Assembly (NCBI GenBank): GCA_963693365.1
Contig: CAVNZM010000002.1
Span: forward strand, 1 to 64,000
Direction: 5' to 3'
Origin: Amoebidium appalachense
Taxonomy: Eukaryota; Protista; Ichthyosporea
DNA length: 64,000 nucleotides
Shown: one piece after another, positions 1-64,000 of the stretch
Numbering within the stretch: the stretch's first letter is position 1
How the letters are laid out: each line of letters begins with the position of its first letter
The notes under the pieces: model-generated
The model's database searches: none
The model's input: only the letters and a program-made list of their open reading frames with translations
Told to the model about the DNA's origin: nothing
Program-made: the position numbers and the translations under genes

Positions 1-243
1 TGGAATGGGCAGAGGCTCACGTTCACAAACCAGTCCCATACAAAACCGAGTTGCGCACTTGCACAGGCAGCGTAGCTGCGCAGACAAACAACAAACTATG
101 CTCTCAGGCTGGCGTACACAGGGAGTCAGAGTGAAGAAATGCTAGCGATGTTTCCTGCCAAATGGACCCGGCACGCCGGGTGCCCCAGGGGGAAGGGGGG
201 GGGCCGGGGAGGGGGGGGAGGGGGAGGGGCACACACATGAAGG

Positions 244-294
<51 letters not shown>

Positions 295-1147
295 CACACC
301 ACCCAACTGCAAACCCGCCCCTTCCTCCCCTCCGAATCACCTCCTCCCTTGAATCACGTCTGTATATATAGTCATCTCACATTCCCACCCCTGCTTTTCT
401 TCTTTAAACCTCCCCCCCGTCTCCCTCCCCCCCGGGATCCGATCTCTCCCCATCACTCTGCCTTGCTCTCTCATTCCTAGCCACCTAACTGCTACCCCCC
501 TCCCCTCCCTCCCCCCGTGCCTGACCTTGCCCTCCGAATCCTTTCTCCTGCTCTCTTTGTGCTTAAACTGCATCATCCTCTCTCAGACGTCAATCTAGAA
601 GCTATTACATTTGTCTCCCGGAACCCCTCCTCCCTCCCCCTCCCTTCCCTTCCCCCCTCCTCCCCCCCCCCCTCCCCCCCCCCCCTCCCCCCCCCCCCCC
701 CCCTTGGCACCCAGCAGCACGGGGCCTCAAACACACACAAGTACACTCTGTCACCCACCACACACACACACACTTGCACAGGGGCCTAGGGCCAATGAGT
801 GTTTCCATGTTTGCTAGTTCCGTGCTGTGGAAGAGCTATTCTGCGCATATGAAAAACTGATGTGCCTGCACACTGCATGCATTTCCGTAGATATAAACAC
901 GTTCTTTTCACGCTTATAGTTTATTGTACAAACAACAAAAGTGAGTACTTGCTGATGTCTGAACCAAAGGATTTTTTTTATTGTCAAAATTTTCTCAAGC
1001 ATGCTTCGACAAAATCAGTCGGTCACACAAACGTATTGCCTCTCATTCTGCAGACAAAATTTCAATCCCACATGTCCGTGCAGAAGTTGCATCCATCAAC
1101 TATCACATGGGCCATGTCCGGATAAACACTGACCTAGTGCCGTTTCT

Positions 1148-1975
1148 CTACCTGCACTCGAAATAATTCTCCTGCAGGGCCTCATGTAGCCGGGCAAAGA
1201 CACCATCATGCCACGTCCTGAACTCCTGCCACTCCTCCTTAGGCATAGTGACCGAGAGCATGTTTAGCCACCCACCCACAATCAGGTCGGCATAGGTGGC
1301 CCGTTCGCCCTCGAGGTACGGTCCGCTTTTGTGGACCATGAAGAGCTGGGCAAGTGACGTCAGTGCCTCCTTAAAAGCCGCCTTGAGCGGTTCTCTTGCC
1401 TCGCCCCGGATGGAAAGGTCATCCCACAAGCGCAGGTGTGCGCGCTTGGCAAAAAGTGCCTTTACCGTTTCGGCAGTGTCCGGGTTGAAGGGGAGGAACT
1501 CGCCAACGAGAATCATGTTAGCGGAGAAGGTGGCATCTACGTGCGTGTTGAACCTCGCATAGGCCTCATTCTTTTTGCCCTCGTTGGTCGTCAGAGGGGC
1601 GTAGAAGGGCGTGTCCTTGTTGGGGCTTTCGTAGTCCAGCCCTGTGTGGGTAGAGTCTGCAGGGAAAAGGCAGCCACCCGATTCTGGGAACATATCGTCG
1701 AGGTAGTTGGCAATGTCAAAGGAATCACCAACGACCGTGCCCGAGGCGGGGTCCTGCAGCATGGGCAGTGTGTAGAAGTCAGACCCATCGTCCAGCTTGC
1801 GGACGGCTGGGCAGTTTAACCCTTTGCGAACACTAGGGATTTCGAGGATATCGACAAAGGTGGTCTTGAAGGGCACACGTTTAAAGCTCAGTGCGAGACG
1901 GGCCTTGGAAGGGTTGGGCGCGTAGGAGCGCGGTTTTAAGGGTGAAGAGATGTCGTAAAGGATAAGTTCTGCCAT
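1148..1975 (-). CDS. Glutathione S-transferase, fungal GSTFuA/GTE (Fhb7-like) class, intronless, 275 aa
   Basis: Clean single ORF. N-terminal thioredoxin-fold motifs (LYDI..., PNPSKARLALSFKRVP, TLPMLQD, VVGDSFDIANYLD) and C-terminal GPYLEGERATYADLIVGGWL / WHDGVFARLHEAL. These match, from recall, the ascomycete family that includes Epichloe/wheatgrass Fhb7. Confidence 0.9.
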   Translation of the reverse strand: MAELILYDISSPLKPRSYAPNPSKARLALSFKRVPFKTTFVDILEIPSVRKGLNCPAVRKLDDGSDFYTLPMLQDPASGTVVGDSFDIANYLDDMFPESGGCLFPADSTHTGLDYESPNKDTPFYAPLTTNEGKKNEAYARFNTHVDATFSANMILVGEFLPFNPDTAETVKALFAKRAHLRLWDDLSIRGEAREPLKAAFKEALTSLAQLFMVHKSGPYLEGERATYADLIVGGWLNMLSVTMPKEEWQEFRTWHDGVFARLHEALQENYFECR

Positions 1976-2346
1976 TTTCGAAGACGTGTGCTAGTGAACT
2001 GGGTAAACCGTGCAAGCCCAAGCGTGTATACGTTACGTAAGGCTTACAAGCCAAGCCTTGTACATGTCATGACTGGCACCTGGCCAGCCAGCCTGGGTAG
2101 GTGTCCTCGGCCAAAATATGTGGTCACCACGGTTCAAAATATGTGGTCACCACGGTTCCGATTAGTGATTGGCTACGAGTGACGACATCATGACATCATG
2201 CTTTAAACGAGGACTCAAGGCCGAGCGGAGGACAAGCTCCGGCAGTGTCCACGCAATAAAAAGTGTGTAAACCCCGGAGGACAACACCTGAGCCACAAGC
2301 TTGTGCATTTTTATTTCTTGCTAACGGCACACAACAGCCTGTCAAG
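1976..2346. promoter_or_regulatory. Short bidirectional promoter between the GST and the oxidoreductase
   Basis: 371 bp between divergent ATGs. Contains palindromic TTACGTAA (2033-2040), a 23-bp tandem duplication caaaatatgtggtcaccacggtt x2 (about 2112-2157), ATTGG and TGACATCA motifs. Confidence 0.55.
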
Positions 2347-3748
2347 ATGACCTCTTCCTTCACCCTTCCAGCCACCATGCGTGCTGCTACTCAGCTGGCG
2401 TACGGCATCACCAAAGAATCAATCGTAGTGCAAGAGGTGCCCACACCTGTTCTCGACCCAGCCAGCGACCATGTTCTCATTCGAGTGCACCTGGCCTCCA
2501 TTAATGCCGGTGACATCCGCGTGGCACGTGGTGACATAAAACTAGTCATGGGCCGCACATTTCCACACGTGTTGGGCATGGATGTTGCTGGAACGATCGT
2601 AGCTGTGGGTGCCAAGTGCCAGAAACTCAAGGTGGGAGATGAAGTTTTCGGAGACATGGGAGAGCGCGGGACCATGGCGGAGTACGTGTGTGCGCCCGAG
2701 ACACAACTGGTAGTCAAGCCCAAGAATGTGTCGTTTGAAGAGGCCGCAGCTGTGCCTGTGGCCGCGGTGACAGCCTACCAGGTGAGGACGGACCGTTATC
2801 TTCTTTCTCTCCCCATCTGCGTGCTTGCGTGCGTCCTTGTGTGTGCGCCGCGTGCACGTGCTTGCTTGCGTTATTATGAACGTACTTTGCGTGCGTGCGT
2901 GCGTGCGTGTGCGCGTGCAGGCGGGCAAGTGTGGGTGAGCAGGCTTAGTGAGAGCGGTTTTCTATGCAACTACCCCTTTATGCACTACTGGAACCATTAT
3001 GTAAGGTGGCATGCTCAGGAAGAGGGATGCAGAGCGAGAGGCCTCTAACCATGTTGGCATACTTGCTGTTGTACAACCAGGATGAACATTTGTGAATGCA
3101 AATTGATTGTAAACCGCTGCTGACGTACACCCGTGCAAACAACAGGCACTCAAGAAGCACGTCAACTTGGCCAGCGGGCAAAGGATTCTCATTCTCGGCG
3201 GGTCTGGCGGGGTGGGGAGTTTTGCAGTGCAGATTGCTAAGAGCATGGGCGCATACGTGTGCGCAACATCGAGCAATGTCTCACTGTTGAAAGACATTGG
3301 GGCCGACCGTGCGATTAATTACACGGAGGAGAAGTGGTGGGAGGTGCTGAAGGGGGAAAACTATGACGCATTAGTGGATTGCGTGGGTGAAGGATGGGCC
3401 CATGCACCGGACGTTTTAAAGAAAGGCGGTCGGTTTTGTCCGGTCAGTGCTGGGGACCAATACGATGGAGTTTTAACAATCGGTACACTTGTGCACATGA
3501 TTAGTTTTATGGCCATCCGCTCTGTTACTAGTGCGCTTGGACTCTCGCCATCCTACGCCCCATACCTTACGGATCCATCGGACATAACCTCACTTCAGGC
3601 ATTAGCAGGTTTACTTGGGGAGAAGAAGATCAAGGCGGTGTATGACCCTGTTGGGTTCTATGAACTGACGACGGAAAGTGTCCTGGCCATGTTCGAGTAC
3701 ATGAATAGTGGCCGTGTGAAGGGCAAGTTGGTGCTGAAGGTAATGTGA
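2347..3748 (+). CDS. MDR-superfamily NADPH quinone/alkenal oxidoreductase (zeta-crystallin/RTN4IP1/AOR-like), about 345 aa, 2 exons (2347-2781, 3146-3748)
   Basis: Motifs VLIRVHLASINAGD, PHVLGMDVAG, LKVGDEVFG, EEAAAVPVAAVTAYQ|ALKK, Rossmann LILGGSGGVGSFAVQIAK and C-terminal GRVKGKLVL. A phase-0 GT-AG intron (2782-3145) joins the two track ORFs. Confidence 0.9.
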
Positions 3749-4044
3749 GCAACTTGGTTGACTGATGAGCGCTGCCACGGTGTAGTGGATTTGTGTGTAA
3801 GACTGAAGTGTGTTTCAGTGTATTGTAGTGTGTTCTGTTTGTCTCAGGCAGCCACACATACATGGGCGTAAACACGTGTAACTAAGATTGGATACGGGTG
3901 CACATAGCAATAGAGAATCATTTATAAAACAAACAAAAAAGTAGGAATATGTACATACACCTGCGGATTTGCGGATGTGCCTGTGCTCTTGTTGGAATGT
4001 CTGTCTATATGTTATCTTGAGTAGTCAGTCACCTATCCCCCCCT

Positions 4045-4106
<62 letters not shown>

Positions 4107-4712
4107 GACACACACACACACACACGTGTGCGCGCGCGCACACACACACACACACACGTGGCCCCTCTCCTCCACTCTCAAGCACGTAAGACCATCTACG
4201 TCACACATAAGAGTACTCCTATTTTGATCCTATATAGCACGAATGTTTGTGCTGTATATAGAACAAGGGATTTATTTGGAGTTGTGATTTCAGTTTGACG
4301 TTAAGCTTAAATAAAAAGTTAAATAAAAATGGGTACTTTAAAATAATACATGATAAGAACCCCCGCCCCCCCCCCCAAAGCTAAAAAGAAAAAAGAAAAA
4401 AAGCACCAGTGCTACTTTTGATCTACATGCCCTTTTAGCTTCGTTTGTGTGTGCCCTAATAGGGTCTTTTTGCATGCAGTACCACTCTCCTCGAGGCAAC
4501 ACTGAGCACGTCATACAGTACGCCACAGGCGCAAACTTCTGCTCGCTGGGATTCATTAGAAACAACCATAGGAACCATGCATTTGGCTGCTCGGCATGGG
4601 GTGTCTTGAATCCCCGCATCTAATTTCCACTCTTGGCCGCGGTTGTTAGGGCCACCTGCAGTGGATTTTATAAGTGAACGAATGGGAGTGGCGAATGTGT
4701 GTGTGTGTGTCT

Positions 4713-4743
<31 letters not shown>

Positions 4744-5067
4744 GGGTTCACAGTCACACGTGTCATAAAAATTATAGGCTTCAAGCTCTTTTTTTTTGGC
4801 ATCCCGTCGTGGCAACAGTATCAATATCAGTGCCCTATTGTGGTGTGGAAGTGTGCGCCCGCACACATGAACGTACGGGCTCACGGGCCCACGTGTGTGT
4901 TTGTGGGTGTGTGTCTGTGAATGTTTTAAGGGGTGCGGGAACCCTTGATCATGCATAATCCATTCACAACTTCACATCAAGGCTTACATCACCCGTCATT
5001 CGACCACTGAAAGCGTTCAGAACACTAGCATGTGCAAGCATCATGCACACCTTGGCTCTGCAGGTAC

Positions 5068-5508
5068 CTAATCCAGAGGAAGGAGGTAGGCCATGGGGCA
5101 CTTTCCAGACTGGCCCCCACACTCAGCAACCACCCAGTTGCCGTCGAGATGCATCTGGTGGATTCGATATCAGTGCCTGGCCATGCGACAGATTATGGTC
5201 TCAACAGACCCTGAATCCGATGGGTAGTGGTTGCACGTCTCCGGCAGGGCGACATACCAGCTCAAGTTCAAGTCAGATGCACCACAAATATTGGGCGCTA
5301 AGTCTCGGCGTCAATTTTCATTAGGGGACTCGGAGGGACTCTACACCTCGAATCGAGTCAGGCCTGCATCTATCCGAACTTATTCAATTGACAGCCATGT
5401 GCAACCTTTCTGTCTGTGTGATGAACCACAAAGCCCCCAAGAAGATGTGGCTATGTACATTACCGTGGGGCTCGGCACTCCGCTACCAGGGAGACGGGGG
5501 GGGGGGGG

Positions 5509-5547
<39 letters not shown>

Positions 5548-5603
5548 GCTTCGGTTGGTTCTGTCTCTCCGTTTGGGGGTTAACATGTCTTGGGGGAAGA
5601 ATG

Positions 5604-5645
<42 letters not shown>

Positions 5646-6040
5646 GGCTAACCTGAATAGTGACCTCAGCACCCGCCTGAAGTGTCAGCTCGGTGGCAGC
5701 CATTGGTTCGTAGTCGTAGAGGGCACGGGCACGGTGGGGAAGGGGTTTCTTGGCTGGGTTGGGAGCATATATATGTCCATAAGCAATCAGGCAATTCATA
5801 TTGTTTCAGCCCATAACCCCAAGAACCAAGCCATTAATCATGCACCCACTGTGTGGTGTGTGCAGGCGGCCATGGCCACCAGGCCATGCAGACGTCAAAC
5901 ACCGCCCCACAACAACCCGCAACTCCAGTACCACGTGCCCAGGACACATCCAGTCCACCTGTACTACCCCCCCTCCCCAAACACACACACACACACATAC
6001 ATACACCCCCCACTCCCCCCTCCTCCCCCTCCCCTGCCCT

Positions 6041-6101
<61 letters not shown>

Positions 6102-6138
6102 CTCCTCCTCCCCCTCCCCTTCCCTCCCCCTCCCCCCC

Positions 6139-6169
<31 letters not shown>

Positions 6170-9100
6170 AACACACACACACACACAACTTCATGGCAAG
6201 GCACAGCCAGCTGTACCACCACCATCATTACGCACAGAACCACACAGCCCGTCTCCAACCCCAGCTGGCAGTATTCAGTCACCGCATTAGCCATCAGGCC
6301 CGCCTACCAAAGGTGTCCACGGCCAGCCCATCATCAACATCCAGACTTGTGGCCCGGTACATGGGGGGTGTCACCGTGCGGAATGTTTTGGCAGCAGCAC
6401 CAGGGGACTCACTGCAAACAGCACAGGTTAGCGACTAGCACCATACGGTGCACCATCAGGTGAATATACTGTCCCGCATGATGTACAGTCTATACGGCTG
6501 GGGGAGATGGTAACTTCTTTGTGCGGGCTCTAGGATCATCGTGCTTTGTGCGGGCTCTAGGATCATCGTGTTAGCAACATATGCCCCAATTGCCACACTG
6601 CTGCGCAAAGGGAGACCATAACAATATCAATTCTATTGGTTGGCCAGCTGCAAACCTTTTGCTTGTGTTTGACCAGCATAGACAGCCCCACACACCTGTT
6701 CGCACTGTCCAAGTCCGGCAGCTCTGCCATTGCCCGGTGGAGGATGGCCACAGCCCTGCGATGATACTCCAGCTGCAGCTGCAGTAGCACCCTGACGGCA
6801 TGCGCCTGCCTGACCTGCAGGCCATGCAGCAGCGTGAGGGGGCATTGGTCATCCTTGGTTTCTGGGTTTTTGGCTTTTCGTTTCTTATGCCACGTGTGAA
6901 GGGGGGGAAGGGGGGGGGGGGGGGGGGGAGGGGAGAGAGGGGGCGGGAAGGGGGAGGGGGGAGGGAGAAGGGATGGAGTGGTGGAGGGAAGGAGGATGTG
7001 AGGAGGGGTGGAGTGTGGGAGGGGAAAAGGGGCGGGGAAGGGAGGGAGGGGAAGGGGGGGGGAGAGGGGAGAGAGAGAGGGAGGGAGAAGGGGGGGCAGG
7101 GGGGGGGGAGGGCGGGGGAGGGCGGGGGGGGGGGGGGGGGGGGGGGGGGAGAAGGGAGGGATGAGGGTGGGAAGGAGGATGTAAGGGTGGAGAGGAGGGT
7201 GGAGTGTGGGAGGGGAAAAGGGGGGGGGGGAGGGTGGGGAGAGAGGGGGGGGGGGGAAGGGGGGGGGGAAGGGGGGGGGAAGGGAGGGAGCGGGGAAGGG
7301 GAGGGGGGGGGGAGGGGGGGGGCTGAGGGGAGGGGGTGGGTGGGGGAAGGGGGGGGGGGGGGGGGGGGGGGGAGGTAGTGAGGGAGGGAATGGGGATGTG
7401 AGGGTGGAGGGGAGGGCGGAGTGTGGGAGGGAAAAAGGGGGGGGGGGAGGGAGGGAGGGGGGGGGGGGGGGGGGGGGGGGGAAGGGGGGGGGGGAGGGAT
7501 AGAGGGAGGGGGGAAGAGGAGGAGGGGGGAGGGGGGAGGGAGGGAGGGAGGGAAAGGGGGGGGCGGGGAGGGGGGGGGGGAGGAGGGGGGGAGGGAGGGA
7601 GGAAGGGAGGGTGGGAGGGTGGGAGGGGGGAGGGGAGGGGGGAGGACAGGGGGGGGGGAAGGGGGGCCAGAATGTGGAAGAGGGAGAGAGTGATGAGAGA
7701 GAGAGATAATGAGAGTGGCGGAGGAAAGGAGGGATGAAGGGGAGGGGGAGGGGAGGGAGGGAGGGAGCGAGGGAGGGATGGGGAGGGGGAGTATTAGGGA
7801 AGGGAAAGAGGAAGAGAGTGAGGGAAGAGGGGACTGGGGTTGGGGGAGGAGGTGGGCCGGGGGAGGGGGGGAGAGGGAGGGGGGGAGATGGAATGGGAGG
7901 GGACGGGTAGGAGGGAGGGAGAGAGGGGGGCAAAGAGAGAAGAGAGACTTGTGCACTTATGCATGCACAGGCGCAGTCAGGACTACCCAAGTCCACCTGC
8001 CCCTCCCCTCTTGCTCCCCTCGTGCGGCACCAAAAGCCCCTTGGCAAATCCGTACACAAGCCTACCGCACGCACGCCACCAAACTTTACCTCCCTAGTTG
8101 TTCTCTCCTTCGAGTATAATGCCACTCCCCACACCTGCTCCCCCCCCCTCCCCCCCCCCCCCCCCCCCCCCCCCCCTCCCCCCTGCTCCCCCACGGTTAT
8201 GCTTAGGAAGGTAGAAACTGTGTGTGTTAGGCATGCAGTGGCTGTGTGCTATGAGTGCCAGTGGTTGCTAAACAGATGTGTTCGGGTAGTTGTGGGCATG
8301 CAAATCATATGGGCTGGCAGGCATCGAGCAAGTATACATATGTAGTTGTTACTATGTGGAATCTTTAACGACCAATGTCTTATACAGAGCAAGGCGGTCC
8401 TGGTCAGTGCGTTGAATGCGTATGTGTGCGCTCTGGAGAGGTGGGTGGGCCGGGAGAGGGGGGGAGGGGGGTAGGGGGTACCGGAGTATCTGAGAGGGCA
8501 TCGAGGGAGCAGTCCACAGCCTCGCACTGGCGGTCAAAGTCGAACTGCACCTGGCGCAGACTGGCATCGGCCTGCACCAGACACTGAGCCAGAACACGCT
8601 AAATGGTTTCTAGAAGCACATCCCTAGACACTCGCTTTCTTCCTTCCTCTTTTACTTTCCCATCCTGGCAATGGAATCTCTCGCATTTGAAAACACTCTT
8701 TGACATGAGCGCCAACAAGACATCCAAGCCCAAGCGACCTTGATGTGTTTGTGCACGTTTGCATCAAACACCCACAAAAACATCAACACATGTCTGCGCG
8801 AATAGTGTTCCGAATGTAACTCAGTACAGTGCAGGGTGGGAAACGTGGGCAGGGGGGGGGGGGGGGGGGCTGATTACTGCTGCCCGAGTGTCTGCCGTGC
8901 TTGCTCTGCGGGTGGCAGCCTTTGCTGCGTCCAAGTCCAGCCGCAGCATGCTGAGCCGCCGCTCTTGCTCCTGCACACAGAAAATGGCCCGGCCATCAGC
9001 CACAACCCACACTCGTGTTTGTGCTGCCGGTATGTTGCTACACCTGTTCTCACCCCTATCTTGGCATGGGGTAGTAAGAGGTGTATGTCCGTACTCGTGA

Positions 9101-9976
9101 TCGACATGTGCAGCCTTAGTTGAAAGACATGGGTCCTGGAGCGCTTCCTACAGGCTTGCATCCTTACAACACCACGGTGCATTTATGCAGCTGGCCGATC
9201 AAGGGGGCCGCCACCCACCCTAGTTTGCTACAAAGAGTGCATGTTCACCATGCACATGGCCAGGGGCAAACCATGCTTTCTTGGTACAGTGTAGGCCACG
9301 GATACGTGCTGACTTCATGCCAGTCAAAAGACACACTTGCATGCACAAGAACAGGTCTCTGTGTGCAGGTGGGCCTTACCGTCAAGACCTTGATGTCGGT
9401 ATCCAGTTGGGTGCGCAGGGGCCTCAGGGCCTCGGCCAGGGTGTTTGCACAGAAGTCCACATACTCGCTGCCTACATCCTCCTCGGCATCGGCAGACACC
9501 TGCAGGGTCCGTCCTGCACGTGCATGCGCATGCCATGGGTGTGTATCCGTCAACATAGGTGAATCGTTAACCCTTTAGTACATGCTATAAAGAAAACAGG
9601 GAAGTGCACATGTGCATAGTGTCGGCATAGGTATGTGTGTACAAGTGTAGCTGTGGGGGGGGTGTCGCTGTGTGTCAGTAGGTGTGTAGGGGTTTGGTTG
9701 TAGACGTGTAGTTGTGTGGGTGTGGGCTTCTCCTGTGGGCATGTGTGTTTCACTGGCACATGCCTGTATCTGTATGTGTGCCTGCGTGTCTAACTTTCAT
9801 GCGGTCGTGCCCCAGATAGTACTACATACAAGTCTGTTGCACGAACTATGTGTGTCTGTCGCAATTATGTGCAAGTGTGTGTGAAGGTGTGTGCATATGT
9901 GTGCATGTTAATGAGCCCTCTATGACAGTGTGCCGGTGCACATGCAAGAATTTGTTATTTTCCACGATATTGTGTT

Positions 9977-10025
<49 letters not shown>

Positions 10026-11590
10026 GTGTACGCGTGTTTGTGTGTGCACATGTGTGTGTGTGTGATTATGTGCGTGTGTGTGTGCTTGTGTGTGTGCGTG
10101 TGATTGTGTGTGTGTGTGTGTGTGCTGTGTGTGTGTGTGTGTGTGTGCACGTGTGGGTGTGTGCATGTGTGCGTGGGTGTAAGTGTGGGGTGCGGACGTG
10201 TGAGTGTACGTGCCCGTGTGTGGGTACGTGCCCGTGCATGTGTGTGCGCGTAGGTGGGTGGGTGGATGGGTGGATGGGTCTCTGTGTGTGTGGATCAATG
10301 TGTGTATGTGTGTGTGTGCGTGTGTTTTTGGGCAGGTGTGTTGAATGACTGTATGAGTGAGTGAGTTTTTGCTCCAATGCCAAGGGATGGGTGTGGTAAG
10401 TCTACTCGGTATGGCAGCATGCCTAAGGTTTGCCTGTGATGGCCTGTGTGTCTGTGTATCTGCCTGCCGATATGCCCTATGCAAGTCTATCGATCTATTG
10501 GCTTCATTGCCTGCTATGGCTGAACGCAAAGGTGCATATCGGACCCCTCCCCCGAGACTTTTTCCAGCAGCAAGCATCTTCCAATGTCCCATACAGCCAG
10601 ACATGCCTGTCTCGAGCTACCCACCATACGCTGTGGCAGAGCACACATCTTATCAGCACAACTTAAGCACGTGCCCAACACAGCCATACCTAAGGGTGTG
10701 TCGGTGCCATGTGCCTCAGCTGCAGACCGAAAGGTAGCGGCCAGTCGGTGGCAGTCCGATGTGTCGGCCGGCTTCTTGCCCAGGGCAGCCACCGGCACAA
10801 GTTTCTCCAGGTTGAACCCTGCATAGGCAGGTGTCTGTGTGTCAGCGCACAAAGGCCAATCCGTGTGCCCTGCATCACCATTGCCCTAGGTCGAAAGTGT
10901 GTGTGCCGGTATGCTATATTGAGGGCAGTCTTCTGGTGTTGTGATAAATATCCGCCCACACGAAAAACATACCGATAGCCACTCACTCACACAAGTGCAA
11001 CTGGGCACCAAGATATGTGTGTGTGCTTGTGAGTGTGTGTACACGTGCATGCAATGGCGTGCGCGTGCGTGTGTGTGTGTGTGCGCGCGCATGTGTGCGT
11101 GTGTGCGTGCACGTGTGCTAAAACGGGGTGGGAAGGGCCTTGACATACCCTTTTCGGGCGTCAAGAAGGACTCCAGCTCCCGGGCAATCTTCTCTGTCTG
11201 CTGCCGCAGTGTGCCTGCAGCCTGACCCACCCAGTGACGTCAGCGGATCCATTGCAACATGCACAACACTGCTACTGCAAGCGCTCGCATGAAAACGGCG
11301 CATGTGCCCGTGGGTCTGCCGTGCATAAGTAATTTGGTTGAAAGGCATGTTCATTTTGGGCACAGCCAAACTGTAGACCGAGGAGCAATTATCACCTTGC
11401 ATTCACACACTAAACAGACAAACCCACACACATGCACACACACACACTTTCACAGCATGCACGGACACACAGATACACACACCACCGACACGGCTCACCT
11501 GTCATAAATACAATACAGACACATACAGGCACATGTGCCCTGACACACAAGGCGGAAAGACAGGAGAGCAAAAAACGGAAAGGGGCGGGG

Positions 11591-11633
<43 letters not shown>

Positions 11634-11770
11634 AGAAGAGACTAGCAGAGAACCTCCAGTCTCTTTTTTCTCCCTCCCCATTTCCCTCCCTCCCCTTACC
11701 CCCCCCCTCCCCCCCCGCCTCCCAACACACACGAACACATGCGCACGCGCACACACGTGCGCGCGCACAC

Positions 11771-11808
<38 letters not shown>

Positions 11809-11830
11809 GCACACGCACATGCACACGCAC

Positions 11831-11862
<32 letters not shown>

Positions 11863-13201
11863 GCACGCGCACGCACACGCGCACGCACACGCACGCGCAC
11901 GCGCACATGCACACGCACACGCACATACACACACACACACACACCATTAGACACTGTGACCCTGTCGTGTGTGCATACTCGTGTATCAGAGCATAAGTGC
12001 CACAGAAGGCCATGCCAGTGGCTGGGTCTGCTCAGCCTTCACCAACAAGCGGGATCAAACGTGCGCTTGCAATGGTCAACTGTGCAGGTGGTCTGTGGGC
12101 ACGTGTGGCCAAATGTATGCTTGTCTGTATACGTCGTATTCGTGTGTGTGTGTGTGTGTGTGTGTGCACGCATAAACATGACTTTGTGTGTTTATGTGTG
12201 GGTGTGCACGTGTGCGTGTCGTTGCCTGTCGTTGCCTGTGCATGTGCACGTGTGCACACACTGTGTGTGTACGTCTTTGTGTGTGTGCGCGTGTGTATAG
12301 GCCTGTGTGTGTGCAGGTCTGCTGTGCATGTGTATACGTGTGCATCATGATGCAAGCGCGCATGCGGGCGCACACTGTGCGTGCATGCGTTAACACACAC
12401 ACACGCACATAGTCTTGTGGATAATGCGCGCTACTACACCCAGCCAGCTGCATTAGACTACGTGGGGTGTACGCGCCCACCCACCTGCAGGCGGCCACTC
12501 AGACCCTCCAGCTCTGTTTTTGGCGCACTCCCGAGGTTCTCCTCCGTGTACTGCACCCACCCCGCCCTCAGACAACCTGAACAGGTAGGGGAGAGAGCCT
12601 CACTATTGCTGGCGAACCGGAAAGTTCTATGTTTTACTTATGAGCACGGCCGGGGCTGTGGCAAATAATAGTGTTCAATCCCAGTCAAAAAGAAAAGAAA
12701 AGAAAAGAAGAAAAGAAAAGAAAAGAAAAGAAAAGAAGAGGAGAGGAAAAGCAACTTTTGGTTAAGTGTTCTTGCCCTTCATGCCACCAACCACCCACAA
12801 GGAAAACATCCAGCAGCAAGGTTCATGGATGCAGTTTACGAGGCAGATGGTGCAATGGATGGATGGAAAGAATAAAAGGAAACGCAGAGAAACACCTCGG
12901 GGACTAGTGAGTGGGGAGGGCCGAGAGGGGAAGAGAGGGGAGAGGGAGTTGGAAGGGAGGGGGGGTGGGGGTGGGGGGGGTGGGGGGTCGTACCTGTACT
13001 GCACGGGTGAAGAGTCTTGCAGAGGACTCACCCAGCCACCTCAGGCCATGGCTGACCTTTCCCACTGTGGCCTCCACGTCAAGGTTTGGAACCTCGGCCC
13101 CAGCTTTTCCTGCAACGTGGCGTAAGCGAAGGCAGGATAAGCAAGATGTGCCGGCACATTCTTTTTCTTTATAACCCACCTGGAAGGGGACTGGAGAACA
13201 T
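5068..13201 (-). CDS. SH3GLB: Endophilin-B-like N-BAR + SH3 protein, about 381 aa, 12 exons (13201-13180, 13109-12994, 12550-12485, 11221-11149, 10818-10690, 9513-9380, 8970-8878, 8583-8482, 6814-6696, 6411-6308, 5753-5653, 5154-5068)
   Basis: Manual splicing at GT-AG sites gives a phase-consistent 1146-nt CDS. It carries endophilin B hallmarks [41 protein letters not shown] and SH3 ARALYDYE...ELTL / [20 protein letters not shown]. The first exon and the exon 8 acceptor are less certain. Confidence 0.8.
6900..7930. repeat. About 1 kb G/A-rich low-complexity tract inside an endophilin intron
   Basis: Almost pure G/A on the + strand. It generates the spurious poly-Pro/poly-Gly ORFs at 6563-8194 and nearby. 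Confidence 0.9.
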
Positions 13202-14169
13202 GGTGGTGAAAGCGAAGAGGAGGATGACAGGCGGAAGGTAGGGGCAGCTACTCTGTCTGTGGCACCTCAACCACTGGAACTGGCGCACTCTTACTTCACG
13301 TAACAGACGCAAGGCGCATCCAGAAGCGCCTGACAGGACTTTTCTCTTTTTTTACGCTCGATATTCTAGAGTCTTGAGTCCTTAAGTTCCTGCCTGTAGC
13401 ACCAGTGCTGTACATGTTGTAGCAAGTTGTATATATGGTCAGAGTGGGAGCAGATAGAAGGCCATGTTGTACAAGTCAAACTTTCTTGACGGCGCGCCAC
13501 TTCTGGCCGTACTGATTCGAAAGATAAGAAAAGTGGTGGCGATTGGCGGATACGGCACCACTCGCAATCTCGTATTTTCTCCTTTTATTCGGTACTTGTA
13601 CTTGCATAAATTGCAAACTTTTTTTTACGAGAGGGTTTTTCCCAAAAACGCTTCTCCTGAAAAGCCCCACTCCATAATTCCTAAATAATATTTCCGTCAG
13701 TTCTTTTTAGATCTCTTGCCTCCCCACACACAGCTAAGAAGGCAGAAGTCCGTTCACTGTGTTCAAGTTTTAGCATTTAAGCTGCGCGTAGGGTTAAGCT
13801 GCGCGCATGCGTTTGTGGCGGTCCACAGAAGGGAGTTTTGCAAGTGACAACGACCCGCGCAGGCCTGTTTTGTGTGCCCCGGGTTGGGCGTTCTGTGTGG
13901 CGCTGGTGGGCTGGCGGGTGACCAGGTGGCCAAGTGTTTTTAACTTGCAGGGTGTGCATGAGCAAATTGGCACATGTTTGGATGTGGAACAGCAGGTACG
14001 CAGAGGACTTGAGGGATGCTGGCCTGTAGATAGTTGCCATTCCATTTTTTTGCACTCAACACTGTGCGCGGCGCAGAGGGATTCGTCATTTAGGTAGGCC
14101 CCGCGCCCCCTCCCCCTCCTCCCCCTCCCCCCCCCCTTCCCCGGCCCCCCCAAAGAAACGCACACACAC

Positions 14170-15209
<1,040 letters not shown>

Positions 15210-15432
15210 TTGATGAGTGTATGGTTCTTCTTTCCTTTCATACACGTTGCTCTCTCCATCACCCTTGTGTTCATGCCTCTTACCAAGGTTCTGCGGGCAC
15301 GAACTTTGGTTTATCCCTTCCCATTTATACGCAGCACATGCACAAACAGTCGATGCACACCAGTCATCAGCCAGGGTGGTGGGTGCACTTCAACTGACTG
15401 GTGTGTGGGTAGGTGTGTCAGTGCCTGTGTGG

Positions 15433-15760
15433 ATGGGCCGGCAAGATGAGCCGCTTCAAGGTCAGCAAGGTGCAGGTGTGTGCAGTGCTTATGTGTGTCT
15501 GCTTGCAGCAAGCGTGTGTGTGCAAGGCCGAGGGCACCTTAGTGCATTTGATAGCACGTGAATAAGGAGAGAGGGCAGAATCTGGGAAGAAGAGGGGGGG
15601 GGGGGGGGGGGGGGCATTATGTATTTTGGCCGTGTTTGGTTTGCTGCTGTTTGTGATTGCTTTACACGAGGGAATATGGGTTGATTTTAGTCGTCTTTGA
15701 TTGGCTACAGGCTGGTAGGTTCCACAAAGGGGTACTGTTTGGACTTGGAAGGAACGACCC

Positions 15761-15802
<42 letters not shown>

Positions 15803-18800
15803 ATATAGTAGTCAAGAACTTAAACATAAATTAATTTTTTGTCTTCTGTTCCTCGTTTGCACATGCTTTGTCCACTATATACCCTCCCCACCCTATTCTA
15901 CCCCACCCCTCAACACACACACACAAACACACACCACACACACACATACAGCGCACATATTGCATACTTCTTGTTTGAGTATTACGTTCCCAATAGGTTT
16001 ATGCTTTCGTATGGTGTACCGTAATTCAAACCCCTTCACCACCACCACCACACACACACGCATGCACACACATGCATACACACATCACTCGCTTTACTCG
16101 TGGCTCGAGCTATTTTCCCTCTTCAGCCATCTTCGACCCCACCCCTCCCCCCTCCCTCCCCCTCTCCTACGTCCCCTCCCCCAAGCCAGCATGGGTTGAA
16201 ACTTGGGGAAGAATATGACTTTGGGGCCCAATTTGTTCTTTTTTGCATTGTGCGTTATACACCCCCCCTCCCCTCCCCCCCCTCTCCCGGGCTTCTGCTC
16301 CTCTCCAGACACAGCCCTTGACTACTTACACTCTCTGAAATGCAAAGCTCTCCCACGATTAACCACCGTCCTGCCCACCAATACTGTGTATACACTCAAG
16401 TACCCATGATGCACTTGACTAGCCGTGCCTCGGTTCCACAAGGGATGCATGTTAAGTCCGTGTGTGTGTCTTTAAGCACCCCCTGTGCCATGTGCTGACA
16501 TGCAGATGTTGGGGCGCAGGAAGACGACCAGAAACCACCACCCCCAGCACCCAGCCCAGCCCCCGACCATGCAGAGTCTGTCCCTCAGGTGGCCGTGCTT
16601 TCTTTCCTTTCTTTCCTGTGATCACAGGGGTTGCCTCTTGATGTTACAGACACACAGTGCTGCATTTGTGTCGGGGCCAACTAGCAGGGAAAGATTGTGT
16701 TAGGATGTACCTTCTGTATCAGGTTGTGTTGTGGCTATGAGTGTGACCTGACCAGCACCAGATATTCCCCACTGACACAGGCCCACAGGATACGGGCCAG
16801 GATGCACCCACCACCCTTGCTGCTGTGCCTGAGCATGAGTCCAGCAGCCCAGCCGAGCACCCTGTTGTTCCCCACAGCCCCACGGCCACAGCCAGCCCAC
16901 CTGCCGGGGTGGGTGATGGGCCCCAGGCCCCAGTGAGGGCACAGGGAGAGGAGGCAGTCAGAGGGCGGTTTGCTGTCAAGACCGTCACAGGGCAAGACCC
17001 AGACAGGGACCAGCCCAGGACAGTGCGGCCCAAGGTGCGCAGAGAGGTGTCGTGGCATGCAGGCAGCAGCAGCAGCAGTGAGGAGGAGGCCCATGTGCCT
17101 TTGGCCCAGCCACCCCGCCAGCCAGACACAGGGGGGACAGAGGGAGTGCAGGGGAGGCCCAGCCGCTTTGCCGTGCGGGCGGTGGAGGAGGGGGCAGGGC
17201 GCAGCGACACTGGGGTGATGGAGGCTAGGCTGGGCCGGTTTGTGGTGCAGCGGGGCAACGACTTTGAAGTGCTGGGCGGTGGCGGCATGCAGCCGGTCAC
17301 CCAGCCAGCCACCAAGCAGGGCCGCTTCACCATGCGGCCCGTCAGCGACACAGAGACCCCCGGCACCCCCAGCCCGGATGCCGGTGGGGCCTCACGCCTC
17401 CTGCCCAGAAAGGTGGCTGGGCGGGTGGCAGGCAGGAGCACAGACAGCAATGTGTCGCGGGGGGTGGGGCCCAGCGTACAGAGTCCCTGCCGAGGGACCA
17501 CGACCCACCAGGCACGCCGCGGGGCAGCGAGTCCCAGGAGTCCCTGGGCCAGCTACGGGACCTGGGCCTGGGGCTTCGCCACCCCAGTGTGGGCCGGTTC
17601 ACCATGGCGCCCCTCGAGAACATCCAGGAGGGCGAGGGCCCTGTGCTGCGGCCGGGCAGCCAGCCCTGCACCGAGTACAGCAAAGGGAGGTTCAGCATCA
17701 AGGACTTCCCCCCGGCACGGCCACGGCCCCCAGGCCCCGACAGTGAGGGTGGGCGGCCGGCGCTGCCGTCGTTTGGCAGCCTGCCCAACATGGGCCTGCT
17801 GCCCAGCCTGGCCATGGCCCTCGGTGGCCCCCGTGACCTGCAACCAACCAGGGTCGAGTCCATGCCCCCGCCAGAGCCCCATCCCGATGCCGTGCCCGGC
17901 CCACCCCCCATTCAGCCGCCAGACCCCCAGGCGGGCCTTGGGGGCCAGCAGCCAGGGGCTGGCTATGCACAGGGTGGGGCCTGTATGGCGCCACGGGGGC
18001 CTGGAGGTGTTGGGGTGTATGGGGGCCCACCCTATGCCATGGCCTTGGGGGGTGAGGCCGTACCCGTGGGCTATGCAGCTGTGGCCACCCCCCTGGCCGG
18101 GCCACCAGGGACACTGGTGTACGGGGTGCCGGCATATGTGGCCGCAGCAGGTGGGCCTGGGCCCATGCCCCCCCACACCTTCATGGCCCCACTCCCGCAG
18201 CCCAGCCAGGCCGACTACTCGCCAGAGCCCCCGCTGCCCCCTGGGGCCACGTGGGAGGACGGCCAGGCCATGGCCCCAGCCACCCCTGTGCCCGATGCCC
18301 GGCCACCAGTGGGGGCCACAGACCTGCCGGCGTCCCCCCCAGCAGGCGGGGGTGGGCGGGGGCGGCGGCGGCACGGGGAGATGGTTGAGTGTGGGCACGT
18401 GGTGCGGCGGCTGGAGGTTGTGCAGGCGCAGAATGTGGACCAGCAGCGCCGCCTCAAGGCCCTGCTGACGTTCCTCAGGCCCCCGACCCTGGACCACCAG
18501 CGGTTGACTGAGCCCGTGGCCCCCCTGCTGGTATGTGCACATGGGGTGGCTTGGTTCGGCCATGTAATGGGCATATGGGGTTCACCGCTCTCACTGTAAC
18601 CCCGACTTGTAATGCGCCGGGGGGGGGGGGGGGGGGGATATGGTATGAAGGTGTGATGGCTAAATGCTACCAGTGTTTCTGACTCCCCCCCTGTGCCCAC
18701 AGGACAGCATCCGTCTACAGCTGACCCTCCTTGACACCGAGCATGAGCTACTACAGGCCGAACAGGACCAGCTAAGAGCAGAGCTACTGGCCCACGGCAT

Positions 18801-19044
18801 AGCCCCACCCCCCCTGGGCCAGCCCCCGGCCTCACAGTCACCGGGGCCTTTGGGTGCCGGGGCCACGTCAAGATCCTCCACCCCCACCTCCTACACGTCG
18901 GCTGCACCCCTGGCCTCGGCCTCACAGACACAGCTGCCCCATATCCCCACCCTGACTGACGCACAGGCCCCCACCCACGGGGCACAGTATGCCACTTTCC
19001 CGCGGTATGCAGGGCTGGCTGCAAGGCCAGGTGTATTGGGCTAG
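15433..19044 (+). CDS. Proline-rich disordered protein with multiple RFx[V/I/M] motifs and a C-terminal coiled coil (probable exons 15433-15475, 16506-16588, 16789-18530, 18703-19044)
   Basis: GC-rich coding-like sequence with phase-compatible GT-AG junctions. Motifs GRFAV, SRFAV, GRFVV, GRFTM x2, GRFSI, and heptad-like DSIRLQLTLLDTEHELLQAEQDQLRAELL. One extra G in the G-run at about 17459-17464 is needed to join track ORFs 16825.. and 17589... The 5' and 3' ends are uncertain. Confidence 0.65.
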
Positions 19045-19867
19045 ATAGCAGGCACACTGCTCTATGAATGAATGCAATGAGTGAATGAAAATAAACGTTA
19101 GCTTTTCTTGTTGTTTGTTGCACATGCCGCAGTTCAGTTCTGAATGCCCATTTCGGGAAGGGGCCAAGTGGTTGCACCTTCCCAAACTAATGCACCCACG
19201 ATAAAATCATGGATGTTAAATTGACCGTAAACACAGTGGTGCACGTACGGTTTGCTTGTTTGTATCCAGAAGTAGTGTGTCTGGGAGCTGTGGCCTCTCC
19301 CACGTGCCCAACAAGCATGCATCCAACACACGTGTTTGCTGGCCCCACACCCATTACGGTCCTATGTTGGCTGGCTCAGTACAAGGGCACACTAACAATG
19401 CTATGTTAGTCCCACTAATCAATGTGGTTCGCGGCGGAGGGATAGGGTCTGACTCAGGCAACGGGTTAGTAATCGAAACTTTTGATAACATCTACACAGT
19501 CTTGCCAACATCCGCTCCATCCAAGCCCCATGAGCACGTGCACATGAAAAAAATTAAAAGACGTGCGCACCAACTTTGAATTGCAAACACACAATCTACA
19601 TGCACGTGCAACTATTTTAGGACTAGTCCGGACACATTACATTATACAGATGTACATGCCACACGTACTTGCAACAAAAATAACCCTGGGCCAAGGACTA
19701 GCGTGCAAGCGCGCACTGAAGACACAGACATCCAGCATGTACATGCAATTTCTTAATACTGCGCAGAAAGCCTTTCCGTCATGCATTCTTGTATTGGCAT
19801 TAATGGCAATGACATGCACACCGGACACGTTAGGCCAAGGATATCCAGCCGATTATCCACCCGCAAA

Positions 19868-19900
<33 letters not shown>

Positions 19901-20067
19901 ACCCACCCACCCACCCACCCACCCTTGGCCACACAACATGTTACCCACCCGCCTCGACTAGTACTTTCCAAGGCAAACTCAGGTTCTGGCATTACTCCCA
20001 ATATTGGTGTTCAGAATTCCGTAAGTTTGGTCCTAGGCCTCGTGTAATAACGCCCCCCCCCCCCCCC

Positions 20068-21308
20068 TGTTGGAAGTAGAGTCCGCTGTGACTAGGGTCG
20101 TCGTGGCGCGCTTGGGCGCTGACCCGTTTTTTACTGCTTTCAGTGTGTTAACTCCATGACTGAACTCCATGACTGAACTCCATGACTGAACTCCATGACT
20201 GAACTCCATGACTGAACTCCATGACTGAACTCCATGACTGAACTCCATGACTGAACTCCATGTCTGCACCTGGCAGAGACGTGGCTTATATACCCGTGGG
20301 GCAGCAGTCTGGAATGTAATCCGGATGCCAGGCGCTAATCGGATTGGTTACTTTCATTTAGATATCTCTGGGACCAGTGAACCAATCGTTTGCAGTCAAA
20401 ACACAATTGGCAACATTCCTCAACTATGCAGATGTGCATGTGGTGATCGAGTGTCAGCATGTGTCTATGTACACGGAACCAATTGTAAAGCTAACATACA
20501 CATATAGTGGAGTGAGCGTAAGTCTGCACTCCAACACCCCTACCCAATTGGAGAAGTGTACACACCACTAGAGAAGAGAGAGTGAGTGTGGCTGCTTGCA
20601 GGGTAGACCGGGGTGTGCATTCCACTGTGGTGCGTGCCCCGCCAATGAAGTGGAATACTTGACGTTGATGTCGCAGGCTGCTGCGGATGGAGTTTGTGGA
20701 AGCGAAAGTCTCTACTTCACGGAAATACGCTCGCGGGTGTAGGGTACAGCCTAGAAGTCGGTTTCTGGGCTCCTCCGTTCAAGGCGTCGTAGGGGACGTG
20801 AAGTTAGAGGCCGCGGTGTCGTGTCTGGGCCCATAACCCTGTTGGAAGTAGAGTCCGCTGTGACTAGGGTCGTCGTGGCGCGCTTGGGCGCTGACCCGTT
20901 TTTTACTGCTTTCAGTGTGTTAACTCCATGACTGAACTCCATGACTGAACTCCATGACTGAACTCCATGACTGAACTCCATGACTGAACTCCATGACTGA
21001 ACTCCATGACTGAACTCCATGACTGAACTCCATGTCTGCACCTGGCAGAGACGTGGCTTATATACCCGTGGGGCAGCAGTCTGGAATGTAATCCGGATGC
21101 CAGGCGCTAATCGGATTGGTTACTTTCATTTAGATATCTCTGGGACCAGTGAACCAATCGTTTGCAGTCAAAACACAATTGGCAACATTCCTCAACTATG
21201 CAGATGTGCATGTGGTGATCGAGTGTCAGCATGTGTCTATGTACACGGAACCAATTGTAAAGCTAACATACACATATAGTGGAGTGAGCGTAAGTCTGCA
21301 CTCCAACA
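20068..21308 (-). mobile_element. TRIM (non-autonomous miniature LTR retrotransposon), family A copy 1
   Basis: Two 469-bp TG..CA direct repeats (20068-20536, 20840-21308) around a 303-bp non-coding core. Minus-strand PBS GGGTTATGGGCCCAG (about 20825-20839) and PPT GGGTAGGGG (20537-20545). Inserted in a poly-C run (TSD ccccc). Confidence 0.92.
20150..20266 (+). repeat. 13-bp tandem repeat (AACTCCATGACTG) x8 plus 1 degenerate unit inside LTR A (also in the partner LTR at about 20922-21038)
   Basis: Directly visible. Copy-2 LTRs have only 2+1 units. Confidence 0.95.
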
Positions 21309-22090
21309 CCCCCCCCCCCCCCCCCCCTCCCCCCTCCCCCCTCCTCCTCCTCTCCCCAGTAGGCAAGAATGCGTTATAGGGCGCTAAGTGTTGGAATATA
21401 CAACACCAATATCACCATTATCATTACTAAGTATATTCTACTAGTGCTAGTTCGTTGTCTATCTGCTTATTTAGCGAGTGTGATTATGCGCTCCGCAATC
21501 CGATCTTGTGGTGAGCAGTTACGTAATAGCTTTGGACTGGATGACTCACTGCCGTTTGATTGGCTCGGACCGCACCGCTTGCAAGTCCCGCTGGATGGGA
21601 CTAGGGCTCGGTTAGCTGTATGCTCTACTGTACCCGATGTATTTTCCCGAGAGCACAATTGGTTCAAGAGCAAACCGAGTTGTACTTCCCCGCGGAGTAT
21701 ATAAACTCGCCACAAATTCATAATAAACAGGGAGTTATATTGATGACTGACTGTTACACAGACTCTCCAACACCGTGTGAACACTTGTGTGATACTTGGG
21801 TAATAGTGCATGCAGCCTTAGTGCATGCACACTTAGTAGGTAGTATATTGCACCCACATAGAGACTGATCACCTCCGTGTGTGTGCGCGCAACAACTATA
21901 CACTCTACTTGTGTTAAGTGCAGACTCTGCTACGTGTGGGAAGGTAGTTTTCTCTCAGGTTTTGTGCATTCGCAACGCTTCCACTGCTTCGAAAATGGCA
22001 CCAAGGTCGAATGATAGGCATAGACTGACCGGTAGCATTGACTGGGTGGCGTTTGAGCCGTTGTGGCTAGCTTACGCTAAGTCCAAAGGG

Positions 22091-22523
22091 TATCAGAATA
22101 AATGTGGAGCAGAGGCAGGATTCGGTCCTATGACCTCTGTAAGAGACAATCACTTCTACAAAGCGGGTCGAGAGCAGAGAGGTTCGCAGGAAGTGGTTTG
22201 AGATCTCGGATCCTCCGGTACCATCTGAGCACGGCCATCTAGAAACACCTACTAGATGGCCGTGCATCTGAGGATGGTCCGGCTGCTTTATATACCTGCG
22301 CGGATGCCAGTCCGCGAATACATCGTCCAATAGGATTACAGATAGTCTCTCAGGAATCAGGATAGATCGGGATTATGTACTAGCCAATAGGAAGACAGTT
22401 ATGGTTCCTGGCGAATGCGGCCTCAGGCGGTCCCCAAATACGCGGGGGCGGGATAGGCGGGAACAGGCTAAGTACGCGACTGGGAAGAGCAGGAATAAAC
22501 AGATAGACTATTCTATCATAACA
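22091..22523. mobile_element. Probable old solo LTR (family E) interrupting C gag
   Basis: 433-bp insert. Removing it restores ...AKSKG|FADCYLAP. Ends TA(TG?)...AACA with an imperfect TSD aaggg/agggg and an internal TTTATATA. Confidence 0.6.
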
Positions 22524-22837
22524 AGGGGTTTGCCGACTGTTACTTGGCACCCCTTTCCACCCAGGCTCGCAGGAAGCGTCGTTCATCCCCTGCGCCAGCT
22601 GGCAACGTGTCTGCCAGTCGAGGCTGTTGTGGAGGCCACGCCCCAGCGCGGCGGCCAGCAACAGCATGATGTTGACCGTGATTCCGGCATCCCTAATGAC
22701 GGCCCTAGTGTCAACACCGACCCCTCCCGTGTTGAGGAGGATACCCGTGCGGCGCCCTGCCCCGCCCTGCGCCAGCCCCAGTACAGCTCGGACTCTGAGG
22801 CCGATGATGGCAGCGATGGTGAGCGTGCCAGCATGAG

Positions 22838-25800
22838 TGTAAACAGTTGAACTAGTTGGGATAAGGCAGAGAACAACTGAATCAGAATAAAGACAGAGAA
22901 CGGGTAGAAAGGCACACGCGGCCAAGTTGCTTTTACTATGGGCCGACTCAGTCTGTCTCAGACTTCACTGATGTGATCCCCGTACTGGGACGGCTTTGTT
23001 ATATAGCCCCCAGGTTTCGGATCAAGGCCCAGGATTGCTTCATCCGCGGCCAGCGCGGGTGGCAACATGCCATTCGTGATTCTGGTGCGGTCCAAGCCAG
23101 TCAGACCTTCGTCCTATTTATGCAAACATCTTATTGGTTCACTTCGTTTATGTGGTATGCAGCGGTAGAATCATACATGGTTCATTTCTTAGGTAAGATT
23201 GATTCCTATTGGTGTGGACATAATATTTATGTGATATTCATGACAAAGAACGAATTGTGTGCTAGTAGATCACATTCTTTAGTAAACATGTACAGTTCAT
23301 GTGTACAGTTGTTTACACTCCCCCCTTGTCGGGAGCCTGGTGGCGTCGTTAGGCAAGCAAACCACCAGGCTGAGAGGCGATAAACAACCTTCAGCGAGAA
23401 TTCTTGTGCGCCGAGCTGCTGGGCAGAACAGAGCAAGGATGGTTGAATAGAGTTGTGCACGTCTATGAGCACTTCTTCGTTTGCCAAAACGTAAATTCAT
23501 GCAGCATTCTTCTGTGCGTTCATTTTCGTGGCGAAGATTGTTGCAGAGTGTTCGTGCGAATTGTTCGCTTCGTCTCTGTGCTTGGCTTTTTCTGTAGAAG
23601 TAATATTTTCCTTTTTGGGAATTTTTCCTTTTTAGGATACTCCCGCAGATTCGTTTTCAATTGCGAGTAATTTGGTTGTGTGGATGAATGATCATACCAA
23701 GCATTCGATAATGAATATAACTCAAGCCTTAGGTCACTTCGTAGCTCAGGTAGTGGTGGATAGCTTCAAGGCTTAGCCGCTGCTCCTTATCCCGGTTCTA
23801 CCTTAAGACTGTAAGGCGAGTCGCCATGGCCAGAAAAGCCACTTCTTTCATGAACAAATAGCACTTCTTTCCTTTCAGCTTTAACCCTGCATCATCGGAG
23901 CTGGGAAAAACATGAATAAAAATGCCCCAAGTGTTCTTCGTTGGGCGACATAAAGAAATATATCAGCCCGTCAGAATTCGAACCAGTAAATATATCAGCC
24001 CGTCAGAATTCGAACCAGTAAAAACCCGGTTCATAATTCATAAGAAGAGGGTAGGCAAAGCAAACCTTCTTCAGAAAACACATGCTTCCATTCGTGAGCA
24101 GTTTTCGTATCCCATTTGCCAGCCATTTTTCGTTGAGCAGGGGGATTCCAGGCATAATACATTCTTCTGGAGGCTTGGCCTAAAAAGAAAAGTCGTCAGA
24201 GTCGCCCTTTCTTTTGTAAGCAACTTCGTGAGCGCGCTTCGTATCTTCATATCCTCCAGTGCAGGTCTGGAGGGGGCCCCATCCTCTGCTTCATTTGTAG
24301 GTGGCCCTACTGTAGGTTCTGTTCGTTGTGTGGAATACCAAAACCATTCGTATTCGTGGAACTGCTTTGTGCTGTGCTTGCTTTCGTGTTGGTGTTCATG
24401 TAGTTACCCCATTCACACACCTACTACTTTCATACATCAGACGTAAGTAGCTGCCTGGGGGGTGTGTGGTTCGTGTTCGTGGCATTCTTCTGTTCCTTCG
24501 TGAGAAGAATATTCGTTTTAGCAGAGGTGCCCAATAAGGCAGCTTGTGGGGTTGTCTCCCGCATGTGCCCATTGGTGGGGTATGCACGTGCTAAATTGTT
24601 ACAGTGTCATCATATTGCAAGGGAATAACATGGTCACCTCCGTACCAGGGCCTAGGTACACATGATGGTCCGATGTGTTAGTCAACAACACCTTGCATTC
24701 GTATTCGTATTCGTCTTCCACGTCACTTTCTTCAGTAGTGAAGGAGGGTATTCGTAATTCGAAACTGAAAGGCTTCCAGCCAAAATACTGACACTGTATG
24801 CTGGGGTTGTGAGGGAACGGTGCCCATACCACATTCTTTTGTTCTGGTGGGGGTGTGCCGGCAGCTAGTGCAAGGCTTGACAGTGTAATTGGTATGTTAC
24901 ACAGTATTGCCACAGACGGGCATTCACCTTAAAATTCGTACCCAACACCTTCTTTGTTTTTCACATGCATGAACAAAAGTTCTGCATCGACTTTATTACA
25001 TGCCTTTTGTGCACCAAGAGTGCAAATTCGTTAGGGCGTGGCACCAGGAAGGGCCGCCATACATGAGGCATATGTTCGTAATGTGTTTAGGCATGCCAGC
25101 ATACATTCATGCGCATGTTGTGCATCCTGTGCGCTAAACTATGGGGCATGCTGTATTCGAAAACAGCAAGAAATTCGAAGCATGCATGCAAAACTACTTT
25201 CACAGCACCTTATGTCCTCAATGCTATAGGAACAGCGACTATCTTCTTCTTTAAATGCATTCGTGCTGAAAGTGGCCGTGCATCTGGCTTGCGAGTGTGG
25301 AGGTGCATGCGGTGGCATGGACACGATGACAGTGTGCAATAGCGCAATGCACGCAAGGGCAACGGTTTTCTTTTCTTCGTAACATAGAGGGGGCTGTGTG
25401 CATTGCAACCCAAGCAGTGTTGTGCATTCGTTCTTTCATTTTCGTATTTCCATTTCATTTTGCTTTCGTTTTTCGTTTTTTGTCGTTTGATAACTTCGTT
25501 ACTTTGTTTTGTTTTGTGTTGCATTCATTTCGTATTTCCTCTATGCATTCGCTTGTCGTTAATTCTTTATTTCATTGCGTATTCGTGATGGTTCGTTTTT
25601 CGTTGGTTCATTGCTTCGTTAGCAATTCTTTATTCGTTTGTTCGTGTATTCGTTGTTTCGTTGTGTATTCGTTTTTCTTCACATTTTTGATGTGTCGTAG
25701 CAAAAGAAGTTTTACATGCTTTCAATTCTTTCCGTGTAGGTGGGCTGGCCACTTCAAACTTGTCGGTGTATATATTCTAAGCCGGACAAGGAAAGATGTG

Positions 25801-26415
25801 CCTATCATCGGGGTAATAAGGATTGTGATCGGCCATGGGAGATTCTTGAGCTGATTGAAAGATGTGAGATTCTTGAACTGATTGAAAGATGTGAGATTCG
25901 AAGGATGCGAGATTCTTGAACTGCGCGGTCGCCAATGTAAACAGTTGAACTAGTTGGGATAAGGCAGAGAACAACTGAATCAGAATAAAGACAGAGAACG
26001 GGTAGAAAGGCACACGCGGCCAAGTTGCTTTTACTATGGGCCGACTCAGTCTGTCTCAGACTTCACTGATGTGATCCCCGTACTGGGACGGCTTTGTTAT
26101 ATAGCCCCCAGGTTTCGGATCAAGGCCCAGGATTGCTTCATCCGCGGCCAGCGCGGGTGGCAACATGCCATTCGTGATTCTGGTGCGGTCCAAGCCAGTC
26201 AGACCTTCGTCCTATTTATGCAAACATCTTATTGGTTCACTTCGTTTATGTGGTATGCAGCGGTAGAATCATACATGGTTCATTTCTTAGGTAAGATTGA
26301 TTCCTATTGGTGTGGACATAATATTTATGTGATATTCATGACAAAGAACGAATTGTGTGCTAGTAGATCACATTCTTTAGTAAACATGTACAGTTCATGT
26401 GTACAGTTGTTTACA
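22838..26415 (-). mobile_element. Non-autonomous Ty3/Gypsy-derived LTR element, family B copy 1 (3.58 kb)
   Basis: Apparently identical 480-bp LTRs (22838-23317, 25936-26415) with TGTAAACA..TGTTTACA ends. TSD atgag. Minus-strand PBS TGGCGACCGCGCAG (25921-25934) and [13 protein letters not shown]. No long ORF, but an RT relic EEHLGH...AGLKLKGKKCYLFMKEVAFL at about 23830-23975. Confidence 0.92.
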
Positions 26416-29400
26416 ATGAGTGCGTCGCGCGCCCGGCGCCTCGAAGGCAAAGCCAAGTACGAACTGATGGCTGCTGTTGATGACACCCTCCGCCCCCAGA
26501 TTCAGTACTGTGCGTCTGCCTGTGCCATGTGGACCGCGCTCAAGACCACCTACATTGTGCTGACCCCTGGTGCTCATACTATGCTGCACAACAGGTGGGC
26601 GCAGCTGGTTGCCGAGCCCAAGGACACCATTGCAGCGATCTTTGCCAAGGTGTTCAACTGCAGCATCAGCTGACGGCAGCCGGCATCCCCGAGTCGGAGG
26701 AGCAAGTGCGGCTGAAGATTTTGGACATGATCCCTAACCGTCTTCGCACTGCCAAGGAGGTGCTGAGCATGGAGCGTGTGCCCCGGTCACTCGATGAGAT
26801 GAAGCACATGCTGCTGACTCAGGAGATCAATCTGCAACGGCAAGGTGTGCAGCCCAGGCAGCCGCCTCCGCGCCGTGACCCGCCTACCACCGCTGCGTTG
26901 GCTGCTGCTGCCACCACTCCGGCCAAGGATGATCCAAGCAAGCGTGGCGGCCGCGGCGGCCGTGGCGGCAAAGGCGGCAACGGCGGCCGGTGTGGCGCAG
27001 GCAACCCTGGTGCTGCTCTGGACCTACTGTATGAAGAACGGTCTCTGCTTCAAGTGCAAGAAGCCTGGCCACCAGCAGACCCAGTGCCCGACCATGCTGG
27101 AGACAATGCGTGCGAAGCTGGCGGCTGCGGAGGCCCTTGCTGGCGACATTGGTGATGCTTTTGGCATGGTGGCTTCGGCCTACATGTGCACAGCGGGTGG
27201 CCCGCCTGCCATTGGGCTGGACGACAAGTGGACCTGGGATGGCGCAGCCTCCCACCACATGACGTGCCACAAAGATGACTTCACCACCCTTGTGCCCCTC
27301 AACCCTGCAGGCACCGTGAATTTAGGTGTTGGCACCGTGCCTGCGGAGGGCCGTGGCACTGTGCAGGTGACTGCATGGCACAGGGGTGTGGCTGCGCGCA
27401 TCACGCTGGATGCCCTGTACGTGCCTGCACTGGGTGCGCGCCTGTTTTCGGCACCCACTGCTGCACAGGCTAGGTGCAGCTCGTTCGTGGCAGCTGACCG
27501 TGTCACCGTCTTCAAGACTGACGGCTGTGTCTACTTTAGGTGTGCCCGCGACCCTGCGGCCAACCTCTACATGTGCCCCTTCACAGCACCTGGCAAGGAG
27601 CTGCCCATAGATGCCCGGGCCCTGATGGCCACACTGGAGGGTGCTACCCCGTGTGTGCTGGCCGAGGGCACCACCATGGTGTGCAAGATCGTCACCCCAT
27701 CACCTGGCTTTGAGGTGGGTACAGCTGCACCAGCGCCTGCACCCTCCGCCCCTGCCCCTGGTGTTTGGACCCCCCCACCCACCCCGCCAAGTTTCCCCCC
27801 TGTTGACGAATTTGCCGACTTACCGGATCTGGGGGTCTCTGATGACAAATTTTTCGAGGGTGAGGAGGAGGCATCCGATGGGGAGGAGGCCGGGGCCCGG
27901 GAGCAGGAGGATTGCAGGCCCCTGGCTGCTGTGCGCGCACCGGTGACAACACCTGCGTGGCCCAGTGGCACCTGCTGCAGCAGGCACCGTGCCTGCACCA
28001 GCACCTGCCCCAGCCACCGATGCCTGCACCGTGCCCGAGGCTGCCCCTACCCCCAGTGCTACCCCTGCTGACCCCACCACGGAGCCGGCAGTGCAGCACC
28101 CGTGGAGCCCCTTCAAGAATGCGGCCAACTTGAAGGCCAGCTACAAGACCTGGCACCAGTGCTATGGCCACATCGGCAAGACTGGCCTGCTGCAGCTGGC
28201 GCGCAGCGGCATGGTTAAGGGTCTGGAGCTCACCACCAGCCCCTCTGCCACCCCTGCCGTGTGTGATGGGTGTGCCATCGGCAAGGCCAAGCAGCACCCC
28301 TTCCCTACCCAAGGCCGCCAGCGTGCAGACACAGTGCTTGGCATTGTGCACGTGATTGTGGGTGGCCCCTACCAGCGGTCTGTGGACAGCTACTACTTCG
28401 TGCTTATGGCTGTGGTTGACAAGACCGGCATGATGTGTGTGGGTCCTGAAGGCACGCAGTGACGTGCCTGCCACCCTGGCTGCCTGGGCCACCAAGATGG
28501 AGCGGCAGCACGGCCACAGGGTGCGCATCTACCGCACGGACGGCGCCAGCGAGTTCAAGTCGCGGGCCTTCCAACGTTTCTGCATCAGCAAGAGCATTGT
28601 GCATCAGATGGTGGTGGCCTATGAGCATGGCAAAAGCGGTGTGGCTGAGCGCTACATCTACACGGTGGTGGACAAGGCCCAGGCCATGATGGCATCTGTG
28701 CCGAACTTCCCCCAAAACCGCTGGCCCGAGACCGTTCGCACGGCGGTGCTGCTGATCAACATGAGCCCCCACAAGGCCGTGTCTGGCATGACACCCTGGC
28801 AGGCATTATATAACCAGGTGCCTGATGTGTCCTACCTCCGTGCCTATGGCTGCCTGGCCTACCCCGCCATCGCCAAGGAGCAGCGCGGCAACAAGCTGGC
28901 ACCACGCGCTCAACGGGGCATTCTGATTGGCTACGGGGAGGAGACCAAGGGCTACCGCATCCTGCTGGTCAACCCCAACGGCAGTTTCGGTTCAGTGGTC
29001 GTTAAGAGGAGTGTGCAGTTCAACGAGGGTGCCACCCTGGTGAAGGGCACGGTCACTGCCCTCAACCCGAGCATGGCCACCAGCCGGGCTGCACCTGGCC
29101 AGACCAGCACAGATGACCCATTTGTGCAGGAGGAGCACACAAGCACGGGTGAGGAGGCAGGCAGGGACACCGACCCTGCCAGCACTGTGGCCACCACGGC
29201 CCCAGACACCAGCAACGACTGCTGGGACAGCAGCGACAGCAAGAGCGAAGATGAGGAGCCAGCACAAGTGGGTGCAGGCATACTCAAGCGTGTGCGTGTG
29301 GATTCGCCGCCCGCCAAATCTGCGCAGCCAGTGGCCGAGCGGGTGCATTTCACCGACAGCAACGTGCCCAGCCACCACCTGCCTAGGGTGACACGGAGTG

Positions 29401-32400
29401 GACACGTGTTCAGCACCCAGCAGTACCTGGGCAACGACAAGGGCACCGTGATAGAGGCCAAGGCGCTGGCCATGACTGCAGCTGCATCTGCGCTAGTGCA
29501 CGGCAAGCAGCCCCTGCAGCCTGCACTGCTGGTTTCGGAGGTGCCCATCCCCAACTCCTACAAGGAGGCCGTGGTCTCAGACCATGCCACCATGTGGAAG
29601 TAGGCATGTGATGCAGAGATGGAGAAGCTGCGGCGCCCTTAACTTATTCGCTGGTGCCACTGCCCGAGTGGGTTCAGCCAACGTCCTGGTGTGGACTTCA
29701 CCGACATCTTTGCCCCCATATCCAGCCCGATCAGTAATGAAGGAAAAGTGCTATAGTAAGGGGACTGCCAGCCACGGCATCACCTACCAGCGCGTCAGGG
29801 TGCCGGGCCATGTGATTGGCTATGTGGATGCTGATTGGGCAGACAACCCAGACAACCGCCGGTCCACCTCCGGCTTCGTGTTTCTGGCCAGCAACGGGGC
29901 CATCAGCTGGTGCTCCAAGCTGCAGACCGTGGTGGCAGACAGCACCGCGGAGGCCGAGTATGTGAGTGCGGCCTGCGCCACCAAGGAGGCCCTGTGGTTG
30001 CGCAAACTGTAGCGCGACTTTGGCTTCAGCACCGCCATGGTGCTGTACGAGGACAACATGGCATGTATCCACATTGCCAAGGACCTCTCCCGCACCAAGC
30101 ACATGGACATCAAGTGGCACCTGGTGCGCCGCCACGTCAAGCAGGGCGACATTGTGCTGGTCTACGTGCCGACCAATCAGCAGGCGGCTGATGCGCTGAC
30201 CAAGGCCCTGCCCCGTGCTGCCTTCGAGAGCTGCAAGCAGACTATGGGCATGGACAGCAAGTGATCATCGTGTGATGTGGAGGCAGGAGTGTGCTAGTTT
30301 ATTACTGCAGGCAGCCGGTGCCTGGGTTGAGGGGTGCGACCAGCGACGCTGCGATATGATTGGCTGATTTGTAGATTAGGTGCTATTGTGTTGTAAGGGG
30401 CGAGTTGGAATATACAACCCTAATATCACTTTAAGTTATTACTAAGTATCATTCTACTAGTGCTAGTTCGTTGTCTATCTGCTTATTTAGCGAGTGTGAT
30501 TATGCGCTCCGCAATCCGATCTTGTGGTGAGCAGTTACGTAATAGCTGGATGGCTCACTGCCGTTTGATTGGCTCGGAGCGCACCGCTTGCAAGTCCCGC
30601 TGGATGGGACTAGGGCTCGGTTAGCTGTATGCTCTACTGTACCCGATGTATTTTCCCGAGAGCACATTGGTTGTGCTCGAGAGCACAACCGTGTTGTGCT
30701 GCCCCGCGGAGTATATAAACCCCGCCACAAATCCATAATAAACCGGGAGTTATATTGATGACTGACTGTTACACAGACTCCAGCACCGTGTAAACACTTG
30801 TGTAATACTTTAAGTTAGGTGATAGTGCATGCAGCCCGACTCGGATTAAGTACACACTTAGTAGGTAGTAGATTGCACCCATATAGAGACTGATCACCTC
30901 CGTGTGTGTGTAAACAACTGTACACATGAACTGTACATGTTTACTAAAGAATGTGATCTACTAGCACACGATTCGTGCTTTGTCATGAATATCACATAAA
31001 TATTATGTCCGCACCAATAGGACTCACTCTGACCTAAGAATTGAACCATATATGGTTCTTCCGCTGCATACCACATAAACGAAGTGAACCAATAAGAGGT
31101 TTGCATAAATAGGACAAAGGTCTGACTGGCTCGGACCGCACCAGAATCACGAATGGCATGTTGCCACCCGCGCTGGCCGCGGATGAACCAATCCTGGGCC
31201 TTGATCCGAAACCTGGGGGCTATATAAGAAAGCCGTCCCAGTACGGGGATCACATCAGTGAAGTCTGAGACAGACTGAGTCGGCCCATAGTAAAAGCAAC
31301 CTGGCCGCGTGTGCCTTTCTACCCGTTCTCTGTCTTTATTTTGATTCAGTTGTACTCTGCCTTATCCTAACTAGTCCAACTGTTTACATTGGCGACCGCG
31401 CAGTTCAAGAATCTCGCATCCTTCGAATCTCACATCTTTCAATCAGTTCAAGAATCTCACATCTTTCAATTACCCCAAGAATCTGCCATGGCCGATCACA
31501 ATCCTTTTTACCACGATGATAGGCACATCTTTCTTTGTCAGGCTTAGAATACATACACATCGACAAGTTTGAAGTGGCCAGCCCACCTCTAAGAACACGG
31601 AAAGAATTGAAAGCATGAAAACCACCTTATACTACGACACATAAAAAACGCGAAGAAAAACGAATACACGAACAAACGATTAAAGAATTACTAACGAAGC
31701 AATGAACCAACGAAAAACGAACCATCACGAATACACAACGAAATAACGAATTAACGACAAAAGAATGCCTAGAGGAAATACGAAATAAACGCAACACGAA
31801 AATAAAACGAAGCCTTAACGAAGTTATGAAACGACGAAAAACGAAAAACGAAAGCAAAATGAAATGGAAACACGAAAATGAAAAGAACGAATGCACAACA
31901 CTGCTTAGGTTGCAATGCACACGGCCCCCTCTATGTTACGAAGAAAAGAAAACCGTTGCCCTTGCGTGCATTGCGCTATTGCACACTGTCATCGTGTCCA
32001 TGCCACCACGTGCACGTCCACACTCGCAACCCAGATGCACGGCCACTTTCAGCACGAATGCATTTAAGGAAGAAGATAGTCGCTGTTCCTATAGCATGTA
32101 GGACATAAGGTGCTGTGAAAGTAGTTTTGCATGCATGCTTCGAATTTCTTGCTGTTGTCGAATACAGCATGCCCCATAGTTTAGCGCACAGGATGCACAA
32201 CATGCGCATGAATGTATGCTGGCATGCCTAAACACATTACGAACATATGGCTCATGTATGGCCCTTCCTGGTGCCATGCAACAACGAATTTGCACTCTTG
32301 GTGCACAGAAGGCATGTAATAAAGTCGATGCAGAACTTTTGTTCGTGCATGCGAAACAAACGAAGCTGTGGGGTACGAATTTACAGGTAACTGCCAGTGT

Positions 32401-32716
32401 GTGGCAATACTGTACAAATACTATAACATACGAACTATGCTGTAAAGCCTGGAATACCTGCATGCAAATTAAAATTGCTGCCGGCACACCCCCACCAGAA
32501 TAAAGAAAACAAAAGAATGTGGTATGGGCACCGTTCCCTCACAACCCCAGCATACAGTGTCAGTATTTTGGCTGGAAGCCTTTCAGTTTCGAATTACGAA
32601 TACCCTCCTTCACTACTGAAGAAAGTGACGTGGAAGACGAATACGAATACGAATGCAAGGTGTTGTTGACTAACACATCGGACCATCATGTGTACCTACT
32701 AGGCCCTGGTACGGAG

Positions 32717-33722
32717 TGTTGGAAGTAGAGTCCGCTGTGACTAGGGTCGTCGTGGCGCGCTTGGGCGCTGACCCGTTTTTTTTACTGCTTTCAGTGTGTT
32801 AACTCCATGACTGAACTCCATGACTGAACTCCATGTCTGCACCTGGCAGAGACGTGGCTTATATACCCGTGGGGCAGCAGTCTGGAATGTAATCCGGATG
32901 CCAGGCGCTAATCGGATTGGTTACTTTCATTTAGAGATCTCTGGGACCAGTGAACCAATCGTTTGCAGTCAAAACACAATTGGCAACATTCCTCAACTAT
33001 GCAGATGTGCATGTGGTGATCGAGTGTCAGCGTGTGTCTGTGTACACGGAACCAATTGTAAAGCTAACATACACATATTGTGGAGTGAGCGTAAGTCTGC
33101 ACTCCAACACCCCTACCCAATTGGAGAAGTGTACACACCACTAGAGAAGAGAGAGTGAGTGTGGCTGCTTGCAGGGTAGACCGGGGTGTGCATTCCACTG
33201 TGGTGCGTGCCCCGCCAATGAAGTGGAATACTTGACGTTGATGTCGCAGGCTGCTGCGGATGGAGTTTGTGGAAGCGAAAGTCTCTAATGAAGTTAGAGG
33301 CCGCGGTGTCGTGTCTGGGCCCATAACCCTGTTGGAAATAGAGTCCGCTGTGACTAGGGTCGTCGTGGCGCGCTTGGGCGCTGACCCGTTTTTTTTACTG
33401 CTTTCAGTGTGTTAACTCCATGACTGAACTCCATGACTGAACTCCATGTCTGCACCTGGCAGAGACGTGGCTTATATACCCGTGGGGCAGCAGTCTGGAA
33501 TGTAATCCGGATGCCAGGCGCTAATCGGATTGGTTACTTTCATTTAGAGATCTCTGGGACCAGTGAACCAATCGTTTGCAGTCAAAACACAATTGGCAAC
33601 ATTCCTCAACTATGCAGATGTGCATGTGGTGATCGAGTGTCAGCGTGTGTCTGTGTACACGGAACCAATTGTAAAGCTAACATACACATATTGTGGAGTG
33701 AGCGTAAGTCTGCACTCCAACA
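32717..33722 (-). mobile_element. TRIM family A copy 2
   Basis: 393-bp LTRs (32717-33109, 33330-33722), 220-bp core, TSD cggag. The empty site is seen in B copy 1 (about 24630-24650). Confidence 0.93.
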
Positions 33723-33782
33723 CGGAGGTGACCATGTTATTCCCTTGCAATATGATGACACTGTAACAATTTAGCACGTGCA

Positions 33783-34262
33783 TGTAAACAACTGTACACA
33801 TGAACTGTACATGTTTACTAAAGAATGTGATCTACTAGCACACGATTCGTGCTTTGTCATGAATATCACATAAATATTATGTCCGCACCAATAGGACTCA
33901 CTCTGACCTAAGAATTGAACCATATATGGTTCTTCAGCTGCATACCACATAAACGAAGTGAACCAATAAGAGGTTTGCATAAATAGGACAAAGGTCTGAC
34001 TGGCTCGGACCGCACCAGAATCACGAATGACATGTTGCCACCCGCGCTGGCCGCGGATGAACCAATCCTGGGCCTTGATCCGAAACCTGGGGGCTATATA
34101 AGAAAGCCGTCCCAGTACGGGGATCACATCAGTGAAGTCTGAGACAGACTGAGTCGGCCCATAGTAAAAGCAACCTGGCCGCGTGTGCCTTTCTACCCGT
34201 TCTCTGTCTTTATTTTGATTCAGTTGTACTCTGCCTTATCCTAACTAGTCCAACTGTTTACA
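33783..34262 (+). mobile_element. Solo LTR of family B inserted inside B copy 2
   Basis: 480-bp LTR with TSD gtgca on both sides and no PBS/PPT. The empty site is present in B copy 1 (about 24580-24595). Confidence 0.92.
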
Positions 34263-35492
34263 GTGCATACCCCACCAATGGACACATGCGGGAGACAACC
34301 CCACAAGCTGCCTTATTGGGCACCTCTGCTAAAACGAATATTCTTCTCACGAAGGAACAGAAGAATGCCACGAACACGACCACAAACTCACCAGGCAGCT
34401 ACTTACATCTAATGTATGTAAGAAGTAGGGTGTGTGAACGGGGTAACTTCATGAACACCAACACGAAAGAAAGCACAGCACAAAGCAGTTCCACGAACAC
34501 GAATGGTTTTGGTTTTCCACACAACGAACAGAACCAACAGTAGGGCCACCTACAAATGAAGCAGAGGATGGGGCACCATCCAGACCTGCACTGGAGGATA
34601 TGAAAACACGAAGCGCGCTCACGAAGTTGCTTACAAAAGAAAGGGCGACTGTGACGACTTTTCTTTTTAGGCCAAGCCTCCAGAAGAATGTATTATGCCT
34701 GGAATCCCCCTGCTCAACGAAAATGGCTGGCAAATGGGATACGAAAACTGCTCACGAATGGAAGCATGTGTTTTCTGAAGGAGGCTTGCTTTGCCTACCC
34801 TCTTCTTATGAATTATGAACCGGGCTTTTACTGGTTCTGACGGGTGATATATTTCTTTATGTCGCCCAACGAAGAACGCTTGGGCATTTTTATTCATGTT
34901 TTTCCCAGCTCCGATGATGCAGGGTTAAAGCTGAAAGGAAAGAAGTGCTATTTGTTCATGAAAGAAGCGGCTTTTCCGGCCATGGCGACTCGCCTTACAG
35001 TCTTAAGGTAGAACCGGGATAAGGAGCAGCGGCTAAGCCTTGAAGCTATCCACCACTACCTGAGCTACGAAGTGACCTAAGGCTCGAGTTATATTCATTA
35101 TCGAATGTTTGGTATGATCATTCATCCACACAACCAAATTACTCGCAATTGAAAACGAATCTGCGGGAGTATCCTAAAAAGGAAAAATTCCCAAAAAGGA
35201 AAATATTACTTCTACAGAAAAAGCCAAGCACAGAGACGAAGCGAACAATTCGCACGAACACTCTGCAACAATCTTCGCCACGAAAATGAAAGCACAGAAG
35301 AATGCTGCATGAATTTACGTTTTGGCAAACGAAGAAGTGCTCATAGACGTGCACAACTCTATTCAACCATCCTTGCTCTGTTCTGCCCAGCAGCTCGGCG
35401 CACAAGAATTCTCGCTGAAGGTTGTTTATCGCCTCTCAGCCTGGTGGTTTGCTTGTCTAACGACACCACCAGGCTCCCGACAAGGGGGGGAG

Positions 35493-38400
35493 TGTTATAA
35501 TACGTAGTATTTACATATTGTAAGATCTTCTCAGTTCGTGTTATGTTTTCATTCATTTACTTAATGAAAAAGATGTGCTCCTTGTACGTAAATTATGACA
35601 TCGATCTCCAGTGTATTTGAGTACTTGTAATCGTGTTGTGTCGGCTATATTCGTGTGTTTAGATATCGATTACAGCAACTGATTATAGGTACACGAGTCT
35701 ACCCAGTGAGGGAGACACGTGTACATGTTATGTGTACATGAATATCTTCGGTTATAACTGTGTTTTGCTGTTCGTGTTTTCTGTCCTGCTTTCTTTTCTT
35801 TTTCCTCTTTCTTCGTCTTTTCTTTTCTCTTTCTTTCTTCTCTTGTTTCCTTTCATTTAATTATATTTCTCTCTCACTAATATACGTTGAGTAGATTTAT
35901 ATTACTCGTTATGTTTTGATTGGTAGAAAAACACTTAGGTTACACTTTAGCTTGTCAGGTATGATTCATAGCTTAGTCAACCACTTTTGTTTTGTGTGTT
36001 GCCGTACTATATCCAATCAGTGGACTTAGTCAGAAAATGTCTGAGTCTTTGTAGCCGATGATAGGTTAGAAACACCACCTCTTTCCTCGTTACTCTTCAC
36101 CTCTTTTCTTTCTTATAGCTGTGACCTATGGTGTGTGTTCCCGCGTCTCCGGATCTATCCGGGAAATAATCAGTTAATTATGATTGGTTATTTTAGACAT
36201 AGATCTGATTTCCGACTGGTCGGAAATCATGTATGGATTTAACTTAAGGGAATTTCAGGTATTTATTAGCGATCAAAATAAATTGAGTTCAGTCGTGTCT
36301 AAACATTGATGTCTGTTGTGTACACTGCTCCGATCGTTCCGTGTTTTGTTGTTGTGTGTGTCTGTGGTGTTTTCACACTGCACCACTGTGTCTCTGCTTA
36401 CATCCTAAATACTTATAGAATTTAACAGGTTATGCAGCCCTTTTGCACGCTCCCTACACACATCTAGAACTCGCGCTCGTTTTTCAATCATGGATCCAAA
36501 CAAAACTGGCGTAAACAAAATCACCATGTGGAAAGGTGAAGGGAAGACTGGTCCCGATAGCAAAACTACCTATTTTCAATGGGAAATCATTTTTCTCGGC
36601 ATGATGACCGGCACTAAAGGTGTCCGACTCGTGGATGTTGTCCTTGCTGACAACTACGTCCCCCCTACCACCGTCGCGGTTGACGGTGAACCCCCCTTCT
36701 ATGGCTACGGCACTACCGCGGAACTCAAAGAGGCCCGCAATTGCCTCCTGCTCCATATGATACAGAACATCGACCCTTCCGTCCTCACCACCGTTGCCCA
36801 GTACCGTATTGGCATGGACCCTGAACGGGCCATGTGGAAATTCCGTCAACACTATCTCCAAGGCAAACCCGATCAGATCCGCATCCTTCACCGTCAGTGG
36901 GATGCCTGTGCCCTTCAGCCCGGTGAATCATTCACCACCTACCTGAGCCGTCTGCAGACCATCGTGAACCAGCTCCAGTCTCTCCAAGATGAGTCCATTC
37001 ACTTCACTCGTCTAGCTGAGAAGTTCTTCAATGAACTCACCACCAGAGACGACCTCACCCCTGAGTTCAATCGTCTTATCGAAGACTATCACTTCGGTGA
37101 TAAGCTATTCCCCGACTTCGAGTCCCTCCATAACCACGTCAAGGGCATCGAGTTACGTCAAGACCTCAAGATGCAACTCCGGAACAACCGTGCCCACCGT
37201 GCCTCCAAGTCCAGCATGGCATTAAATGCCAGTGCTCCCCCCCGTGATCTTCCTCGCCGTGACTTACGCACCCGACTTGACCGTACCTCTGGCACGGACC
37301 TCCGAACTCGTCTCTCCCGTCAGCACACCCGATCCCGTTCCCCCCACCGGCCTGTCTTCCGGTCCACGTCTCGTTCCCCCAGTCGTTCCCGTTTCTCGGG
37401 TTCCCGTCGTTCTGATTCCCCGGCTCGTTCTAACACCCCGTCCGTGAAAGAATGCTCCTACTGCCACGAGCCTGATCACACGATCATCGATTGCCCTGAG
37501 CCGAAATGCCGTATGTCCAGACACAACCGTTCCCGTCAAGGCAGTGAGAAATCTGTCTCCTTTGCTTTCTCGGCATACAATGCTAGCTCCGTCCCCGTGT
37601 CCTCCGACCCTGCCTGGGATTCCGGGTGCAACATGACTGTTTGCCCCACCCGTGAGTTCTTCCATGACCTCACTCCCCTTCCGACACCGACTCCCGTTGC
37701 TGCCTTCAATGGCACCCCCGTCTTGGCCACTCACACCGGCCATATCGTCATCAACACCACCACCGACCATGGCACTACCACCCTAACCATTGAAGCCTAC
37801 TACACCCCGTCTGGCCAAGCCTTCCTCATTTCAACATCCCAAGCTGCTGCCGAATACATCAAGGGTGATTTGAACGATGCCTCCACTCCGTCATTCCTCT
37901 TCGACCGACTCACCGGCCGTCATCTCGTCAACCTCCGTCTACACAACGGTCTGTATTACTTCAAGGACTACACCATTCAACCACCCACTCGTCCTGTGGC
38001 TCTGGCTGCCACTACCAGTGTTAACCCATCCATCTGGCACCATCGTCTGGGGCACCGAGCTATGACCAGCATCAAGGACATGGTGAAACACGACCTTGTT
38101 ATTGGTCTCCCCTCCTCTGTCCTCGACTGTGATGTTCCTGATTGTCATGGCTGCATTATGGGTAAGACCACCAAGGCTCCGTTCAGGGGTGACCGTCCTC
38201 ACTCCAACATCCCCGGTCATGAATGGCATTGGGATTTTTTTGAGCCTACCACAACATCGTACGGAGGTTCCAAGGTTGCTCTCGTCACTGTCTGCCGTGC
38301 CTCTGGCCTCGTCAAGATCTACCCGATGGCCGACCGTACCACCACCCTGGATATTCTCACAGCTCACACCAACCTCGTTGCCACCCATGCCCCCTCCAAA

Positions 38401-41400
38401 GTTGGTGTTTACCACTTCGACTCCGGCTCTGAGTTCACCTCCAAGGATACCCGTGCTTTTTGCCTCTCCCAGGGCATCAAGGCCAGCTATGCTCCGGTGG
38501 ACTGCCCTCAACTGAACGGCTATGTTGAACGACGTATGCGGTTCCTCCAAGAGATTGTCTGTTGCCTCCTCCATCAAGTCCAAGATCAGTCTCTGTCTCC
38601 CAAACTGTGGGCTGAGGCCCTCCAACATGCCGCCTACATCATCAACGTCACCCCGTCCACGACTGCCAATGGTCGTACACCATTCGAGGTTTTCTACGGT
38701 GTCAAGCCCGACATCTCCGAGCTCAAAGTGTTCGGTTGCCCTGCCTACACTCACGTGCCAGCCTCTAAACGGAACAAGCTGGCCCCCACCGTCAAACTCG
38801 GCATGTATATCGGCTATGATCTTCAATCACACTGCCACCGGATCTTCAATGCCACCACCCATCGTGTCGGCCTCTTCCGTGATGTGATTTTCGACGAATC
38901 AGCTTATCTCCCGTCCGACATTCCATCAACCCTTCCGACCCCCGACACCACTGCTACCTCGACCACCCCACCCCCCACAGTTGACACTGAAGATGATGTT
39001 TGTCTGGTGTACTCTGGCCCCCCTCCTGCCATCGTCGTTCCCCCGACACCCCCCCCCACCGGCCCCCCTGCCCCCGTGCCCGTCCAGCCTGCCGACCCTC
39101 ATCCTGCCCCTGGCAACGTCACACCCATCCGACCCGGCTCCCCCGACAACTTCCACTCGGCCCCGTCCAGCCCGGAGGTTGCCCCCCCTGCACTTCCGAA
39201 CTTCCAAGTTCCCCCCCCACCGTCTCCACCTACCCCGGTTCCTGCACCCCGTCGTTCTGCCCGTCTCCAGGGCAAGGTTGGACTTCAAGCCACCACCACC
39301 CTGCCAGTCCCCCCCGGTCCCCCCATCAACATCGACCAACTACCCAAACTTGTCCGTCAACTCTGTTCCGGACCCAATGGTGATCAGGTCAAGTCAGCCC
39401 TGACTGCTGAGTATCAAGCCTTCGTCGACAAAGACATCTTTGAACTTGTTGACCCTCCCCCTGGTGCTAACATCGTCGGCTTCAAGTGGATTGTCTCCGA
39501 GAAAACTCTCAACTCGGCTGGTGACACCAAGATCAAGGCACGTGGTGTTGCTCAAGGCTTCAGTCAGCAATACGGTGTTGACTATGAGTTGATTGAGAGC
39601 CCTGTCATCCGTCCGGCTGCTCTCCGTGCCATCCTGGCTCTGGCCGTTGTTGAAGGTCATGACATACATCAACTCGACGTGTCTACGGCCTTTCTCAACA
39701 GCCCACTCACCGAGACCATCTACATGAAACAACCCCCGGGATTCATCACCATGGCCACACTTGGCAAGGTCTGGAGACTCAAGAAAGCCCTGTACGGCCT
39801 CAAGCAAGCCTCCAAGGCTTGGTACGACTTCCTCGACGGCATTCTTCTTGCCCATGGCCTGACCCGTACTAAGACCGACCCGTGCATCTACCTCCGGTTC
39901 TTCCCCAACAACGATGTGGTACGGGCTGGTAACTACGTCGATGACTCCACCATCACCAACACCCGGGGTTCTACTGCTGCCAGTGACCTGGCTGCCCACA
40001 TCAGCAAGATGGCCAGCTGTCGTATGAGTCCATTTGACCGTATGCTCGGTGTTGATTTTAATCACTCTGATCCCCATCACCTCCACATGCACCAGAGGTC
40101 TTACATCATGGATATCATCCACGACTTCAACCTCACCGATGCCAAGTCCAAGTCTACCCCCATCCCTGCAGGCACCACCGTCTCCCTGGCTGATTGCCCC
40201 CCCCAACCGTTCACCGTGCCCTACCGTGAGTTACTCGGCCGTCTCCTCTGGGTGGCACGGTGCACACGTCCCGACATTGCCTATGCCATCGGCTTCCTTG
40301 GTCGGTTCAGCACCAACCCCGGCAAGACTCACTGGGACCTTCTCCGTCGTGTGGCCCGGTACCTGCTCGGCACCATTGACCTTGGCATTGACTACAAGTA
40401 CTCGGCCACCCAGTCCCCCATACTCGAATGCTACACGGATGCTGACTTTGCTGGTTGTGCCGACAGCAAGAAGTCTACCACCGGCTACATTATCGTGTTT
40501 GCTGGTATGCCCGTCATCTGGTACTCCAAGCTCCAGCCCATCACGGCCACCAGCACCACTGAAGCTGAGCTGATTGCTCTCAATGCTGGCACCCAAGAAG
40601 TTGCTTGGGTCCGTGACCTCTTCAAGGAACTCGGCTGTCCCATGCTTGCTCCGACTCCGGTGTACTGTGACAACCAGTCGACCATCGCCATCGTCAACTC
40701 CACCGGCATCAAGCACCGTACCAAACACATTGCCGTCCGGTATCACAACACCAAGGACTACATTGCCAGTGGGGACGTGGTTGTCCACTACGTTGAGTCA
40801 GCCCACAACTTAGCTGACATACTCACCAAACCCCTCCCCGGCCCGAGTCATGTCCACCATCGTGCTCGACTTTGTTTACCGGATATTGTGGATTGACCCG
40901 ACCTACTTCAAGAGTGATTTTCTCATGTGTACTACTTACTTTATCAACATCATTATATCATATGTATTGCCTTTGTGGGTATGCCCACTTAGGGTTTATA
41001 TATAAGGTTTGACCTGTACCATCACTCTACTCTATCTTTCACTGGTTTAAAACCCCGTTAATCAAACACCGCCTATACACGTGATATATATTCGTTGTTT
41101 TTGCCCCGGTTCCTTCCCCCCCTCCCCCCCCCCCCCCCCTTCCCCCCCCCTTCCCCCCCCTTCCCCCCCCCCTCCCCCCCCCCTTCTCCCCCCCCCCCCC
41201 CCCGGGAAAAGTACACACTTTAATTTTTTTTTTTTCCGTTTCTGTTCTCAAGTGGGGAGATTTCACTAGTTCAGTGGGGATATGATAACACAAACTTCAA
41301 AGTCTTAAGTGGGGATGTTATAATACGTAGTATTTACATATTGTAAGATCTTCTCAGTTCGTGTTATGTTTTCATTCATTTACTTAATGAAAAAGATGTG

Positions 41401-42250
41401 CTCCTTGTACGTAAATTATGACATCGATCTCCAGTGTATTTGAGTACTTGTAATCGTGTTGTGTCGGCTATATTCGTGTGTTTAGATATCGATTACAGCA
41501 ACTGATTATAGGTACACGAGTCTACCCAGTGAGGGAGACACGTGTACATGTTATGTGTACATGAATATCTTCGGTTATAACTGTGTTTTGCTGTTCGTGT
41601 TTTCTGTCCTGCTTTCTTTTCTTTTTCCTCTTTCTTCGTCTTTTCTTTTCTCTTTCTTTCTTCTCTTGTTTCCTTTCATTTAATTATATTTCTCTCTCAC
41701 TAATATACGTTGAGTAGATTTATATTACTCGTTATGTTTTGATTGGTAGAAAAACACTTAGGTTACACTTTAGCTTGTCAGGTATGATTCATAGCTTAGT
41801 CAACCACTTTTGTTTTGTGTGTTGCCGTACTATATCCAATCAGTGGACTTAGTCAGAAAATGTCTGAGTCTTTGTAGCCGATGATAGGTTAGAAACACCA
41901 CCTCTTTCCTCGTTACTCTTCACCTCTTTTCTTTCTTATAGCTGTGACCTATGGTGTGTGTTCCCGCGTCTCCGGATCTATCCGGGAAATAATCAGTTAA
42001 TTATGATTGGTTATTTTAGACATAGATCTGATTTCCGACTGGTCGGAAATCATGTATGGATTTAACTTAAGGGAATTTCAGGTATTTATTAGCGATCAAA
42101 ATAAATTGAGTTCAGTCGTGTCTAAACATTGATGTCTGTTGTGTACACTGCTCCGATCGTTCCGTGTTTTGTTGTTGTGTGTGTCTGTGGTGTTTTCACA
42201 CTGCACCACTGTGTCTCTGCTTACATCCTAAATACTTATAGAATTTAACA
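35493..42250 (+). mobile_element. Intact Ty1/Copia retrotransposon (family D), 6758 bp
   Basis: 935-bp LTRs (35493-36427, 41316-42250) with no difference seen by eye. TSD gggag, PBS GGTTATGCAGCCC at 36428, PPT AAGTGGGGA ending at 41315, single uninterrupted ORF. Confidence 0.96.
36490..40896 (+). CDS. Copia Gag-Pol polyprotein (gag-PR-IN-RT-RH), 1468 aa
   Basis: Zinc knuckle CSYCHEPDHTIIDC, protease WDSGC, integrase WHHRLGH..CHGC / WHWDF / FDSGSEF / NGYVER, RT HQLDVSTAFL / LKKALYGLKQA / YVDD, RNase H YTDADFAG / TEAE / DNQS / ADILTKPL. Confidence 0.97.
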   Translation: MDPNKTGVNKITMWKGEGKTGPDSKTTYFQWEIIFLGMMTGTKGVRLVDVVLADNYVPPTTVAVDGEPPFYGYGTTAELKEARNCLLLHMIQNIDPSVLTTVAQYRIGMDPERAMWKFRQHYLQGKPDQIRILHRQWDACALQPGESFTTYLSRLQTIVNQLQSLQDESIHFTRLAEKFFNELTTRDDLTPEFNRLIEDYHFGDKLFPDFESLHNHVKGIELRQDLKMQLRNNRAHRASKSSMALNASAPPRDLPRRDLRTRLDRTSGTDLRTRLSRQHTRSRSPHRPVFRSTSRSPSRSRFSGSRRSDSPARSNTPSVKECSYCHEPDHTIIDCPEPKCRMSRHNRSRQGSEKSVSFAFSAYNASSVPVSSDPAWDSGCNMTVCPTREFFHDLTPLPTPTPVAAFNGTPVLATHTGHIVINTTTDHGTTTLTIEAYYTPSGQAFLISTSQAAAEYIKGDLNDASTPSFLFDRLTGRHLVNLRLHNGLYYFKDYTIQPPTRPVALAATTSVNPSIWHHRLGHRAMTSIKDMVKHDLVIGLPSSVLDCDVPDCHGCIMGKTTKAPFRGDRPHSNIPGHEWHWDFFEPTTTSYGGSKVALVTVCRASGLVKIYPMADRTTTLDILTAHTNLVATHAPSKVGVYHFDSGSEFTSKDTRAFCLSQGIKASYAPVDCPQLNGYVERRMRFLQEIVCCLLHQVQDQSLSPKLWAEALQHAAYIINVTPSTTANGRTPFEVFYGVKPDISELKVFGCPAYTHVPASKRNKLAPTVKLGMYIGYDLQSHCHRIFNATTHRVGLFRDVIFDESAYLPSDIPSTLPTPDTTATSTTPPPTVDTEDDVCLVYSGPPPAIVVPPTPPPTGPPAPVPVQPADPHPAPGNVTPIRPGSPDNFHSAPSSPEVAPPALPNFQVPPPPSPPTPVPAPRRSARLQGKVGLQATTTLPVPPGPPINIDQLPKLVRQLCSGPNGDQVKSALTAEYQAFVDKDIFELVDPPPGANIVGFKWIVSEKTLNSAGDTKIKARGVAQGFSQQYGVDYELIESPVIRPAALRAILALAVVEGHDIHQLDVSTAFLNSPLTETIYMKQPPGFITMATLGKVWRLKKALYGLKQASKAWYDFLDGILLAHGLTRTKTDPCIYLRFFPNNDVVRAGNYVDDSTITNTRGSTAASDLAAHISKMASCRMSPFDRMLGVDFNHSDPHHLHMHQRSYIMDIIHDFNLTDAKSKSTPIPAGTTVSLADCPPQPFTVPYRELLGRLLWVARCTRPDIAYAIGFLGRFSTNPGKTHWDLLRRVARYLLGTIDLGIDYKYSATQSPILECYTDADFAGCADSKKSTTGYIIVFAGMPVIWYSKLQPITATSTTEAELIALNAGTQEVAWVRDLFKELGCPMLAPTPVYCDNQSTIAIVNSTGIKHRTKHIAVRYHNTKDYIASGDVVVHYVESAHNLADILTKPLPGPSHVHHRARLCLPDIVD

Positions 42251-43140
42251 GGGAGTGTAAACAACTGTACACATGAACTGTACATGTTTACTAAAGAATG
42301 TGATCTACTAGCACACGATTCGTGCTTTGTCATGAATATCACATAAATATTATGTCCGCACCAATAGGACTCACTCTGACCTAAGAATTGAACCATATAT
42401 GGTTCTTCCGCTGCATACCACATAAACGAAGTGAACCAATAAGAGGTTTGCATAAATAGGACAAAGGTCTGACTGGCTCGGACCGCACCAGAATCACGAA
42501 TGGCATGTTGCCACCCGCGCTGGCCGCGGATGAACCAATCCTGGGCCTTGATCCGAAACCTGGGGGCTATATAAGAAAGCCGTCCCAGTACGGGGATCAC
42601 ATCAGTGAAGTCTGAGACAGACTGAGTCGGCCCATAGTAAAAGCAACCTGGCCGCGTGTGCCTTTCTACCCGTTCTCTGTCTTTATTTTGATTCAGTTGT
42701 ACTCTGCCTTATCCTAACTAGTCCAACTGTTTACAGTGTGTGTGTGTCAACGACTATACACTCTACTTGTGTTAAGTGCAGACCCTGCTACGTGTGGGTA
42801 AGGTAGTTTTCTCTCACTAAGAACACACTCACGACAAAAACATACATAACACAAATATGTGCACACACACGTAGAGATAAGTCTACTGGGGGTCCCTTGG
42901 GGATTATGTGCTATTGATTGCCACGGACATATCATGGTGGCCCATCCTCATCCACGTGCTGTTGTGTTTACCAGTGCAGCCAATCAAATGCAGCCACCGA
43001 CACATATGTACATGTGTAACCGTAGTATGTACGTACCGTACAGTTACCGAGTGGTAAAGGCTAGCAGATGGGGCATTGTATCGCAAAATCATACTAAAAC
43101 GACGGAAGCCTTCCTGGATGTATGTTTATATAGGGAGTAC

Positions 43141-44050
43141 TGTTGGAATACGTCACTACGTAGGACAGCAAGAGTCTTGAAGTATGTATGTGTCTTAGCT
43201 TTGTTTGTATTCGTGTCTGCTATCCTTCTTTGTGCTCTCCCCCCCTCTCCCTCTTTTTCTCTTTTCTTTCTCTCTCTCTCTCTCTCCCCCCCCCCCCCCC
43301 CCCCCCATATATATCTCTCTCTCCCTTGTTTCTGTGTGCACAGATATCTGTAGATCTGTGCACACCTGGCTCTCTTGCCTGATAGAACTTATTGTATTTT
43401 ATCTGTGTTTGCTCTCCTCTGTTTATCTGAGAGGTAGCGTGATTGGCTAGCTATATTCGTTGTCTTTGTTTTAGTTCAAAGTGGCTTAGTTTTAGTTCAC
43501 ATTGAAATGACTCACCAATAGTCGCGAGTGAGTACATCTATAGATCGTGTTGTGCATTCCTGTCTATTAATATACGTGTTATGATTGGACACAATAGAGA
43601 TATATGGAATTTGGTTTATCGTAATGTGTCTTCACTTTGAGAGTGTCGACTATTAGGAAATATATGTATTTAAATGAGTTTCTTTATAGAGACGAGTAAT
43701 ACTATAAATATATGTGTATTAATAGTGACAAGATGTATAATTACTTAATTTATTTAAGTAAGAGTTTCTAAGCTTCAGTTATGTCGGAAGTTGGAATGCG
43801 TATGCTCTGTCGGAAGGTGTTTTTCTATCATCTGATAGAACCGATTGGTTCTCCCCTTTTAGTTGAGATAAGGTGATAAGTTGCAAGTACAAAAAGACCC
43901 GAGAGCACAATAAAAGGTCAGTTGTTGTTTGAAATCTTTCATGTGTCGTGAACAACTCCGATTGCCCTCTCTTTATTGTGTTGGTCGTGTTTTACATAAC
44001 ACCTCTAGAGATCTGTGCACTCTGCTCCCTTAGACCGGTACAAAACAACA
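43141..44050. mobile_element. Solo LTR (family F), 910 bp
   Basis: AT-rich segment starting TGTTGG and ending CAACA, flanked by a perfect 5-bp TSD agtac (43136-43140, 44051-44055). Confidence 0.75.
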
Positions 44051-44835
44051 AGTACCCTTGCTTTGCCATGATATACGCCGTCCAAAAACCACATGTACCC
44101 CCGTGGGTGCATATGGTGTGTCTGGGCCATAAACGGGGGGACCATTACCCCCGCCACAGAGCGGGGCCCCTTGATGTCGCTTGGGGCCTTCCAATATCCC
44201 CCCTTTGATTTACATTATGGGAGTCCTTGTTTTTTAAATAATCTTGTTCAATCAGGTGCGAGAGGATATCCGTCGTACACATATATCAGACACCATTGTG
44301 TGCACGTACACGCACTCGGGGAGGAGGGGGGCGAGGGGGAAAGATGGGTACTATTATACTACTATACACTTGTATACTTTATTTTTTATCAGCATTTTCT
44401 GTCTGTGTATGAAACACAGTATGCCATAGCATTATCCCTACAGCTAAAACGTTCCTGATTGGTTGGCCTGCGACCAGCGCACGACCAATGATTTGCGGCT
44501 AGGCCCAAATATGTTAATGGGCCGCAGGATAACTGTTCCGCTTACATGCGATGCTTCTAAGATTTACAATCAACCGTTGGGTTTTGAATCAGAAAATACA
44601 TCATATCTCAATGGGTGGCTTAATGAAGAACAACCTACCCCGATCATGGCATGCATTGATTGGCTGGTTTCAAATAGATGCTTAGTGCAAATCAGAGGCT
44701 TACAAAACTCCATCAAAAACAGATGGTTATGTGAAGACTCGCCCTCACAGAACAAACCAACATGCAGCTTATGCACATACCAGCCCGGAGCAAGTGTAAC
44801 AGTTGGATGATGCTACTCAGCGCTACTTTCCATCA

Positions 44836-48751
<3,916 letters not shown>

Positions 48752-49072
48752 GTTGCTGGCCGGCGTTGGCAGCCTGTGACGGTCACCCCGTAGGTGTCAC
48801 TGAGAATCTACGCCCACTGCACTGCAAGCGCTACAGCGCCCCCACACACTACTCTGAACGAAGGGCGCACCGGCCCTCTCTGGCTGCAAAAAAACTCACG
48901 AGGGCGCCTGCTAGCTGCTCGGTGCACTCGAACACAAAGCCCTTGCTTGCTTACGCTGTCTAAACGTACAGGGCACTGAGCCTCACTGAGCCGCCAACTT
49001 CGCCCGATCTGTGGCTCACCTTTGAGCCCGGCCCGCCGGATCCCCGCGGCCAGCACCAGGCCACACACACGT

Positions 49073-49974
49073 CACAGTGGACCTGTGTGATCGGCTCGCC
49101 GCCGGGGGCTCGTCGGCCGTTGGTATGCGGTCAAATTCATCGTATCAGTTCAACGATCTGTGTGATTAGACCTGGCCGGGCCCATCGCCACCCCGACGAG
49201 CCTGTCGGCCATAAAATGAGGTGTCGATTTCCATCCCGTCAGGGCTCGTCGCCAGTTAACGCTGATTGGCTAAAAGTTTTGGCGCACTTAACATTGATTG
49301 GCTGTTTTTGGCGGCAGAGTTCACGCAGCCTTCATAAAGCAGCGACGCTGGCGGTTGAGGTCAGTTTGCATCGCCCGTTTTTCCAAATAACACGACACCG
49401 CAAACATGAGTCAGCCTCAGTACACTGCACCCCAGCTTCGTGCCATTTAGATGTTGTATAGGATGGAAAGTGATTTCTGCCTGCATTGCGCTCATTATTA
49501 AAAAACGTGTGGGAACCTCAAACCCGTCAAAAACCACAGTCCCACCAAACTCTTCAGACACCCAAGCGGCCCTAGCTATGGAAACCAAGGCCTGAGAGTT
49601 CTGTAAAGCCATGTTATAGCCGGCATTTACCAGAGCCGTAACAAACCCTTCCAACAACAGCAAACACCATGATTGAGCAGCTGATGTTATAAACAGCATG
49701 TACAGCTTTACAAGCTCTTCTTCTGAGGGTGGCCACATTTTCTACTAATTTCTCGCCCACTTCGAAAGATGCTGAGAAAAAAACTGAAAAAACTGAGACA
49801 AAAGAAAAGCTGAAAATAGAAAAACGTTCCCGAAAATGTGACAGGCCCGGCTGGGTCGCCGAGCTTGACCGGCCCGTGGCTCACGCATCTGTCCTGCCGA
49901 CAGCTGGGCGGAGGCGCCGCCGGGCCCATCGACATCTGGCCCGGGCAGCGGGCTGATCACACAGGTCCAGTGTG
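49073..49974. mobile_element. MITE / non-autonomous TIR DNA transposon, 902 bp
   Basis: 35-bp imperfect terminal inverted repeats (30/35 match): CACAGTGGACCTGTGTGATCGGCTCGCCGCCGGGG versus the reverse complement of the right end, CACACTGGACCTGTGTGATCAGCCCGCTGCCCGGG. No clear TSD and no transposase. Confidence 0.7.
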
Positions 49975-50060
49975 TAAGCCACGGTAACGCAGTTGGCAGT
50001 GGGAGTCCACAGGCCTAGGGGCTATGTGGGCGTGGCAGTGGTGGTGGGGTGGAGGTGTGC

Positions 50061-50108
<48 letters not shown>

Positions 50109-50361
50109 AAGGGGTGGCATGGTGACACATGCCAATGTGACCCATGCCATGGCATGGAGTAAAGGACGTACGTCCTTGTGCTTGAATATTTTATTCTTGT
50201 CCGCTGGACCACACATACATGATAAGCCGTGTTCGGCAACATGCTCATGCCATGTCGTGATAGCAAACATCTTGACTACATCTAATGCTACGGCCTGTGC
50301 CGGCACATCTCGACTTCACATACGTGGACAACACCTCTCGACGCTCCTCTCGACCCCTACT

Positions 50362-50744
50362 CTATTGGGCCTTTGCGTCCCTCTCCTTCTTGGCCAGGGC
50401 CTTCTTCCTGATACCCGCATGCATGCCATAGACGTACTGCTCGGCCACTTTTTGGGGCAACAAGCGCAGCACGGCCAGCTGCAGCTGGTGGGACCAGAAC
50501 CCAGGCGTCTGCAGCTCGTAGCCTATCAGGCCCACGGCCTGGCGGGCAAAGGAGGAGGGGCTGGGCACCAGCAGGCTGGCACTGCGGATCTTGCTGAGTT
50601 TGGTGGCCACGAGGAACGGCAGCACGGCCTGCACGTCAATACCTGCGGGCCTATGGTCAGCCAGGCAACACACAGAGAGGAGGAGGGGCCGGGGGGGGGA
50701 GGGGGGGGGGGGTCAGAAGGGATCAGAAAGCAAAGCCACGCAGA

Positions 50745-50785
<41 letters not shown>

Positions 50786-51068
50786 TGGTGGTGGTGGTGG
50801 GGGGGGGGGGGGGGGGAGGGGGGGGAAGAAGGAGAATCCACACAGAGCTTGGGGATCGGCCAGAATCCCTGCAAACCATTTTGGTTGGGTAGGTGGGGTG
50901 GGGGTGGGGGGTGGGAGGGGGAGGGCAGCCAGAGAACCCAGACCAAACATGGGGAAGGAGGTATACGTAATGCCGAATAGTTGGCGAGGGGGAGGCGAAG
51001 TAAGTAGGGTGGCGCGGGGGGAGGGGGGAGGGGTAGGTGGATGTGTGTGTGTATGTTTTTTGGGGGAA

Positions 51069-51107
<39 letters not shown>

Positions 51108-51693
51108 CTTGTTCAATCAAGCTTGCGGGCATCGATAAATGGACGTGTATTGTTTCTGTGTGTCACGTGTGTGTGTAAACCGCATGTGCCTCTGTACATG
51201 CCTGGGCACACGTGTCCCGTGTGATGTGGGTGATCAAGGGGTACACACGTACATGCATGCGTGTGTTTGCATGTTGATCTATGTGGTATGTCTCTCACTC
51301 TCTCTTTCTTCTCCCCCCCCGACCCCCCTTCTCTCTCTGTGTGTGTGTGCAGGTCTGTGCATGTGCAAGTACGTACAATCCCGTTCCTTCCCTCTGTGCG
51401 TGTGCCACTTATGTGTGTGTCCCACACAAACGCGCGCGTGTCTCCGTGCCTTTCTTGCCCCCCCCTCAATCCCCTCTCGCTCTCTCTCTGTGTGTGTGTG
51501 TGTTTGTGCGTGTGTGCGTGCATGTGTGTGCTTGTGTGTGTGTGTGTGCTTGTGTGGCCCATCCGTGCCATATGGTATAGCGGAAGGCCAGCTGCTTGCA
51601 CGTTAGAAATGTATAGAGTTGGGCAACAAGAAAAAAATACAGCTGATGGAGCTGTCTCGGGTCGGTCAGTGGATGAGGGTGTGCAAGGAAAAA

Positions 51694-51730
<37 letters not shown>

Positions 51731-51825
51731 TGTATAGATGACTGTTGCGTATGTTTTTGTTTGTTTTGTGTGGTTCCCCTTAGGGATGCGGGAGTGAGAG
51801 CGAGAAACGGGAGGTGTGTGTGTGT

Positions 51826-51856
<31 letters not shown>

Positions 51857-52632
51857 GACATGGGTGAGGCAGGAGATTACAGGGGTTCAAGGGAAGACAG
51901 ACAGAACAACAGCAAGGCACCCACCCCTCCCCTGGTACTCCTGGGCCAATCCCCGTGAGAAGTAGTCCACATAGGCCTTGGCTGCAGAGTAGACCGTCAG
52001 CAGGCCCATGGGGAAGTAGCCGCTGCTGCTGCTGATGTTGACAATGGCCCCACGCTTCCTGGGGTTGGGTGTGGTTGCAAGGGGATGGGTGCCAGGCGGG
52101 TGGGGTTGCACGGGTGGATGGGAGAGGGTGTGGAAGGGAGGGTAGGGAGGCGCTGGGGAAGGTGGGGGGGGCAGCAATGACAGAGGCTGCACTTAATAAC
52201 ATCTTCACTGTGCCCTTGGTCTCTGCTTTCTTACTGGGTACAACATGCTTGCTGGTGAAGGTGGTGACCGGCGTATATTGGGTATAAGGGGTAGGGGGTG
52301 CACACAGCGATACGTGGGCACATTACTGGTAATGTGAAGCAAGAACGGTTGGTATGTGCCGATGTGCAGAGTGTGTCTGGATATAAAAACACACTCCTGT
52401 AGCACGCTGGGGCCATGCATGTGTCCATGTGCCAGGCCATGAATACATACATGAACACATGTGCAAAGCGCATGTGTGTGTGTGTGGGGGGGGGGGGGGG
52501 GGGGGTGCATGCGTGGCGTGTGCGTATGTGTATGTGTGTGTGAGCGTGTCGGTGTATGTGAGTACGAGTGTGTGTAACGTGTGTGCATGAGTTTGCAAGT
52601 GTGCTAGTTCTTTGCATGTGTGTGTTTGTATA

Positions 52633-52666
<34 letters not shown>

Positions 52667-53620
52667 GTGTGCATGTGTGTGTGTGCGAGCGCGCTCTGAC
52701 GTGTGTGTGTGAGCGTGAGCGTGAGTGTGAGTGTGAGTGCGTGTGTGTGTGTGTGTGTGTGTGTGGTGTGGATGTGTATGTGTATGTGTATATGTGTGTG
52801 TGGGCGTGTCGGTGTATGTGAGTATGAGTGTGTAGTGCATGTGCATGAGTTTGCCAGTGTGCATGTGCATTTGTGTGTGTGTGTTTGTAACAGTGTGTGC
52901 ATGTGTACATGTGTGTGTGTGTGTGTGTGTGCTTGAGCATCTGTACTTGACTGTGTGGATCAATGTGAAGTGCAGCCAGAGACCACAAGCAGATGCACTG
53001 CACCCAGGCAGGTTTGTCTGTGGGTGTGTGCTGTTATGTGCACCCACAAGCAACCCAATGACAGTCAGACAACACAGGGGCACAGACCTCTGCAGCATGC
53101 CGGGCAGGACTGCACGTGTGACGTAAGTGAGTGCCCTCATGTTAAGCCTGAAGATCATGTCGATCTTTGAGGGCTCTATCTCCAGGAAGTAGTCTGGGTG
53201 CTCGTACCCCACCCCCGCATTGTTGACCAGCACCCCCACATCCAGCCCCTCGATGGCCTGGCCCAGTGACGTGAACACGCTGTCGTCACCAGACAGGTCC
53301 AGGGCCACGGTCTTGGTCTGCACCTTGTACTTGCTCTCTGCAGGGCCCATGCGTCAGAATCATGTTTACCCCCCCACCCCCCCAAACAACCAACCAACCT
53401 CTCCTACCTTGCCATACCCCCCCCCCCCCCCCCCCCTCCTTCCCTCTCTTTTCCCAAACACACACATCAATCCGCCTACGCCACCACACCGCCATCACTC
53501 CATGGTGCAATAGCTGGTGCAGCCAAGCATTCATTCGGGTTATGTCCTCAGTAGTGGAATGAGGACTGGTGGCTTCGAGTATGCCATTGAGGTGCCCCAG
53601 CCTGTGTAACACACACCTCC

Positions 53621-53662
<42 letters not shown>

Positions 53663-54830
53663 AATAATAATCCCCTCCCCGTTCTCAGACAACCCTCCCC
53701 CCCCTCCCCCCACCCCCCCCCAAACAATCACCCTCACACACACACCATCACCACACCCATTCACCTCTTTTCAACGACTACCCCCCCCCCCCCCCCCCCA
53801 GTTTTCAAACACACATCATCACCACCACCAGGCACACCAAACCCATCATCCTATCCGACCGCACAGACAGGCCTTTTCCTTTGACTCGCACACACATCCC
53901 CCCCCCCCCCTCTCTCTCTCTCTCTCTCCCCCCCCCCCCCCTTCTCCCCACCCACCCACCCACCCCACAGGTATTTTCAAACACGCAATCCATCATACAC
54001 CTTGCCAATCTCAACACACAAACACCACGACCTATCTGCTGTTGTTGCCCGTATCACGATTCACAACGATGTCCCCCTCCCCCCCCCCCCCCCCCCTCCC
54101 CCCACAAACACACCGACACACAGGGACACATACCTTCCCCCCCCCCTCCCCCCCTTTCTGGATACACACACACGCCCTAACGTTTTCCTCTGTTCCTCCC
54201 CATCCTCCCCCCCCTCTTTTGCCTATACACCCCATCCCGCCCCTGTCCCAAAGCCCATGGCTAATGATACATCTGGAATATAATTGAATAATATCATTCA
54301 ATGTTATAATAGGTGTATAATTAAATTATTTATTGTTAGGAAAAAGATAAGAATAACAATTTTAAAGAGTACAATCAATCAATAGTAGAAAAGATGTTAG
54401 TTAGTTTAATAATGATAGTAAAATAACATCCCTACGATCACGGCACACATGCCCCTTGGCCCCCAACACCGTCTCCCTCTGCTCTTCCTCAAACCATTCC
54501 CACCAATCTGGGCCACCACACGTACAACTGAAAAACACACCAAAAATCTGACATACACACATACAAAAACACACACCATAGACACATACACCCACACCTA
54601 CTGCAAAGAACACGCCCACATACACACCCAGCAAACAAACAACAGCTACCGACGAACATTAACCAAAAACACCGCACCTATCACAACATATACACACGCA
54701 TGCACACACACACACCCCACTAACACACACAAGCCCAACCAAACTCCCCCCACACACACACACAAAGCTCCCCCTGCTCCCTCCCTCCACACACCCACCG
54801 CCACCCTTTCTTCCCCCCCCCACCCCCCCA

Positions 54831-54861
<31 letters not shown>

Positions 54862-55994
54862 AACTCATACCCACACACACACACACACACACCCCCACCC
54901 ACCCACCCACCCACACCCACACCACACACACACCCACCCTACACACACCCACAACCACCCACCCACCCACACCCACACGCACGCACGCACGCGCACACCT
55001 ATCTCCTTGGCCACCTCCTGCAGCTTGCTGAGTGTGCGGCTGACCAGCACAATGTTGAGGCCCTTTCTGGCCAGCTCGAAGGCATAGGCCTTGCCGATAC
55101 CGTCCGTAGACCCCGTCACCACTGCACCCATACATATCTGCCGGTCAGCACCTGGAAACGAACCCAACAACCCTTCCAACTCTTCTCCTCGCCCTCCCCC
55201 CACCCCCTCTCCCCCCAACTCCTCCCAACCCCCCAACTCCCGGCCCTCCCCCTCACCTCCTGGCCTCTTCGCCAGGTCCATATAATTCTTCACAGACAGA
55301 GTAACGTCAGAAGGAGTAATTTGGTCTTAACTTAATGTACGGAGTACGTTTGCCATCAGTCATTCCTAACCCTTCGAGATTCCCAACTTCCCCCTTACCC
55401 CAAATCCACGCAACCACACACGTCAACCACTACACAGTGTGTAAACCCTGCACGCCGTTCCCACTTCCACCCTGCCCCTTCACGCGTAGTGGCCCGTTTC
55501 CCCCGCCACACCACCAGCTCCAACTATCTGATGCCTTTACTAAAACATATTCGAACATCCCCCCCCCCCCCCTCCCCCCCCCCTTCCCCCCTCCCCCTCC
55601 CGCCGGATCCCACCTTCTTACCATCAACATTCTCAATCTGAGGCACAACCCACTACCCACACTAACCCCCCCCCCCCCCCCCCCCCCCCCCAACCCATCT
55701 ACCACGATGCCCGCCTGATTAACTGTGGCGTATGCTCAGGTAGAACCCTAACGGAGAAGAAAAAGTGTGAAGCAAAGATAAGCGACTGTCTTTCGAGCCC
55801 CTAGTGAGCTCACCTTACTACCTCCCCGTGCACATACTTCTCCTTCCCTCCCACGCACCTGCCCAGCTGCCGTACTTCTTCAGGTCCTTGCCTGGCCGCA
55901 GAAAGTACACGTACACAAACTGCGCCACTCCAGCAAGCACGTACAGCCCCGCAAGGGCTGCGGCTGCCTGGCCGATAAATGCAAAGTCAACCAT
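50362..55994 (-). CDS. HSD17B12: Very-long-chain 3-oxoacyl-CoA reductase (KAR / 17beta-HSD12-like SDR), 307 aa, 5 exons (55994-55859, 55121-54999, 53337-53088, 52058-51925, 50642-50362)
   Basis: N-terminal hydrophobic segment, [53 protein letters not shown] and a basic C-terminus. The spliced length is 924 nt, in frame. Confidence 0.92.
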
Positions 55995-56070
55995 TTCTAT
56001 ATGTGATAAAAGCGAAGTGTGAGAACCGTTTGGTGCTTCGCTGCTTTTTGTTGCCACATGTGGTGACGAT

Positions 56071-56237
56071 GGCAGCCTGGGTTTGCGTTACGAATCGTAT
56101 CGGCCTAAAATACGATTTAGGAAACCCCGTAATACGATTAACAGGAGCCATCCAATTAGTAAATGCGACCCTGAAGGGTGTCACAATCCTCGGAATTTGC
56201 CTAAATACGATTAAGAACGCCAAACCCCGGCAATGCC
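56071..56237. mobile_element. Possible tiny MITE in the KAR / BTB-WD40 divergent promoter
   Basis: Imperfect, roughly 30-bp inverted ends (ggcagcctgggtttgcgttacgaatcgtat versus rc ggcattgccggggtttggcgttcttaatcgtat) and four ATACGAT/ATCGTAT motifs. Confidence 0.4.
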
Positions 56238-56782
56238 TGTGGCAGACACTGTTTTCCCCCTAAAAAATGCGTTGGCGCCCATTTGGTGGGTTTTGATTGG
56301 GTCAGCGTAGTGCGAGGTTGTCACATGTTGGGGCCATGTGACCCAATCAAATCGCGCAGCTTTATCGAGGGATCTGCATTTAGCTTTATATGGCAGGCAA
56401 ACACAGTAGATTAGGCGCCTGACCTTGGTTACGTTGTCTGACTGCCGGCGGTGAGCCACACAGTGACGACACCCACTCACCAAAACCGCGGCGCGATCGA
56501 TACTATGTCGACGCGCCATCAGCTGCAGGCACAGTGAGGCAACACAAGCATAGCAGGAAGGTTGGCAGAAAGGTAGCTGCTAGCTGGCGGACATAGTGTC
56601 TGAAGTCAAATACTACGTGCCGTGACATGCCTGGGAGTGACTGTGCATGGTAGTTTCTATTGCAGCATCTGACGGTAGCGGGGAGTGAACCGTTCTTCTC
56701 CTTGTACGTGCATCTAGCCCAGTAGCCCACCAGCACAACGAGCCAACCAGCCCCTGCACGTGCCCCCGTGTGCGTGTGGGCC

Positions 56783-57289
56783 ATGGAGGACCTACGGCCA
56801 CTCTGTGAGGCGCTTGGGTCTGCCCGGCAGCAGGTGGCGCAGGCACTGGACGAGGCGGGGCGGGTGCTGGGCAGGCTGGAGAGGGAGGCGGCCAGGCTGT
56901 GGGAGCAGACACGTGCACTGGCCGAGGAGAGGGAGGCCCTGGAGAGAGAGAGGTGCGTGCGTGTGCACTCGTGGCTGCACGGACATACTTGAACTAGAGA
57001 AACACACCTACGTGCGCAGCATCATTGAGTCATAGATTCGCACGAATGCAGTCTTCAATTTAATGTCTCACACAAACGGACAAGCGAATGACTTGGATCT
57101 GCATCCATTATGGATACACACACACACTAACACGCGCACATGCACGCGTACCCACGCACACACACAACACACAGACACCAACTTGCAAAATGCATATGCC
57201 CACACCAACATCCACATCTACGTCGACACCCCAACAAAAACCCCTCGCCCCCTCTCCCCCTCCTCACACACACACACACACGCACGCAC

Positions 57290-57336
<47 letters not shown>

Positions 57337-57512
57337 CGCACACACAGATACTTACACAACTATCTCAACACTTGCACAACCTGTAATGCAACGGCATTGC
57401 ATTTATACCTCTAGTCCTTCTCGACCACATGTTGGGGCTTTGAAAGGCAGATGCACACCAGAGACAGGCACTCTAAACGTGAGGTTGGCTTCAACATGTT
57501 ACACGACCTAGG

Positions 57513-57606
<94 letters not shown>

Positions 57607-58343
57607 TACACACACACACCTTGACAGACACACAGGCGCACACCCACAGACCCATGCAGGCACATTAGACTTGTAGCAATTATCCAGCATCCCACCGCAT
57701 GCCCTGTCTTTGTCCCGCTGCTTCCTGTTCCCCCACCTGCCCTGCCTCCCTGTGTTGCCTCCTGCTGTGTAGCTCAGCAGTTAGGGTGTGGGTGCACGTG
57801 TCCTGTTTTATTTGTATGTCTGCACCCTTTTGTGCTTGTGTCTCCCATGTGTGTGCACGGCTTTTTTCCCAAGCGGCACGGTGTGTGCCTGACATGACTG
57901 TGCCTGCATGCCGACATGTGTGCCTGTGGGTGTGTGCCTGCCTGTTTGTTTGTTTGGGCCACAACGAGCGCAGCACAAGGCAACCTGCAGTGCGCTGGGA
58001 GGGCTCGTGTTTACTTTGCTAGGCAACTCTAAACGACCCCCAACACCTTGCGCTGATCTTGCACCCTTTCCCCAATTCTAGCCTCTTCTCCCCCCCCCCC
58101 CCCCCCCCCCCCTTCCCCCCTTCTCTCTCCCCTAGTTCCCTCCCGCCGTCATTCTCCCCCCCCGTTCCCCCCCCCGGAGGGTTGGCTGTGGTAGGGGGTA
58201 GGGCAGGGGGTGTGCGGGAGGGTGGTGGACGGTGTATGTGCACCAAAGTCGTGTGGGTGTGCTAGAGGCTTGGTGGGTGATGCACTTGTAAGGGCCTGCA
58301 TATGTCCGTGTGCACCTTGCCCTGTGCTGCCCACCTCCCCCCC

Positions 58344-58377
<34 letters not shown>

Positions 58378-59818
58378 TCCCCACTCCCCCCCCCCCCCAC
58401 CCGGCCCTCTCCCTACGTTTCTGACCATGCCCCCCCCCCCCCCCCCTCCCCCCTCCCCCCGCCGGCCGCTTCTGACCAGATGCCCCCCCTCCCCCCTCCC
58501 CCCTCCCCCCTCCCCTCTCCCCCTTCCTGGCTCTAGGGCGGCACTGCGGCGTGAGGCCACTGTGCTATCCACGTGCAACGTCAGTGCTGATGACGTCATC
58601 GAGCTTGAAGTTGGGGGGCAGCCCTTGACAACCAGCAGGCACACCCTGACGCGGCTGCAGGGCAGCATGCTGGCTGCATGGTTCAGTGGCCGCCATGCGC
58701 TCAGGGCCAGCAAGGAGGGCCGCATAGTCATCGACAGGGACCCCACGTGGTTTGGCTACGTGCTGGACTATGCACGCACAGGCACCATGCTCCCCCTGCC
58801 CCCTGACCCCCACCTGGTGGCCCGCATACGCCAGGAGTTTGACTTCTTCTGCATCCCATGGCCCATGGCTGGGGACGAGCGCAAAGCGCCCAGCCTAGTG
58901 GACTGCATGGCGCAGGGCCACAGGGAGCTGACGCTACTGGGGCACACGGACAGGGTCACGTGCCTGGCCGTGGACGGGCACACGGTGGCCAGCGGCAGCA
59001 TGGATGCCACCGTGCGGCTGTGGGATGCCGTGAGGGGCACGTACCTGCGCACGCTGGTGGGCCACAGGGGCTGTGTGCTGTCGCTGGCCCTGGGCCATGG
59101 CCTGGTGGCCTCGTGGGCCAGCGAGGACTGCACGGTGCGGCTGTGGGCCCGAGATACGGGCTGTCGCCTGCACGAGGTGCCCTGCAGGGCCGTGGTGTCC
59201 CTGGCCCTGGGCCCGGCCATGGTGGCGGCCAGTGTGGCCGAGCAGGGCCAGCCGGCCAGCCTGCGGGTGTGGGCCACTGACACGGGCCAGGGCCTGGCCA
59301 CCATCCCAGGCACCAACCCGCTGTTCCGGCTGGCCTTTGTGGACGGCCTGCTGGCCGGGGCCGTGGGCAGCAGTGTGCGGCTGTGGCACCCGGGCACAGG
59401 GGCCTGTGTGCGGGTGCTGGAGGGCCACGGCATGACGGTGGATGCGATAGTGGCCACGGAGGGCCTGCTGGTCACGGCCGCACACACCATGGGCCGGCCT
59501 GAGGGCGAGTACATTGTGTGGGACCCAGTGACGGGCACCGTGCAGCTGCGGCGGCAGGTGCAGACACAGTACTGCAAGCGGTTTGTCTATGTGGGGGGCT
59601 GCCTGGCGTTTGGGGACCGGGACCACAGCATCTCGCTGCACGACATGGCCAGTGGCCGGCGGCTGGACCTGCCGGGCCACCTGGATGCCGTGCTGGCCGT
59701 GGCGGCGGCCCCCGGCCACCGCATGATCGTCAGTGGCTCACGGGACAAGACCGTCAAGCTGTGGTGGCCTGCTGACCAATCAAATAAGCGCCCACGCACC
59801 GAGGATGCTGACGCCTGA
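56783..59818 (+). CDS. Coiled-coil + KCTD-type BTB/POZ + WD40 protein, paralogue 2, about 483 aa (exons 56783-56952, 58537-59818)
   Basis: DVIELEVGGQPLTTSRHTL...IDRDPTWFGYVLDYARTG..EFDFF, and WD repeats GHTDRV..SGSMDATVRLWD, GHLDAV..SGSRDKTVKLW. Phase-2 GT-AG intron at 56953-58536. Confidence 0.88.
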
Positions 59819-61092
59819 CGAGTAGGCGGATTGTGGGGGGGGAGTGATATCGATGCTCTTTAAGGTGTTGCTGCTCGGGTGGCATGCCAGACGTGACCCA
59901 CCACATATGCTAACAGACACACCCTAAAAGCCTATTTGATCGGCATGTGGCCCGGACACCTTTATGTTGGCATGGCGCACACCCCGAAAATGGTGATCAA
60001 CCTTGGTTAACCGGGGATTGACACCGGTGACCGGGCAGCTTATGCACCCTCCCGTCAAGATGGCTCAGAATCGACCTTCATCCCGACCTAGCCTCGTCTA
60101 TCTCCTACATCCGCCATTGAAATCTGCGCTGGCACCTTGGCAGCACTCTCAGAGATCCAAACGTCTCTGCCGCCCTCCCATCTTTGCACCAAAAAGAACA
60201 TGAAATGTAGAATACGTATACAGGGCACCTCGTGCATAACTATCTCATTGGTTCATGCCCGTAGCATTGCACTGCCCGCCCTTCAGGATAATTATAAGAT
60301 AGGGAGACAGCTAGAGTTCCCCCTATACCTAAAAGAATGCTTGGCTCTATACCGTATATAGTAAACACCAACGAAACTGTCTCTCTCCAATACACTATTT
60401 AGGTCCTGATCCGGGCTGCCTATAAAAAAAAGGGGAATTTGATCCCTGTAGAGTGGTTTTGATTGGATATATGCCAACCACTCTCACGTGACTTAAACGG
60501 TGTTATATCTGATTGTAGCCTATGATGTAGGGGGCTGATCCCGCATGTTTTCGACATGATGAATTTTAATTTCCGTTAATATTGGCTCTAAACTAATGTA
60601 GGCCCGTTGGCCCTTTGGAGCAACAACATCCTCGCCTGATTAGCAAAAAATCTGTTCAACATGTTTATAGCAATTGCAATTGTTTGTTTGTTTGTTTGTT
60701 TGTTTTGTTGCGTGTGCACGTTTGTGGTGGTGGTGGTGATGGGTTTGTAGGGGGGGGCAGGGGGTAGTATAGGCAAATTTCTTTTGGCCGGTGCGGATAC
60801 CGGCCCCGATCCCTGTGTAAATATACAGGTCCAGATATGTTTTGCTGTTCCACTACCATAATAGATACAAGCATTTGTGCTTTGTTATCTCCTGTGAGAC
60901 TCTGTGATATGGTCAATCTTGCAGTCAGCTCCCATTATGGTTCCCGAGCTGCAGGCAGACCATGCACATTGATAGTCACTGGTTTCCAGAGCCTCAGGCC
61001 TGCTGATTGGTTTGGTTGGTTCTCAGAGCCTGCTCATTGGTTGGCGCTGACACGCACCCGCACATATCACCAAGCCATATGCGTACCTGCTA

Positions 61093-61155
61093 GGGTCACC
61101 CGCAAGTTGCATATATTTGCATATATTTGCACATATTTACAACTTCGGGTGACCC
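61093..61155. repeat. 63-bp hairpin (inverted arms around a 10-bp tandem repeat)
   Basis: GGGTCACCCG(C)AAGTTG ... CAACTTCGGGTGACCC enclosing about three copies of CATATATTTG. Confidence 0.7.
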
Positions 61156-61348
61156 CTCCTGCTATGCATGGAAGGCCACTGTGACTGACAACTGAAGGTG
61201 AGAGTGCCAGCCGGGTCGGCATGTACATTAACTTCGAAATACACAGGCTCTTCTAGGCCTAGGATATACCGTATTTCATAAGGCCATAGAGGTAGACAAG
61301 TGTTTTTTGTGTGTGTATACGTATGTGTGTACATGTGTGTGTGTGTGT

Positions 61349-61444
<96 letters not shown>

Positions 61445-62344
61445 CACGTGTGTGTGTGTGTGTGTGTGTCACACGTGTGTGTGTACATGTGTGTATGTGT
61501 GTGTGCCAGCGAGTGGACTCCCCCCCCTTCCCCCCCCTAAACCCCCATGGCCAAGGACTGGCACATTCGAATTCCAATGCTGGTTGGCACTGTCTGGGCC
61601 TGTGTGTGCACACGAAAACCCATTGAGAGCGTTTGGCGGTGAAGGGCGGTGAAGGTGTTGGAAGTATTGTGCTTGTGGTGGTGGTGGCCCTGCGGGTGGG
61701 TGGGTGGAAAGGGGAGGGGGGGGGGGGGAGGAAGGACACGGTGTGTGTGGGTGGGTGGGTGGGTGGGGGGGGTCCGGGGGGGGGGGGGGGGGGGGGGGGA
61801 GGGGGCATATTGCAATGCAGTGATAATTGCATGCACCTGACAGGCCGGGCCGGGTACAGAGTAGTTTCCCGGACTCCCGGGTTCATGACTCACTCCTAAC
61901 TGTAAGAGTATGCAGTAGGTATTTGTATTAGTATAAATGGGAGAACCCTTCTAACAAAACCAGGTCAGGGCACATTGTGGCCAACGGGTGTCGTGTTCGG
62001 CTGCTATCATCTAGTTACTTCCTAAACTAAATATACCACACAATTTGGGAGTAGTGTTTCAAGTGACCACTTAGATATGTGTGCCTTATAGTGGCTCAAA
62101 ACTCTCAGTAAAGGCTCAGTGGATGGGTGTGGCATAGCGCCATAACACGTCTTTGATGCTATAATGAAGGGGGGCCCGGGGGCCAGGGGGGGGGGAGGGG
62201 GAGGGGGGAGGTGGGGGGTGGGGGGGGGGGGGGGGGGGGGGGGAGGGGCCCAGGGGCCCGCGGCAGTACCAAGAACCAAGGCCATTGCGAAATCCGGGTT
62301 AGTAAATCAACAGACCTTGCAATGTGCATGCTAAGGTCCTCGGA

Positions 62345-62396
<52 letters not shown>

Positions 62397-63400
62397 ACAT
62401 ACCCACACCCACCCATGGCCACCCACCCACCCACCCACCCAATCTCCCTCCCTCCCCCCACCACCACCACCCATCCCGCGGCAAAAAGACAACAACAAAA
62501 AAACAAAACTTGCGCCTGCGCCCGAGTCTTTGATCACCAGCAATAAGCTCTAAAGAGAAGGTCACCACGGTATGCTTGACCAGCTTTACTTTGTTCGATT
62601 GGAAAACACTTGGCAATAGAGATATTTGGATGACCATCCGAAGGCAGGAGTTCAAAGTGGTGTCACCTGTACTAAGTACGTTCGTATGTATGTGTGAAGC
62701 TCTTTGGGAACTTCAAAGTATTTCACATTTTGTCTGGTTCTAAGCAGGACGCTGCTTCCAACCCCTAGCAGTGCTGAGTATCACCACTCACGTTACACCA
62801 ACGATGGCGACATCCAGCCCAGCGGACCGTGCACATCATGATCATGATCGACATTCAAGGTTCTGAAAGTGAATGCACAGACCGACGGAATGCGGTGACT
62901 CACTGCCACGACAACAAACCGGGCTGCAACTATGGGGCCTAAAGGATATTCTGTGACTGTGTGGATTCCCTCAGATCCGCTCAGCCAGCCTAAGCCCCGG
63001 ATCTTGCGTCCGGACACACTGCCAGCCTGTGTTCGCCTACAGAGGCTGTGCACGTGTTGGTGCTCTCTCTCAGAGGCAAGGTGACTGAAACCCGCTTCAG
63101 AGAGCTAGGGGCACATTATAGCCACTTGAACACATATTTAGTTGCCAAGTTGCTGGAAAACGGGCAGCCACCGAGGGCGCCCCCATATTTATTGAATGAG
63201 CAGGACAGGCCATAACTAACGCCGGAACCTCAGAAGTTTACCCATACATACCGCAGCACAGCCCCAGGCTGCAAGTCAGCAACCACCTATGAAGTTTACC
63301 CATACATTCCGCAGCACAGCCACATGCCGTAAGTAAGCAACCACAAAAACTTCGTGCATTCGAACATCTATCCCTGTCTATTTTTTTCCGCGCGTCTATA

Positions 63401-64000
63401 CTATTGTGCACACAGGCGTGCGCGCAGTGCCAGCTGCTGTGTGGCCAGCAGGTTGTTTTCCTCGACCAGTGCCTCTGTCATCCTCTGCATGTTAGCCACA
63501 AACAGGGCCCTCTCAGCTGCGTCCATGCCCCCCGCCACGTGCTCTATCTGCACGCGCAGGTCCTCTGTGGACCGCTGGCCCAGGTCCAGCTTCTGGAAGT
63601 GCCAGCGTCTGCTGTTGGCCTGCGACTGGTCGGGGCTGTCTGTGTCGCTGCTGAGGTCGCTGCTCTCTTCCTGCGCCCTCTGCTCGTCCCTGACTATGTC
63701 CTCGACCCTCCTGCGGCCTATCCACGCCACCTTCTTGCCGTAGCGGATAAAGGGGTTTTTTCTGAGCTTGGCCTCCCTCTCGCCCAGCGCCTGCGACCTG
63801 ACGCCCTGCAGCCTGCCCAGCAGCTCGTCCCTCTGCCGGTAGTCGCCCAGCCGCAGCGTGACGTCGCAGTCGGCCGTGACCACGTGCAGCTCGCAGTCCC
63901 CATGCTTGCGGAACACCCGTGCGTGGCTGATGTCTGCCCGCACCACAGCCTCGCCCCGGTGGTCGAGCAGCGCCAGGCTGTGCGCGTGCAGGTCCAGCAC
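63401..64000 (-). CDS. 3' part of a gene running off the window; PH-like beta region followed by an acidic/Ser linker and coiled coil, function unknown
   Basis: 199-codon open frame with the GC-rich codon style of host exons. Beta-strand pattern plus terminal helix (YRQRDELLGRLQ) and a heptad-like C-terminus. Confidence 0.65.
   Translation of the reverse strand: MLDLHAHSLALLDHRGEAVVRADISHARVFRKHGDCELHVVTADCDVTLRLGDYRQRDELLGRLQGVRSQALGEREAKLRKNPFIRYGKKVAWIGRRRVEDIVRDEQRAQEESSDLSSDTDSPDQSQANSRRWHFQKLDLGQRSTEDLRVQIEHVAGGMDAAERALFVANMQRMTEALVEENNLLATQQLALRARLCAQ

Follow-up and report, generated by a model that had tools for sequence, protein, structure and literature searches.

A gene for a fungal-type glutathione transferase (GST) lies in the 64,000-nucleotide stretch of Amoebidium appalachense contig CAVNZM010000002.1 that we analyzed (the window), and our favored reading, which we hold at somewhat better than even probability, is that it is a transcribed, intronless ichthyosporean gene of filamentous-fungus origin with a predicted role in detoxifying epoxide-bearing and other electrophiles by adding glutathione, as Fhb7 does. 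The donor would have been an ascomycete carrying a member of a widely distributed subfamily, and little of the transferred DNA besides the coding sequence would still be recognizable; insertion would have placed the gene head-to-head with a native oxidoreductase, and it may be driven from the promoter region of that neighbor. Coordinates are collected in Table 1.

Table 1. Features discussed in the text, with positions in the window
Feature	Positions	Strand	Basis or remark
GST coding sequence, fungal-type GTE/GSTFuA, sister subfamily of Fhb7	1148..1975	-	intronless, 275 aa
Maximal extent of RNA-type contigs across the GST	791..2106	- (from ORF)	X11 791-1999, X6 915-2021, X7 828-2106
Poly-C tract just beyond the GST 3' end	624..703	.	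type common in the window's introns
Head-to-head spacer between GST and oxidoreductase, 371 nt	1976..2346	.	sequence inspection
High-copy genomic repeat, 39 nt	2237..2275	.	summed depth 48,926 versus 59 in X1
Native NADPH:quinone-reductase-like MDR oxidoreductase	2347..3748	+	exons 2347-2781, 3146-3748
KAR (very-long-chain 3-oxoacyl-CoA reductase) exon	53090..53338	-	used for host placement

The original prediction of a complete, intronless open reading frame was confirmed: the GST frame runs from ATG to TAG without interruption, and its translation contains all six of the motifs that had been quoted, in the order claimed. Two of these, VGDSFDIA and WHxGxFxRLH, are closer to CtGST or the engineered Fhb7-M10 than to wild-type Fhb7, which has IGDSLDIA and CHGAIFGQLH at those places in structure 7YOC. 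Pfam domains GST_N_2 (E 4.7e-9) and GST_C_7, UstS-like (E 2.5e-13), were found, and the top four of the 10 matches in a PDB sequence search were CtGST, Fhb7, and variants (E 1e-70 to 1.4e-69; CtGST [7YP0] at 1e-70 and Fhb7 [7YOC] at 4e-70), followed by basidiomycete GSTFuA/GTE enzymes (E 1e-16 to 1e-23). The folds closest to an AlphaFold model built from the 32-row alignment described below (pLDDT 83.5) were those of CtGST and Fhb7-M10 (TM 0.75 to 0.84, 42 to 45% identity), with GSTFuA1-3 ranked behind them at 24 to 25% identity, and the top clusters of an ESM Atlas search were GSTs from fungal-dominated clusters only. By its domains and nearest folds, the protein is a member of the fungal GTE/GSTFuA class. 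It had also been described as the sole intronless gene of its surroundings, and this held in part. The other host genes inspected have introns, which in the KAR, BAR-like, and BTB-WD40 genes read from the sequence as long and mostly microsatellite-rich; however, since the BTB-WD40 genes carry more than 400 codons in one exon, an intronless GST is only a weak signal here. Codon usage of the GST is closer to that of fungal homologues than to that of host genes, but usage in the native oxidoreductase likewise leans toward fungi, so this test does not discriminate.

A protein search with the GST found 344 proteins, and the 119 listed besides the GST itself (best 120 of 344) are 68 to 82% identical to it. 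Forty of these 119 carry an organism name, comprising 35 ascomycetes, two agarics (Coprinopsis and Favolaschia), Hyaloraphidium, Balamuthia, and Scenedesmus. The top named relative is from Balamuthia mandrillaris (82%; three accessions, on contigs of up to 171 kb), with Trematosphaeria tied at 81%, Cladophialophora proteins at 76 to 77%, and Scenedesmus at 70%, and none of the 119 listed matches is ichthyosporean. A search of 50% representatives returned 786 matches, of which the best 150 were listed; among 11 of the top representatives that were looked up, the named ones were all fungi, including the chytrid Phlyctochytrium (56%). A metagenome scan for relatives yielded 27 loci, and rows L020, L021, and L022 to L024 among them served as the Fhb7-type outgroup.

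The GST had been presented as Fhb7-like, and in the strict sense it falls outside the Fhb7/CtGST clade. Against Fhb7 (7YOC), L020 and L021 score 354 to 389 bits and the GST 240 bits, at about 45% identity (42 to 48%). The split between the GST clade and the Fhb7/CtGST-type clade has a support of 100 both in a 68-row mixture-model tree (a quick tree) and in a 32-row tree with bootstrap (29 named rows, with all unnamed ingroup rows left out), where L020, L021, and L023 represent the Fhb7 type and Fhb7 itself lies outside the tree. The GST thus belongs to a sister clade of Fhb7/CtGST and is not an orthologue. Within its own subfamily the tree is star-like, with no supported sister group of the GST. 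Dothideomycete monophyly was the sole rejection in AU tests (p 0.0038); p values were 0.24 for Ascomycota, 0.10 for Leotiomycetes, 0.16 for Eurotiomycetes, 0.41 for the non-fungal rows, 0.48 for the GST with Balamuthia, 0.34 for the GST outside all fungal rows, and 0.26 for the GST beside the Fhb7-type outgroup. Given the last two values, an ascomycete donor is not proven, and the tree neither supports nor rejects nesting within Pezizomycotina; the proposed horizontal acquisition appears to hold through the distance to fungal copies considered below.

We regard it as unlikely that a gene of fungal ancestry arrived here by way of another protist, an alga, or an early-diverging fungus, as part of repeated movement among microbial eukaryotes. 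Such a relay would account for Balamuthia being the top named match, for the failure of AU tests to reject a grouping of the three non-fungal rows, and for a weak group in a 139-row quick tree that joins the GST with Balamuthia, Scenedesmus, Hyaloraphidium, Coniochaeta, and other proteins (SH-aLRT 83). However, this group is absent from the 68-row and 32-row trees, Trematosphaeria matches the GST equally well, and the lowest dS measured is to a fungal-type locus, in a comparison that Balamuthia DNA lies outside.

Fourteen Fhb7 residues are named as important in the accessible part of PMC10900206, and 13 of them are retained in the GST when mapped by eye on the 7YOC alignment, in which the chain number equals the Fhb7 number plus 2 (N30, K33, R68, D93, S94, N150, D154, L168, F182, R185, Y235, W243, and M246). 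The N-K-W-N-D network (N30/K33/W243/N150/D154) corresponds to GST N21/K24/W236/N143/D147, and the S-Y-D-water network (D93/S94/Y235) to D84/S85/Y228. Also retained are the epoxide-activating R68 (GST R59), the substrate/GSH-binding R185 (R178), and three of the four residues of the hydrophobic DON pocket (L168/F182/M246, corresponding to L161/F175/M239); the fourth, V161, is M154 in the GST and is the least important site according to the same part of that source. In all 139 of 139 subfamily rows, R68, R185, N30, K33, D93, D154, Y235, and W243 are invariant. Ser occupies the position of Fhb7 W32 in 136 of the 139, and the loop between helices 2 and 4 is unlike that of Fhb7; together, these two differences suggest that the pocket may differ from that of Fhb7. 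In the mechanism we propose, the first network and D84-S85-Y228 would activate glutathione through Asn-assisted formation of the thiolate, R59 would polarize the epoxide for ring opening to a glutathione adduct, and the natural substrates would be fungal or plant-litter electrophiles generally, not trichothecenes specifically. Since 13 of the 14 residues are retained, including the epoxide-activating Arg, epoxide-opening chemistry is a plausible prediction from the sequence; activity on DON in vitro might equally well be present or absent.

It is quite unlikely, in our view, that the gene is kept specifically as a trichothecene shield, as Fhb7 is in wheatgrass. The retained set, with both R68 and R185, speaks for such a role and makes protection from mycotoxins plausible, and in the accessible part of PMC10900206 four fungal Fhb7 homologues also convert DON. 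In CsGST83044, an enzyme inactive on DON, the loop around the R68 position is a different one. Yet the GST scores well below the Fhb7-type rows and falls outside the Fhb7/CtGST clade at full support, its catalytic residues do not vary among the subfamily rows, and it appears in RNA-type runs with no recorded toxin challenge. Most hosts of the subfamily are not known as producers or targets of trichothecenes, which also counts against this role. A broader detoxification of electrophiles remains our preferred reading.

As had been proposed, the host is non-fungal. The best match of the KAR exon is from Ichthyophonus hoferi (66%, E 9e-28); the other 119 matches listed (best 120 of 280) reach 41 to 58% and are mostly from plants, with a few agarics, and as a control the listed fungal matches show 45 to 48% identity to this native exon. 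Exon 2 of the oxidoreductase matched a Logan protein first (49%), followed by Ichthyophonus hoferi (49%) and Sphaeroforma arctica (40%), among the best 120 of 955 matches. Ichthyophonus is classified in Ichthyosporea, Ichthyophonida, and since it provides the best named match of both neighbors, the host is an ichthyosporean. Amoebidium and Ichthyophonus belong to the same order and share one clade in the available portion of PMC11286789, and the microsatellite introns and copia elements of the window fit the description of an intron-rich, repetitive Amoebidium genome in the portions available of PMC11244446 and PMC11286789. Elsewhere in the window, a multi-exon gene at about 5200 to 13110 (minus strand), earlier labeled endophilin, has BAR- and SH3-like stretches by eye, and two BTB/POZ plus WD40 paralogues, both containing one large exon, lie on either side of KAR in opposite orientations (44836 to 46137, minus strand, and 58538 to 59779, plus strand). 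An intact copia-type gag-pol ORF of 1468 aa (36490 to 40896) is nested among other LTR elements at about 20 to 43 kb, and a long direct repeat can be seen by eye around it (about 35500 to 36430 and 41320 to 42250).

There is a high likelihood that the GST is resident in this host genome and transcribed. The stretch is present in 15 of the 24 runs listed, from four studies (three without the possible source study), and the GST protein is also present in EukProt. Contigs of eight runs were mapped to the window, giving depths that are not copy numbers. In four DNA runs, depth over the GST resembles that over the oxidoreductase (59 versus 39 to 56 in X1, 147 versus 127 to 178 in X4, 6 to 9 versus 6 in X13, and 13 to 15 versus 11 in X14). 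Run X14, which bears another organism label, has a few substitutions of its own in both genes, among them Leu to Ser at GST codon 183, where Ser is common in homologues. No run is recorded as RNA; the RNA status of X6, X11, and X7 was inferred from splicing of the oxidoreductase intron (2782 to 3145, 364 nt, GT..AG) in all three. In each of these runs a single contig of its own spans the GST, giving neither the strand nor exact transcript ends (Table 1). The GST contig of X6 has a depth of 908, compared with 6 to 10 over the oxidoreductase intron, and spacer bin 2031 to 2151 is empty in X6 and X11, with X7 behaving alike.

We consider it very improbable that the GST stems from a fungal contaminant and that the assembly fused it with host DNA at the 39-nt repeat. 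None of the Logan short-read contigs joins the GST to the oxidoreductase: contigs of the GST from DNA runs stop inside this repeat and those of the oxidoreductase start inside it, so the link between the two genes rests on the window's assembly, as an artefact would have it. Against this stand the recurrence of the stretch across studies, the depth shared with the native neighbor, and the ends of the GST contigs, which stop within the high-copy host repeat at one end and reach a CA/poly-C tract at the other (starting at 716 in X4 and running past 700 in X14). Moreover, similarity to fungal loci is limited to positions 1143 to 1983, so that only coding sequence is recognizable as fungal.

The head-to-head arrangement leaves 371 nt between the GST and the native oxidoreductase, which hints that the promoter was borrowed, and the spacer is possibly a shared divergent promoter. 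It contains a 23-nt tandem duplication (2112 to 2158). A CCAAT-box-like word, GATTGG, at 2167 was ruled out as promoter evidence, as it occurs 42 times in the window, often inside repeats. The 39-nt repeat, which occurs once in the window, coincides with the 5' end of the transcript of the oxidoreductase; its other copies have about 15 to 22 additional upstream letters in common, and in RNA-type runs it is often near a contig end. It may represent a small mobile element or else a promoter- or leader-associated repeat, and an Rfam scan of positions 1 to 5000 returned nothing credible, there or elsewhere. A second short repeat, A-rich and common to many DNA and RNA-type contigs, lies in the 3' region of the oxidoreductase (3914 to 3957).

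We compared the GST coding sequence with fungal-type loci at the nucleotide level. Locus L002, which has an AT-rich, RIP-like flank and whose encoded GST shares 95% identity with the Cudoniella/Lojkania group, is 81% identical to it over 821 nt. At fourfold sites the two are 59% identical versus 32% expected (n = 116, p 3.5e-9), a figure inflated by common codon preference, since the distant Fhb7-type loci L020 and L022 also show 42 to 44% versus 30 to 32% expected. The dS to L002 is 0.67, the lowest measured, and dS to seven other loci is 0.86 to 1.8. On the GST branch, which includes time in the donor lineage, dN/dS is 0.06 to 0.16 in 10 of 10 triplets. Vertical inheritance of an old opisthokont GST, kept here and in fungi and lost elsewhere, would suit the occurrence of the wider family in Phlyctochytrium, Hyaloraphidium, and agarics, and the AU tests do not reject a position outside fungi, but it is the least probable explanation, since unsaturated dS together with about 80% amino acid and 81% nucleotide identity makes the GST too similar to fungal copies when its native neighbors are only 66% and 49% identical to Ichthyophonus in protein sequence, and since no ichthyosporean is among the best 119 of the matches (120 of 344 listed, so that a weaker ichthyosporean copy may lie beyond them) though the database includes proteins of Ichthyophonus and Sphaeroforma. 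Altogether, the transfer into this lineage is probably real and recent.

No carrier element was found, as judged from the lack of a transposase, recombinase, or viral relative. Viral contigs contained no relative of the GST, whether searched with the single protein or by alignment, and prokaryote genomes contained none in the single-protein search. An alignment search of prokaryote genomes returned one match (L028:5001-5966) in a deltaproteobacterial MAG; this locus has stops in its reading frame, matches metagenome loci L018 and L019 at 99.9% identity, and is nearest to a Cadophora protein, and we read it as likely misbinned fungal DNA. Among 28 GST loci compared, flanks were common only to near-identical contigs, the Alternaria-like L010 to L012, and the pair L020/L022. 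A Pfam scan of 42 ORFs at 10 loci found differing fungal-type neighbors (HET, NACHT, Nup133, Rad10, Mss51, and kinase) and no transposase or recombinase.

The distribution of the subfamily suggests recent movement from fungus to fungus, with hidden paralogy as an alternative. Identity is 94.6% between the GSTs of Cudoniella (Leotiomycetes) and Lojkania (Dothideomycetes) and 90.6% between that of Emydomyces (Eurotiomycetes) and either of these, but drops to 76% between Lojkania and Alternaria, although these two belong to the Pleosporales. The 90%-identity cluster of P0015 (P0128 to P0140) has 59 members, the named ones spanning three ascomycete classes: Rutstroemia and Cudoniella; Dothidotthia, Lojkania, Trematosphaeria, and Lindgomyces; and Emydomyces. 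We entertain tentatively, as a doubtful extension, that the subfamily sister to Fhb7 behaves as a single-gene module of high mobility for epoxide detoxification, which would have jumped repeatedly between fungal classes and into amoebozoans, green algae, and an animal relative with the full Fhb7 catalytic set each time.

If that mobile-module reading is true, the subfamily would play, across eukaryotes, the part that a resistance gene plays in bacteria, directed against fungal epoxide toxins. What the data themselves present is a fungal-type gene, conserved, expressed, and in all likelihood resident, within a unicellular holozoan, where the transfers reported in the accessible parts of earlier work are bacterial, viral, or stramenopile-related. 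They also present a large subfamily adjoining Fhb7 that retains the key catalytic residues and is apparently unassayed, since our literature search found no enzyme assay of any member. Should the subfamily open trichothecene or other epoxides, it would offer a pool of candidate enzymes for detoxifying feed and crops and a case in which to test for repeated sharing of antitoxin genes among eukaryotes; should it not, the GST would represent an ordinary fungus-to-protist transfer of a detoxification enzyme.

Like Fhb7 of Thinopyrum (7YOC, 8K2O) and CtGST of Colletotrichum tofieldiae (7YP0, 8K2P), the GST has the Asn-type GTE active site within a closely similar fold, and like Fhb7 it is an intronless fungal-type gene within a non-fungal genome. 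It differs from both in its 42 to 45% identity, its place in a sister clade, and the replacement of W32 by Ser and V161 by Met. All DON-converting enzymes in the accessible part of PMC10900206 are Fhb7 homologues, CtGST being 70% identical to Fhb7; CsGST83044, inactive on DON, lacks the Arg loop. Its transfer also appears older than that of Fhb7, as Fhb7 DNA is 97% identical to Epichloe (bioRxiv 10.1101/2020.06.24.168203) and the GST is 81% identical to its nearest locus. Basidiomycete GSTFuA/GTE1 enzymes (Phanerochaete 4F03, 4LMV, and 4LMW; Ceriporiopsis 6J3E-H) share its Pfam domains GST_N_2 and GST_C_7 and a TM of about 0.7 but only 23 to 25% identity.

Closest in kind are the ligE-type, Fhb7-related GSTs reported from Acanthamoeba castellanii, green algae, and liverworts, which have about 60% DNA similarity to Fhb7, lie near Coniosporium and Cladophialophora copies, and are 93 to 96% similar to a fungal copy, with no contamination control described (bioRxiv 10.1101/2020.06.24.168203). 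These, like the GST here, are fungal GTE genes in non-fungal eukaryotes, and judging by the Cladophialophora matches they probably belong to the same subfamily. With those cases and with relatives at 70 to 82% identity in Balamuthia and Scenedesmus, the gene can no longer be called a second cross-kingdom transfer, as first proposed; it is probably one more of several. The preprint cases include no named ichthyosporean or holozoan, and unlike them the GST is diverged from fungal copies (dS 0.67 or more) and supported by depth, flanks, and expression.

Fhb7 homologues are described as mainly fungal in the available portion of PMC12566506, which leaves protists, amoebae, and algae unmentioned. 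We found no literature report of such a GST in ichthyosporeans, in a search that subscription papers lay outside, and the word "glutathione" has no occurrence in the main texts of PMC4739763 and PMC11244446 or in two supplements of the latter. Lateral acquisition as such is familiar in the group: the accessible parts of the respective papers describe bacterial LGT in Creolimax (PMC4739763), a laterally transferred nitrate cluster in ichthyosporeans (PMC11286789), and giant-virus insertions in Amoebidium (PMC11244446). The GST resembles these earlier cases in being a foreign gene, often intronless in such cases and yet transcribed, and differs from them in source, the earlier genes having come, in the parts of that work available, from bacterial, stramenopile-related, or viral sources.
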